Shown here one piece after another: positions 1-64,000 of a stretch of 64,000 nucleotides of DNA. Origin of the DNA: Escherichia coli (GTDB taxonomy: Bacteria; Pseudomonadota; Gammaproteobacteria; Enterobacterales; Enterobacteriaceae); assembly GCF_003790525.1 (NCBI RefSeq), contig NZ_CP033635.1. The stretch is one strand, 5' to 3'. The number at the start of each line of letters is the position of its first letter. The first letter of the stretch is position 1. The notes under the pieces were generated by a model. The model saw only the letters and a list, made by a program, of their open reading frames with translations, did no database searches and was not told where the DNA came from. Both the position numbers and the translations under genes were made by a program.

Positions 1-13924: not shown

Positions 13925-15192
13925 CTTGCACCTCCTGGCAGCCGTTGACCGATTCGGGCCAGCACCTGCTGTTTAAGACCCTCATCACGCAGTGCTTCCG
14001 TCAGTTCAGCAGCAAAGGCGTAAATGATCATCTGCTGGGCATCCTGCTGATTGATCCCGCGCGAGCGCAGATAGAACATCTGTTCATCATCAATACGCCC
14101 CACCGTCGCGCCGTGGCTGCATTTCACATCATCTGCATAGATTTCCAGCTGCGGTTTCGTATCCACTTCCGCCAGTTTGCCCATCAGCAGATTATTGTTG
14201 GTCATCTGACCATCCGTTTTGATGGCGTGCTGCGCGACGTTGATCAAACCGTTAAATACCGCGCGGCCTTTGTCGCTGACGATAGTTTTATGCAACTGTC
14301 GACTGTTACAAAAACCTTTATTGTGTTCCAGCCAGGTACGGGTATCACACACCTCGTTTTTCACCGGCATCGCCAGGCTATTGATCCGCAGCGTGCTGTT
14401 TTCGCCATTGAGTTGCGTACTGGTGTTGTGTCGTAACACTGCGCCACCCAGCAGGAAACTGTGGCTAAATGCGGTGGCATCGTCAGCCAGCAACAAATCG
14501 TTATGGGCAAAGTGGTGACTGACCGGGTTTTCAAACGCCAGCTTGATATGCTGCAAGTGGGCGTTCGCTGCGACGTTGATAGTGAACCGTGCGCCGGTGA
14601 AGTGACGAGCATCATTAAGGCTGACAAAATGTTCGATCACCGTTGCTTCGGCACCTTCCGCCAGATCCAGATGATGTCGGTAATGGGCAGTATTCACCTC
14701 TTCACCTGCCACGCCCTGGGTGATATGCATTAACAGCAATGGCTTTGCCGGTCGTTGACCGCGCTTCACGGCGATATGCGTCACGCTTTGCGCCAGGCTT
14801 TCCGTCAAATGCAGAAACACTTCCGCCTGAATAGCGTCGGGTAACCCCTGACGGTCGTCGTTAATGCTCACTTCATACCCGCTGCCTTCAGTCGCATCGC
14901 TCAGTGCTGACACGTAACGTCCATCGACAAACACCAGCCGCACGGCGTCTAACGTTAACGCTAAGGCATCTCGCTGCTGTGGGGATATCTCTCCCGCAAT
15001 GCTGACAAACCGGCTATTGGTCAGCCCTTCCAGCGGCGTATATTTCCAGTTTTCATGTTTACGTGTCGGCAGTCCGGTACGCAGCAATTGTTGTAAATGC
15101 TGCTGTGCTTGCGGGGAGCGTTTCGCCACTTCAGCTTCAAACAAATGATGCCACTGTTGCAGTGCGTTACTGCTGTTCGGTAAGCCAGCCAT
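13921..15192 (-). CDS. sufD: Fe-S cluster assembly protein SufD (423 aa)
   Basis: Operon position and length. Confidence 0.9.
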
Positions 15193-15913
15193 AACCCTGC
15201 TCCTCCAGTTGTTTGACCAACGTGAAATCGCCGGATTTCACAATTCGTCCCTGATACAGCACATGGACGTAATCAGGCTTGATGTAGTCGAGAATGCGTT
15301 GGTAGTGCGTAACAATGATGAATGAACGCTTGCCGTCACGCAGCGAATTCACGCCATCGGCAACCACTTTTAATGCGTCAATATCCAGCCCAGAGTCCGA
15401 CTCATCAAGAATGCATAACTCCGGTTCCAGCACCGCCATTTGCAAAATATCGTTGCGCTTTTTCTCGCCGCCGGAAAAACCAACGTTTACCGAACGGGTT
15501 AATAAATCCTCCGGCATCTTCAGGAGAGCGATTTTCTCTTCCATCAAATCCTGAAAATCAAAGCGGTCGAGCGTTTCCTGGCCGCGATAGCTGCGCACCG
15601 CATTAAGTGCCGTTTGCAGGAAAAACTGGTTACTGACGCCGGGAATTTCCACCGGATACTGGAAGGCCATAAAGATGCCTTCACCTGCACGATCTTCCGG
15701 CGACAGCGCAAGCAAATCTTTGCCTTTGAACTCAACCGTGCCGCCCGTCACCTCATAATCTTCTCGCCCGGCAAGCGTTGCCGATAAGGTACTTTTGCCA
15801 GAACCGTTTGGCCCCATAATGGCGTGAACTTCGCCGGGACGAACGTCGAGGCTTAATCCACGCAGGATAGCTTTATCTTCCACGCTGACGTGTAAATCTT
15901 TAATACTTAACAT
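15167..15913 (-). CDS. sufC: Fe-S assembly ATPase SufC (248 aa)
   Basis: ABC ATPase with Walker A GPNGSGKST and signature LSGGEKKR. Confidence 0.93.
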   Translation of the reverse strand: MLSIKDLHVSVEDKAILRGLSLDVRPGEVHAIMGPNGSGKSTLSATLAGREDYEVTGGTVEFKGKDLLALSPEDRAGEGIFMAFQYPVEIPGVSNQFFLQTALNAVRSYRGQETLDRFDFQDLMEEKIALLKMPEDLLTRSVNVGFSGGEKKRNDILQMAVLEPELCILDESDSGLDIDALKVVADGVNSLRDGKRSFIIVTHYQRILDYIKPDYVHVLYQGRIVKSGDFTLVKQLEEQGYGWLTEQQ

Positions 15914-15922
15914 GTTTATTCC

Positions 15923-17410
15923 TTATCCGACGCTGTGTTCAAGACTGATGGCGAGGAGTTTTTGTGCTTCAACGGCAAATTCCAGCGGCAGTTCTGAGAA
16001 CACGTCTTTGCAGAAACCGTTAACAATCATCGAGATGGCGTCTTCTTCGCTGATCCCGCGTTGCAGGCAGTAAAACAGTTGATCTTCACCAATACGTGAT
16101 GTCGTTGCCTCGTGCTCCAGTTGTGCGCTGTTATTGCGACATTCGACATACGGGAAGGTATGCGCCCCACAATTAGCGCCAATCAGCATTGAGTCGCACT
16201 GAGTGAAATTGCGCGCATTGGTTGCCGTCGGCATGATTTTCACTAAGCCGCGATAACTGTTCTGACTATGTCCGGCAGAGACCCCTTTCGAGATAATGGT
16301 CGATTTGGTGTTTTTACCGATGTGGATCATCTTGGTGCCGGTATCCGCTTGCTGATGACCGCTGGTCAGTGCCACTGAGTAAAACTCACCAATGGAGTTA
16401 TCGCCGCGCAAAATGCAACTGGGATATTTCCACGTAATCGCTGACCCGGTTTCTGATTGCGTCCATGACATTTTGCTGTTTTCGCCTTCGCACAAAGCAC
16501 GCTTGGTGACGAAGTTGAGAATACCGCCGGTGTTGTTATCGCCAGGGAACCAGTTTTGTACCGTGGAATATTTCACCTCGGCGTTTTTATGGATGATGAC
16601 TTCAACCACCGCCGCGTGTAACTGATAGCTGTCACGCACCGGAGCGGAACAGCCTTCAATGTAGCTGACATAGCTGTCTTCGTCGGCCACCAGAATGGTG
16701 CGCTCAAACTGCCCTGTTTTTTCCGCGTTAATGCGAAAATAGGTGGAAAGTTCCATCGGGCAGCGCACGCCTTTAGGCACATAAATAAACGTTCCGTCAG
16801 AGGCTACCGCCGCATTAAGTGCGGCAAAGAAGTTGTCATTCCCCGGCACCACGGTGCCGAGATATTTACGCACAAGTTCCGGGTGATCGTGGATCGCCTC
16901 GCCAAAGGAACAGAAAATAATTCCCTGCTCCGCCAGTTTTTCACGATAAGTGGTGGCAACCGAAACAGAGTCGAAAATGGCATCCACCGCCACCTCTTTG
17001 CCTTCCCGCACGGGAACGCCCAACTGCTCAAACGCCGCCTCCACCTCTTTACTTAAAAAGGCGTTCGCACCAGTTTGCTGCACCGCGCCGGGTTCAGACG
17101 CGCAGTTGTCGTCACAATTACCGCACGATGGTGCTGAGTAGTAGCTGTAATCCTGATAATTCAGCTTGTCGTAGTGCGCTTTCAACCAGTGCGGTTCTTC
17201 CATCTCCAGCCATGCGCGATAGGCGTTGAGACGAAACTCCAGCATCCACTCCGGCTCATTACGCTTCGCCGAAATTGCGCGCACCACCTCTTCGTTTATC
17301 CCCTTTGCCAGCTCATCGGTGGCTAACTGGGTGAAGAATCCTTCTTTATAATTCAGCGGGCCGCCGGTCCAGGTTTTGACATCGTCAGTTGCTTCAGTAT
17401 TACGAGACAT
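15923..17410 (-). CDS. sufB: Fe-S cluster scaffold SufB (495 aa)
   Basis: Known protein begins [10 protein letters not shown]; the ORF track's 17449 start is an upstream extension. Confidence 0.92.
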
Positions 17411-17418
17411 AGTACCGC

Positions 17419-17787
17419 CTATACCCCAAAGCTTTCGCCACAGCCACATTCATTCTGGGCTTTAGGGTTGTGAAATTTGAATATCTGATTAAGTCCTTCA
17501 CGAACGAAATCGACTTCCGTGCCATCAATAAACGGCATCGCTTGCAGCGGGACAAACAGCTTCGCACCGTCGTGTTCAAACAGCAGATCGTCTTTGTCCG
17601 GCTCGCTAACACTGTCGAGCACATAGCCAAAGCCCGCGCAGCCCGTTTGCTTCACGCCTAAGCGCACGCCGACCATACCCGGCTGCTTTGCCACCAGCTC
17701 GCGGATGTGGACAGCGGCTGCGGGTGTCAGCGTTAAGCCCTGCCAGGCGAAATCCTGTGGATTAAAGGTTCCTGAATGCATGTCCAT
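17419..17787 (-). CDS. sufA: Fe-S cluster A-type carrier SufA (122 aa)
   Basis: C-terminal CGCGESF motif; first gene of sufABCDSE. Confidence 0.92.
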
Positions 17788-17830
17788 CGATTTACCTCAC
17801 TTCATCGCTTTCAGCGTATAACAGCATGTT

Positions 17831-17850
17831 AGTGATAATGATTATCAGTT
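17831..17850. promoter_or_regulatory. Fur-box-like sequence in the sufA promoter
   Basis: GTGATAATGATTATCAG resembles GATAATGATAATCATTATC; a second palindromic Fur-like element AGATAATGATTATTATCT lies at about 17965..17985. Confidence 0.5.
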
Positions 17851-18064
17851 CAACCCAGCAAACGCAGGGGCTTTACCGTAAAACATGCTTTTTTCCTGCT
17901 TTTAATAAGCATAGACCCTGATGTGTGGGTTAACAGGCACGCTAAGAATTAGGTATCTCATTGTTAGATAATGATTATTATCTAAGGAGCATTAAGGCTG
18001 TGATGAAAAAGAAAAAGTTGTATTGAAAATGACTATTTAAGAGATAGGTAAAAAAGTGCAGCGT

Positions 18065-18135
18065 TCAGAAATAAGAAAACCCTTAAGTCTGTGCGACACA
18101 GGCTTAAGGGTTTCTACCCCATCCGGCGCTTATCT
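18065..18135 (-). ncRNA. rydB: Probable sRNA RydB with its rho-independent terminator
   Basis: Minus-strand hairpin CCCTTAAGCCTGTG/CACAGACTTAAGGG at about 18081..18112 followed by a U-run; in K-12 rydB lies between sufA and ydiH. Boundaries are approximate. Confidence 0.35.
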
Positions 18136-18335
18136 CCGGCACTCTCAGTGGCTTAGCTCTTGAAGGGGCGATAAGAATAATCTCATAAAGCTAACCCGCC
18201 GTTTTAACACAAACTGCGATTAGTATTATTTTTGAACAATATCAGGCGGGTAGATAAGCAGTATTAAGAAGGCCATCGAACCTGGACGGAGATTAATCCA
18301 GGTCGATATGGCGAACTTGCGGCATTAAGTCAGGA

Positions 18336-18524
18336 TCAATGCACGCCCAGACGCCAGGCAAAGTAGATTTCTTCTTTTAATTCAGCAGAAGAGAGAGTAA
18401 GCAGGTCAGCAAATTCAAGTTCTAGTTGTTTCAGACGTTTGAGATATTGGGCAGGTGAAAGATTGCTCTGGTCACGGCGTAAAAATTCAATGGCCAGCTG
18501 GGTGGGATCAAGTTGAGTAGACAT
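18336..18524 (-). CDS. ydiH: Uncharacterised small protein YdiH (62 aa)
   Basis: Known protein begins MSTQLDPTQLAIEFL; the ORF track's 18605 start is an upstream extension. Confidence 0.8.
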   Translation of the reverse strand: MSTQLDPTQLAIEFLRRDQSNLSPAQYLKRLKQLELEFADLLTLSSAELKEEIYFAWRLGVH

Positions 18525-18623
18525 AGCATCCTCGCTTTTAGACAAGACCTGCACAGTATACCACCGTTTACTGTGCAGATAATGACCAAAAGCAATATGC
18601 GTCACACTTTTCTGGTGACAACG

Positions 18624-19034
18624 TCACAAAATGGCGGTCGTCAATCGTGACGAACAGCACAAACGCCCTTTCTCATCGAAGATTTCAATCTGCCAGACCT
18701 GGTGACGCGAACCGAGATGCAACGGTTTGCATACGCCGCGCACCCGCCCTTCTCGTGCCGAGCGGACGTGGTTAGCATTGATTTCCAGACCAACCACCTT
18801 TTGCTCACCTTCGGTACATAAATAACCGGCAACGGAACCGATACTTTCGGCCAGCACCACAGACGCGCCTCCATGCAGCAACCCGAAAGGCTGCTTTGTC
18901 CGGGAGTCTACTGGCATTGTCGCTTCAAGGGTGTCATCACCAATATGTTCAAAGCGAATATCCAGCAACCCCACCATGTTTCCTTCACCCATAGCATTCA
19001 ATGCTTCCAGGGTGATTTTTCGTTTCCATATCAT
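18624..19034 (-). CDS. menI: 1,4-dihydroxy-2-naphthoyl-CoA hydrolase MenI (YdiI, 136 aa)
   Basis: Hotdog-fold thioesterase length and position; overlaps the ydiJ stop by 4 nt. Confidence 0.88.
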   Translation of the reverse strand: MIWKRKITLEALNAMGEGNMVGLLDIRFEHIGDDTLEATMPVDSRTKQPFGLLHGGASVVLAESIGSVAGYLCTEGEQKVVGLEINANHVRSAREGRVRGVCKPLHLGSRHQVWQIEIFDEKGRLCCSSRLTTAIL

Positions 19035-22000
19035 TTAATAATCTCCAGTAAAGCCTGCACAGGATGGCGTACCCCCGTGCCTTCGACCCGTTTTACCTGG
19101 CTACGGCAGGAATATCCGGTCGCCAGACAGCGATTACGCGGCAGTCGCTGCATCGCCTGATGCCAGGATAACTCATAGATCCCGAGCGAATTTTTATGGT
19201 TTTTCGCTTCATGTCCGTAAGTCCCTGCCATGCCGCAGCAACCCACGCTGACATTTTCCAGTTTCGCGCCAAAACGGGCAAATATCGCGGCCCATTGTGC
19301 TGGCGCGCCCGGCAAAGCGGTAACTTCGGTACAGTGACCAAAGAAATACCATGATTCACCGCTGACTGTAGCCACTGGCTGTGAGTCAAGTGCGCTTGCC
19401 AGCCATTCATTCGCCAGTAAGACGTTAAACTCGCCACGTTCATCGCCCAGCGCCAGTTTATATTCATCGCGATAACAAAGTACCAGCGCCGGATCGACGC
19501 CCACCATTGGCATCCCCAGCTTCGCCATACGGTTGAGGAAATCCGCCGTCTTTTTCGCCGTCTTCGCAAAACGATTAAGAAAGCCTTTGATATGCTGGGC
19601 TTTGCCATTTGGCGAAAATGGCAGTAACACAGGCTGGAAACCTAATTTTTCAACCAGACGGACAAAATCCGCCACCACTTGCGCATCGTAATAGCTGGTA
19701 AAGGGGTCCTGCACCACCAACACCGTGCGCGCTTTCTGCTCTGTATTGAGAGCTTCAAGCTGTTCCAGCGTCATATTCGCCGAGCGATGCCCCACCATTT
19801 GTTGTTGTAGCGAGGGGACTGACAGCAGTGGCAAATCAACCATGCCGATATGTTTTTCCGAGAGTTTGCGCACCAGCGGCTGGTTAATGAAGAAGTTAAA
19901 GGTTTTCGGCGCGCGTGCCATCAGCGGTGCGTAGCTCTCGACCGTAGCAACGAGGTGGTCACGAAGCGGGCGTAAATAACGGGTGTGATAGAGCTGCAGA
20001 AAACGAGAACGAAACTCCGGCACATCAATTTTGATGGGGCACTGGGTCGAACACGCTTTACAGGCCAGACAGCCCGACATAGCCTCTTTGACTTCGTGTG
20101 AGAAGTCGTATTCGCCTTTATTCGCATGCCAGCTATTGCGCGTGCGGGCAATTAACGTCCGTAAACTGACGCCGGATTCAGGCAGTTCTTGTTCCAGTTT
20201 GAGTGGGTCAACGCCGCGATCCGCCAACAAGCGCAGCCATTCACGCACCAGCGTTGCGCGCCCTTTCGGTGAATGAATCCGGTTCTGGGTGATCTTCATC
20301 GACGGACACATCGGACTACGGGCATCAAAGTTGAAGCATAAACCGTTGCCGTTACACTCCATCGCACCGCGCCACTGCTGGCGTACCGCAATGGGGATCT
20401 GCCGATCAAATGTACCGCGCTTCACCGCGTCCACTTTCATCATCGGCGCATCGAGACCTTCTGGCGGGCAAATCTTCCCTGGGTTGAGTCGGTTATGCGG
20501 GTCAAATGCCGCTTTCACTTTGCGCAGTTCTGCAAAAAGTTCCTCACCGAAAAACGCCGGGCTGTATTCAGCGCGAAAACCTTTGCCGTGCTCGCCCCAC
20601 AACAAACCACCGTATTTCGCAGTCAGCGCCACCACGTCATCAGAGATTTGCTTCATCAAAATCTCTTGTTGTGGATCGCACATATCCAGTGCCGGACGGA
20701 CGTGCAAGACACCTGCGTCGACGTGACCGAACATACCGTAGCTTAAGCCGTGGCTGTCGAGCAGCGCGCGAAATTCAGCAATATAATCGGCCAGATGTTC
20801 CGGCGGTACGCAGGTATCCTCAGCAAACGGAATTGGCTTAGCGGCACCTTTGGCATTGCCAAGCAGACCAACGGCTTTTTTGCGCATCGCATAGATACGT
20901 TCAACGCCCGCCAGTTCGCGGCACACCTGCCAGCCAATCACACCTGCCTGTTGGCTGGCAATCAGCTCATCAAGCCGCACACAGAGTGCATTAACTCGCT
21001 CGTCAATCAGCGCCTCATCATCACCAGCAAATTCCACAATGTTCAGCCCGAGCATTTCTTTGTCAGGTACATCGGTAATCAACTCGCTGACGGAATGCCA
21101 GACAATATCTTCCCGCGCCAGATTCAGCACTTTTGAGTCCACCGTCTCTACCGAAAGCGCCCGCGCCTCAACCATAAACGGCGCGTTACGCAGCGCGGAG
21201 TCAAAAGAGTCATATTTGACGTTCACCAGACGCCGCACTTTAGGCAAGCGCGTAATATCCAGCCGCGCTTCGGTAATAAAGGCCAGCGTCCCTTCTGAAC
21301 CCGTCAGAATGCGCGTCAGATCGAACTCGGTCATCTCATCGTTAAAGACATGACGCAGATCGTAACCGGTAAGAAAGCGGTTAAGTTTGGGGAAGTTGTT
21401 GATGATTAACTGGCGTTGCTGACGGCAACGTTGATAAACCGTGTTATAAATTCGCCCGATTGTGGTATTGGATTTACCCAGCGTTTCCGCCAGTTCGACG
21501 GGTAAAGGTTGCGTATCGAGAATATCGCCCCCCAACAACACCGCGCGTACGCCAAGTACGTGATCTGACGTTTTGCCATAGACCAGCGATCCCTGACCGG
21601 ATGCATCGGTATTGATCATCCCGCCGAGCGTTGCCCGGTTGCTGGTCGAAAGCTCCGGCGCAAAAAAGTAGCCGAACGGTTTCAGGTACTGATTGAGTTG
21701 GTCTTTTATCACCCCGGCCTCAACGCGCACCCAGCCCTCTGCAGGGTTAATTTCGATGATGCGGTTCATATGGCGGGACATATCAACAATAATCCCCTGG
21801 TTGAGCGCCTGACCGTTAGTGCCGGTGCCGCCGCCGCGGGGGGTAAAGATCAACGATGAATAGCGTTCCTGCGCGGCAAGACGGGCGATCAGCGCTACAT
21901 CTGCGGTTGAACGCGGAAATACCACCGCATCGGGGAGAAGTTGGTAAATACTGTTGTCGGTCGACATTGTCAGACGATCGGCATAACTTGTCGCCGTATC

Positions 22001-22087
22001 GCCAGTAAAACCCTGTTGCTCCAGCTCTTGCAAAAAATTAAGCACCAATTGAACGACGCCAGGTGCCTGGGAAATCTGTGGAATCAT
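19031..22087 (-). CDS. ydiJ: FAD-linked oxidoreductase with C-terminal Fe-S domain, YdiJ (1018 aa)
   Basis: Known protein begins MIPQISQAPGVV; the ORF track's 22159 start is an upstream extension. Confidence 0.88.
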   Translation of the reverse strand: MIPQISQAPGVVQLVLNFLQELEQQGFTGDTATSYADRLTMSTDNSIYQLLPDAVVFPRSTADVALIARLAAQERYSSLIFTPRGGGTGTNGQALNQGIIVDMSRHMNRIIEINPAEGWVRVEAGVIKDQLNQYLKPFGYFFAPELSTSNRATLGGMINTDASGQGSLVYGKTSDHVLGVRAVLLGGDILDTQPLPVELAETLGKSNTTIGRIYNTVYQRCRQQRQLIINNFPKLNRFLTGYDLRHVFNDEMTEFDLTRILTGSEGTLAFITEARLDITRLPKVRRLVNVKYDSFDSALRNAPFMVEARALSVETVDSKVLNLAREDIVWHSVSELITDVPDKEMLGLNIVEFAGDDEALIDERVNALCVRLDELIASQQAGVIGWQVCRELAGVERIYAMRKKAVGLLGNAKGAAKPIPFAEDTCVPPEHLADYIAEFRALLDSHGLSYGMFGHVDAGVLHVRPALDMCDPQQEILMKQISDDVVALTAKYGGLLWGEHGKGFRAEYSPAFFGEELFAELRKVKAAFDPHNRLNPGKICPPEGLDAPMMKVDAVKRGTFDRQIPIAVRQQWRGAMECNGNGLCFNFDARSPMCPSMKITQNRIHSPKGRATLVREWLRLLADRGVDPLKLEQELPESGVSLRTLIARTRNSWHANKGEYDFSHEVKEAMSGCLACKACSTQCPIKIDVPEFRSRFLQLYHTRYLRPLRDHLVATVESYAPLMARAPKTFNFFINQPLVRKLSEKHIGMVDLPLLSVPSLQQQMVGHRSANMTLEQLEALNTEQKARTVLVVQDPFTSYYDAQVVADFVRLVEKLGFQPVLLPFSPNGKAQHIKGFLNRFAKTAKKTADFLNRMAKLGMPMVGVDPALVLCYRDEYKLALGDERGEFNVLLANEWLASALDSQPVATVSGESWYFFGHCTEVTALPGAPAQWAAIFARFGAKLENVSVGCCGMAGTYGHEAKNHKNSLGIYELSWHQAMQRLPRNRCLATGYSCRSQVKRVEGTGVRHPVQALLEIIK

Positions 22088-22475
22088 TATATTGACCCTT
22101 TCCTGCGGTCTGTGATGTAGGTCGATACACTGTTCTTTCAGGCTGCTGCAATAGCGCACTGAAAGGTGATGTTTGTTTACTCTATGGATTTCGTGTTGCA
22201 GGAAGGCGGCAAGCGAGTGAACTCCAGGAGCTTACAATAGTAAGTGACTGGGGTGAACGAACGTAGCCGCAGCACATGCAATTTGAAATACGACGAGTAA
22301 ATCGTTTGCGTGTTGCCTGAGTTGTTGTACCACATTTTTTTCTAACACGCCCATCAGAATTAAGGGCAGAATCGGCCTGTTAAAAACCGCTGAAATTGCT
22401 CATCATTATGCAGGTGAGTTTCGCGTGTTCACGTCGCGTCGACGATTTGACGCACAAAAAAGGTGAAAAGTAGTT

Positions 22476-23588
22476 ATGGTAAATGTTCGTCAGCCCAGGG
22501 ATGTCGCACAAATTCTGCTTTCGGTGCTCTTTTTAGCCATCATGATTGTGGCATGTCTGTGGATTGTACAACCCTTTATTCTCGGCTTTGCATGGGCTGG
22601 TACGGTGGTTATCGCCACCTGGCCGGTATTGTTACGTTTGCAAAAGTTCATGTTTGGTCGCCGCTCTCTCGCCGTTCTGGTGATGACGCTGTTATTAGTG
22701 ATGGTGTTTATCATCCCTATTGCCTTGCTGGTTAACAGTATCGTCGACGGCAGCGGCCCGCTAATTAAAGCCATTTCCAGCGGTGACATGACGTTACCCG
22801 ATCTGGCGTGGCTTAATACCATTCCGGTGATTGGCGCGAAGCTATATGCAGGCTGGCACAACTTGCTGGATATGGGGGGGACGGCGATCATGGCAAAAGT
22901 CCGTCCTTATATTGGCACCACCACCACCTGGTTCGTTGGGCAGGCGGCGCATATCGGGCGCTTTATGGTGCATTGTGCGCTGATGCTTCTCTTCAGCGCC
23001 CTGCTGTACTGGCGCGGTGAACAGGTGGCACAAGGCATTCGCCATTTTGCAACCCGTCTGGCAGGCGTTCGTGGAGATGCCGCCGTGCTGCTGGCGGCAC
23101 AGGCTATCCGCGCGGTGGCGCTGGGTGTTGTGGTGACAGCGTTAGTACAGGCAGTGCTTGGCGGTATCGGCCTCGCCGTATCCGGCGTACCTTATGCAAC
23201 TTTGCTCACGGTGTTAATGATCCTCTCCTGCCTTGTCCAGCTTGGACCGTTGCCGGTACTGATTCCGGCGATTATCTGGCTCTACTGGACTGGCGATACC
23301 ACCTGGGGAACGGTATTGTTAGTGTGGAGCGGTGTGGTTGGCACGCTGGATAACGTCATCCGCCCAATGTTAATTCGCATGGGTGCCGATTTACCGCTGA
23401 TCCTGATTCTCTCTGGCGTTATTGGTGGTTTGATTGCTTTCGGGATGATCGGCCTGTTTATTGGTCCGGTTCTGTTAGCCGTTTCCTGGCGTCTTTTTGC
23501 CGCGTGGGTGGAAGAAGTCCCACCGCCGACGGACCAACCGGAAGAAATTCTCGAAGAACTTGGCGAAATCGAGAAATCGAATAAGTAA
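22476..23588 (+). CDS. ydiK: AI-2E-family inner membrane transporter YdiK (370 aa)
   Basis: Polytopic membrane protein at the K-12 position. Confidence 0.85.
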   Translation: MVNVRQPRDVAQILLSVLFLAIMIVACLWIVQPFILGFAWAGTVVIATWPVLLRLQKFMFGRRSLAVLVMTLLLVMVFIIPIALLVNSIVDGSGPLIKAISSGDMTLPDLAWLNTIPVIGAKLYAGWHNLLDMGGTAIMAKVRPYIGTTTTWFVGQAAHIGRFMVHCALMLLFSALLYWRGEQVAQGIRHFATRLAGVRGDAAVLLAAQAIRAVALGVVVTALVQAVLGGIGLAVSGVPYATLLTVLMILSCLVQLGPLPVLIPAIIWLYWTGDTTWGTVLLVWSGVVGTLDNVIRPMLIRMGADLPLILILSGVIGGLIAFGMIGLFIGPVLLAVSWRLFAAWVEEVPPPTDQPEEILEELGEIEKSNK

Positions 23589-23773
23589 TTTCTCATCAGG
23601 CGGCTCTGCCGCCTGATTGTTAACCCCTGCTAATTGATATTTGCTTGCTCTTCCCCATATTTTCCTGCTTACCGCCATTCAGCTGGTAGTACCTGTCGCA
23701 AATTCTTTACAGTTTTTAAACTAATGAGACGAATCTGATCGACGCAAAAAGTCCGTATGCCTACTATTAGCTC

Positions 23774-23878
23774 ACGGTTATAAATCAACATATTGATTTA
23801 TAAGCATGGAAATCCCCTGAGTGAAACAACGAATTGCTGTGTGTAGTCTTTGCCCATCTCCCACGATGGGCTTTTTTT
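23774..23878 (+). ncRNA. rprA: Small regulatory RNA RprA
   Basis: Sequence from ACGGTTATAAATCAACATATTGATTTATAAGCATGGAAATCCCCTGAGTG to the terminator GCCCATCTCCCACGATGGGC plus T-run matches RprA as I recall it. Confidence 0.85.
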
Positions 23879-24016
23879 TAACATTTTTCCGCTTCGCCAC
23901 CTCGCCCCTCACGCTTTCCAATAATGTTGCACAAGATACTGTGACTCTCTTCAAGCCGTCAGCAGGCTGATAATGTTATTTATATTTTATTGTTTATTTC
24001 ATGCAGCCATTACACG

Positions 24017-24373
24017 ATGAACGCTTATGAACTCCAGGCACTTCGCCATATTTTTGCCATGACTATTGATGAATGCGCGACCTGGATTGCCCAGACCGGT
24101 GACAGTGAAAGCTGGCGTCAGTGGGAAAATGGCAAATGCGCCATTCCTGATTGTGTAGTCGAGCAACTGTTGGCTATGCGTCAGCAACGAAAAAAACATC
24201 TTCATGCCATCATAGAGAAAATAAATAACCGCATCGGCAACAACACCATGCGTTTTTTCCCCGACTTAACCGCGTTTCAACAAGTCTACCCTGATGGCAA
24301 TTTTATTGACTGGAAGATCTATCAATCGGTAGCCGCTGAATTATATGCACACGATCTGGAGCGGCTTTGTTAA
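24017..24373 (+). CDS. ydiL: Uncharacterised protein YdiL (118 aa)
   Basis: Known protein begins MNAYELQALRHIF; the ORF track's 23990 start is an upstream extension. Confidence 0.8.
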   Translation: MNAYELQALRHIFAMTIDECATWIAQTGDSESWRQWENGKCAIPDCVVEQLLAMRQQRKKHLHAIIEKINNRIGNNTMRFFPDLTAFQQVYPDGNFIDWKIYQSVAAELYAHDLERLC

Positions 24374-24472
24374 TTTCCCCACAGAAAGGAATTGTCGTTG
24401 TTACAACAATAATGAACGGATACTGACACAACATCGCTACACTTTTTAAAGCACCTTTGCTAAGTAGAACCT

Positions 24473-25687
24473 ATGAAAAATCCCTATTACCCTACCGCAC
24501 TGGGGTTGTATTTTAATTATCTGGTGCATGGTATGGGCGTCATTTTGATGAGCCTGAATATGGCCTCGCTGGAGACGCTTTGGCAGACTAATGCCGCGGG
24601 CGTCTCGATAGTTATCTCATCACTGGGCATTGGTCGATTAAGTGTCTTGCTTTTTGCAGGATTATTATCCGATCGCTTTGGTCGCCGCCCTTTTATCATG
24701 CTCGGGATGTGCTGCTATATGGCCTTCTTTTTTGGCATCCTGCACACCAATAACATCATTATCGCTTATGTTTTTGGCTTTCTGGCGGGAATGGCAAACA
24801 GTTTTCTCGATGCAGGCACCTATCCCAGTTTGATGGAAGCTTTTCCACGCTCACCGGGTACAGCCAATATTTTAATTAAAGCATTTGTTTCCAGCGGACA
24901 ATTTTTATTACCGCTAATTATCAGCCTGTTAGTGTGGGCTGAACTGTGGTTCGGTTGGTCCTTTATGATTGCCGCAGGCATTATGTTTATTAACGCTCTG
25001 TTTTTATACCGTTGTACGTTCCCACCCCATCCGGGTCGTCGCTTACCTGTCATAAAGAAAACCACCAGCTCTACGGAACATCGCTGTTCAATTATCGATT
25101 TAGCCAGTTATACCTTATATGGCTATATCTCAATGGCAACGTTTTATCTGGTTAGCCAGTGGCTGGCACAATACGGACAATTTGTTGCAGGCATGTCATA
25201 CACTATGTCGATCAAACTACTCAGTATCTACACCGTGGGTTCGCTGCTTTGTGTATTTATTACCGCTCCACTCATTCGTAATACCGTTCGCCCAACAACA
25301 TTACTGATGCTGTACACCTTTATCTCATTTATCGCCCTGCTCACCGTCTGCCTGCATCCCACATTTTATGTGGTGATAATATTTGCTTTCGTCATCGGTT
25401 TTACCTCCGCAGGCGGTGTTGTACAAATTGGCCTGACGTTAATGGCGGAACGTTTTCCCTACGCTAAAGGAAAAGCAACGGGGATCTATTACAGTGCGGG
25501 CAGCATTGCAACATTTACCATTCCGTTGATTACGGCTCATCTTTCGCAAAGAAGTATTGCCGATATTATGTGGTTCGATACCGCCATCGCTGCCATCGGC
25601 TTTATACTGGCACTGTTTATTGGCTTACGCAGTCGCAAAGAAACGCGGCATCACTCGCTAAAGGAAAATGTCGCTCCGGGTGGGTAA
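24473..25687 (+). CDS. ydiM: MFS transporter YdiM (404 aa)
   Basis: Hydrophobic 12-TM-type ORF at the K-12 position. Confidence 0.85.
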   Translation: MKNPYYPTALGLYFNYLVHGMGVILMSLNMASLETLWQTNAAGVSIVISSLGIGRLSVLLFAGLLSDRFGRRPFIMLGMCCYMAFFFGILHTNNIIIAYVFGFLAGMANSFLDAGTYPSLMEAFPRSPGTANILIKAFVSSGQFLLPLIISLLVWAELWFGWSFMIAAGIMFINALFLYRCTFPPHPGRRLPVIKKTTSSTEHRCSIIDLASYTLYGYISMATFYLVSQWLAQYGQFVAGMSYTMSIKLLSIYTVGSLLCVFITAPLIRNTVRPTTLLMLYTFISFIALLTVCLHPTFYVVIIFAFVIGFTSAGGVVQIGLTLMAERFPYAKGKATGIYYSAGSIATFTIPLITAHLSQRSIADIMWFDTAIAAIGFILALFIGLRSRKETRHHSLKENVAPGG

Positions 25688-25907
25688 TGCAATATTCTTT
25701 TCAGGTTATGCAAGATCTTACGGATAAATAACTCTTTCTGCGCTAACTAAGGAAAATCGCGATCAAAAACAAACTATGACATGCAATATTCCTGGAAACA
25801 TAAACTTTATGCCATGTACACAGGGAAAATCATCTTCAGTATAGTAATTATGTAAACCGTCGGAGAACAATACGTACGGTAACGAAATTATCTTTCAGCA
25901 AGGAGCT

Positions 25908-27179
25908 GTGAAAATGTCTCAAAATAAGGCTTTCAGCACGCCATTTATCCTGGCTGTTCTTTGTATTTACTTCAGCTATTTCCTGCACGGCATTAGTGTT
26001 ATTACGCTTGCCCAAAACATGACATCTCTGGCAGAAAAGTTTTCCACTGACAACGCGGGCATTGCCTATTTAATTTCCGGTATCGGTTTGGGGCGATTGA
26101 TCAGTATTTTATTCTTCGGTGTGATCTCCGATAAGTTTGGTCGTCGGGCGGTGATATTAATGGCAGTAATAATGTATCTGCTATTCTTCTTTGGTATTCC
26201 TGCTTGCCCGAATTTAACTCTCGCCTACTGTCTGGCAGTGTGCGTAGGTATCGCTAACTCAGCGCTGGATACGGGTGGCTACCCCGCGCTCATGGAATGC
26301 TTTCCGAAAGCCTCTGGTTCGGCGGTCATACTGGTTAAAGCGATGGTGTCATTCGGGCAAATGTTCTACCCAATGCTGGTGAGCTATATGTTGCTCAATA
26401 ACATCTGGTACGGCTATGGGCTGATTATTCCGGGTATTCTGTTTGTACTGATCACGCTGATGCTGTTGAAAAGCAAATTCCCCAGCCAGTTGGTGGACGC
26501 CAGCGTAGCTAATGAATTACCGCAAATGAACAGCAAACCGTTAGTCTGGCTGGAAGGTGTTTCATCAGTACTGTTCGGTGTAGCCGCATTCTCGACCTTT
26601 TATGTGATTGTGGTGTGGATGCCCAAATATGCGATGGCTTTTGCTGGTATGTCAGAAGCTGAGGCATTAAAAACCATCTCTTATTACAGTATGGGTTCGC
26701 TGGTCTGTGTCTTTATTTTTGCCGCACTGCTGAAAAAAATGGTCCGGCCCATCTGGGCTAATGCATTTAACTCTGCACTGGCAACAATAACAGCTGCCAT
26801 TATCTACCTGTACCCTTCTCCATTGGTGTGTAATGCCGGAGCCTTTGTTATCGGTTTCTCAGCAGCTGGCGGCATTTTACAGCTCGGCGTTTCGGTCATG
26901 TCAGAGTTTTTCCCAAAAAGCAAAGCCAAAGTCACCAGTATATATATGATGATGGGTGGACTGGCTAACTTTGTTATTCCGCTGATTACCGGTTATCTGT
27001 CGAACATCGGCCTGCAATATATCATTGTTCTCGATTTTACTTTCGCGCTGCTGGCCCTGATTACCGCAATTATTGTTTTTATCCGCTATTACCGCGTTTT
27101 CATTATTCCTGAAAATGATGTGCGGTTTGGCGAGCATAAATTTAGCACCCGGTTAAACACAATTAAGCATAGAGGTTAA
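25908..27179 (+). CDS. ydiN: MFS transporter YdiN (about 421 aa)
   Basis: Paralogous to ydiM and directly upstream of ydiB-aroD. Confidence 0.85.
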
Positions 27180-27190
27180 AGGAGTTAATT

Positions 27191-28057
27191 ATGAATGTTA
27201 CCGCAAAATACGAATTGATTGGGTTGATGGCCTATCCCATCCGCCACAGTTTATCGCCCGAAATGCAGAATAAAGCCTTAGAAAAAGCGGGATTGCCATT
27301 TACCTATATGGCCTTTGAAGTGGATAACGATAGTTTTCCCGCAGCAATTGAAGGATTAAAAGCCCTCAAAATGCGTGGAACTGGTGTGTCGATGCCGAAC
27401 AAACAACTGGCGTGTGAATATGTTGATGAATTAACGCCAGCGGCCAAACTGGTGGGTGCCATCAACACCATCGTTAATGATGATGGCTATCTGCGTGGCT
27501 ATAACACCGACGGCACGGGTCATATTCGCGCCATTAAAGAGAGCGGTTTTGATATCAAAGGCAAAACGATGGTGCTATTAGGGGCCGGTGGTGCCTCAAC
27601 GGCAATTGGCGCGCAGGGGGCAATTGAAGGTTTAAAAGAAATTAAACTCTTTAACCGTCGGGATGAGTTCTTCGATAAAGCCCTCGCCTTCGCGCAGCGG
27701 GTTAACGAAAACACCGATTGTGTCGTCACGGTTACCGATCTCGCCGATCAGCAAGCCTTTGCTGAAGCCCTGGCTTCCGCCGACATTTTAACCAATGGCA
27801 CAAAAGTGGGTATGAAACCCCTTGAGAATGAATCATTGGTTCATGATATCAGTCTGTTACATCCGGGACTTCTGGTCACTGAATGCGTGTATAACCCGCA
27901 TATGACGAAGTTATTGCAGCAGGCGCAACAAGCGGGTTGCAAAACGATTGATGGATACGGCATGTTGTTGTGGCAAGGGGCTGAACAGTTCACGTTATGG
28001 ACTGGCAAAGATTTCCCTCTGGAATATGTTAAACAGGTCATGGGGTTCGGTGCCTGA
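27191..28057 (+). CDS. ydiB: Quinate/shikimate dehydrogenase YdiB (288 aa)
   Basis: AroE-family sequence with [10 protein letters not shown] nucleotide-binding motif. Confidence 0.92.
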
Positions 28058-28087
28058 CAGGCTGACCGCGTGCAGAAAGGGTAAAAA

Positions 28088-28846
28088 ATGAAAACCGTAA
28101 CTGTAAAAGATCTCGTCATTGGTACGGGCGCACCTAAAATCATCGTCTCGCTGATGGCGAAAGATATCGCCAGCGTGAAATCCGAAGCTCTCGCCTATCG
28201 TGAAGCGGACTTTGATATTCTGGAATGGCGTGTTGACCACTATGCCGACCTCTCCAATGTGGAGTCTGTCATGGCGGCAGCAAAAATTCTCCGTGAAACC
28301 ATGCCAGAAAAACCGCTGCTGTTTACCTTCCGCAGTGCCAAAGAAGGCGGCGAGCAGGCGATTTCCACCGAGGCTTATATTGCACTCAATCGTGCAGCCA
28401 TCGACAGTGGCCTGGTTGATATGATCGATCTGGAGTTATTTACCGGCGATGATCAGGTTAAAGAAACCGTCGCCTACGCCCACGCGCATGATGTGAAAGT
28501 TGTCATGTCTAACCATGACTTCCATAAAACGCCGGAAGCCGAAGAAATCATTGCCCGTCTGCGCAAAATGCAGTCCTTCGACGCCGATATTCCTAAGATT
28601 GCGCTGATGCCGCAAAGTACCAGCGATGTGCTGACGTTGCTTGCCGCGACCCTGGAGATGCAGGAGCAGTATGCCGATCGTCCAATCATCACGATGTCGA
28701 TGGCAAAAACTGGCGTAATTTCTCGTCTGGCTGGTGAAGTATTTGGGTCGGCGGCAACTTTTGGTGCGGTAAAAAAAGCCTCTGCGCCAGGGCAAATCTC
28801 GGTAAATGATTTGCGTACGGTATTAACTATTTTACATCAGGCATAA
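28088..28846 (+). CDS. aroD: 3-dehydroquinate dehydratase type I AroD (252 aa)
   Basis: Matches AroD by sequence and position. Confidence 0.93.
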
Positions 28847-28991
28847 GCAATAATATTTCGGCGGGAATACCCTCCCCCGCCGAACTAAAAAAAGTATTTT
28901 TAACCGTATTTAATAAAAATATTTCGTGAGTCTCTGTGCGCTAATTCTCCATCTGGCGTAGGGAAAATCACACCTGAATCAGGAATTAACA

Positions 28992-30587
28992 ATGAAACCT
29001 GTAAAACCACCTCGTATTAATGGACGAGTGCCGGTCCTGTCGGCACAGGAAGCGGTGAATTATATTCCCGACGAAGCAACACTTTGTGTGTTAGGCGCTG
29101 GCGGCGGTATTCTGGAAGCCACCACGTTAATTACTGCTCTTGCTGATAAATATAAACAGACTCAAACACCACGTAATTTATCGATTATTAGTCCAACAGG
29201 GCTTGGCGATCGCGCCGACCGTGGCATTAGTCCGCTGGCACAAGAAGGTCTGGTGAAATGGGCATTATGCGGTCACTGGGGACAATCGCCGCGTATTTCT
29301 GATCTCGCAGAACAAAATAAAATTATTGCTTATAACTATCCACAAGGTGTACTTACACAAACCTTACGCGCCGCCGCAGCCCACCAGCCTGGTATTATTA
29401 GTGATATTGGCATCGGAACATTTGTCGATCCACGCCAGCAAGGCGGCAAACTGAATGAAGTCACTAAAGAAGACCTGATTAAACTGGTCGAGTTTGATAA
29501 CAAAGAATATCTCTATTACAAATCGATTGCGCCAGATATCGCCTTCATTCGCGCTACCACCTGCGACAGCGAAGGCTACGCCACTTTTGAAGATGAGGTG
29601 ATGTATCTCGACGCATTGGTTATTGCTCAGGCGGTGCACAATAACGGCGGTATTGTGATGATGCAGGTGCAGAAAATGGTTAAGAAAGCCACGCTGCATC
29701 CTAAATCTGTCCGTATTCCGGGTTATCTGGTGGATATTGTGGTGGTCGATCCGGATCAAACCCAACTGTATGGCGGTGCACCGGTTAACCGCTTTATTTC
29801 TGGTGACTTCACCCTTGATGACAGTACCAAACTTAGCCTGCCCCTAAACCAACGTAAATTAGTTGCGCGGCGCGCATTATTCGAAATGCGCAAAGGCGCA
29901 GTGGGGAATGTCGGCGTCGGTATTGCTGACGGCATTGGCCTGGTCGCCCGGGAAGAAGGTTGTGCTGATGACTTTATTCTGACGGTAGAAACAGGTCCGA
30001 TTGGCGGTATTACTTCACAGGGGATCGCCTTTGGCGCGAACGTGAATACCCGCGCCATTCTGGATATGACGTCCCAGTTTGATTTTTATCACGGTGGTGG
30101 TCTGGATGTTTGTTATTTGAGTTTTGCTGAAGTCGACCAGCACGGTAACGTCGGCGTGCATAAATTCAATGGTAAAATCATGGGCACCGGTGGATTTATT
30201 GATATCAGTGCCACTTCGAAGAAAATCGTGTTCTGCGGCACATTAACTGCGGGCAGTTTAAAAACAGAAATTACCGACGGCAAATTAAATATCGTCCAGG
30301 AAGGACGGGTGAAGAAATTTATTCGGGAACTACCGGAAATAACTTTCAGCGGAAAAATCGCTCTCGAGCGAGGGCTGGATGTTCGTTATATCACTGAGCG
30401 CGCCGTATTCACGTTAAAAGAAGACGGCCTGCATTTAATCGAAATCGCTCCTGGCGTCGATTTACAAAAAGATATTTTCGACAAAATGGATTTCACCCCA
30501 GTGATTTCGCCAGAACTCAAACTGATGGACGAAAGATTATTTATCGATGCGGCGATGGGTTTTGTCCTGCCTGAAGCGGCTCATTAA
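28992..30587 (+). CDS. ydiF: Acyl-CoA:acetate CoA-transferase YdiF (531 aa)
   Basis: Fused alpha/beta CoA-transferase at the K-12 position. Confidence 0.9.
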   Translation: MKPVKPPRINGRVPVLSAQEAVNYIPDEATLCVLGAGGGILEATTLITALADKYKQTQTPRNLSIISPTGLGDRADRGISPLAQEGLVKWALCGHWGQSPRISDLAEQNKIIAYNYPQGVLTQTLRAAAAHQPGIISDIGIGTFVDPRQQGGKLNEVTKEDLIKLVEFDNKEYLYYKSIAPDIAFIRATTCDSEGYATFEDEVMYLDALVIAQAVHNNGGIVMMQVQKMVKKATLHPKSVRIPGYLVDIVVVDPDQTQLYGGAPVNRFISGDFTLDDSTKLSLPLNQRKLVARRALFEMRKGAVGNVGVGIADGIGLVAREEGCADDFILTVETGPIGGITSQGIAFGANVNTRAILDMTSQFDFYHGGGLDVCYLSFAEVDQHGNVGVHKFNGKIMGTGGFIDISATSKKIVFCGTLTAGSLKTEITDGKLNIVQEGRVKKFIRELPEITFSGKIALERGLDVRYITERAVFTLKEDGLHLIEIAPGVDLQKDIFDKMDFTPVISPELKLMDERLFIDAAMGFVLPEAAH

Positions 30588-30600
30588 CAGGAGTATAATG

Positions 30601-31752
30601 ATGGATTTTTCTTTAACTGAAGAACAAGAACTGCTGCTGGCCAGTATTCGCGAACTGATTACGACTAACTTTCCGGAAGAGTATTTCCGCACCTGCGATC
30701 AAAACGGGACATACCCGCGTGAGTTTATGCGGGCACTGGCGGATAACGGTATTTCCATGCTTGGCGTGCCGGAAGAATTTGGTGGTATCCCTGCGGATTA
30801 CGTCACCCAAATGCTGGCGCTGATGGAAGTGTCAAAATGCGGTGCTCCGGCATTTTTGATTACCAACGGTCAATGTATTCACAGTATGCGCCGTTTCGGT
30901 TCTGCAGAGCAGCTACGTAAAACGGCAGAGAGCACACTGGAAACGGGTGATCCCGCCTATGCCCTGGCATTGACGGAGCCAGGCGCAGGCTCAGACAACA
31001 ACAGTGCCACTACCACTTACACGCGTAAAAACGGCAAGGTTTACATCAACGGACAGAAAACCTTTATTACCGGTGCGAAAGAGTATCCATATATGCTGGT
31101 GTTGGCGCGCGATCCGCAACCGAAAGATCCGAAAAAGGCCTTTACTCTGTGGTGGGTCGACTCCAGTAAACCCGGCATTAAAATCAATCCACTGCATAAA
31201 ATCGGCTGGCATATGCTCAGCACCTGCGAAGTCTATCTCGACAACGTGGAAGTTGAAGAGAGCGACATGGTGGGCGAAGAAGGAATGGGTTTCCTCAATG
31301 TGATGTACAACTTTGAGATGGAGCGCCTGATCAACGCCGCGCGCAGCACCGGCTTTGCCGAATGCGCATTCGAAGATGCCGCCCGCTATGCCAACCAGCG
31401 TATCGCTTTTGGTAAGCCCATTGGTCATAACCAGATGATCCAGGAAAAACTGGCGCTGATGGCGATTAAGATCGACAACATGCGCAACATGGTGTTGAAA
31501 GTGGCATGGCAAGCCGATCAGCATCAGTCACTGCGCACCAGCGCGGCGCTGGCAAAACTGTACTGCGCACGTACCGCAATGGAAGTCATTGATGATGCGA
31601 TTCAAATCATGGGCGGTCTGGGCTATACCGATGAGGCGCGCGTGTCCCGCTTCTGGCGTGATGTCCGTTGTGAACGTATCGGCGGCGGTACAGACGAAAT
31701 TATGATTTACGTAGCGGGTCGGCAGATCCTGAAAGATTATCAGAACAAATAA
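30601..31752 (+). CDS. ydiO: Acyl-CoA dehydrogenase family protein YdiO (383 aa)
   Basis: Known protein begins MDFSLTEEQELL; the ORF track's 30547 start is an upstream extension. Confidence 0.9.
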   Translation: MDFSLTEEQELLLASIRELITTNFPEEYFRTCDQNGTYPREFMRALADNGISMLGVPEEFGGIPADYVTQMLALMEVSKCGAPAFLITNGQCIHSMRRFGSAEQLRKTAESTLETGDPAYALALTEPGAGSDNNSATTTYTRKNGKVYINGQKTFITGAKEYPYMLVLARDPQPKDPKKAFTLWWVDSSKPGIKINPLHKIGWHMLSTCEVYLDNVEVEESDMVGEEGMGFLNVMYNFEMERLINAARSTGFAECAFEDAARYANQRIAFGKPIGHNQMIQEKLALMAIKIDNMRNMVLKVAWQADQHQSLRTSAALAKLYCARTAMEVIDDAIQIMGGLGYTDEARVSRFWRDVRCERIGGGTDEIMIYVAGRQILKDYQNK

Positions 31753-31794
31753 TCTGCAGGCGGCGCAGCTTCTTAACAAACTGCGCCGCCAGAT

Positions 31795-32706
31795 TTATCC
31801 GGCAAGACTTACTGGTTGAGGAAATTCAGATAGGATTTCTTGTTCCGCAAAACAGTTTTTAAATTGCCTGCGGTAATCGCTGGGCGAACAGCCGACATGG
31901 CGCAAAAACAGTTTGGCAAAGTGATCGACATTTTCATAACCCACACGCCAGGAAATCTCTGCCTGTGATAATTCAGTATTAGTGAGTGACCATTTCGCTT
32001 CCGTCATACGCCGTTGAATAACATAGTTAATAGGGGAAATACGATACTCTTTGGTAAATTCATGGCAGATATAACTGACGCTGGCACGAAATTTTTTCGA
32101 TAACTGCTCTAAAGTGATTTTTTCGCGATAGTTATTATTCAGATAGAAAAGAATATCTTTTATCAGAACATCTTTTTTAATATATCCCTGCTCCGAACGA
32201 TAAGCATTTTTAAAGTTTTCGTAGTAAAGAATTGCTAACGTATAGGCAAATGCGTCCCATAACGAAGATGTTTGGCTATTTTTACTTTGCGGCAAAATCA
32301 CACTTAGCTCATTAAATAAGGTTTTAATGACTTCTTTTCCCTGCCCTGCGGCAATTACCGGGCAAGAATGCGGTTGCAGTAGCTGATTTTCCTCAGCCCC
32401 CTGAAACTGAAAGCCGTACAGCGCACAGGTACACGTCGTTGCCGGATCGTTAACGTCAGAGGCCACCGCATGCAGCCTGCCACGTTCTATCACCACAATG
32501 TCATCGGCATGCGCGACATATAACGAAGAATCGATGGTAAACCTTGCTACCCCTTTCTTGACGTAAATCAGCTCGGTTTCATTGTCATGAACGTGATGTC
32601 CGGACTCCCATTTTGGATCATCGCTAAATGCGAAACGTGAAAGCCGTGGCGTTTTACCGGCGACAAACAGCGTTTCACTGGCATTATCAAAACAGCGTTG
32701 ATACAT
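31795..32706 (-). CDS. ydiP: AraC-family transcriptional regulator YdiP (303 aa)
   Basis: N-terminal cupin-like domain and C-terminal AraC-type helix-turn-helix region. Confidence 0.88.
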   Translation of the reverse strand: MYQRCFDNASETLFVAGKTPRLSRFAFSDDPKWESGHHVHDNETELIYVKKGVARFTIDSSLYVAHADDIVVIERGRLHAVASDVNDPATTCTCALYGFQFQGAEENQLLQPHSCPVIAAGQGKEVIKTLFNELSVILPQSKNSQTSSLWDAFAYTLAILYYENFKNAYRSEQGYIKKDVLIKDILFYLNNNYREKITLEQLSKKFRASVSYICHEFTKEYRISPINYVIQRRMTEAKWSLTNTELSQAEISWRVGYENVDHFAKLFLRHVGCSPSDYRRQFKNCFAEQEILSEFPQPVSLAG

Positions 32707-33021
32707 GACAACCTCCCTATTCCATGAGCAAGCAAAAACAATATATGCCGGATAAAATACGGCGTGTATTGCGGTTATACAACCGCGTTTAGCGAGAGCT
32801 AAACAAGATTATTTACACTGAATGCAAGATTGTACGGTCATGGAATAACTATATTGCCGCAAATTGCACTTTTGTTTTAGCGATCGCATTTTTTTTGCAA
32901 GATTGTTGGCAAGGAAAACAGCTTGCTCCGTCGAAAACCCCGCACCGCTATCGCACACTATTTTCAGGCCATATTTACCTTCCATCGGAGATGGTTCCGT
33001 ATGCGACTCACAGGAGAAATC

Positions 33022-33786
33022 ATGAAAATAATAACCTGCTTTAAGCTGGTGCCTGAAGAACAGGACATTGTTGTCACTCCAGAATATACCCTGAATTTCG
33101 ACAATGCCGACGCCAAAATCAGCCAGTTCGATCTCAATGCCATTGAAGCTGCAAGCCAGCTTGCATCAGATGACGATGAGATAGCCGCGCTGACCATTGG
33201 CGGCTCATTGTTGCAGAACTCGAAAGTGCGAAAAGACGTGCTATCCCGCGGGCCGCATAGCCTGTATTTGGTGCAGGATGCGCAACTTGAACATGCACTG
33301 CCTCTCGATACCGCAAAGGCGCTGGCGGCAGCAGTTGAAAAGATCGGCTTCGATTTACTGATCTTTGGTGAAGGTTCCGGCGACCTTTATGCCCAGCAGG
33401 TTGGCTTGCTGGTCGGAGAAATTCTGCAACTTCCGGTGATTAATGCAGTGAGTGCTATTCAGCGTCAGGGCAATACACTGGTGATTGAACGCACGCTTGA
33501 AGATGATGTTGAAGTTATTGAGCTCTCTGTTCCAGCCGTGCTCTGCGTCACCTCCGATATTAACATGCCACGCATTCCTTCGATGAAAGCCATTCTCGGC
33601 GCGGGTAAAAAACCGGTAAATCAGTGGCAGGCAAGTGACATTGGCTGGAGCCAGAGCGCACCACTTGCTGAACTGACCGGTATTCGCGTACCGCCGCAAA
33701 CAGAACGTAAGCACATCATTCTCGATAACGATTCGCCGGAGGCCATTGCCGAGCTGGCGGAACATCTGAAGAAAGCCCTGAACTGA
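33022..33786 (+). CDS. ydiQ: Electron transfer flavoprotein beta-subunit-like YdiQ (254 aa)
   Basis: Known protein begins MKIITCFKLVPEE; the ORF track's 32923 start is an upstream extension. Confidence 0.9.
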   Translation: MKIITCFKLVPEEQDIVVTPEYTLNFDNADAKISQFDLNAIEAASQLASDDDEIAALTIGGSLLQNSKVRKDVLSRGPHSLYLVQDAQLEHALPLDTAKALAAAVEKIGFDLLIFGEGSGDLYAQQVGLLVGEILQLPVINAVSAIQRQGNTLVIERTLEDDVEVIELSVPAVLCVTSDINMPRIPSMKAILGAGKKPVNQWQASDIGWSQSAPLAELTGIRVPPQTERKHIILDNDSPEAIAELAEHLKKALN

Positions 33787-33805
33787 AGTCTACGGAGAAG
33801 AAACG

Positions 33806-34744
33806 ATGAGTCAATTAAACAGCGTCTGGGTCTTTAGCGATAATCCTGAACGTTATGCTGAACTGTTTGGCGGCGCTCAGCAATGGGGCCAACAGGTGTA
33901 TGCCATTGTACAAAATACCGAGCAGGCGCAGGCAGTTATGCCTTATGGGCCAAAATGCATTTATGTTCTTGAGCAAAACGACGCGCTGCAACGTACTGAA
34001 AATTACGCCGAAAGCATTGCTGCCCTGCTGAAAGATAAACACCCCGCTATGTTGCTGTTGGCCGCGACGAAACGTGGTAAAGCTCTGGCAGCACGGTTAA
34101 GTGTGCAACTGAATGCGGCGCTGGTGAACGATGCCACGGCGGTGGATATTGTCGATGGTCACATTTGCGCCGAACACCGGATGTATGGCGGGTTAGCGTT
34201 CGCACAGGAAAAGATCAACAGCCCGCTGGCGATCATTACCCTTGCACCCGGTGTTCAGGAACCGTGCACCCGTGATACCTCTCATCAGTGCCCGACAGAA
34301 ACGGTACCTTATGTTGCCCCGCGTCATGAAATTCTCTGTCGCGAACGCCGTGCGAAAGCGGCAAGCAGCGTGGACCTGAGCAAAGCAAAACGTGTGGTTG
34401 GCGTCGGTCGTGGTCTGGCGGCGCAGGATGACCTGAAAATGGTCCACGAACTGGCGGCAGTGCTGAATGCTGAAGTCGGCTGTTCACGTCCAATTGCCGA
34501 AGGCGAGAACTGGATGGAGCGTGAACGTTATATCGGTGTCTCCGGCGTGTTGCTGAAATCCGATCTCTACCTGACGCTGGGGATCTCCGGGCAGATCCAG
34601 CATATGGTTGGCGGCAACGGCGCAAAAGTGATTGTCGCCATCAATAAAGATAAAAATGCGCCAATCTTCAACTATGCCGACTACGGTCTGGTGGGCGATA
34701 TCTACAAAGTCGTCCCTGCCCTGATTAGCCAGTTGAGTCGCTAA
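33806..34744 (+). CDS. ydiR: Electron transfer flavoprotein alpha-subunit-like YdiR (312 aa)
   Basis: ETF alpha family, immediately downstream of ydiQ. Confidence 0.9.
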   Translation: MSQLNSVWVFSDNPERYAELFGGAQQWGQQVYAIVQNTEQAQAVMPYGPKCIYVLEQNDALQRTENYAESIAALLKDKHPAMLLLAATKRGKALAARLSVQLNAALVNDATAVDIVDGHICAEHRMYGGLAFAQEKINSPLAIITLAPGVQEPCTRDTSHQCPTETVPYVAPRHEILCRERRAKAASSVDLSKAKRVVGVGRGLAAQDDLKMVHELAAVLNAEVGCSRPIAEGENWMERERYIGVSGVLLKSDLYLTLGISGQIQHMVGGNGAKVIVAINKDKNAPIFNYADYGLVGDIYKVVPALISQLSR

Positions 34745-34798
34745 TTCCCTTTCAACCACATCTCCCGCTGTAAACGCAGCGGGAAGGGAGCATAACGC

Positions 34799-36088
34799 AT
34801 GTCGGATGACAAATTTGATGCCATTGTGGTCGGTGCGGGCGTTGCCGGTAGCGTTGCCGCACTGGTCATGGCGCAAGCCGGGCTGGATGTCCTGGTGATA
34901 GAACGCGGCGACAGTGCCGGATGTAAAAACATGACCGGCGGGCGTCTTTATGCCCACACACTTGAAGCGATTATTCCAGGCTTTGCAGCATCAGCGCCGG
35001 TAGAACGCAAGGTCACACGCGAGAAAATCTCCTTCTTAACCGATGAGAGTGCCGTTACCCTCGATTTTCACCGCGAGCAACCAGATGTTCCGCAACACGC
35101 GTCTTATACCGTATTGCGTAATCGTCTGGACCCGTGGTTGATGGAACAAGCCGAACAGGCTGGCGCGCAGTTTATCCCGGGCGTTCGTGTCGATGCGCTG
35201 GTTCGTGAAGGAAATAAGGTCACTGGCGTCCAGGCCGGGGATGATATTCTCGAAGCGAATGTGGTGATTCTGGCTGATGGCGTTAACTCGATGCTTGGCC
35301 GCTCGCTGGGAATGGTTCCCGCTTCCGATCCGCATCATTACGCTGTTGGTGTTAAAGAGGTTATTGGCCTCACACCAGAACAGATCAAGGATCGCTTTAA
35401 TATTACGGGCGAGGAAGGTGCCGCCTGGCTGTTTGCCGGTTCCCCTTCTGACGGCCTGATGGGCGGCGGATTCCTCTATACCAATAAGGATTCCATATCG
35501 TTGGGGCTGGTTTGTGGATTGGGTGATATCGCCCATGCGCAAAAAAGCGTGCCGCAAATGCTGGAAGATTTTAAACAACACCCCGCCATTCACCCGCTGA
35601 TTAGCGGCGGCAAACTGCTTGAATATTCCGCGCATATGGTGCCGGAGGGCGGTCTGGCAATGGTGCCGCAGCTGGTTAACGATGGCGTGATGATCGTTGG
35701 TGACGCCGCAGGCTTCTGCCTGAATTTGGGTTTTACAGTTCGCGGCATGGATTTAGCCATTGCATCAGCTCAGGCTGCCGCCACAACAGTGATTGCAGCC
35801 AAAGAACGCGCGGATTTCTCCGCCAGCAGTCTGGCGCAATACAAACGTGAGCTGGAACAAAGCTGCGTCATGCGTGATATGCAGCATTTTCGCAAGATCC
35901 CGGCGCTGATGGAAAATCCGCGCCTGTTTAGTCAGTATCCGCGCATGGTCGCCGACATCATGAACGAGATGTTCACCATTGACGGCAAACCAAACCAGCC
36001 GGTACGCAAAATGATCATGGGACACGCGAAGAAAATTGGGCTGATCAACTTGCTGAAAGATGGCATTAAGGGAGCAACCGCGCTATGA
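34799..36088 (+). CDS. ydiS: ETF-quinone oxidoreductase-like flavoprotein YdiS (429 aa)
   Basis: FAD-binding motif VVGAGVAGS; FixC-like. Confidence 0.9.
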   Translation: MSDDKFDAIVVGAGVAGSVAALVMAQAGLDVLVIERGDSAGCKNMTGGRLYAHTLEAIIPGFAASAPVERKVTREKISFLTDESAVTLDFHREQPDVPQHASYTVLRNRLDPWLMEQAEQAGAQFIPGVRVDALVREGNKVTGVQAGDDILEANVVILADGVNSMLGRSLGMVPASDPHHYAVGVKEVIGLTPEQIKDRFNITGEEGAAWLFAGSPSDGLMGGGFLYTNKDSISLGLVCGLGDIAHAQKSVPQMLEDFKQHPAIHPLISGGKLLEYSAHMVPEGGLAMVPQLVNDGVMIVGDAAGFCLNLGFTVRGMDLAIASAQAAATTVIAAKERADFSASSLAQYKRELEQSCVMRDMQHFRKIPALMENPRLFSQYPRMVADIMNEMFTIDGKPNQPVRKMIMGHAKKIGLINLLKDGIKGATAL

Positions 36089-36378
36089 GCCAGAACGCTA
36101 CGGTTAACGTCGACATCAAATTAGGCGTCAATAAATTCCATGTTGATGAGGGACACCCGCATATCATTTTGGCGGCAAATCCCGATATCAATGAATTCCG
36201 TAAATTAATGAAAGCTTGCCCTGCCGGACTTTATAAGCAGGATGACGCAGGAAACATTCATTTCGATTCCGCCGGTTGTCTGGAGTGCGGCACCTGTCGG
36301 GTGCTGTGCGGCAACACTATTCTCGAACAGTGGCAATATCCCGCAGGCACCTTCGGTATTGATTTTCGCTACGGCTAA
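36085..36378 (+). CDS. ydiT: Ferredoxin-like protein YdiT (97 aa)
   Basis: FixX-like with CxxCxxC motif; overlaps the ydiS stop by 4 nt. Confidence 0.88.
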   Translation: MSQNATVNVDIKLGVNKFHVDEGHPHIILAANPDINEFRKLMKACPAGLYKQDDAGNIHFDSAGCLECGTCRVLCGNTILEQWQYPAGTFGIDFRYG

Positions 36379-36380
36379 TC

Positions 36381-38075
36381 ATGCATCCCACAGGCCCGCA
36401 TCTCGGGCCTGATGTTCTGTTTCGAGAGTCCAAAATGAAAGTGACATTAACGTTTAACGAACAACGTCGTGCGGCGTATCGTCAGCAAGGGCTATGGGGC
36501 GATGCTTCGCTGGCCGATTACTGGCAGCAGACCGCTCGTGCGATGCCAGACAAAATTGCCGTGGTCGATAATCATGGTGCATCATACACCTATAGCGCGC
36601 TCGATCACGCCGCGAGCTGTCTGGCAAACTGGATGTTGACGAAGGGTATTGAATCAGGCGATCGCATCGCATTTCAACTGCCTGGCTGGTGTGAATTTAC
36701 CGTTATCTATCTTGCCTGCCTGAAAATCGGTGCGGTTTCCGTACCGCTGTTGCCTTCCTGGCGGGAAGCAGAACTAGTATGGGTACTCAATAAGTGTCAG
36801 GCAAAAATGTTCTTTGCACCGACGTTGTTTAAACAAACGCGTCCGGTAGATTTAATCCTGCCGCTGCAAAATCAGCTTCCACAACTACAACAAATTGTCG
36901 GCGTGGACAAACTGGCTCCCGCCACCTCTTCCCTCTCATTAAGTCAGATTCTCGCCGACAATACCCCACTGACTACGGCGATAACGACCCACGGCGATGA
37001 ATTAGCCGCTGTGCTATTTACCTCCGGAACCGAGGGTCTGCCAAAGGGCGTGATGCTAACGCATAACAATATTCTCGCCAGTGAGCGGGCTTATTGCGCG
37101 CGGCTGAATCTGACCTGGCAGGATGTCTTTATGATGCCTGCGCCACTTGGTCACGCAACGGGCTTTCTGCATGGCGTAACAGCACCATTTTTAATTGGTG
37201 CTCGCAGCGTGTTGTTAGATATTTTCACTCCTGCTGCGTGTCTCGCGCTGCTTGAGCAGCAGCGTTGCACCTGTATGCTCGGCGCAACGCCGTTTGTCTA
37301 TGATCTTTTGAATTTACTAGAGAAACAGCCCGCAGACCTTTCAGCGCTGCGTTTCTTTCTTTGTGGCGGTACCACAATCCCCAAAAAAGTGGCGCGTGAA
37401 TGCCAGCAGCGCGGCATTAAATTATTAAGTGTTTATGGTTCCACAGAAAGTTCGCCGCATGCGGTGGTGAATCTCGATGATCCTTTGTCGCGCTTTATGC
37501 ACACCGATGGTTACGCTGCCGCAGGTGTAGAGATTAAAGTGGTCGATGGCGCACGCAAGACCTTACCGCCAGGTTGCGAAGGTGAAGAAGCCTCGCGTGG
37601 CCCCAATGTGTTTATGGGGTATTTTGATGAACCTGAATTAACCGCCCATGCCCTGGATGAAGAAGGCTGGTATTACAGCGGCGATCTCTGCCGCATGGAT
37701 GAGGCTGGCTATATAAAAATAACCGGGCGCAAGAAAGATATTATTGTCCGCGGCGGCGAAAATATTAGCAGCCGTGAAGTGGAAGATATTTTATTACAGC
37801 ATCCTAAAATTCACGATGCTTGTGTGGTTGCGATGCCCGATGAACGCTTAGGTGAACGTTCATGCGCTTATGTCGTGCTGAAAGCACCGCATCATTCATT
37901 ATCGCTGGAAGATGTAGTGGCATTTTTTAGCCGTAAACGGGTCGCGAAATATAAATATCCTGAACATATCGTGGTAATCGAAAAACTACCGCGCACTGCC
38001 TCCGGTAAAATACAAAAATTTTTGTTACGTAAAGATATTCTTCAACGGCTGGAACAAACATGCGTTGAGGCATAA
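36381..38075 (+). CDS. fadK: Short-chain acyl-CoA synthetase FadK (YdiD)
   Basis: AMP-binding motif FTSGTEGLPKG. Start is uncertain between 36381 and the internal ATG at 36435. Confidence 0.85.
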   Translation: MHPTGPHLGPDVLFRESKMKVTLTFNEQRRAAYRQQGLWGDASLADYWQQTARAMPDKIAVVDNHGASYTYSALDHAASCLANWMLTKGIESGDRIAFQLPGWCEFTVIYLACLKIGAVSVPLLPSWREAELVWVLNKCQAKMFFAPTLFKQTRPVDLILPLQNQLPQLQQIVGVDKLAPATSSLSLSQILADNTPLTTAITTHGDELAAVLFTSGTEGLPKGVMLTHNNILASERAYCARLNLTWQDVFMMPAPLGHATGFLHGVTAPFLIGARSVLLDIFTPAACLALLEQQRCTCMLGATPFVYDLLNLLEKQPADLSALRFFLCGGTTIPKKVARECQQRGIKLLSVYGSTESSPHAVVNLDDPLSRFMHTDGYAAAGVEIKVVDGARKTLPPGCEGEEASRGPNVFMGYFDEPELTAHALDEEGWYYSGDLCRMDEAGYIKITGRKKDIIVRGGENISSREVEDILLQHPKIHDACVVAMPDERLGERSCAYVVLKAPHHSLSLEDVVAFFSRKRVAKYKYPEHIVVIEKLPRTASGKIQKFLLRKDILQRLEQTCVEA

Positions 38076-38084
38076 GTCATAAAT

Positions 38085-38120
38085 AATAAAGCACCTTACA
38101 CGCAAGGTGCTTTATTCAAT
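38085..38120. terminator. Bidirectional rho-independent terminator between fadK and the downstream SDR gene
   Basis: AAAGCACCTT-ACACGC-AAGGTGCTTT hairpin with T-rich flanks on both strands. Confidence 0.7.
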
Positions 38121-38125
38121 CTCGA

Positions 38126-38869
38126 TTAACCACGTCCGACATACGGCATATTATTTGCCATAATCGTTATTTCCAGCACATTCGTGGTTACTGGCAACTG
38201 AGCCATCATCTGAATGGTCGCTGCAACATCAGCAACATTCATCATATCTTCCGCTTTAATAGCACCATCTGCCTGATAAACGCCCTTACGCATCCGATTC
38301 GATAATGTCGTTTCCGCATTGCCGATATTAATTTGCCCGCAAGCGATATTAAATTTGCGACAATCCAGGGAAATGGCCTTGGTCAACCCGGTAACAGCAT
38401 GTTTCGACGCCGTGTATGGCGCAGTATAGAGGCGCGGCGTCAGTGCAGAAATCGACGCATTGTTAATAATACGTCCTCCCATTGGCTGCTGCGCTTTCAT
38501 GATTTTAATCGCCTCTTTCGAACACAAAAATGTCGAATGAATATTGGCGTTAAACACGCGCGTCCACTCAGTAAACTCAACCTCTTCAATACTTTTTGCC
38601 GGACTATTATTGCCCGCATTTTTGAACAAGAGATCCAGTCGACCAAAAAGAGCCTTAATCTCGGCAAATAGCGCAACGACAGCGGACTCATCCGTGACAT
38701 CGGCAACCAGAGGAATAAAGCGTTCCTTGGCTAATCCTTGTGCACATTGCTGTAAGGTTTCTTCGTTACGCGCGGCAACAATAACTGTATATCCAATGTC
38801 ATAGAGTGCCTTTGCTGCTGCGTAGCCGATGCCTTTACTTCCCCCCGTCACCAGGGCAATTTTTGTCAT
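38126..38869 (-). CDS. Short-chain dehydrogenase/reductase (SDR) family oxidoreductase (247 aa)
   Basis: TGGSKGIGYAAA NAD(P)-binding motif, NAG motif and catalytic YTASK (YxxxK). Confidence 0.8.
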   Translation of the reverse strand: MTKIALVTGGSKGIGYAAAKALYDIGYTVIVAARNEETLQQCAQGLAKERFIPLVADVTDESAVVALFAEIKALFGRLDLLFKNAGNNSPAKSIEEVEFTEWTRVFNANIHSTFLCSKEAIKIMKAQQPMGGRIINNASISALTPRLYTAPYTASKHAVTGLTKAISLDCRKFNIACGQINIGNAETTLSNRMRKGVYQADGAIKAEDMMNVADVAATIQMMAQLPVTTNVLEITIMANNMPYVGRG

Positions 38870-38881
38870 AGCCAGCTCCGC

Positions 38882-39361
38882 CTATAATAAACTCATGTCG
38901 ATTTTCACGACTGTTTTTTTGATTTTTTCCACGTTATCGATTTTATAGCATGCCCGATGCACTTCTTCCGGAAAGACCACCACAAACTGTCCTGGTGTCA
39001 GCGTGATGATTCGATCATTAATACGTTCATCAGCATAAAAAATAACATCACGGTCGCCCAGGTGGCTTTCTACAACCGAGTTTTCCCCATCATCAAAATC
39101 CACACAAATCCGCTCTTCTCCGGCAATTAAAAAATGGACATCAAGATATTTACGATGAACTTCCGGTCGACATTCATGTAGTGGTTTAGTCATCGGTTCA
39201 ACCACGGTATAAAATATTGAGTCATCCTGAATAAAAACCTTCTCTCCCACAGGAAGACTATTCAGATCATGTTGTGAAAGATACTCAATGACACGAGTGA
39301 TGACAGGATGAAATGTCCGCTTTTGTTGTTCACTAAGATACGCGATATCACCATAAATCAT
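38882..39361 (-). CDS. YhcH/YjgK/YiaL-family (DUF386) protein, about 160 aa
   Basis: Conserved C-terminal block GQFVVVFPEEVHRACYKIDNVEKIKKTVVK resembles E. coli YhcH (DFVVFYPGEVHKP...KAVVKM). The ORF track extends to 39496; I place the start at MIYGDIAYL (39361). Confidence 0.65.
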   Translation of the reverse strand: MIYGDIAYLSEQQKRTFHPVITRVIEYLSQHDLNSLPVGEKVFIQDDSIFYTVVEPMTKPLHECRPEVHRKYLDVHFLIAGEERICVDFDDGENSVVESHLGDRDVIFYADERINDRIITLTPGQFVVVFPEEVHRACYKIDNVEKIKKTVVKIDMSLL

Positions 39362-39371
39362 ATTTTCCGCC

Positions 39372-40330
39372 TTATTGAGTAACAGGGGTAATAACTGGCC
39401 GTCCGCTAAAGAAAGCCTGTAAGTTATCAAATACCAAATCCGCCATCGCATTAAACGTTTCGCTCGTACCACTGGCGATATGTGGCGTAAGGACAACGTT
39501 ATCCAGCGACATTAATTGTTCTGGCACATGTGGTTCGTTGGCATAAACGTCCAGTGCCGCACCAGCAATGATGTTATTTTGCAGAGCATCAATCAGATCG
39601 GTTTCGTTCACCACTGATCCCCGGGAAATACTGATCAAATGCCCGGTTTTCCCCAGAGCCTGCAGCACCGTTTTGTCAATAACGCCGCGCGTACTCGCGC
39701 CGCCTGGCAGCGTCAGAACGAGGAAGTCCACCGCTTGCGCCAGAGAAACCAACGAATCATGCGCCGTCCAATCAGGTTTGTTATGCGGTTTTGGGTCGAA
39801 ATAGTGAATTTCCATTTCAAATGCTGCTGCACGGCGGGCTACTGCGTTACCAATGTTCCCCAGACCGACAATTCCGCAACGTTTGCCACTCACTTTCGTC
39901 GCCATCGGGAAACGCCCCTCGTTTGGCCAACGGCCGTCACGAACATAACAATCGGCAATGTTAATACGTCGGGCAACATTGAGTAACAACGCTATACCAA
40001 TGTCTGCGACACAGTCATTAAGCACGCCAGGTGTGTTGGTGACGATAACGCCATGCTCCCTGGCTGCCACGATATCAATAGGGTCATAACCCACACCGTT
40101 GCTGGCAATAATCTTCAGATTCGGAATTTTTCTATTAGCGCCCGAGAAGCCCCCATTACCGGATTACCACTGGTCACCAGCGCCTGAATATCCGGCGCGA
40201 TTTGCGTGTAAAAAGCGCCTTCATCAGCCAGTTCCCACAGGCGATATGCGGTGAAGGTAGATTCAACTTTAGCCATTAAGCGGTCACTTAATTTGCCGAC
40301 GATCGCCACTTGAATATCTTTTAAGTTCAT
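39372..40330 (-). pseudogene. D-isomer-specific 2-hydroxyacid dehydrogenase, split by a probable 1-nt deletion
   Basis: N-terminal 71-aa ORF (40115..40330) and C-terminal 240-aa ORF (39372..40094; GIVGLGNIGNAVA NAD motif, catalytic His in HIASGT) are in different frames. The junction reads GAAAAATTCCGAATCTGAAGATT (minus strand); one extra C would give the contiguous EKFPNLKIIASNGVGYDPIDI. Confidence 0.7.
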
Positions 40331-40365
40331 ACACTATTCCTTGATTGATGTTTGTCGCAGGCCAC

Positions 40366-41772
40366 TTACCACAGGCCAAGAATTTTCCACCACACCGCCC
40401 CCAGTCCGAACCAGATGGCAATGTTCAACAACATGACGATAAAGCCCAGCCGCCACCATTCTCGTTGCGAGACATAGCCAGCGCCGTAATAGATCACTGC
40501 GGGTCCGTTGCCATAATGCGAAATGCCGCTCATCAGGTTAGTGACGAACGCCAGTGACAGAGCCGCCATCATCGGCGGTGCGCCAGCAGCAACCGAGACG
40601 CTGCCAAAAGCGGCATACATCGCCACTACATGCGGCGTACTTCCGGCAAAGAAATAGTGGGAATAGCAGTAAACTATCAGCAACACCGTCAACGTTATCT
40701 CCCACGGAATGCCGGTGAACAGCGCCGAGGTTGTGACGGCAAACCATTTGAACAGGCCAAGCTGATTGAGCTTATCTGCCATACAGATCATGACTCCCAG
40801 CCAGACCAGAATGTCCCAGGCCCCCTTCTCTGACTGCACATCCTGCCAGGTGATAATCCGGGTCATCAACATTAAACAGACGCCAGAAAGCGCGACAGCC
40901 GTCGCATCCAGGCCAGTCCATTTCGATGTACTCCAGGCCAATAATGAAAGCAGGAAAATGCCAATTGTCACGCGCTCATCACGGGTTACCGGCCCCATTT
41001 TGATAAGTTCTTCCTGTGCCAACGCTTTGGCTTCTGGCGTCTTTTTGATCTCTGGCGGGTAGAGTTTGTAAATGACCAACGGCATAGTGATAAAAGCGAT
41101 AATGCCCGGCACCAGTGCGCTTAGCGTCCACATCCCCCATGAGATATCGACAAATAAAGTGCTGGCCGCCAGAGATACAATGAGTGCATTTGGCGCGCTG
41201 GCCGTCATAAACATCGAGGATGAGAGACAGTTGGAATGGAACACCGTCTGCATCAGATAAGCGCCTATTTTACGCGGCCCTTGATCCGGTTCAGATCCAA
41301 AGCTGTTAGAGACACTGCGAACAATCGGGAACAAAATCCCTCCTGCTCGCGCTGTGTTTGATGGCGTTGCGGGCGCGATAATCATATCGCTTAGCGCCAA
41401 TGTATAACCCAGACGCAACGAGCTGCCGCCAAATCCGCGAATCAGCAAATAGGCGATACGCCGCCCCAACCCCGTTTTGATGAATCCTTTCGCGTACAGG
41501 AATGCGGCGACAATAAGCCATACCGTCGTGCTGCTGAAACCTTTTAAGGCTTCGCTGGTTTTCATCATACCGGTCAGCATAATAAAACTGATGGCTATTA
41601 ACGCGATAGCGCCCACCGGCAACGGTTGCAGAATAAACGCCACCACAGTGGTGATAAATATGGCCAGAATGTGCCAGGTTAAGGGTGTTAATCCGTCGGG
41701 GACGGGGAAAAACCATATAGCGAGTGCGACAATCGCACAAATCAGGACTTTCAAATAGCAACTCATATGCAA
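40366..41772 (-). CDS. DASS-family anion transporter (CitT/TtdT-like), 466-468 aa
   Basis: Motifs shared with E. coli CitT: FPVPDG, GFSSTTVWL, GLGRRIA, TPSNTARAGG, SSSMF, YWRLG-like C-terminus. The second ATG at 41766 has the better Shine-Dalgarno spacing. Confidence 0.8.
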   Translation of the reverse strand: MHMSCYLKVLICAIVALAIWFFPVPDGLTPLTWHILAIFITTVVAFILQPLPVGAIALIAISFIMLTGMMKTSEALKGFSSTTVWLIVAAFLYAKGFIKTGLGRRIAYLLIRGFGGSSLRLGYTLALSDMIIAPATPSNTARAGGILFPIVRSVSNSFGSEPDQGPRKIGAYLMQTVFHSNCLSSSMFMTASAPNALIVSLAASTLFVDISWGMWTLSALVPGIIAFITMPLVIYKLYPPEIKKTPEAKALAQEELIKMGPVTRDERVTIGIFLLSLLAWSTSKWTGLDATAVALSGVCLMLMTRIITWQDVQSEKGAWDILVWLGVMICMADKLNQLGLFKWFAVTTSALFTGIPWEITLTVLLIVYCYSHYFFAGSTPHVVAMYAAFGSVSVAAGAPPMMAALSLAFVTNLMSGISHYGNGPAVIYYGAGYVSQREWWRLGFIVMLLNIAIWFGLGAVWWKILGLW

Positions 41773-42218
41773 TCCCTGTAGCTGTTTCCCACCGCTCGCG
41801 GAGGGAATTTATCCTGTTTTCTGTACAGCCAGACAAATCAGAAAATCGGTTTTAGTTCGAATAAATTCTCTGAATTACATAATCTGCGCTTATGTCTGAA
41901 TAACGGTGCGGTAATTTTTCATGGCCATATCCCTTTTTATGCTGTGGTTGAAGATAGTATAAAAACGGGACTCATCAGTGACTTCGTGCAATCCAACGAA
42001 CTCTGGACGAAAAAATTACGCATATGCTTAAGGAAATTGACGTGTGGTCACATTCGGCTTTGAGAAAAAACGGTATCGAGAATTATTCTGTGGAGAGGAT
42101 CGCAAACAAATTAAAATCAGAAAGAACAGCAGCCAATTATTCAGATGATGTCCGGAAACTTTTTATATTGCATGAGCGCGTTTGCCCAAAGCAGGTTGTT
42201 AAAAGGTGGGGATATAGA

Positions 42219-42253
42219 AATGGACCCGGCGACTGAACGCCGCCGGGTTTTTA
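42219..42253. terminator. Terminator hairpin abutting the ppsA stop codon
   Basis: ACCCGGCG-ACTGAA-CGCCGGGT followed by TTTTTATTT on the plus strand; likely the ppsA terminator acting bidirectionally. Confidence 0.6.
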
Positions 42254-42254
42254 T

Positions 42255-44633
42255 TTACTTGTTAAGTTCAGCCAGACTTAACCAGGTTTGCACCACGGTG
42301 TCCGGGTTAAGAGACAGGCTATCGATCCCCTCTTCCATCAACCATGCAGCAAAGTCTTCGTGGTCGGATGGACCCTGACCGCAAATCCCGACATATTTGC
42401 CCTGTTTCTTCGCGGCACGAATCGCCATCGACAGCAGTGCTTTCACCGCATCGTTGCGCTCATCGAACAGTTCAGATACCACGCCGGAGTCACGATCCAG
42501 ACCGAGCGCCAGCTGCGTCATGTCGTTTGAGCCAATTGAGAAGCCGTCGAAATATTCGAGGAACTGCTCGGCCAGCAAGGCGTTGGACGGGATTTCACAC
42601 ATCATGATGATTTTCAGCCCGTTCTCACCACGTTTCAGCCCCTGACGCGCCAGTTCCTCAACCACCGCTTTCGCCTGATCTACGGTACGCACGAACGGGA
42701 TCATGATCTCAACGTTGGTCAGCCCCATGTCGTTGCGCACACGTTTCACTGCTTCACACTCCAGCGCGAAGCAGTCGCGGAAGCTGTCGGAAACATAGCG
42801 GCCCGCGCCACGGAAGCCGAGCATCGGGTTCTCTTCATCTGGCTCGTAACGCTCACCACCGACCAGGTTGGCATATTCGTTCGATTTAAAATCAGAGAGA
42901 CGGACAATGACGCGCTTCGGATAAAACGCGGCACCCAGCGTCGCGATCCCTTCAGTCAGACGACCAACGTAAAATTCACGCGGAGAATCAAAACCTTTCA
43001 TCATCTCGCGGATTTCGTTTTGCAACTGCGGTTCTTGATCGTCAAACTCAAGCAGCGCGCGTGGGTGGACGCCAATCATACGGTTGATGATAAATTCCAG
43101 ACGCGCAAGGCCCACGCCTTCGTTCGGCAGGCAGGCGAAGTCGAAAGCACGATCCGGGTTACCGACGTTCATCATCACCTTCAACGGCAGGTCCGGCATC
43201 GTTTCTACGCTGGAGCTTTTCACGCTAAATTCCAGCAACTCCGCATAGACATAACCGGTATCACCTTCGGCACAAGAAACAGTGACGTTCTCACCGTCTT
43301 TCATCCGTTCTGTTGCATCACCACAGCCCACTACCGCCGGAATGCCGAGTTCACGAGCGATGATCGCCGCGTGACAGGTACGACCGCCACGGTTGGTGAC
43401 GATGGCAGATGCTTTCTTCATGATCGGTTCCCAGTCCGGGTCGGTCATGTCAGTAACCAGCACGTCACCAGGTTCGATGCGGTTCATTTCGCTGATGTCA
43501 TGGATGACTTTCACCGGACCCGCGCCGATGCGATGACCGATAGCACGGCCTTCGGCGATAATCTTACCCTGTGAATGCAGCGTATAACGCTCCATGACCT
43601 GACCGCGTGAGCGCACGGTTTCCGGACGCGCCTGCACAATGAACAGTTTGCCGGTGTGGCCATCTTTCGCCCACTCAATATCCATCGGGCGACCGTAGTG
43701 TTTCTCAATTTGTACGGCCTGTTTTGCCAGTTCCTGCACTTCTTCGTTGGTCAGCGAGAAGATGTCACGCTGTTCCTGCGGTACGTCTTCGATTTTAACC
43801 TGCTTGCCGTGCTCCTGGGTCGGCGCGTAAACCATGCGGATTTTTTTCGACCCCATGGTGCGGCGCACGATAGCCGGGCGATTCGCCGCCAGTGTCGGTT
43901 TGTGCACGTAAAACTCATCCGGGTTAACCGCACCCTGCACGACCATTTCACCAAGGCCCCATGCGGAAGTGATAAACACCACCTGGTCAAAGCCGGATTC
44001 GGTATCAATGGAGAACATCACGCCAGAAGATGCGAGGTCGGAGCGCACCATCCGCTGAACACCGGCGGAGAGCGCCACGCCACGGTGATCGTAACCCTGG
44101 TGCACACGATAAGAGATGGCGCGATCGTTAAACAGAGAAGCAAATACATGTTTCACTGCCACGAGAACGGCGTCAAAACCCTGAACGTTGAGGAAGGTTT
44201 CCTGCTGACCGGCAAAAGAAGCGTCCGGCATATCTTCTGCAGTAGCGGAGGAACGCACCGCAAACGAGGCGTTTTCGTCATCGGCGGAAAGCTGTGCATA
44301 GGCTTCGCGGATGGCGTTTTCCAGCTCAGGCTGGAAGGGAGTGTCGATAATCCACTGGCGGATTTGCGCGCCCGCTTTCGCAAGCTGGGTAACATCGTCA
44401 ATATCCGTTTTATCCAGCAGTTCATAAATGCGCTGGTTTACGCCGCTTTGGTCCAGAAACTGGTTAAACGCGTCGGCGGTTGTGGCGAAACCATTCGGAA
44501 CGGAAACACCCATTCCGGAAAGGTTAGTAATCATTTCACCCAGGGAGGCATTTTTGCCCCCAACCCTGTCTACATCATTCATGCCGAGTTGGTTATACCA
44601 AAGCACCAGCGGTGACGAGCCATTGTTGGACAT
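42255..44633 (-). CDS. ppsA: Phosphoenolpyruvate synthase (792 aa)
   Basis: Full-length PpsA by sequence, [34 protein letters not shown] onwards. Confidence 0.96.
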
Positions 44634-44718
44634 CGAACAATCCTTTTGTGATAAATGAACGGTTTGAGAAACACATTTCTGCGCATTTATCTTTGCATAT
44701 TTAACCGGATGAAAAAAA

Positions 44719-44734
44719 CGGTGAATCGTTCAAG
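44719..44734. promoter_or_regulatory. Cra (FruR)-box-like site in the ppsA promoter
   Basis: GGTGAATCGTTCAAGC resembles the Cra consensus; ppsA is a known Cra-activated gene. Confidence 0.5.
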
Positions 44735-44964
44735 CAAATATATTTTTTTACTTTTTAAGACTGATCCCAGCGTTGCGCAAATCTGCTCTCTTCGACAATT
44801 TCCACATAAACCATCGGTATAAACGAAACCATAAAAATGAAATGCTGTTTTCATAAAAAATAAAATTGAAGGTTCATTTATAAACCAGACATAACGTTCT
44901 ACGCTTCTGTGCGTTTTTAATTTATGCTTTCATAGAATTATGTCTGCATCACGGGAAGAACAAA

Positions 44965-45798
44965 ATGGATAATGCTGTTGATCGCCACGTTTTTTATATT
45001 TCTGATGGTACGGCAATAACTGCGGAGGTATTAGGACACGCAGTAATGTCACAATTTCCCGTCACTATCAGCAGCATTACGCTGCCGTTTGTCGAAAATG
45101 AGAGCCGTGCACGGGCAGTGAAGGATCAGATTGACGCAATTTATCACCAGACAGGCGTGCGCCCGCTGGTCTTCTACTCCATCGTGTTGCCGGAGATTCG
45201 CGCCATCATCTTGCAAAGTGAGGGCTTTTGCCAGGATATCGTTCAGGCGCTGGTTGCCCCGCTACAACAAGAGATGAAACTGGATCCCACGCCGATTGCT
45301 CATCGTACCCATGGCCTGAACCCTAATAACCTCAATAAATATGATGCGCGTATTGCGGCGATTGATTACACCCTTGCCCATGACGACGGCATTTCGTTGC
45401 GCAATCTGGACCAGGCTCAGGTGATCCTGCTCGGTGTTTCTCGCTGTGGTAAAACCCCCACCAGTCTGTATCTGGCAATGCAATTTGGTATCCGCGCGGC
45501 AAACTACCCCTTTATTGCCGACGATATGGATAATCTGGTGCTACCCGCGTCGCTCAAACCGCTTCAGCACAAATTGTTCGGCCTGACTATCGACCCGGAA
45601 CGTCTGGCGGCGATTCGCGAGGAACGTCGGGAGAACAGTCGCTATGCCTCGCTTCGTCAGTGCAGGATGGAAGTCGCGGAAGTGGAAGCGTTGTACCGTA
45701 AAAATCAGATCCCGTGGATTAACAGTACCAATTATTCGGTAGAAGAGATTGCCACCAAGATCCTCGATATCATGGGCCTTAGCCGTCGAATGTACTAG
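44965..45798 (+). CDS. ppsR: PEP synthase regulatory protein PpsR (YdiA, 277 aa)
   Basis: Divergent from ppsA; P-loop GVSRCGKT. Confidence 0.93.
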
Positions 45799-45811
45799 AG
45801 AACTAGTGCAT
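45790..45811. promoter_or_regulatory. TrpR operator of aroH
   Basis: ATGTACTAGAGAACTAGTGCAT contains the CTAG-type Trp repressor operator upstream of aroH. Confidence 0.7.
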
Positions 45812-45954
45812 TAACTTATTTTTTTGTTATCATGCTAACCACCCGGCGAGGTGTGACACACCTCGCACTTGAAATCAGCTGCGATTGGTTTATCGTGATG
45901 CGCATCACTTCCCGGTAGTCCTGCCGTAGAAGCAACAAATTTCTGAGACTTGTA

Positions 45955-64000: not shown

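Follow-up and report, generated by a model that had tools for sequence, protein, structure and literature searches.

The 548 bp that separate sufA from ydiH in the Escherichia coli DNA described here (positions 17788-18335 of a 64-kb window, this being the whole stretch that was analysed) are the well-studied suf control region together with rydB and its terminator, an ordinary and already known arrangement. A perfect palindrome inside this region (17964-17985), which an earlier note had listed as a second Fur-like site, most likely belongs to the known IHF element upstream of the sufA promoter and is probably not an operator for Fur. We hold it to be very probable that the region comprises a core promoter with Fur and IscR sites, an upstream activating region with OxyR and IHF sites, of which the palindrome would be a flank, and a rydB unit with its own promoter and terminator.

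The interval coincides exactly with the gap between sufA (17419-17787, minus strand) and ydiH (18336-18524, minus strand; Pfam YdiH). All of the genes here lie on the minus strand, in the order ydiH, rydB, sufABCDSE. Of 5426 complete E. coli genomes, 5421 contain a 721-bp query taken around the region, and strain CFSAN061771 is 100% identical to it. Alignment with K-12 MG1655, a check which the earlier note had proposed, gave 99% column identity over 566 nt and recovered the same suf elements. The elements of the K-12 sufABCDSE promoter are a Fur box, an IscR type-2 site (ORE-III), an IHF site (ORE-II) and an OxyR site (ORE-I), and the window shares with the K-12 control region the -35 TTGAAC, the Fur box, the IscR site, the IHF-equivalent and the OxyR block. 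The differences are a few SNPs only: position 17974 is A in the window and G in K-12, position 17894 is A in the window and C in K-12, and several further SNPs lie near ydiH. Below about position 18,240, where a 1-nt indel relative to K-12 begins, window positions convert to K-12 NC_000913.3 coordinates on addition of 1,746,599, the palindrome corresponding to 1764563-1764584 and the known Fur box to 1764432-1764446. The suf/rydB control region is essentially unchanged with respect to K-12; it is a classic example of a promoter that combines signals of iron (Fur), Fe-S status (IscR) and peroxide (OxyR/IHF). The interval had been described as the suf promoter region and as about 550 bp of dense regulatory sequence, and both descriptions are borne out. 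Conservation was assessed on 80 Enterobacteriaceae sufA loci drawn from one-per-species genomes; the resulting profile holds 81 sequences, 75 of which are non-Escherichia loci.

The sufA 5' UTR (17788-17819, minus strand) is 32 nt long and contains the Shine-Dalgarno sequence GAGG; the pentamer GAGGT is invariant in the alignment of suf upstream regions (A2). The sufA start is placed provisionally at A17819 from the -10 hexamer and a 6-nt discriminator. The core promoter PsufA (17826-17853, minus strand) consists of a -35 hexamer TTGAAC at 17853-17848, a 16-nt spacer and a -10 hexamer TAACAT at 17831-17826. The hexamers were assigned in this way because TTGAAC is the published -35 of PsufA, whose spacer is shorter than that of PydiU (PMC8561392). 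Conservation of the core promoter is 0.94-0.97, the value being 0.97 across the 75 non-Escherichia loci.

The spacer between the -35 and -10 hexamers is filled by Fur site 1, TGATAATGATTATCA at 17833-17847 (no strand assigned), and this Fur box is what had been flagged as a Fur-like site at 17831..17850. In a pattern scan of the 64-kb window it matched TGATAATNATTATCA, the 7-1-7 pattern, at every specified position, and its 7-nt inverted arms are perfect (inverted repeat I5). Compared with the canonical Fur box (19-bp form GATAATGATAATCATTATC; 7-1-7 form TGATAATnATTATCA) it is thus a perfect 7-1-7 site, and it matches the 19-mer consensus at 16 of 19 positions. All 80 sufA loci have the site in this position, and its conservation is 0.96. 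Overlapping the -35 is an IscR type-2 site, AAAGCCCCTGCGTTTGCTGGGTTGAA (17849-17874, minus strand; approximately -55 to -30), having 0 mismatches to AWARCCCYTSNGTTTGMNGKKKTKWA, which we take to be the type-2 consensus; at ≤3 mismatches 0.02 matches would be expected. Repression of suf by Fur is established (PMC4676285; PMC12594620), and site 1 is the known suf Fur operator. A type-2 IscR site in PsufA has likewise been described (PMC8561392; PMC12594620), and Fur and apo-IscR are reported to compete at this promoter (PMC8300815; PMC12594620). With the IscR site lying over the -35 and a perfect Fur 7-1-7 in the spacer, the core promoter in the window would be the place of that competition.

The second palindrome, which had been put at about 17965..17985, does exist. 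It extends from 17964 to 17985 (no strand assigned) and reads TTAGATAAT-GATT-ATTATCTAA, that is, two perfect 9-nt arms (17964-17972 and 17977-17985) on either side of a GATT spacer (9-4-9; inverted repeat I2), with the core AGATAATGATTATTATCT at 17966-17983. It lies some 145-166 bp upstream of the inferred sufA start and directly 5' of the IHF core. What is not supported is its reading as a Fur site, on account of the 4-nt spacer, the restriction to Escherichia, the polymorphism and the location on an IHF flank. The palindrome likewise possesses the hexamers GATAAT and ATTATC of the canonical Fur box in inverted orientation, but here they are 4 nt apart, whereas in the canonical box they are spaced by 1 nt (7-1-7) or, in the outer arms of the 19-mer, by 7 nt. 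A 7-1-7 match is obtained at 17966-17980, with two mismatches (12/14), in a shifted register that borrows from the spacer. Against the 19-mer consensus the palindrome scores 14/19, which is within the range of chance in this window, where nine sites score 14, several of them in coding sequence.

The 12/14 match is the starting point for the view that the palindrome is a true second Fur operator, at least where position 17974 is A. A Fur dimer on AGATAAT-G-ATTATTA would then occlude IHF and block activation by OxyR/IHF when iron is plentiful. Such a match carries some weight: the 7-1-7 scan of the window returned five at ≤2 mismatches, where 0.24 would be expected. Among the other matches, three precede plausible Fur targets, namely sufA, ydhY and ydiE/hemP, the one before ydiE/hemP being the other intergenic match with two mismatches. 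The palindrome is, moreover, situated in an iron-regulated promoter. Set against this, the symmetric arms themselves are 4 nt apart, and the comparative data are unfavourable. The palindrome is absent from the 75 non-Escherichia sufA loci; in these the distal arm has an identity of 0.32 to the window and the proximal arm one of 0.64. Within Escherichia it varies between species, being degenerate in E. albertii and E. whittamii (CCGATAAGAATCATTATTTAA and TCGGTAATAATCATTATCTAA, respectively), and the equivalent of 17974, read on the sufA strand, is T, C or G in other Escherichia species.

Within E. coli the SNP at 17974, which falls between the two arms in the GATT spacer, is a common polymorphism. 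A 57-mer carrying the sequence of the window was found exactly in 1979 of 5414 genomes (~37%), O157:H7 being among the carriers of this sequence at the palindrome, while the K-12 57-mer was found in 3259 (~60%). The 12/14 match to the Fur pattern depends on the A, so that the G of K-12 lowers it to 11/14 by hand count, and the score on the 19-mer to 13/19; about 60% of E. coli genomes would accordingly carry the weaker allele of a second operator. Unlike Fur site 1, the palindrome lies outside any documented core promoter and lacks conservation, and its distance from the start also speaks against an operator. The published regulators of suf are Fur, IscR, OxyR, IHF and NsrR, and the reviews give a single Fur element (PMC4155840; PMC8300815; PMC8593673). 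We infer that Fur probably has no function at the palindrome, where it may yet bind weakly, and allow a true second operator a slim chance. Slimmer still is the chance that Fur competes with IHF in the strains with A at 17974 (~37%), which would make the OxyR-dependent induction of suf by H2O2 dependent on iron; were this true, Fur would control suf at a second level in some strains and not in others. For annotators the consequence is that this Fur-like palindrome should not be entered as a Fur site unless binding data call for it. Lrp, ArgR, SlyA and DnaA were also considered by eye as regulators acting at the palindrome, and none of them fits.

We assign the palindrome to the IHF element, as most likely, because its proximal arm has its homolog in a conserved stretch beside an IHF core that keeps its position across loci. 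IHF is also the factor that publications assign to this part of the promoter. In 42 loci an exact IHF core, WATCAANNNNTTR, is found at the homologous position (block B), always after AAATnCATTATT, and the 20-nt 5' flank of these cores is 73% AT as against 51% in a control segment. The equivalent in the window is TAACAATGAGATA (17954-17966, minus strand; approximately -147 to -135), which differs from the consensus core by 2 mismatches, matching 7/9 specified positions, and which shares with the site in other Enterobacteriaceae its position, its orientation and its AT-rich 5' flank. Read on the sufA strand, the proximal arm is ATCATTATC, the homolog of the conserved AAATnCATTATT (nCATTATT) flank. 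Where the E. coli sequence departs from the typical flank of other Enterobacteriaceae is in the perfect 9-4-9 palindrome, which occurs only in E. coli and close relatives. The palindrome would accordingly represent the 5' half, rich in AT, of the site for IHF, with a distal arm that arose in Escherichia only, and its likeness to a Fur box would be a by-product of AT-rich composition and not the mark of a conserved operator.

The IHF core would act together with an OxyR site farther upstream (block A; 18012-18048, minus strand; approximately -229 to -193). In the window this block reads CTAT-n7-ATAG-n7-CAAT, and across the loci CTAT-n7-ATAG-n7-CWAT, which is the OxyR tetranucleotide pattern. 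Its conservation in the non-Escherichia loci is 0.81 (columns ~147-185 of alignment A2), and it remains beside sufA in Salmonella, whose rydB lies far upstream. Lee et al. (2004) reportedly footprinted OxyR at -236/-197 and IHF at -156/-127, limits which the two conserved blocks fit. Activation of suf by OxyR requires IHF, and in the published model OxyR is bound far upstream and IHF bends the DNA toward the promoter (PMC8593673; PMC8300815). The two sites in the window would form such an upstream activating region, in which bending by IHF would let OxyR reach PsufA.

The distal arm of the palindrome is also open to a reading as the -10 of a promoter. A consensus scan returned the promoter-like match ATCACA-16-GATAAT (17977-18004, minus strand), with its -10 in that arm, and the palindrome might on this basis mark an upstream suf promoter starting near 17970 and giving rise to a long leader. 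In the genomic SELEX study of Shimada et al. (PMC3946193) the sufA-rydB spacer is credited with a 'constitutive promoter' of RpoD made up of the same two hexamers, and RpoH holoenzyme binds this spacer in vitro (PMC5493296). SELEX peaks are of low resolution, however, and the hexamers were chosen by pattern; matches of 9/12 are near chance (1 kb gave 3, with 1.6 expected), and neither hexamer is conserved outside Escherichia. We regard an upstream promoter here as quite improbable, and retain the palindrome as the probable flank of the IHF site.

One well-conserved element of the region stands apart from these sites. Block C, CAGGGTCTATGCTTATTAAAAG (17899-17920, minus strand; approximately -101 to -80), is 22 bp long and has, as CAGGGTCTATGCTTAtTAAAAG, a conservation of 0.91 in the 75 non-Escherichia loci, topped among the measured blocks only by the core promoter and the Fur box. 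The motif KCTAYRCTTAA occurs exactly and at the same position in 39 loci; the window has 1 mismatch to it, which taken alone is at the level of chance. Block C reads like an extended -10 of the sigma-S type and may be one. RNA polymerase with sigma-70 or sigma-32 binds the sufA-rydB spacer in vitro without activators (PMC3946193; PMC5493296 Table 3), and suf is repressed by NsrR (PMC8593673). Alignment of block C by hand gave a poor fit to an NsrR site, with approximately 5-6 of 11 positions per half-site, and a CCC/GGG spacing that is wrong for another site of IscR; neither was accepted as a confident assignment. As to a sigma-32 promoter, the sequence near the approximate SELEX peak is by eye a poor match and lacks conservation. 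Few elements of the region are as well conserved as block C, which nevertheless lies outside the classical set, and its location could be useful to annotators.

The conserved core of rydB was located with the Rfam model RF00118 at 18109-18169 on the minus strand (18169 to 18109; model positions 1-61 of 61, scoring 81.6 bits with E = 4e-19, where the gathering score is 50). This Rfam check agrees with the strand and place that had been suggested for a probable rydB, directly 5' of a hairpin and not elsewhere. In K-12, as in the window, rydB (b4430) lies between ydiH and sufA; the K-12 feature corresponds to 18114-18181. As shown using BLAST and Rfam, rydB is present in Escherichia, Citrobacter, Salmonella, Leclercia, Silvania and Pseudenterobacter. 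In Rfam searches 19 other loci scored above the gathering score, with a hairpin after each, and a Klebsiella oxytoca control gave no rydB match above that score.

The hairpin, which the earlier note had given as approximately 18081..18112 and as the probable 3' end of RydB, is formed by two 17-nt arms (18077-18093 and 18097-18113) that are 94% complementary (inverted repeat I1). Folded as minus-strand RNA it has a free energy of -22 kcal/mol (z = -5.7), and it is followed by the tail UUUUCUUAUUU. The complete terminator occupies 18069-18114 on the minus strand, with the stem at 18114-18076 and the U-tract reaching to about 18069. A simple terminator scan of the region did not report this hairpin, most likely due to one C.A mismatch in the stem. 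The proposal made for it is nonetheless upheld: the evidence supports the hairpin as the intrinsic terminator of RydB, because it follows the core in 24 species, it covaries, and the core itself has no U-tract. It was found within a few bases of the rydB core in 24/24 aligned species; it is kept where a distance of 0.8-1.9 kb separates rydB from sufA (in Salmonella and some Citrobacter), and also where the sequence of the stem is wholly different, as in CGGTCAGCG...CGCTGACCG. In the terminator helix (helix 3; RNAalifold and pair counts) the 16 pairs are 99% paired and 11/16 have changed on both sides. Compensatory pairs overall number 14 of 29, values which 0/500 shuffles reached and which no slid register came near. 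An independent resource, RepRanger, also assigns rydB a Rho-independent terminator (PMC12306157).

From these features the primary transcript of RydB is predicted to be about 97 nt long, from 18169 to approximately 18073, with its 3' end falling at about 18069-18076, within the U-tract. The K-12 annotation (68 nt) and the Rfam model (61 nt) are both shorter; they break off at the base of the hairpin and leave the terminator out. The size in the original Northern is said to have been ~60 nt. These three lengths are what would be expected if the hairpin lay outside the mature RydB, which would end at about 18114, and served instead as an insulator against read-through from ydiH/rydB into the suf region, or were processed off. 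This we think rather unlikely. With no U-tract in the core, nothing else would terminate RydB, and the covarying hairpin comes after the core in 24 species even where sufA is not the downstream neighbour. The Salmonella rydB, furthermore, has been annotated as 105 nt (PMC2515195). A short processed form and a terminated primary transcript are also mutually compatible: the abundant RydB species may lack the terminator, and the shorter annotated RydB may be such a processed form or an imprecise annotation. That the K-12 and Rfam features omit a terminator conserved and covarying in 24 species could be of use to annotators. We favour the terminator reading, by which the rydB unit would run from its promoter through the 61-nt core to a 17-bp GC/AT stem and U-tract, ending both RydB and read-through from ydiH.

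A promoter for this unit is predicted at 18177-18220 on the minus strand. It consists of a marbox-like sequence, ATCGCAGTTTGTGTTAAAA (18220-18202), followed after 19 bp by an extended -10, TGaGATTAT (18185-18177). The arrangement ATCGCAGTTTGTGTTAAAA, 19 bp, TGaGATTAT is shared by 22 species upstream of rydB (alignment A4), the TG, the -11 A and the -7 T of the extended -10 being invariant. Because these bases are invariant, transcription of RydB is predicted to begin with G18169, where the Rfam model also begins. The 5' end of the K-12 rydB (18181) falls on the conserved -11 A and conflicts with the predicted extended -10. The marbox AYNGCACNNWNNRYYAAAY, in forward orientation, is matched upstream of rydB with 2 mismatches, which alone is at chance level (13 found against 18.8 expected), and the conserved columns of A4 coincide with the specified positions of the marbox. 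A class II marbox is located approximately 18-19 bp from the -10. RydB is among the SoxR-dependent genes of the paraquat response (PMC2064960). That the rydB promoter is of class II and activated by SoxS/MarA/Rob would be a reasonable inference from these features.

Just 3' of ydiH there is a further stem-loop, ACCTGGA-n10-TCCAGGT (18280-18303, minus strand; inverted repeat I6). A weak terminator-like match lies nearby, the stem-loop is conserved within Escherichia only (A4), and it is possibly a 3' structure of ydiH.

Upstream of the sufA promoter, on the minus strand, lies a conserved 22-bp block (CAGGGTCTATGCTTATTAAAAG; 17899-17920), which occupies approximately positions -101 to -80 of PsufA as counted from the inferred start at A17819. 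This block falls outside the classical set of elements described for this promoter (Fur, IscR, IHF and OxyR) and has a conservation of 0.91 across the 75 non-Escherichia loci. It matches the sigma-S-type extended -10 pattern KCTAYRCTTAA, and this match is exact and at the same position in 39 loci. As an NsrR site, the block is a poor fit.

The rydB gene is preceded by a conserved predicted promoter (18177-18220, minus strand) with the layout marbox-like element, 19 bp, extended -10 TGaGATTAT. From this layout, transcription of rydB is predicted to start at G18169, which is also the start of the Rfam model; the -11 A of the predicted promoter is 18181, the annotated 5' end in K-12. A marbox-like promoter fits with the reported SoxR-dependent response of RydB to paraquat. 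In four of the sufA loci fetched from other Enterobacteriaceae (L017, L018, L021 and L026, belonging to Citrobacter spp. and to Salmonella diarizonae and arizonae), some 0.8-1.9 kb of inserted DNA separates rydB and its terminator from the sufA promoter; the OxyR, IHF, IscR and Fur blocks remain adjacent to sufA. The insert of S. arizonae contains a 92-amino acid ORF on the opposite strand. On the ydiH side of the region, about 30 nt past the ydiH stop codon, there is a 7-bp stem (ACCTGGA-n10-TCCAGGT; 18280-18303, minus strand). Its conservation is limited to Escherichia, and it could represent either a 3' structure of ydiH or a weak terminator.

Elsewhere in the window, a Fur-like hexamer array (AATATTGATAATAAGAATCATTGTT; 47086-47110) located immediately upstream of ydiE (47133-47324), which specifies a 63-amino acid HemP-family protein (Pfam PF10636), is a plausible candidate for a Fur operator. 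The start codon of ydiU/selO (48764) is preceded, at a distance of some 40-65 bp, by a type-2 IscR motif with one mismatch (ATAACCCTCCTGTTTGCTGGTGTTTA; 48805-48830, minus strand); the promoter of this gene is the other IscR-activated promoter examined in PMC8561392. The intergenic region between fumD(ydhZ) and ydhY contains a sequence (TGATATTTATTATCA; 8126-8140) that departs from the Fur 7-1-7 pattern at one position and precedes ydhY by about 250 bp. A single, chance-like Fur match at 62268 is internal to a 632-amino acid ORF (60469-62367, plus strand). This ORF has the ShET2 enterotoxin N-terminal domain (PF07906), matched at 1e-44, and also carries ankyrin repeats.

Comparison of the window with strain CFSAN061771 (NZ_CP042896.1) revealed 100% identity over the 721 bp tested. 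Linear transfer of coordinates between the two is off by several kb at a distance of about 30 kb, which implies that insertions or deletions distinguish the two genomes within the span of the window.

Follow-up and report, generated by a model that had tools for sequence, protein, structure and literature searches.

Synteny of the Escherichia coli ydiF-fadK locus with quinate/shikimate genes suggests a CoA-dependent pathway of shikimate or quinate reduction

The segment 28992-38075 of the window (the whole 64,000-nucleotide stretch of E. coli DNA that was analysed) belongs to a conserved module of 11 genes, ydiN-ydiB-aroD / ydiF-ydiO / ydiP / ydiQRST-fadK (25914-38075), of which it forms the right-hand two-thirds. 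Its synteny with quinate/shikimate genes suggests that the module serves in the reduction of plant-derived shikimate or quinate as an anaerobic electron sink. The locus itself is already known; the shikimate/quinate function is a hypothesis that is now directly testable.

Gene content and regulatory features

The 11 kb between 28000 and 39000 are 100% identical to E. coli SMS-3-5 (NC_010498.1), whose RefSeq annotation identifies 28992-38075 as ydiF-ydiO / ydiP / ydiQRST-fadK, the genes named in the preliminary description. At least 80% of this stretch is found in 5341 of 5426 complete E. coli genomes, and the locus is near-universal in the species. Genes, order, strands and lengths are those of K-12 MG1655 b1694-b1701 (ydiF, ydiO, ydiP, ydiQ, ydiR, ydiS, ydiT, fadK), except that fadK is two codons shorter. 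All nine ORFs are intact and uninterrupted, with protein identities to K-12 of 96.6-100%, in agreement with the earlier impression of complete gene content. The last ~15 residues of FadK differ between K-12 and SMS-3-5, and SMS-3-5, unlike K-12, has a four-gene island between fadK and ppsA. The bounds first given run correctly from the ydiF ATG (28992) to the fadK stop (38075), but the functional unit is wider and takes in ydiN-ydiB-aroD (25914-28846).

All family assignments were confirmed by NCBIfam and Pfam models. Outside 28992-38075 but inside the conserved module, ydiN (25914-27179, +) is annotated as an MFS transporter (MFS_1 domain), ydiB (27191-28057, +) as a quinate/shikimate dehydrogenase (Shikimate_dh_N and SDH_C domains) and aroD (28088-28846, +) as a type I 3-dehydroquinate dehydratase (DHquinase_I domain). 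A GC-rich hairpin at 28854-28887, an inverted repeat with a terminator-like match, lies directly 3' of the aroD stop within the 145-nt aroD-ydiF spacer and probably marks a transcription-unit boundary. The single-chain family I CoA-transferase encoded by ydiF (28992-30587, +) matches the solved structures 2AHU/2AHV/2AHW over its full length (residues 1-531, 1186 bits). The product of ydiO (30601-31752, +) is an acyl-CoA dehydrogenase-family enzyme with 80-97% identity across genera. It scores 787 bits against NF008997 and 452 bits against the CaiA model, below the 540-bit CaiA equivalog cut-off, and is therefore a paralogue of CaiA rather than CaiA itself. Its start at 30601 is confirmed by family-model alignment and an AGGAG Shine-Dalgarno sequence. 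A longer ydiO ORF from 30547 is not supported, nor is a longer ydiQ ORF from a TTG at 32923; in both cases the model fits the shorter form from residue 1 and a Shine-Dalgarno sequence is present only there.

The electron-transfer genes comprise ydiQ (33022-33786, +) and ydiR (33806-34744, +), for the ETF beta (FixA-like) and alpha (FixB-like) subunits, ydiS (34799-36088, +), for a FixC-type ETF-quinone oxidoreductase, and ydiT (36085-36378, +), for a FixX-type ferredoxin, whose first 4 nt are shared with ydiS. YdiQ scores above the FixA cut-off and YdiS above that of FixC, and YdiT is a match to FixX. The last gene, fadK (36435-38075, +), encodes an AMP-forming acyl-CoA ligase of 546 aa. After its own model, the best NCBIfam match is to cyclohexanecarboxylate-CoA ligase (425 bits), and among solved structures it is closest to enzymes that adenylate salicylate and 2,3-dihydroxybenzoate, not to fatty-acyl ligases. 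Judged by these similarities, the nearest characterised relatives of FadK act on ring carboxylates, not fatty acids.

Two fadK starts, 36381 and 36435, had been put forward. The latter, used by PGAP here, is favoured by an ATG in 41 of 41 comparable loci, a Shine-Dalgarno sequence and the family-model alignment, which begins at its first residue. The upstream ATG, equivalent to the long form (566 aa) annotated in K-12 MG1655, occurs among these 41 loci only in K-12 and SMS-3-5; it has no Shine-Dalgarno sequence and was rejected. The ydiT-fadK spacer contains a GC-rich hairpin (36391-36411, +; 8 bp stem with seven G-C pairs and a T-rich tail after it), which marks the 54 nt upstream of 36435 as non-coding. 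Its stem is invariant and its loop variable across Escherichia, and in Citrobacter, Kosakonia, Yersinia and Serratia this spacer is filled by non-homologous GC hairpins. The element is likely to be an intercistronic attenuator or stabiliser.

The AraC-family regulator gene ydiP (31795-32706, -), with a cupin ligand-binding domain (Cupin_2/AraC_binding and HTH_18), is transcribed divergently from ydiQ. Two putative YdiP operators lie between them: a ydiP-proximal one (32804-32833, +; ~97 nt from the ydiP start), with two CAAGATT half-sites 21 bp apart (CAAGATTATTT...TGCAAGATTGT), and a ydiQ-proximal one (32896-32906, +; 124 nt upstream of the ydiQ ATG), a third copy of the motif, TGCAAGATTGT, preceded by a T-run. 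The CAAGATT motif is found with conserved orientation in 41 of 42 ydiP-ydiQ spacers, with 68 occurrences against 1.8 expected from shuffles. An extended consensus, TTTTTTTGCAAGATTGTTGG..AAAACA, is common to Escherichia, Citrobacter, Kosakonia, Serratia and Symbiopectobacterium. Within these loci the motif is mostly confined to this spacer, with a few isolated matches elsewhere, and no match was seen ahead of ydiN or ydiF in enterobacterial loci. An FNR-box-like sequence, TTGACGTAAATCAG (32558-32571; final A in K-12), lies inside the 5' end of ydiP and corresponds to the predicted site beneath the "ydiP/ydiQ" ChIP-chip peak for FNR (PMC1802558).

Association with quinate/shikimate genes across bacteria

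The genes ydiN-ydiB-aroD-ydiF-ydiO form one contiguous block in 40 of 45 loci from about 12 genera, Sutterella included; of the other five, three end at contig borders, one is a decayed copy and one has a deletion. The order is shared by Salmonella, and ydiB synteny is kept in every locus with sufficient upstream sequence. In Sutterella (Betaproteobacteria) the layout is rearranged to fadK-ydiTSRQ <-> ydiN-ydiB-aroD-ydiF-ydiO and lies among unrelated genes. Together with a YdiO identity of 80-84%, these surroundings point to horizontal transfer of the module as a unit into Betaproteobacteria.

Beyond this block, two further operon layouts adjoin a dehydroquinase, of type I or type II, to YdiF/YdiO homologues, both without a YdiB-type dehydrogenase. 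The first (loci L050 and L051) is a single operon, MFS-YdiF-YdiO-EtfB-EtfA-DHquinase_I-FixC-FixX-ligase, in which YdiO is 77% identical, the DHquinase_I gene between etfA and fixC is 65% identical to aroD and, in L050, the leading MFS gene is 46% identical to ydiN. In the second (L056), a YdiF homologue (65% identical) is followed by MaoC and then by a type II dehydroquinase, non-homologous to type I.

Proposed pathway and alternative readings

The earlier remark that the physiological substrate is unsettled still holds. YdiF has been characterised on short acyl-CoAs, and ydiO has been tied genetically to anaerobic fatty-acid use. FadK is reportedly induced anaerobically and active in vitro on C6-C12 acids. 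The literature searched gives no substrate assignment for the locus; the y-ome paper singles out ydiO for its limited functional information, and a 2026 review reports little effect of YdiO on butyrate production.

The best explanation, to which we give about an even chance, is that the enoate of shikimate or quinate is reduced by way of a CoA thioester, in the manner of cai/fix. Its generic mechanism, CoA-thioester-dependent reduction of an α,β-unsaturated carboxylic acid, is well supported. FadK would provide the priming step, converting the acid to its CoA thioester once, at ATP cost, and YdiF would sustain activation by recycling CoA from product to fresh substrate. YdiO, the proposed enoyl-CoA reductase and a paralogue of the crotonobetainyl-CoA reductase CaiA, would reduce the C=C bond with electrons passed from the quinol pool through YdiS/YdiT (FixC/FixX-like) to the YdiQ/YdiR flavoprotein (FixA/FixB-like). 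We infer that the substrate is shikimate. Quinate could enter through YdiN, whose proposed role is to move quinate, shikimate or the reduced product into or out of the cell; YdiB and AroD would turn quinate into dehydroshikimate and, further on, shikimate. The reduction of shikimoyl-CoA would yield 3,4,5-trihydroxycyclohexane-1-carbonyl-CoA, released as hydroshikimate, and the pathway would act as an anaerobic electron sink. YdiP would activate ydiQRST-fadK by way of the conserved TGCAAGATTGT sites, with FNR adding anaerobic control.

Sutterella wadsworthensis, which carries the module, respires shikimate, reducing the enoate to hydroshikimate, and its growth with formate is stimulated by shikimate; the enzyme was not identified there. 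However, Sutterella encodes many flavin reductases, and in Eggerthella lenta shikimate induces a flavin reductase, not an acyl-CoA system (bioRxiv 10.1101/2022.12.26.521950), so that the correlation in Sutterella may be a coincidence. In a culture of shikimate-overproducing E. coli, ydiQRST belonged to the 37-50 genes singled out for significant change, in a growth-phase-confounded design with no wild-type control; a literature search that stopped short of subscription journals found no experiment linking these E. coli genes to shikimate or quinate. Moreover, aroD is the biosynthetic dehydroquinase of E. coli, and its adjacency to the module could be partly historical. The activities described for FadK and YdiF, the genetic link of ydiO to fatty-acid use and the absence of a YdiB-type dehydrogenase from the L050 and L056 layouts also weigh against the shikimate reading. 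As to reduction or oxidation, sequence alone is silent on the direction of the reaction.

It is unlikely that the CoA-dependent enoate reductase serves another unsaturated acid (for example crotonate, acrylate or hydroxycinnamates), with the module next to ydiN-ydiB-aroD by inherited order and with no common pathway. The combination of transporter, CoA-transferase, acyl-CoA dehydrogenase (ACAD), FixABCX and ligase does recur with other accessory genes, and presumably other substrates, in Desulfovibrio (L052) and E. albertii (L053). The aroD-ydiF spacer with its hairpin implies separate transcription units in E. coli, and the confinement of the putative YdiP motif points the same way. Nevertheless, the five-gene block has held through cross-class transfer and rearrangement, two unrelated dehydroquinase folds occur inside or beside homologous operons in two further layouts, and chance adjacency would be of the order of 0.2% per case for a usually single-copy gene (a rough, uncomputed estimate).

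Anaerobic fatty-acid β-oxidation is the reading that underlies the current gene names. It is distinctly improbable that YdiO and YdiQRST replace FadE anaerobically by delivering acyl-CoA electrons to the quinone pool, with FadK activating short- and medium-chain fatty acids and YdiF handling short-chain acids. The RefSeq names "medium-chain fatty-acid--CoA ligase" and "acyl-CoA dehydrogenase", the reported FadK properties and the FNR peak are consistent with it, as is the importance of ydiO for fatty-acid use in a fadE mutant, as relayed by a citing paper. But the locus encodes neither a hydratase nor a hydroxyacyl-CoA dehydrogenase nor a thiolase, and across genera and after transfer it co-segregates with quinate/shikimate genes, not fad genes. 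Since the functional unit includes ydiN-ydiB-aroD, the fatty-acid reading is less likely than quinate/shikimate. The ring-carboxylate relatives of FadK also stand against it; the fatty-acid activity measured could be promiscuous, C6-C8 acids being close in size to cyclohexane carboxylate. Crotonyl-CoA/butyrate flux, furthermore, is minimally affected, and butyrate production barely altered, by YdiO deletion or overexpression (2026 review).

Least probable is an oxidative salvage by the same enzymes, in which reduced cyclohexane carboxylates (hydroshikimate) from other gut microbes would be activated and dehydrogenated by YdiO, with electrons passing through ETF and YdiS to quinone and with quinate entering via YdiB and AroD, both yielding shikimate for aromatic amino-acid synthesis: it shares the synteny evidence and accords with the usual acyl-CoA-to-quinone direction of ETF and ETF-quinone oxidoreductase, with mitochondrial ETF-ubiquinone oxidoreductase (2GMH) as the closest solved relative of YdiS after FixC and with the biosynthetic role of aroD, but the nearest paralogues, CaiA and FixABCX, are reductive in E. 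coli, module-carrying Sutterella reduces shikimate and gains growth, and FNR binding suggests anaerobic use.

Relationship to known systems

The generic mechanism follows the logic of carnitine metabolism in E. coli and of caffeate respiration. Both caiTABCDE with fixABCX and the ydi genes combine an ACAD-family reductase, a FixA/B/C/X-like chain, an AMP-forming ligase, a CoA-transferase and a transporter. In the carnitine pathway the substrate, in the form of a CoA ester, accepts electrons under anaerobic conditions, as proposed here. The CoA-transferases differ, YdiF belonging to family I (PF01144) and CaiB to family III; the ydi set has no CaiD-type hydratase, with YdiB and AroD as the proposed preparatory enzymes instead, and its regulator is of AraC type, unlike that of cai/fix.

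Caffeate respiration in Acetobacterium woodii (CarABCDE; CarCDE structure 6FAH) likewise uses a CoA loop of transferase and priming ligase, an ACAD-type enoyl-CoA reductase and a dedicated EtfAB pair. Among solved structures YdiQ is most similar to CarD, from the caffeyl-CoA reductase-Etf complex; there are matches to CarC and CarE as well, all at low sequence identity (87-159 bits). The Car complex is soluble and lacks FixC/FixX, whereas the ydi set adds this quinone-linked pair. The electron-bifurcating FixABCX/EtfABCX complex of Thermotoga maritima (7KOE) provides the best solved relative of YdiS (FixC, chain C, 240 bits), and YdiR and YdiQ resemble its Etf subunits; the partner is an acyl-CoA reductase in ydi and nitrogenase electron carriers in FixABCX.

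Flavin reductases of the Eggerthella lenta type take the free acid as substrate and need no CoA, ETF or ligase. The shikimate-induced enzyme of E. lenta catalyses the net reaction proposed here, shikimate to 3,4,5-trihydroxycyclohexanecarboxylate, as a respiratory electron sink, but it is of an unrelated class, a flavin reductase from a group compared there with fumarate and urocanate reductases, and not an acyl-CoA reductase; acyl-CoA systems are not mentioned in that study (Little et al., bioRxiv 10.1101/2022.12.26.521950). In the classical quinate/shikimate catabolic clusters (qui/qsu), which lead to protocatechuate, a quinate/shikimate dehydrogenase and a dehydroquinase adjoin a transporter, as in ydi. 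No dehydroshikimate dehydratase or protocatechuate-pathway gene was found in or beside the ydi module by ORFs, annotation or domains, and the enzymes downstream of its dehydrogenase and dehydroquinase are, unlike those of qui/qsu, CoA-dependent.

Gene content and translation starts

The cluster extends from the ATG of ydiF to the stop codon of fadK (28992-38075). In the RefSeq annotation, it comprises ydiF (28992-30587), ydiO (30601-31752), ydiQ (33022-33786), ydiR (33806-34744), ydiS (34799-36088), ydiT (36085-36378) and fadK (36435-38075) on the plus strand, and ydiP (31795-32706) on the minus strand. These gene identities, already named in the preliminary description, agree with the NCBIfam and Pfam families: a family I CoA-transferase (YdiF, PF01144), an acyl-CoA dehydrogenase (YdiO), an AraC/cupin regulator (YdiP), FixA/FixB-like ETF beta and alpha subunits (YdiQ and YdiR), a FixX-type ferredoxin (YdiT) and an AMP-forming ligase with AMP-binding domains (FadK). 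The solved structures 2AHU/2AHV/2AHW align with YdiF from end to end (1186 bits, residues 1-531). YdiS is an ETF-quinone oxidoreductase of the FixC type, and its nearest relative of known structure is FixC from the EtfABCX complex (7KOE).

Comparison with K-12 b1694-b1701 retrieved the same genes (counted there as nine; eight are tabulated) in matching order and orientation. Protein identity to K-12 MG1655 is 96.6-100%, internal stops are absent and lengths are equal except for fadK; every ORF is intact and the locus is complete, as first described. Moreover, positions 28000-39000 are 100% identical to the E. coli SMS-3-5 chromosome (NC_010498.1), and 5341 of the 5426 complete E. coli genomes contain at least 80% of this 11-kb stretch. 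The cluster is genuine, its placement is correct, and it is an ordinary feature of E. coli. It represents known K-12 content, and the low novelty rating which it had received was right for the locus as such.

Among the ~85 E. coli genomes in which the locus is not complete, that of E. coli E69 (CP089930.1, L047) carries a deletion running from inside ydiF to ppsA, with ydiO through fadK gone. Between fadK and ppsA (38126-41767, minus strand) lies a four-gene island without K-12 counterpart, encoding an SDR oxidoreductase, a YhcH/YjgK/YiaL protein, a 2-hydroxyacid dehydrogenase and an anion permease. It is carried by 114 of the 5426 complete genomes and by E. whittamii (L005). At the island junction, the last ~15 residues of FadK (~38030-38075) differ from those of K-12, and FadK is 2 residues shorter here.

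The start of fadK differs between databases: the curated K-12 record has a long form (equivalent to 36381), and PGAP has 36435. The alignment suggested in the preliminary description favours the latter. The ydiT-fadK junction was located in 41 loci of further strains and genera. The ATG equivalent to 36435 is kept in all of them (41/41), with a purine-rich GAGA/GGGA element before it. The upstream ATG (36381) is restricted to K-12 and SMS-3-5; a single C/T difference replaces it by ACG in three other Escherichia lineages, and an in-frame stop lies 1-8 codons upstream of the fadK ATG in most genera. The 56-nt ydiT-fadK spacer includes a GC hairpin (36391-36411) followed by a T-rich tail. Within Escherichia the hairpin stem is invariant and the loop variable, and unrelated GC hairpins occupy the spacer in Citrobacter, Kosakonia, Yersinia and Serratia. 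In view of the ATG conservation, the upstream stops and the hairpin comparison, the spacer is considered a conserved non-coding structural element and 36435 the ancestral fadK start, a practical by-product which departs from the curated K-12 record. Likewise, ydiO and ydiQ start at 30601 and 33022, respectively, since their family models align from residue 1 there and AGGAG/GGAG Shine-Dalgarno sequences are present only at these starts.

Putative regulatory sites

The 315-nt ydiP-ydiQ spacer (32707-33021) includes neither a RefSeq feature nor an Rfam match, and no RNA family was returned by an Rfam scan of 24000-44000; RefSeq locus tags skip ECSMS35_RS07585 between ydiP (RS07590) and ydiQ (RS07580). 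The spacer carries three copies of CAAGATT: a pair 21 bp apart near ydiP (32804-32833) and a T-run-TGCAAGATTGT copy 124 nt upstream of ydiQ (32896-32906). Over 42 ydiP-ydiQ spacers there are 68 occurrences of the heptamer, where shuffles lead one to expect 1.8. Its orientation is almost always the same, its distances from ydiP or ydiQ are conserved and, within these loci, it is largely limited to this spacer. It is thus a putative YdiP operator. In Sutterella wadsworthensis (L038), the ydiQ-ydiN spacer holds TGCAAGATTGT-like sequences at 3812-3860 and 4681, two copies 37 nt apart upstream of ydiQ and another upstream of ydiN. The 21 kb of this locus showed no ydiP homologue, and the S. seckii locus (L034) has no clear counterpart of these sequences.

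An FNR ChIP-chip peak has been assigned to ydiP/ydiQ (PMC1802558). The predicted FNR site under it, the sole one backed by the literature, lies inside ydiP (32558-32571); a half-site search found no good site in the ydiP-ydiQ spacer. Generic promoter and terminator scans gave matches no commoner than in shuffles, and only two hairpins were retained from them because they are supported by comparison. The 145-nt aroD-ydiF spacer with its hairpin indicates that aroD and ydiF probably belong to separate transcription units in E. coli. A perfect 11-nt direct repeat, ATGCAATATTC, is located in the ydiM-ydiN spacer (25687-25697 and 25781-25791, 94 nt apart) and may be a regulatory site upstream of ydiN.

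Enzyme families and a candidate reductive mechanism

YdiO scores 787 bits with its own equivalog; the model of CaiA, crotonobetainyl-CoA reductase, comes second with 452 bits, below the CaiA cut-off. YdiO is therefore classed, from these models, as a probable CaiA-clade reductase paralogue and not as CaiA. The catalytic glutamate of acyl-CoA dehydrogenases usually sits in a YEG motif. On inspection of the sequence, YdiO residues 360-364 read IGGGT where most of these enzymes have YEG, and a glutamate occurs at position 241, in FEMERL, which we take to be the position where enzymes of the isovaleryl-CoA dehydrogenase type carry their base. YdiQ and YdiS exceed the cut-offs of FixA (325 bits; cut-off 219) and FixC (640; cut-off 610), respectively. 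YdiR on FixB (321 bits) and YdiT on FixX (144 bits) give full-length matches below cut-off. The overall similarity of YdiR to bifurcating Etf large subunits (134-120 bits) and to canonical ETF (107 bits) suggests that it is somewhat closer to the former.

Homology shows the locus to encode a predicted CoA-transferase, CaiA-like flavoenzyme, FixABCX-like chain and ligase. We consider it highly probable that their generic function is the reduction of an alpha,beta-unsaturated acid as its CoA ester. FadK would prime the CoA-ester cycle and YdiF would recycle the CoA. Electrons from quinol would pass through YdiST and then YdiQR to YdiO, which would reduce the double bond. For an anaerobic, reductive operation with the substrate as electron acceptor, indirect evidence comes from the FNR peak at ydiP/ydiQ and from the reduction of shikimate by Sutterella, a carrier of the module. 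Shikimate is a cyclohex-1-ene-1-carboxylate. Because of the synteny and of the physiology of Sutterella, the acid is proposed to be shikimate, which would be reduced to hydroshikimate (3,4,5-trihydroxycyclohexane-1-carboxylate). Quinate would be converted to shikimate by YdiB, AroD and YdiB again, with YdiN as transporter. This assignment of shikimate/quinate has, in our view, an even chance of being correct. The complete proposal, a cytoplasmic CoA-thioester-dependent "shikimate/quinate respiration" by ydiN-ydiB-aroD-ydiFO-ydiP-ydiQRST-fadK in E. coli, many other Enterobacterales and gut Sutterella, is tentative and falls a little short of that.

Genomic context, substrate and comparison with known pathways

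Scanning for YdiO in one genome per species revealed 45 loci in Escherichia, Citrobacter, Kosakonia, Intestinirhabdus, Yersinia, Serratia, Brenneria, Dickeya, Prodigiosinella, Symbiopectobacterium and Sutterella. The scan uses exact peptide words and missed Salmonella, where the gene order matches, so that it carries no inference of absence for Klebsiella or Enterobacter. With E. coli proteins mapped onto the loci, ydiN-ydiB-aroD-ydiF-ydiO is contiguous and co-oriented in 40 of the 45 (the five others being three contig ends, one decayed copy and one deletion), and ydiQRST lies within 10 kb of this block in 37 of those 40. Identities across loci are 80-97% for YdiO, 83-93% for YdiF and 75-93% for YdiB; ydiP, ydiR and fadK are far less conserved. 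This is evidence that the functional unit starts at ydiN (25914) and is wider than 28992-38075.

In the gut betaproteobacterium Sutterella, which is the key case, the order of the module has changed to fadK-ydiT-ydiS-ydiR-ydiQ <-> ydiN-ydiB-aroD-ydiF-ydiO, and its neighbours (genes for cytochromes, transporters and cytochrome-c biogenesis) are unrelated. The quinate/shikimate and acyl-CoA/ETF genes therefore appear to have been transferred into Sutterella and kept together. Two further layouts involve a dehydroquinase. In loci L050 and L051, an operon reads MFS - YdiF - YdiO - EtfB - EtfA - type I dehydroquinase - FixC - FixX - ligase, with 77% identity for YdiO, 46% between the MFS protein and YdiN and 65% between the dehydroquinase and AroD. 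In locus L056, the gene of a YdiF homologue (65% identical) comes first, then that of a MaoC dehydratase and then that of a type II dehydroquinase, whose fold is unrelated to type I. These layouts appear to link dehydroquinase to YdiF/YdiO homologues independently.

The rival explanation that survives best is that another enoate is the substrate and that the adjacency of ydiN-ydiB-aroD is fortuitous. Indeed, distant YdiO paralogues (61-68%) keep the same generic module with other accessory genes. The module would thus be a reusable chassis with varying accessory genes, and we infer that the latter define the substrate. Set beside the blocks and layouts containing a dehydroquinase, a fortuitous adjacency seems unlikely. 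YdiO homologues at 61-74% (L048, L052 from Desulfovibrio, L053 and L054) are paralogues in other contexts and were excluded from the substrate argument. Also rejected, as Rosetta-stone evidence, was a YdiB-YdiF fusion (P0175, 651 aa) predicted from a 4.1-kb ENA contig. It joins ~245 N-terminal YdiB residues to YdiF from ~residue 125, a junction which truncates ydiB and removes aroD and ~120 N-terminal residues of YdiF, and most likely represents a deletion or misassembly rather than a functional fusion.

Several neighbouring arrangements were observed. A divergent LysR regulator gene lies between ydiM and ydiN (~3200-4700 in L022, L023, L024, L030 and L039) in Yersinia, Brenneria, Dickeya, Serratia and Prodigiosinella; Escherichia, Citrobacter and Salmonella lack it. 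The L050 and L056 operons are likewise flanked by LysR regulators. The regulators beside ydiN (Yersinia, Serratia, Dickeya) and those of L050 and L056 matched no specific NCBIfam regulator family and are therefore uninformative on ligand. YdiF homologues 61-65% identical occur in L056, L057 (Hominifimenecus sp., CP167068.1) and L058 (a Cloacibacillus-type contig), and a trio of YdiF homologue, MaoC dehydratase and ApbA- or NMO-type reductase recurs in anaerobic Firmicutes/Synergistetes. In L057 it is preceded by four carboxylesterase/feruloyl-esterase-like genes and an MFS transporter, which, speculatively, would fit chlorogenate (caffeoyl-quinate) breakdown. An Escherichia albertii-type contig (L053) carries a second, paralogous module adjoining a desulfoferrodoxin gene, with an AraC regulator, a family III CoA-transferase, an MFS transporter, EtfBA and two acyl-CoA dehydrogenases, one of them 68% identical to YdiO. 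A contig labelled Martelella alba (NZ_SZPQ01000057.1, L031) has the full enterobacterial-type cluster (YdiO 91% to E. coli) and looks like contamination or mislabelling rather than a genuine alphaproteobacterial copy. Enterobacter sp. EA-1 (CP025776.1, L046) gives fragmentary matches (YdiO 70%, AroD 51%, FadK 55%), with ydiN, ydiP and ydiS not among them, which suggests a decaying, pseudogenised copy.

A second rival, anaerobic fatty-acid oxidation, corresponds to the generic description of ydiFO as fatty-acid degradation genes and to the name of FadK's own NCBIfam model, a medium-chain ligase. FadK has been reported to be active on C6-C8 fatty acids. The next model in the ranking is cyclohexanecarboxylate-CoA ligase (425 bits), with 2,3-dihydroxybenzoate-AMP ligase (322 bits) a few ranks lower, and among solved structures FadK is most closely related to enzymes that adenylate salicylate and dihydroxybenzoate, not to fatty-acyl-CoA synthetases. 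Because of this ranking and these relatives, the FadK clade is expected to act on six-membered-ring carboxylates, and the C6-C8 activity could be a size-matched side activity. Moreover, beta-oxidation would call for enzymes that were not found: there is no enoyl-CoA hydratase, 3-hydroxyacyl-CoA dehydrogenase or thiolase in 25914-38075 or in the syntenic loci. Fatty-acid oxidation is considered quite improbable. A third rival, in which the shikimate/quinate pathway runs in the oxidative direction for salvage, is the least probable reading.

Shikimate reduction itself is documented. In S. wadsworthensis and E. lenta, the enoate group of shikimate is reduced, giving 3,4,5-trihydroxycyclohexanecarboxylate, and shikimate boosts Sutterella growth with formate (Little et al., bioRxiv 10.1101/2022.12.26.521950). 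The RNA-seq of that study covered E. lenta and H. filiformis only, and acyl-CoA systems are left unconsidered. In a shikimate-overproducing E. coli, ydiQ, ydiR, ydiS and ydiT are within the 37-50 genes significantly changed between growth phases, a suggestive but confounded support for a shikimate link. The y-ome paper presents ydiO as a case of "limited functional information", and according to a 2026 review YdiO deletion or overexpression barely alters butyrate formation. A literature search outside subscription journals gave no defined substrate for the ydi genes and no link between them and shikimate, quinate, hydroshikimate or electron acceptors. The caveat of the preliminary description, that the substrate is not firmly settled, is therefore accurate.

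The interest of the locus goes beyond its presence, since ten conserved, near-universal E. coli genes have no assigned physiological role. Comparative evidence narrows the question to a testable hypothesis, shikimate/quinate as anaerobic electron acceptor. Diets rich in plants contain much quinate and shikimate, for example via chlorogenic acid, and the reduction of these acids by microbes feeds into metabolites visible to the host. If correct, the hypothesis would give a function to about ten y-genes and explain the retention of the puzzling quinate/shikimate dehydrogenase YdiB, an unexplained paralogue. Conversion of dietary quinate and shikimate to hydroshikimate would be a new electron sink for gut Enterobacteriaceae and Sutterella, and the name "fadK" and the "fatty-acid" annotation would need reconsidering. 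The added value thus lies in the fadK start, in a unit beginning at ydiN (25914) and in a functional hypothesis that is cheap to test.

Three known systems invite comparison. Classical qui/qsu clusters share a quinate/shikimate dehydrogenase and a dehydroquinase, as in the YdiB and AroD domains here. Their 3-dehydroshikimate dehydratase, which leads to protocatechuate, has no counterpart in the RefSeq annotation of the locus or in its ORFs scanned with Pfam. The E. coli carnitine pathway (caiTABCDE and fixABCX), like the ydi locus, combines a CaiA-clade acyl-CoA dehydrogenase, a FixA/B/C/X-like set, a CoA-transferase and an AMP-forming ligase, with the difference that CaiB is a family III CoA-transferase and YdiF belongs to family I. 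Caffeate respiration by CarABCDE has the same parts list as the ydi locus, and the solved structure that YdiQ matches best is CarD.

Follow-up and report, generated by a model that had tools for sequence, protein, structure and literature searches.

A four-gene cassette between fadK and ppsA in Escherichia coli SMS-3-5: a possible sugar-acid catabolic operon found in five genera

Within a cluster for C4/C5/C6 sugar acids, Paracoccus litorisediminis encodes 2KGR (GL300_RS07940) and Ltn3D (GL300_RS07945) (Watanabe et al., J Biol Chem 2026, PMC12994016). The gene for this 4LSW-like 2-keto-gluconate/2-keto-gulonate reductase adjoins that for Ltn3D, and its product makes the Ltn3D substrate; the substrates of PlLtn3D are C4–C6 aldonates of 2(R),3(S) configuration, which it oxidises at the 3-OH (PMC12994016). 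In the E. coli nan regulon, the DUF386 protein YhcH/NanQ acts on N-acetylneuraminate as a zinc anomerase and thereby provides a cyclic 2-keto sugar acid in its open form (Kentache et al. 2021, PMC8141875); the metal ligands of DUF386 have been defined (PMC12517248). Homologues of all three enzymes occur together in the DNA analyzed here, a window of 64,000 nucleotides that corresponds to E. coli SMS-3-5 (NC_010498.1, reverse complement; the alignment covers 64,000 of 64,001 positions and has two mismatches and one gap).

The adjacent genes fadK and ppsA converge in K-12, where 56 bp lie between their stop codons; in the SMS-3-5 window the same stops are separated by 4179 bp. The original prediction of an insert absent from K-12 is borne out: an accessory segment of ~4.18 kb (38040–42223) is missing from K-12 and from ~98% of complete E. 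coli genomes, being carried by 114 of 5426. On the left, the match to island-less genomes ends at 38039 (query position 740 of 37300–38130), within fadK; on the right, the match to island-less E. coli picks up again at ~42224, at the ppsA terminator, and the K-12 junction was read directly. Because homology stops inside fadK, the last 12 codons of this gene (38040–38075, plus strand) come from the insert, along with its own hairpin; these codons are homologous to, but diverged from, those of the K-12 tail (ending in DILQRLEQTCVEA and stop in the window vs. DIMRRLTQDVCEEIE and stop in K-12). The replaced tail is also present in E. whittamii and in a 96% E. coli allele. The swapped fadK codons had been overlooked in the original prediction, as had the dehydrogenase frameshift and the Asn83Lys substitution in the SDR described below.

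Sequence inspection places a perfect 10-bp hairpin (AAAGCACCTT, loop ACACGC, AAGGTGCTTT; 38088–38113) between the stops of fadK and the SDR gene. This is probably a bidirectional terminator that ends the operon; because a scan for consensus terminators did not flag the hairpin, we only infer its terminator function. The right-hand edge of the insert is the ppsA terminator hairpin (42224–42248, minus strand), which has a 10-pair stem with 8 GC pairs, aligns with the K-12 intergenic hairpin, and is common to K-12. Within Escherichia, divergence of the island is out of step with that of its flanks.

The insert contains, in order and all on the minus strand as originally described, genes for a DASS permease, a dehydrogenase, a DUF386 protein, and an SDR, separated by gaps of 35, 10, and 12 bp; the four genes are a tight operon. 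The family assignments also hold, with matches to TIGR00785 (permease) and TIGR00022 (DUF386) and with profile matches at the family level only for the dehydrogenase and SDR; none of the cassette's enzymes reached the cut-off of an NCBIfam equivalog model. As expected, no regulator, integrase, or transposase is present within the insert. A noncoding leader or promoter region (41767–42223, minus strand) travels with the cassette, as seen in alignment with the Citrobacter and Salmonella copies. Blocks kept in those copies include the arms TTTTCTG (41817–41823) and CAGAAAA (41839–41845), which flank the palindrome CTGTACAG; a TTCGT...ACGAAGTCAC repeat; and a −10-like TATACT (plus strand, 41957–41962). 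Any regulatory role of these blocks is putative. The leader had no Rfam match, its RNA folding was not unusual (z = 0.5), and no consensus sigma-70 promoter was found on its minus strand.

The permease (466 aa; 40366–41766, minus strand) scores 447.6 bits against TIGR00785 (cut-off 198.6) and falls in the dicarboxylate-exchanger clade (DiT1/DiT2/LaINDY-like). It had been described as a CitT/TtdT-like DASS transporter; membership of DASS stands, but no CitT- or TtdT-specific profile model matched, and the nearest solved relatives are the chloroplast DiT1 (9MCR, 436 bits) and DiT2 and the Lactobacillus LaINDY (6WTW, 356 bits), aligned end to end. Its hairpin-tip motifs are PSNTARAGG (135) and SHYGNGPA (416). 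Relatives in Negativicutes (56–58%) adjoin either fumarase and fumarate reductase genes or LarA-like and aconitase-like genes; given these neighbours and the clade, a monocarboxylic keto-aldonate is not the expected cargo. Between malZ and proY, other Enterobacteriaceae carry a two-gene variant comprising a 90–92%-identical permease and a 47%-identical paralogue of the dehydrogenase, indicating that transport and one dehydrogenase can suffice.

The D-isomer-specific 2-hydroxyacid dehydrogenase gene (39372–40330, minus strand) encodes 319 aa when intact; RefSeq SMS-3-5 and all other copies examined have this intact form. The window copy is frameshifted: relative to RefSeq SMS-3-5, one base of a TTT run is gone (gene nt 205–207, codon 69; window ~40124–40127), such that the product ends after residue 71. 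The deletion is private to the window, being absent from each of the 102 other genomes with the island that a 71-bp probe matched. The best PDB match of the dehydrogenase is the 2-keto-L-gulonate reductase of K. vulgare (4LSW; 272 bits, 47% identity), and it also scores well against the glyoxylate/hydroxypyruvate reductases 5J23 and 5V7G and against NF009714 (224 bits). Asp179 at the coenzyme-discriminating position suggests that the enzyme probably uses NADH.

The SDR (247 aa; 38126–38869, minus strand) belongs to an Ltn3D-like subfamily; its best PDB matches are 4DYV, 4DRY, and 9X6I, the last being the Paracoccus L-threonate 3-dehydrogenase, to which it is 50.2% identical. Every essential Ltn3D residue is kept: Ser136, Arg143, Tyr149, and Lys153 of PlLtn3D correspond to S139, R146, Y152, and K156, and Asn181, Glu204, and Met238 to N184, E207, and M241. 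Arg34 points to NADP+ as the probable coenzyme preference. In the window, T at 38621 (reference A) converts LFNNAG to LFKNAG, giving Asn83Lys in the conserved NNAG motif; this change is likewise private, with the reference base in 114/114 other copies. The SDR is also found alone in Klebsiella and C. koseri.

The DUF386 (YhcH/YjgK/YiaL family) protein (159 aa; 38882–39361, minus strand) scores 131 bits against TIGR00022 (cut-off 45.5) and 102 bits against the NanQ equivalog, under its cut-off of 160. Metal ligands Glu67, His69, Asp74, and His135 are conserved in alignment with 1JOP/1S4C and 9JRR. Relatives are scarce: among 1.84 billion representatives, the nearest are in Citrobacter (72%) and Mangrovibacter (57%), with all others at or below ~43% identity. 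A 40% homologue adjoins kduI, a kduD-like SDR, and kdgT.

The permease–dehydrogenase–DUF386–SDR order is kept in five genera (Escherichia, Citrobacter, Salmonella, Mangrovibacter, and Celerinatantimonas) and in five chromosomal contexts: at fadK–ppsA in E. whittamii and a cryptic Escherichia clade, beside tam in Citrobacter youngae, after tolB-pal-cpoB in Salmonella enterica, and in another context in each of Mangrovibacter and Celerinatantimonas. None of the five contexts contains a regulator, kinase, or aldolase. The Citrobacter and Salmonella copies share 94–99% protein identity (dS 0.14–0.37), and a transposase fragment follows the Salmonella copy. The description of the segment as an old indel-type island is therefore too simple. 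No disruption was found in any of the 24 cassette ORFs tested, and dN/dS is 0.01–0.15; the genes are under strong purifying selection. Co-occurrence in other genomes had been proposed as the test of a functional unit, and the conserved co-occurrence in five genera, together with this selection, argues for one. A literature search found no paper describing the four-gene cassette, although its novelty is lowered by the characterization in 2026 of close homologues of two of its enzymes (PMC12994016).

These data tentatively suggest, at somewhat less than even confidence, that the four genes make up a catabolic operon, self-contained and exchanged horizontally, for a keto/hydroxy sugar acid, most likely a 2-keto-aldonate (for example 2-keto-D-gluconate or 2-keto-L-gulonate). 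That the cassette takes up a hydroxy- or keto-carboxylate and converts it by redox steps, as first proposed, is still the best reading, and a sugar acid is the best supported of the substrates then listed. The DASS permease would import the acid, and the DUF386 zinc protein, by analogy with YhcH/NanQ, would open or anomerise the cyclic hemiketal to the free 2-keto form. The dehydrogenase (47% identity to 2-keto-L-gulonate reductase) would then reduce C2 to yield the 2(R)-aldonate, and the Ltn3D-like SDR (50% identity, essential residues conserved) would convert this aldonate to a 3-oxo acid by oxidising its 3(S)-hydroxyl; at 47–50% identity to characterised homologues, substrate specificity can differ. 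More speculatively, OtnK/OtnC, encoded elsewhere in the chromosome, might phosphorylate and decarboxylate the 3-oxo acid to a pentulose 5-phosphate; otnK-otnC is present in 4578 of 5426 E. coli genomes, and occurs together with the island in strain MSB1_4I. In the window, reduction and oxidation are probably both disabled by the frameshift and the NNAG-motif substitution, unique to this copy. The Paracoccus reductase and Ltn3D are the same enzyme pairing as that predicted for the cassette; the dicarboxylate-exchanger clade of the permease fits a 2-keto sugar acid poorly.

That clade, and the dicarboxylate carriers that make up all of the closest solved and contextual permease relatives, would suit catabolism of a hydroxy- or keto-dicarboxylate instead (meso- or D-tartrate, or an aldarate or keto-aldarate), which we consider unlikely. 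Here DASS would swap the acid for succinate or malate, the SDR would oxidise a 3-hydroxyl to a beta-keto diacid of the oxaloglycolate type, the DUF386 metalloprotein would aid tautomerisation, decarboxylation, or ring opening, and the dehydrogenase would reduce hydroxypyruvate or a 2-keto acid to D-glycerate or a related product. An analogue is the orphan oxaloglycolate reductase (decarboxylating) route of Pseudomonas, and the E. coli DASS members CitT and TtdT are di-/tricarboxylate:succinate antiporters. The scores of the dehydrogenase against glyoxylate/hydroxypyruvate reductases are consistent with such a route, and the two-gene variant suits simple oxidation of a hydroxy-dicarboxylate. 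PlLtn3D does bind one C3 dicarboxylate, tartronate, with high affinity (Ki 55 µM), but is inactive on L-tartrate (PMC12994016); moreover, no precedent ties DUF386 to dicarboxylates, the Paracoccus pairing concerns aldonates, and the cassette has no decarboxylase or glycerate kinase.

It is somewhat unlikely that the cassette is a functional redox and transport module for another small organic acid (for example a product of ascorbate breakdown such as 2,3-diketo-L-gulonate or L-threonate, or a substrate for detoxification or salvage) rather than a growth pathway predictable from characterised homologues. The yiaK–yiaL system, in which a 2,3-diketo-L-gulonate reductase is accompanied by a DUF386 protein and by a transporter of its own, is an established precedent (Yew and Gerlt 2002, as cited in PMC12994016). 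Mangrovibacter and Celerinatantimonas are plant-root associated, and the lack of kinase, aldolase, and regulator in every context also agrees with such a module, as does the activity of Ltn3D on L-threonate, its sugar acids sharing an origin in vitamin C degradation (PMC12994016). Nonetheless, this is a residual category in which the data point to no one substrate, and the strong purifying selection acting on each of the four genes favours a defined pathway over loose promiscuity. Very unlikely is a decaying remnant without present role in the window strain or sequence, non-functional because of the frameshift and NNAG substitution. The 64 kb differ from RefSeq SMS-3-5 at only three positions, two of them inside the 4.1-kb island (P(≥2) ~0.012 under uniform placement); both are damaging, neither occurs in any other island-bearing genome matched, and the third is synonymous, in sufC. 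However, the deletion falls within a short homopolymer, errors of sequencing or editing in the window copy could account for both changes, the genes are intact in RefSeq SMS-3-5, and decay here has no bearing on cassette function in general.

Compared with described systems, the permease is a full-length homologue of DiT1, DiT2 (9MCU, 390 bits), and LaINDY, with conserved hairpin-tip motifs; as with citT and ttdT, its gene is operon-linked to enzymes predicted to consume the cargo, though it lacks an equivalog-level match to CitT or TtdT and the linked enzymes are vicinal hydroxy/keto acid oxidoreductases rather than a lyase or dehydratase. The DUF386 protein shares TIGR00022 and the same four metal ligands with YhcH/NanQ and with YiaL of the yiaK–S 2,3-diketo-L-gulonate operon, and its gene similarly adjoins those for a dedicated transporter and an enzyme that would need the open 2-keto form of a mostly cyclic sugar acid; it differs in its subthreshold NanQ score, its scarce relatives, and its partner, a reductase and not an aldolase. 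Unlike in Paracoccus, the DUF386 gene (a family unmentioned in PMC12994016) splits the enzyme pair, a DASS exchanger precedes it, and Ltn2D, OtnI, 3OtnK, and 3OtnC are not in the cassette. The coenzyme determinants differ as well: the SDR has Arg34-Asn35 in place of Arg33-Arg34 in PlLtn3D, and the dehydrogenase has Asp179, as in NAD-using Kv2KGR, in place of Ser-Arg in Pl2KGR. The cassette nonetheless combines, as Paracoccus does, a 2-keto-aldonate-reductase homologue of the D-2-hydroxyacid dehydrogenase family (Pl2KGR is itself ~45% identical to 4LSW) with an Ltn3D-type SDR that conserves all essential catalytic and carboxylate-binding residues; in the Paracoccus pair, the 2(R)-aldonate from the first enzyme is the substrate of the second.

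Between fadK and ppsA, which are convergent neighbors lying 56 bp apart from stop to stop in K-12, the window carries 4179 bp, confirming the four-gene insertion relative to K-12 that the original prediction had proposed. The genes all lie on the minus strand and encode an SDR (38126–38869), a YhcH/YjgK/YiaL-family (DUF386) protein (38882–39361), a 2-hydroxyacid dehydrogenase (39372–40330), and a DASS anion permease (40366–41766); the annotated order in RefSeq SMS-3-5 (NC_010498.1) is ydiQRST-fadK, these four genes, and then ppsA-ppsR-aroH. Because the intergenic gaps are just 12, 10, and 35 bp, the four genes form an operon. Alignments to the fadK of 5375 genomes without the island end at window position 38039, and homology to an island-less genome picks up again from approximately 42224, which places the insert at 38040–42223. 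The insert swaps the last 12 codons of fadK for a diverged, recognizably homologous tail (DILQRLEQTCVEA before the stop, vs. DIMRRLTQDVCEEIE before the stop in K-12) and brings with it a 10-bp hairpin at 38088–38113; the right-hand junction coincides with the hairpin of the ppsA terminator, also present in K-12. As the original prediction stated, no integrase, transposase, or regulator is found among the ORFs of 38040–42223. Inspection of the junctions revealed no direct repeats, and the insert did not show the features by which a mobile element would be recognized (genes for an integrase or transposase, repeats at the termini, or attachment at a tRNA). Plasmid carriage of the cassette was ruled out by a search of PLSDB (72,556 plasmids), which recovered no near match to the cassette and only short, 68%–70% matches to single genes.

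A megablast search with 38000–42300 against 5426 complete E. coli genomes identified the island in 114, in every case as a single chromosomal copy. These copies form two allele groups, one at ≥99% identity (80 genomes) and one at approximately 96% (34 genomes); the carriers include the phylogroup F strains SMS-3-5 and CE10. When each species was represented by a single genome, the fadK-ppsA site was also seen to hold all four genes in E. whittamii and in a cryptic-clade Escherichia. Neighborhood comparison established that the four genes co-occur elsewhere as well, with identical content and order, at four locations beyond fadK-ppsA: next to tam in Citrobacter youngae (locus L009, 8001–11642; identities of 94%, 83%, 72%, and 85% for the permease, dehydrogenase, DUF386 protein, and SDR, respectively), after tolB-pal-cpoB in Salmonella enterica (loci L025/L026, 4103–8014), in Mangrovibacter (55%, 74%, 57%, and 82% in the same sequence of genes), and in the marine gammaproteobacterium Celerinatantimonas (locus L029, 5022–12070). 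A transposase fragment (HTH_Tnp_1) adjoins only the cassette of Salmonella, where it comes next and precedes bigA; no adjacent regulator was found at any island context examined. All of the ORFs compared (24/24) are intact, with dN/dS of 0.01–0.15. Two genes for methyl-accepting chemotaxis proteins flank the Celerinatantimonas cassette, and a 304-aa ORF without a Pfam match overlaps the start of the downstream one; these flanking genes could hint at chemotaxis towards the cassette substrate.

The cassettes of Citrobacter and Salmonella share 94%–99% protein identity, and their dS (0.14–0.37) is far below that of either against the E. coli cassette (>1.8 or saturated), which points to a recent transfer between these two genera. 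The original prediction had favored an old indel-type island; within Escherichia, however, divergence of the island departs from that of its flanks. Between SMS-3-5 and E. whittamii, dS is 0.12–0.20 for the island and 0.32–0.42 for the ppsA and fadK flanks, and between the two E. coli alleles it is 0.10–0.22 for the island, above the 0.07–0.08 of the flanks (loci L001/L002/L006). The most economical reading of these values is that the island has been exchanged via homologous recombination through its flanks, rather than having arisen through one old indel.

Alignment of the full window to the matching 65 kb of NC_010498.1 accounted for 64,000/64,001 positions, with two mismatches and one gap. 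Two of these three differing positions in 64 kb fall within the island; the sole difference outside it, at 15347, turns codon 189 of sufC (Asn) from AAC into the synonymous AAT, and the window is thus not byte-identical to NC_010498.1. In the dehydrogenase gene, one T is gone from a TTT run at gene nucleotides 205–207 (window ~40124–40127), breaking the frame at codon 69 and producing a stop after residue 71. In the SDR gene, an A to T change at 38621 converts LFNNAG to LFKNAG (Asn83Lys), within an NNAG motif kept in all three solved SDR homologs (4DYV, 4DRY, and 9X6I). Both the frameshift and the substitution went unseen in the original prediction. Using a 71-bp probe for each site, the window version was not matched exactly in any other genome; the deletion is absent from 102/102 probe-matched genomes, and the reference base at 38621 is present in 114/114. 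By our own calculation, and assuming uniform placement, the probability of at least two of three differences falling within a 4.1-kb target is approximately 0.012. Both island changes may have arisen as true mutations in the source clone, through errors of sequencing, or by editing; if taken at face value, the operon copy in the window appears to be crippled or inactivated.

Elsewhere in the window, ydhS (538–2135, plus strand), which encodes an FAD/NAD(P)-binding protein, carries a frameshift annotation in RefSeq SMS-3-5; since the window ORF from 538 ends at 1683 (381 aa), ydhS is a pseudogene in this strain. Additionally, a 632-aa ORF between yniD and thrS (60469–62367, plus strand), whose annotation is type III secretion effector EspL1, appears to be a further accessory gene of the window.

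A 457-bp leader (41767–42223, minus strand) travels with the cassette. Blocks kept across Escherichia, Citrobacter, and Salmonella in the leader alignment (A1) include TTTTCTG/CAGAAAA inverted arms around the palindrome CTGTACAG, a TTCGT…ACGAAGTCAC repeat, TTTTTATACT, and a −10-like TATACT; these represent candidate operator and promoter elements. No consensus promoter for the operon was identified on the minus strand, with total counts at chance level, and LexA or CRP sites sought by eye in the conserved blocks were off-spacing or half-matches. A riboswitch or known RNA standing in for the absent regulator was rejected, as the leader returned zero Rfam matches at E ≤ 1 and folded no better than its shuffled counterparts (z = 0.5). 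We infer that the cassette is controlled by a trans-encoded protein. A 70-aa ORF (42024–42236, plus strand) lies inside the leader and extends into the ppsA terminator; it is unlikely to be a gene, because the Citrobacter and Salmonella leaders show indels across this stretch.

The four protein families of the original prediction stand: the permease and the YhcH/YjgK/YiaL protein score above NCBIfam cut-offs, and both dehydrogenases match many models, all at sub-cut-off scores. The permease scores 447.6 bits against TIGR00785 (cut-off 198.6), with residues 21–460 on model positions 1–444, and PF00939 is recorded for its cluster representatives; the whole-protein model, together with the motifs PSNTARAGG (135) and SHYGNGPA (416) at the tips of two re-entrant hairpins, places it in the divalent anion:Na+ symporter/exchanger (DASS) family, TC 2.A.47. 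These motifs, which are of the SNT type and form the substrate site in DASS structures, line up with the corresponding segments of DiT1, DiT2, and LaINDY. Chloroplast DiT1 (436 bits), DiT2 (390 bits), and LaINDY (356 bits) are also the closest solved relatives, with end-to-end alignments, and relatives from Negativicutes (56%–58%) adjoin either fumarase and fumarate reductase genes or LarA-like and aconitase-like genes; the likeness and the neighboring genes together assign the permease to a dicarboxylate-exchanger clade. The earlier description of the protein as CitT/TtdT-like is therefore correct in spirit, as a DASS carrier, but does not extend to orthology: among NCBIfam profiles, only the general DASS subfamily model matches at E ≤ 1e−5, and none does so at the level of CitT or TtdT, which exchange citrate or tartrate for succinate.

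Related permeases occur in other arrangements. In other Enterobacteriaceae, an insert located between malZ and proY (locus L008, 6439–8864; loci L022/L023, 4971–7401) consists of two genes, first a 2-hydroxyacid dehydrogenase paralog and then a permease, 47% and 90%–92% identical to their island counterparts, respectively; this pair may represent the island system in minimal form. On a metagenomic contig (L024, 644–6988), a 71% identical permease precedes genes for another DUF386 protein (38% identical to that of the island), a pair of M20-family peptidases, and a carrier of the DcuC type, an arrangement in which the DASS–DUF386 link recurs with other enzymes.

The reference allele of the dehydrogenase contains the Rossmann GxGxxG motif as GLGNIG (156–161), as well as Arg237 (SISRG), Glu266 (ANEP), and His284 (TPHIAS), which correspond to the catalytic triad of D-isomer-specific 2-hydroxyacid dehydrogenases (PF00389/PF02826); none of these is translated in the window copy, given the frame break at codon 69. 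The top PDB match is the 2-keto-L-gulonate reductase of Ketogulonicigenium vulgare (4LSW; 272.5 bits, 47.1% over 295 residues), and Asp179 aligns with the Asp of this NAD-using enzyme (Kv2KGR). Scores almost as high come from a hydroxyphenylpyruvate reductase (3BA1) at 256 bits and from glyoxylate/hydroxypyruvate reductases (5J23) at 255 bits. Identities as GhrB (174 bits vs. a cut-off of 492) and GhrA were rejected, both falling under curated cut-offs.

The DUF386 (PF04074) protein scores 131 bits against TIGR00022 (cut-off 45.5). Its residues Glu67, His69, Asp74, and His135 align with Glu62/His64/Asp69/His128 of YjgK and Glu63/His65/Asp70/His130 of HI0227, the Glu-His-Asp-His metal site of the family (PMC12517248). 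The zinc protein YhcH/NanQ, a member of this family, converts cyclic N-acetylneuraminate to the open form used by its aldolase (PMC8141875). Identity as NanQ itself was rejected (NF040884, 102.4 bits vs. a cut-off of 160), and no nan genes were found in any of the five island contexts. An exhaustive HMMER search of 1.84 billion representatives recovered cassette orthologs in just Citrobacter (72%) and Mangrovibacter (57%), with all remaining hits at or below ~43%; a word-indexed search returned four matches, and the gap that sets orthologs apart (≥57% vs. ≤43%) was visible only by HMMER. A 40% homolog sits with kduI, a kduD-like SDR, and kdgT, likewise a setting for 2-keto sugar acids. In solution, 2-keto-aldonates are largely cyclic hemiketals, and it is therefore chemically sensible for a ring-opening helper to lie beside a 2-keto reductase.

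The reference SDR retains the classical motifs of its family (TGGSKGIG, LFNNAG, and the catalytic residues Ser139, Tyr152, and Lys156), from which the window copy departs (KNAG). Its top PDB matches are 4DYV (51.6% identity), 4DRY, and 9X6I (50.2%). The last of these is the L-threonate 3-dehydrogenase (Ltn3D, an EC 1.1.1.129-type SDR) of Paracoccus litorisediminis (Watanabe et al., J Biol Chem 2026, PMC12994016). Ltn3D oxidizes the 3-OH of 2(R),3(S) C4–C6 aldonates, with the lowest Km for D-gluconate; its clade has 99.9% bootstrap in the authors' tree, and the authors discuss 4DYV, which is 57% identical to PlLtn3D (PMC12994016). Mutagenesis identified Ser136, Arg143, Tyr149, Asn181, and Glu204 of PlLtn3D as essential, with only a mild effect of M186A (PMC12994016). 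In the 9X6I alignment, the essential residues and Met238 are conserved in the island SDR (S139, R146, Y152, N184, E207, and M241), as is K156; the position of Met186 is occupied by Leu189. R34-N35 of the island SDR corresponds to the "Arg-X" coenzyme pair, a variant listed among putative Ltn3Ds (PMC12994016). Identities as IdnO (nearest gluconate 5-dehydrogenase model, 111 bits vs. a cut-off of 279) and KduD (no model of it among the best 25 SDR matches shown) were rejected. The SDR is also found alone in Klebsiella and C. koseri.

The operon is real, rare, conserved, and uncharacterized, with parts from known families, two of which have characterized homologs at approximately 50% identity. 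What the data show is confined to the gene content, its conservation, and the assignment to families, and we infer every chemical step. The island very probably encodes an operon that serves to catabolize a vicinal hydroxy/keto carboxylate. In the specific pathway proposed, the DASS permease would take up the acid, the DUF386 protein would assist ring opening, the dehydrogenase would reduce C2, the SDR would oxidize C3, and OtnK/OtnC would receive the SDR product; this full series, from uptake to hand-over, is offered tentatively, as plausible though somewhat short of probable. The 3OtnK and 3OtnC enzymes turn 3-oxo products into pentulose 5-phosphates (PMC12994016). In K-12, otnK-otnC lie in the mutS-rpoS region, and the genes are present in 4578/5426 complete E. 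coli genomes; the K-12 operon ltnD-otnK-otnC-ygbM-ygbN (locus L031, 14790–19825) is variable in E. coli and could take the predicted SDR product. The island and otnK-otnC occur together in MSB1_4I.

A tartrate- or aldarate-type substrate is the serious rival to this 2-keto sugar-acid pathway, and several observations misfit the latter: the carrier clade speaks for a dicarboxylate cargo, the malZ-proY pair indicates that transport with one dehydrogenase can stand alone, a permease relative is linked to a different DUF386 protein, M20 peptidases, and DcuC, and the SDR is found alone in Klebsiella and C. koseri. The rival is in turn weakened by the SDR homolog PlLtn3D, which is inactive on L-tartrate (PMC12994016). 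A more far-reaching version of the sugar-acid pathway, in which a ring-opening DUF386 metalloenzyme supplying a 2-ketoacid reductase, an Ltn3D-type SDR, and OtnK/OtnC would make up an undescribed Enterobacteriaceae route and DiT1-like DASS uptake would extend beyond dicarboxylates, seems on present evidence unlikely; were it true, 2-keto-gluconate, 2-keto-gulonate, or ascorbate-derived acids would reach the pentose-phosphate pathway, and the poorly understood ygb/otn genes of E. coli would acquire a role. In keeping with the original view of the locus as undescribed, literature searches by accession, by fadK/ppsA/SMS-3-5, and by DUF386 with sugar acid found no published account of the cassette.

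Should the sugar-acid pathway hold, approximately 2% of E. coli, some Citrobacter and Salmonella, and two plant-associated genera would gain a sugar-acid niche via a portable, regulator-less operon, with ketogluconates, or breakdown products of ascorbate and plant acids, as the nutrients. It would also give DUF386 a second role, in which ring opening serves a reductase instead of an aldolase, widen the recently defined Ltn3D subfamily to include enteric bacteria, and connect the chromosomal otn (ygbJKLM) genes with an accessory cassette. The cassette is otherwise an ordinary accessory catabolic operon of well-known enzyme families, and presents no conceptual surprise. Among known systems, the 2-keto-gluconate/gulonate reductase (2KGR) and Ltn3D of Paracoccus form an enzyme pairing that the island would share, and yiaK-yiaL is a parallel to its pairing of a DUF386 protein with a putative 2-keto reductase.

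Follow-up and report, generated by a model that had tools for sequence, protein, structure and literature searches.

The dehydrogenase gene lies in a four-gene accessory cassette

The window analysed here, a 64,000-nucleotide stretch of Escherichia coli contig NZ_CP033635.1, carries between fadK and ppsA an accessory insertion (Table 1) that stands in place of 67 bp of the fadK-ppsA spacer and the final fadK codons of K-12. The match to K-12 ends 36 nt short of the stop codon of the window's fadK (window 38040-38075; K-12 fetched locus 4637-4678), and the left boundary of the insertion therefore falls inside the fadK 3' end; the last dozen or so residues of FadK differ from those of K-12. The insertion holds a cassette of four minus-strand genes, 10-35 bp apart, encoding a DASS permease, a 2-hydroxyacid dehydrogenase (2-HADH), a DUF386 protein and an SDR oxidoreductase, none of which reached an NCBIfam equivalog cutoff. 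No regulator gene was found within the cassette, and promoter and terminator consensus scans of it returned counts at chance level. A consensus scan revealed no minus-strand promoter in 41767-42224, about 450 bp of non-coding DNA extending from the permease start to the ppsA terminator; a putative 70-aa plus-strand ORF is located at 42024-42236. Our search for literature on the cassette retrieved nothing relevant.

Table 1. Features of the cassette, of the split dehydrogenase gene and of the differences from E. coli SMS-3-5 (window coordinates)
Feature	Position	Strand	Basis or remark
Accessory insertion, ~4.2 kb	38040..42224		BLAST of window 36000-45000 against K-12
DASS-family anion permease/symporter, first gene	40366..41766	-	PF00939, TIGR00785; intact, identical to SMS-3-5
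2-HADH, second gene	39372-40330	-	PF02826 and PF00389; frameshifted
YhcH/YjgK/YiaL (DUF386) protein, third gene	38882..39361	-	Intact; begins 10 bp downstream of the dehydrogenase stop
Classical SDR oxidoreductase, fourth gene	38126..38869	-	Carries N83K at 38621
N-terminal fragment ORF of 2-HADH	40115..40330	-	71 codons: 69 native residues plus Arg-Ile; ORF reading and comparison with the intact protein
Remaining 2-HADH coding sequence, P70 to Q319 plus stop	39372..40124	-	Now in the -1 frame
Lesion site	40125..40126	-	Coding-strand TT, TTT in every orthologue (codon F69); plus strand AA versus AAA
Difference from SMS-3-5: AAC->AAT in sufC (15167-15913), codon 189	15347	-	Synonymous
Difference from SMS-3-5: AAT->AAA in SDR gene (38126-38869), codon 83	38621	-	N83K
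Difference from SMS-3-5: one T deleted from TTT	40125-40126	-	Frameshift in the dehydrogenase gene

A megablast search with the locus, run on 5426 complete E. coli genomes, found the dehydrogenase gene and its cassette in 114 of them (~2%), the gene being chromosomal in every case. Calculated between the two E. coli allele groups of the cassette, which share about 96% identity, dN/dS was 0.027, 0.091, 0.060 and 0.089 for the DASS, 2-HADH, DUF386 and SDR genes, respectively, and values as low as these (0.03-0.09) argue that the cassette is maintained by selection where present. The same four genes occur in the same order in a Mangrovibacter-type contig (Logan DRR526049, 4535-8278; dehydrogenase 74% identical), flanked there by genes for a TonB-dependent receptor and an acetyltransferase that are unrelated to the E. 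coli neighbourhood. Conservation of the full set at an unrelated site suggests that the cassette moves as a unit. In Pantoea, the dehydrogenase (about 60% identity) lies beside an MFS transporter instead.

The intact protein is a D-isomer-specific 2-hydroxyacid dehydrogenase

The intact (or repaired) dehydrogenase scored above the Pfam gathering thresholds for both PF02826 (170 bits, cutoff 25.1) and PF00389 (77 bits, cutoff 24.6), with the NAD-binding domain nested inside the catalytic domain, which identifies it with the D-isomer-specific 2-hydroxyacid dehydrogenase family. Across 12 homologues of 52-97% identity, G156/G158/G161, R237, E266 and H284 are invariant, and P70 and most of the PNLKIIASNGVGYD stretch are invariant or nearly so. 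All of the former residues map to the part of the window gene that is out of frame, and the single uninterrupted reading frame that holds both domains elsewhere is missing from the window. Solved structures closest to the E. coli enzyme are of the GHRB type, namely 4lsw (Ketogulonicigenium D-2-hydroxyacid dehydrogenase), 5j23/5v6q (Sinorhizobium NADPH-dependent glyoxylate/hydroxypyruvate reductase) and 3ba1 (hydroxyphenylpyruvate reductase), with full-length similarity at E values of 4e-80 to 8e-75. The E. coli dehydrogenase shares with these enzymes the GxGxxG motif and the Arg/Glu/His residues, and the region of the lesion aligns with them without gaps. However, it fell below the GhrB cutoff (NF011938, 173.8 bits versus 492), and it also remained under that for glyoxylate reductase (NF009714, 223.9 versus 455). 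Because it lies below every NCBIfam equivalog cutoff, the protein is, by these profile scores, a member of the family and not a GhrB or glyoxylate reductase equivalog.

A single missing T splits the gene into two reading frames

Reading of the ORFs in the window placed the dehydrogenase gene in two frames of the minus strand. In gene orientation, the N-terminal frame reads ...GGG GCT TCT CGG GCG CTA ATA GAA AAA TTC CGA ATC TGA, and ends at this premature TGA (40117-40115), which stands as codon 72, with the frame broken at codon 69/70. The -1 frame runs through AAA ATT CCG AAT CTG AAG ATT ATT GCC AGC AAC GGT GTG GGT TAT GAC, that is, PNLKIIASNGVGYD, and stays open for 250 codons up to the stop at 39374-39372; this out-of-frame part carries the GVGYD loop, the GLGNIG NAD motif and the catalytic R237/E266/H284. 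Its earliest in-frame start is a GTG at 40094-40092, upstream of which we see no Shine-Dalgarno sequence. In other E. coli, a single continuous protein of 319 aa matches both halves, and at the 2014C-3075, XH990 and IAI39 loci the gene is a single 319-codon CDS annotated as '2-hydroxyacid dehydrogenase'. Since the Pfam domains 2-Hacid_dh and 2-Hacid_dh_C span residues 42-317 of the intact protein, and solved homologues align across the junction, the split, as judged by these alignments, is not a chance pair of ORFs. These readings bear out the first-pass annotation, which had described a single-base frameshift splitting the 2-hydroxyacid dehydrogenase of the accessory insertion. Its finer reading, a 71-codon ORF ending in TGA with a C-terminal frame continuing as AAA ATT CCG AAT, was reproduced when we read the sequence again, and the interval that it had marked (40094-40130) takes in the lesion, the premature TGA and the earliest codon at which translation could restart.

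The site of the lesion adjoins a run of five A on the coding strand. Alignment with the loci of 2014C-3075, XH990 and IAI39 placed the sole gap in the run of T, these three intact alleles reading GAA AAA TTT CCG AAT (E-K-F-P-N) where the window has GAAAAATTCCGAAT. Full-length matches among those listed by megablast each span 1102 bases, versus 1101 in the query. An 81-mer centred on the lesion site was further compared with the complete E. coli genomes; it matched 102 of them, none without a gap (0/102), and all 102 are one base longer than the window across the site and have CC, as the window does. From these alignments, the lost base is read as a T of the F69 codon (TTT->TT). The nearest intact relative is the RefSeq allele WP_001049278.1 (E. 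coli SMS-3-5 and 2014C-3075), whose DNA is identical bar one T and whose gene occupies the same place between the DASS permease and DUF386 genes, with the same flanks, fadK and ppsA. Unlike this allele, the window copy ends at codon 71 and leaves the other 250 codons out of frame.

The missing base had been assigned at first to the neighbouring run, in that an ancestral CCC would have lost one C (TTCCCG -> TTCCG). It is true that one added base restores EKFPNLKII, and a C does so as well as a T, because TTC and TTT both encode Phe. Yet all intact alleles, including those otherwise identical to the window, read TTTCCG with CC, and a CCC ancestor would require an additional, unobserved T->C change. 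The orthologue alignment thus led us to reject the CCC->CC model, to which we attach next to no probability. The check proposed at that stage, CCC versus CC in orthologues, finds CC everywhere, and this does not rescue the gene, since the difference lies one run upstream.

The lesion is private to the window sequence

We extended the search for either allele beyond complete E. coli genomes. A pattern scan of GTDB representative genomes for both forms gave no match, and that of a metagenome collection returned two contigs, both with TTT (TTTCCG). In an exact-protein look-up of public assemblies, neither the 240-aa C-terminal ORF nor the K83 version of the SDR protein was on record, and the exact 71-aa product was on record only in one Logan contig of 1225 bp (SRR15989441). 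This contig carries a different one-base deletion, TTTCG, in which a C is lost, and its permease gene has four further small indels, on which grounds we rejected it as an independent copy of the lesion; it looks like the outcome of error-prone reads and not like the same allele. The case also illustrates that exact-protein matches can stem from different lesions.

Compared over 24 kb, SMS-3-5 and about ten further complete genomes have the sequence of the window, bar one gap and one mismatch. We then fetched the whole corresponding stretch of SMS-3-5 and walked through both sequences base by base (64000 bases in the window versus 64001), which uncovered exactly three differences in 64 kb (Table 1). 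With 81-mers against the complete genomes, the SDR N83K variant was recovered from 0 of 114 genomes and the sufC variant from 0 of the 2420 genomes matched. By this count, all three differences are private to the window sequence and occur in none of the 5426 complete genomes. That only three variants separate the window from SMS-3-5, all absent from these genomes, indicates that the lesion arose on the terminal branch of the strain. The cassette, at 3647 bp, makes up 5.7% of the window and holds two of the three private changes; were changes placed at random, at least two of three would land there with a probability of ~0.009, a figure calculated post hoc on very few events. As for run lengths, all 297 homopolymer runs of at least five bases, including 29 of at least seven, are equal in length to those of SMS-3-5, and the only indel in 64 kb, that of the lesion, is in a three-base run.

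The second change in the cassette affects a conserved motif. We tested the SDR of the window for TGxxxGxG, NNAG and YxxxK, and found the first and last present as TGGSKGIG and YTASK, while N83K alters the first Asn of the classical NNAG motif to yield KNAG, which is confined to the window. All three of the closest solved homologues retain NNAG. N83K is probably a second damaging change in the same operon as the frameshift.

Recoding is not expected to restore the enzyme

Functional recoding could in principle still deliver a full-length product (EKIPNL...) by one of two routes: a -1 shift of the ribosome as tRNA-Lys slips on A-AAA, or slippage of the transcribing polymerase within the A5 run. 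With tRNA-Lys in the P site on AAA, perfect re-pairing one base back is possible, after which the -1 frame continues with ATT CCG AAT, and some background slippage on such AAA sites is known in E. coli. However, the site offers only A-AAA followed by UUC and no X XXY YYZ heptamer, an upstream Shine-Dalgarno-like stimulator is absent from the sequence, and the 91 nt downstream fold no better than their shuffles (z = 0.22). Efficient transcriptional slippage needs a run longer than A5. Moreover, all orthologues are in one frame, and since none is frameshifted, nothing could have selected for recoding. A programmed -1 frameshift of the dnaX or IS3 type was accordingly rejected, given the unshifted orthologues and the lack of both a heptamer and a stimulatory structure. 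We consider functional recoding very improbable, and any that occurs would be a trace leak at most.

Reinitiation downstream is also unlikely to yield an active enzyme. The lack of a visible Shine-Dalgarno sequence makes initiation at the GTG at 40094 unlikely, and a protein started there would be without the N-terminal half of the catalytic domain.

A probable recent loss of function

Taken together, the observations point to a genuine and very recent loss-of-function mutation, which we hold to be probable, if by no means certain. What was found at the locus would correspond to a frameshift pseudogene: an indel not divisible by three, a TGA two codons on, and intact orthologues under purifying selection, which marks the intact form as the functional state. 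In the sequence of events that we propose, one T would have been deleted from the F69 TTT, inside the AAAAATTT stretch of the cassette's dehydrogenase gene. As the window sequence reads, the product ends after 69 native residues and Arg-Ile, with the 250 codons for the NAD-binding domain and the catalytic Arg/Glu/His left out of frame, so that presumably no active enzyme is made. The ~740 nt of mRNA left untranslated may in addition lower expression of the closely spaced DUF386 and SDR genes downstream by polarity. With the frameshift and SDR N83K combined, the cassette would be out of use in this strain, by relaxed selection or by selection for loss. The first-pass annotation had raised the idea that the module is decaying, to which N83K, as a second private and probably damaging change, lends some support. 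A more specific version is that frameshift and N83K both reflect selection to switch off the cassette (adaptive gene loss), driven for instance by a toxic intermediate from a partly functioning pathway; this seems to us improbable.

The main competing explanation is a sequencing or assembly artefact, whereby the strain would truly carry TTT and the consensus would have lost one base at the junction in AAAAATTT. The change is confined to the window sequence, whose background over 24 kb is otherwise that of ten complete genomes, and it sits in a run-rich context, where a one-base deletion beside a homopolymer is a classic residual assembly error. The noisy Logan contig, moreover, arrives at the identical 71-aa ORF by losing a different base, which shows that the spot can be miscalled. 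Errors of the homopolymer type, however, would strike the 297 runs of at least five bases first, and the 64 kb contain no other indel. The remaining two private differences are substitutions, one of them an unremarkable synonymous transition. That the same operon should bear a second private change, also damaging, is more readily explained biologically. The artefact is a possibility that we take seriously and nonetheless lean against; the absence of any other indel in 64 kb and the nature of the other private changes, substitutions of which one damages the same operon, lead us to favour a real mutation.

Natural loss of this gene does occur, as evidenced by E. coli DSM 103246 (NZ_CP019944.1), in which IS2 has inserted close to the 3' end of this dehydrogenase gene (fetched-locus positions 5071-7300) and left a shortened annotated CDS of 894 nt. 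The two strains are alike in carrying independently disrupted copies of the same cassette gene, but differ in how it was disrupted, by an IS insertion on an allele background of 95.7% identity in DSM 103246 and by a one-base deletion in the window.

Implications for annotation and other features of the window

As a frameshifted allele of an accessory gene already annotated, the lesion is routine and departs in nothing from known kinds. Annotators should enter the locus as a frameshifted pseudogene, or mark it for a check at the read level, and not as two separate genes, and the strain should be assumed to be without the function of the DASS / 2-HADH / DUF386 / SDR cassette. Beyond annotation, the lesion matters little. 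Its modest interest lies in the possible double hit within one strain to an uncharacterised, selectively maintained cassette, which is restricted to ~2% of complete E. coli genomes, evolves under purifying selection and has stayed together in another genus. For anyone looking for the substrate of the cassette, a strain with both hits already in place could provide a negative control.

A second split gene was observed elsewhere in the window. ydhS, encoding an FAD-NAD(P)-binding protein (538-2135, plus strand), is divided into ORFs at 538-1683 and 1782-2135; most E. coli span seven more bases here, and SMS-3-5 is identical to the window and annotated as 'frameshifted'. Like the dehydrogenase gene, ydhS is a conserved ORF, intact in most strains, that a small indel has split. 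The dehydrogenase lesion is private to the window sequence, whereas the 7-bp difference in ydhS is common to SMS-3-5, and given this identity the ydhS pseudogene is shared at least with that strain. At about 60470-62368, between yniD and thrS, the window also carries a gene that the SMS-3-5 annotation names as the type III secretion effector EspL1 (record 1453897-1455795).

Follow-up and report, generated by a model that had tools for sequence, protein, structure and literature searches.

Non-coding control region probably occupies the stretch between an island permease gene and ppsA in Escherichia coli

Bidirectional terminators are found at hundreds of convergent gene pairs of Escherichia coli (Ju et al. 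2019, as summarised in bioRxiv 10.1101/2022.10.23.513370) and, according to that summary, a single element between two such genes can set 3' ends in both directions. The fadK and ppsA genes of E. coli K-12 form a convergent pair separated by just 56 bp, and the gap holds a G+C-rich hairpin, CCCCGGCG-ACTAAACGC-CGCCGGGG (NC_000913.3 ~1784702-1784726; L003 4703-4727), with the features of a two-faced intrinsic terminator; a literature search on the fadK/ppsA terminator found no paper. Class II activation provides a second point of comparison, in which sigma-70 promoters combine a weak -35 element with an upstream inverted-repeat site near -42. A third is provided by spurious genes called ab initio in intergenic DNA.

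The window analysed here, a stretch of 64,000 nt from E. coli (assembly GCF_003790525.1, contig NZ_CP033635.1), carries a ~4.2-kb island between fadK (plus strand, end at 38075) and ppsA. Its four minus-strand genes (Table 1) make up an uncharacterised acid-transport and oxidoreductase set, and none of them encodes a regulator. The gap from the permease start (41766, or TTG 41772) to the ppsA stop (42255) measures 482-488 bp, in agreement with the ~480 bp given by an earlier reading of the sequence alone (the sequence-only reading). Of 5426 complete E. coli genomes, 114 (~2%) carry the 482-bp stretch, as a single chromosomal copy every time; identity is 99% or higher for 80 of the 114 copies and 90-95% for the other 34. 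Among the 30 listed annotation rows from these 114 genomes, PGAP places no feature inside the stretch. The window was aligned with five diverged copies: Santai (the 94.8% E. coli haplotype), Escherichia sp. E4385, E. whittamii, Escherichia sp. MOD1-EC7003, and an insertion sequence (IS)-bearing E. coli.

The island is delimited by comparison with K-12, which the sequence-only reading had proposed and which found only the hairpin and ppsA in common. The blastn match of the 482-bp stretch to K-12 is limited to query positions 453-482, and the point at which K-12 homology begins (window position 42225) therefore marks the right island edge, so that this boundary is now fixed at the K-12 terminator. 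fadK departs from its K-12 counterpart over the last ~12 codons, which places the left junction within them, at ~38040. A new hairpin, AAAGCACCTTACACGCAAGGTGCTTT, lies at 38087-38112, between fadK and the convergent SDR gene. Compared with SMS-3-5, the island 2-hydroxyacid dehydrogenase gene lacks 1 nt at ~40126-40128 (AAAAATTT to AAAAATT), which cuts it into ORFs of 71 and 240 aa. The missing base is a sequencing error or has turned the gene into a pseudogene in this strain.

Stretch 41767-42254 is very probably non-coding on the plus strand: it would be the control region of the island operon, with open frames that are accidents and a hairpin that is the K-12 terminator. A mapped control region offers a starting point toward the regulator and inducer of the island.

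Table 1. Features of the island, its leader, and the adjoining genes (positions in the window)
Feature	Position	Strand	Details
SDR oxidoreductase gene	38126-38869	minus	Island gene, convergent with fadK
YhcH/YjgK/YiaL-family protein gene		minus	Island gene, between the SDR and 2-hydroxyacid dehydrogenase genes
2-Hydroxyacid dehydrogenase gene	39372-40330	minus	Island gene
Anion permease gene, Na_sulph_symp/CitMHS type (DASS family)	40366-41766	minus	Island gene
Proximal leader element	41767..41845	minus	~80 nt; inverted repeat, hairpin, Shine-Dalgarno (~41779-41772), permease ATG 41766
93-codon open frame	41782-42060, stop 42061-42063	plus	Without ATG; first start GTG 41944, giving 39 aa
Relic of an upstream 2-hydroxyacid dehydrogenase gene, apparently deleted	41890..41936	minus	Shine-Dalgarno AAGGGA, ATG 41922, 10-codon ORF MKNYRTVIQT, stop 41892-41890
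Block AACCACAGC, then AAGGGAT and ATG		minus-sense	Conserved in three genera
Candidate -10 element TATACT of the island operon	41956..41961	minus	TTTTTATACT invariant in E. coli, C. youngae, and UBA3516
Block TTTTTATACT	41965-41956	minus-sense	Contains TATACT
Conserved upstream blocks of the island operon, putative protein-binding sites	41978..42093	minus	Kept across E. coli, C. youngae, and UBA3516
Inverted repeat ACTTCGT-N8-ACGAACT	41981-42002	plus-sense	Minus-sense TTCGT-N8-ACGAAGTC
Block GCATATGCG	42027-42019	minus-sense	
Palindrome GCATATGC	42020-42027		Contains the ATG of the 70-codon ORF
70-codon ATG ORF	42024..42236	plus	70 aa; TGA at 42234-42236
Block TCACAT	42048-42053	plus-sense	Minus-sense ATGTGA
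Block AATTATTCTGTG	42082-42093	plus-sense	Minus-sense CACAGAA-AATT
Variable spacer without detectable constraint	42093..42223		C-terminal two-thirds of the 70-codon ORF; no C. youngae counterpart
Right junction of the ~4.2-kb island	42224..42225		K-12 homology starts here (blastn, alignment)
G+C-rich hairpin	42224..42248	both	Perfect 8-nt arms 42224-42231/42241-42248, loop 42232-42240
ppsA	42255-44633	minus	Adjoins the leader stretch

The hairpin at the right end of the stretch, ACCCGGCG-ACTGAACGC-CGCCGGGT, is the known convergent, two-faced fadK/ppsA terminator of K-12, in which termination itself is predicted here. It had been placed at 42225..42244; the hairpin exists, but its span is the longer one of Table 1. 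The stem (8-10 bp) lies 6 nt past the ppsA stop, at the same distance as in K-12, and both hairpins have A/T-rich tracts on either side. The stem core, CCCGGCG/CGCCGGG, is invariant in K-12, the window, and Santai, whereas the loop varies: the window differs from K-12 by one loop change, and the Santai loop is different again. The outermost pair has changed on both sides, being C-G in K-12 and A-T in the window. Folding of the minus strand gives -21.1 kcal/mol (z = -5.6; 0 of 200 shuffles as good) and that of the plus strand -17.7 kcal/mol (z = -2.9), so that the hairpin is more stable than chance would give. A hairpin-plus-T-run scan scored the element as terminator-like on both strands. The plus-strand T-rich tail, TTTTTATTT (42249-42257), overlaps the ppsA stop codon and is better in the window than in K-12; the minus-strand tail, CCATTTCTAT, is weaker yet passes the rule of the scan. 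The element resembles the bidirectional terminators of other E. coli convergent pairs; what both of its strands show is the sequence pattern, and termination is a prediction. It would end ppsA transcripts (in K-12 also those of fadK), would stop any plus-strand leader transcript heading to ppsA, and would shield ppsA from the island promoter region and vice versa. Because fadK of the island strain has its own hairpin at 38087-38112, the plus-strand face serves fadK no longer.

The origin of the remainder of the stretch is indicated by relatives of the island. A genome scan with the permease found counterparts in E. whittamii, MOD1-EC7003, Citrobacter youngae (94% amino acid identity), the metagenome-assembled genome (MAG) UBA3516 of an uncultured member of the Enterobacteriaceae (92%), and others; contig L019 came from scanning metagenomes for a conserved 25-base pattern. 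C. youngae has the same four genes from the permease start onward, and its 319-bp upstream region aligns with the leader of the window up to ~42093. In UBA3516, a 2-hydroxyacid dehydrogenase gene, whose product is only 48% identical to the island's dehydrogenase, lies directly upstream of the permease gene. Two parts of the window leader match this arrangement: positions 41918-42006 correspond to the region upstream of and including the dehydrogenase start, and positions 41767-41848 correspond to the dehydrogenase-permease spacer, which in L019 again follows the same dehydrogenase gene. The upstream region of L008, an Enterobacterales MAG with a 77% identical permease, is unrelated and was set aside as a leader relative.

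These matches identify the one gene remnant in the leader, a minus-strand relic of the dehydrogenase gene. Its Shine-Dalgarno sequence and ATG align with the UBA3516 dehydrogenase start (L006 4976, in region L006 4940-4980). C. youngae (L007 5870-5920) has an ORF of 9 codons there and has also kept ~15 nt from the 3' end of the lost dehydrogenase gene: its AACCCGGTTGTATAA matches the final codons of the UBA3516 gene, CACCCCGGTTGTTTAA, almost exactly. The E. coli and Citrobacter leader would have arisen by deletion of the upstream dehydrogenase gene, joining its promoter and start directly to what had been the intercistronic element. The sequence-only reading had considered that the frames could be remnants of a gene lost upon island acquisition. 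A lost gene is indeed represented, on the other strand, but its loss is common to Citrobacter and consequently goes back to a time before the island reached E. coli; the plus-strand frames themselves are no such remnants, as their counterparts in C. youngae and UBA3516 are non-coding and nothing similar is encoded there.

Upstream of the relic, E. coli, C. youngae, and UBA3516 have a series of short blocks in common, separated by DNA that has diverged. The block containing TATACT is the candidate -10 element. TATACT is fixed at 12 nt from the CGAAGTC block and, in UBA3516, lies 32 nt before the first ATG, that of the dehydrogenase. The matching -35 element is poor (3/6 match), and a promoter consensus scan called no minus-strand sigma-70 site, so that the promoter is positioned by conservation alone. 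Island transcription would start ~7 nt after TATACT, near 41948. The near-consensus -10, poor -35, and inverted repeat ~43 bp upstream of this predicted start resemble class II activator-dependent promoters, and ~140 bp of conserved blocks with a weak -35 has the appearance of activator-dependent control. The island comes without a regulator gene; a regulator encoded elsewhere would bind the inverted repeat centred near -43 and further sites upstream, a protein-binding role that we propose for the blocks from sequence conservation. Two specific candidates were considered and are not claimed: a CRP site at ATGTGA (42053-42048), in which the second half-site misfits by eye, and a sigma-54 promoter at TTGCAC, in which the GG/GC spacing misfits by eye. 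Read along the minus strand, the predicted order is the terminator, a spacer of ~130 bp, ~140 bp of blocks with TATACT, the leader with the relic, the former intercistronic element with its two hairpins, and the permease start. The 5' leader would carry the ribosome-binding site, start codon, and ten codons of the ancestral dehydrogenase gene.

The proximal leader element, immediately before the permease gene, is kept in Escherichia, Citrobacter, and uncultured Enterobacteriaceae, whether its position is that of a 5' leader or of an intercistronic spacer (counterparts at L006 5918-6000, L019 226-307, and L007 5921-6000). It contains an invariant UUUUCUG/CAGAAAA inverted repeat at 41845-41817 and a hairpin at 41807-41786, which is predicted in six of six lineages and has double compensatory changes in three of its nine pairs. 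The stems of this hairpin are UUCCCUCCG/CGGUGGGAA in the window, UUCCCUCC/GGAGGGAA in Santai, UUCCUGCU/GGCAGGAA in C. youngae, and UCCCGCCG/CGGCGGGA in L019. UUUUCUG can pair with CAGAAAA or, alternatively, with the Shine-Dalgarno sequence CAGGGA. The element may, tentatively, act in translational control or processing, and the roles of the leader hairpins are likewise predicted from their sequence. A more specific reading, in which the element is an undescribed cis-regulatory RNA controlling translation of the DASS-family permease, is unlikely. An Rfam 15 search of both strands of 41600-42400 (E ≤ 10) gave best scores of 12-23 bits, against thresholds of 40-90.

Divergence from four diverged Escherichia copies is unevenly distributed along the leader. 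It is 1.3-5.7% in 41767-41925 and 3.0-4.8% in 41926-42092, both lower than at permease third positions (~7-14%), which indicates that the left two-thirds of the leader are constrained as non-coding DNA. In 42093-42223, it rises to 6-9%, and to 26% in MOD1-EC7003 including a 14-nt indel; the pace in this right third, where most of the 70-codon ORF lies, is close to that of neutral drift. The drift bears on a reading in which the leader encodes a plus-strand non-coding RNA, antisense to the upstream region of the island operon and running to the terminator. The terminator is good in the plus direction, and weak promoter-like hexamers are found at 42060-42089 and 42140-42169, but such an RNA would cross the near-neutral segment, the MOD1-EC7003 insertion breaks the second promoter-like site, and the Rfam search returned nothing above noise. 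The plus-facing T-tract, moreover, goes back to the terminator that fadK has where the island is absent. A non-coding RNA of this kind is very unlikely.

The two plus-strand frames have lengths within chance expectation. Among 5000 dinucleotide-preserving shuffles of 41773-42254, 8% contained an ATG ORF of 70 or more codons on the plus strand, 15% an ORF with any start on this strand (33% on either strand), and 5.6% an open run of 95 or more codons, again on the plus strand; the frames are thus unremarkable. Direct reading found no Shine-Dalgarno sequence before the start of either frame; the sequence upstream of ATG 42024 (GACGAAAAAATTACGCAT; longer, AAAAAATTACGCAT) contains no purine-rich match. 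The second frame had been placed at about 41821..42066; it exists and contains the peptide then quoted, but its limits are those of Table 1. The 70-codon ORF was described correctly, including its stop within the loop of the hairpin, a position that is a coincidence.

The 70-codon ORF is intact, with its ATG, in the haplotype group of at least 99% identity (80 of 114 genomes) and broken in each copy whose sequence departs from that of the window: by TAG at codon 57 in the Santai type and E4385, by TAA at codon 21 in E. whittamii, and by TGA at codon 8, TAA at codon 21, and the 14-nt insertion in MOD1-EC7003. Its substitutions at codon positions 1/2/3 are spread evenly (5/4/5 in Santai, 3/5/7 in E. 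whittamii, and 10/8/7 in MOD1-EC7003), whereas ~90% of those in the permease gene of the same copies fall at position 3 (1/2/32, 3/1/57, and 5/2/64, respectively). The 93-codon frame also lacks a third-position excess (4/1/3, 0/3/1, and 2/6/4). This frame is unbroken in four diverged copies, which, with just 4-12 substitutions per copy, is weak evidence either way; its openness is a by-product of conservation of the regulatory sequence that it overlaps. Coding constraint is thus absent from both frames.

These results also bear on the possibility that the 70-codon ORF is a young small-protein gene of the window's haplotype, with a transcript ending at the plus-strand face of the terminator. 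The intact ORF in 80 genomes, the strong plus-strand T-tract after the stem, and two weak plus-strand promoter-like sites are compatible with such a gene. Against it, the promoter-like sites are not in excess (2, compared with 1.6 in shuffles), and there are the chance length, the missing Shine-Dalgarno sequence, the absence of codon-position bias, and the interruption in all other lineages. The ATG (42024-42026) is the centre of the palindrome GCATATGC, which is conserved also where the ORF is missing, so that the ATG is kept without a coding role. A newborn gene is extremely unlikely, and less likely than the regulatory-RNA reading of the proximal element. The small protein suggested by the sequence-only reading fails on the same grounds, with stops or a frameshift in all diverged copies and no homologues from outside the locus, while its suggestion of chance ORFs in AT-rich leader DNA is borne out by the shuffles, the interruptions, the lack of codon bias, and the searches.

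Homologue searches returned only gene calls from the same locus. Pfam and NCBIfam gave nothing meaningful for either frame or for the fused frame, matches to FliM and RecB at E = 0.05-0.1 being noise. A word-indexed search of 5.8 billion proteins with the fused frames found two matches, P0001 and P0002, both called at this locus. Exhaustive HMMER searching of 1.84 billion representatives turned up one further call made there, a truncated form of 56 aa, and three long repeat proteins. Of the latter, P0004 (1009 aa; E = 9e-11) has seven tandem repeats, each matching at ~29 bits, which inflates the summed score, and it was rejected as a chance match; P0005, in which the score likewise sums six or seven weak repeated matches, was also rejected. 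Like other spurious ab initio calls, P0001, P0002, and P0003 are hypothetical proteins called in intergenic DNA, whereas PGAP leaves the frames uncalled in the complete genomes (30 listed rows). The three entries are artefacts, and the open frames should stay unannotated as genes.

P0002 was considered as an independent homologue with another N terminus and proved to be read-through from an IS5-family insertion. This insertion, in E. coli GCA_001277695 (L014 1-97, at a contig end), lies at ~42035, between conserved leader blocks, and creates a chimeric "hypothetical protein."

A reading of the two frames as halves of one decayed plus-strand gene (e.g., a divergent island regulator), frameshifted in the A6 run at 42006-42011, is barely credible and largely refuted: E4385 has A7 at this run, and an 83-aa protein across both frames (P0001) is called there, but A6 is present in all five other copies, the fused frame has no homologue or domain in Pfam, NCBIfam, or the large protein searches, the divergent neighbour in C. 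youngae, examined as a possible ancestor of the frames, is an unrelated GNAT acetyltransferase, and the homologous DNA of UBA3516 is a promoter region.

P0001 was also rejected as a true fused gene. Its extra A is seen only in the E4385 assembly (L015, GCA_004745385), in which YhcH is in three pieces, the dehydrogenase is in two, and fadK, ppsR, and aroH are shortened. A second extra homopolymer base lies 75 nt from the A7 run, and in view of these bases and the many split genes, the fusion is most likely an assembly error. Proteins predicted from this assembly should be treated cautiously.
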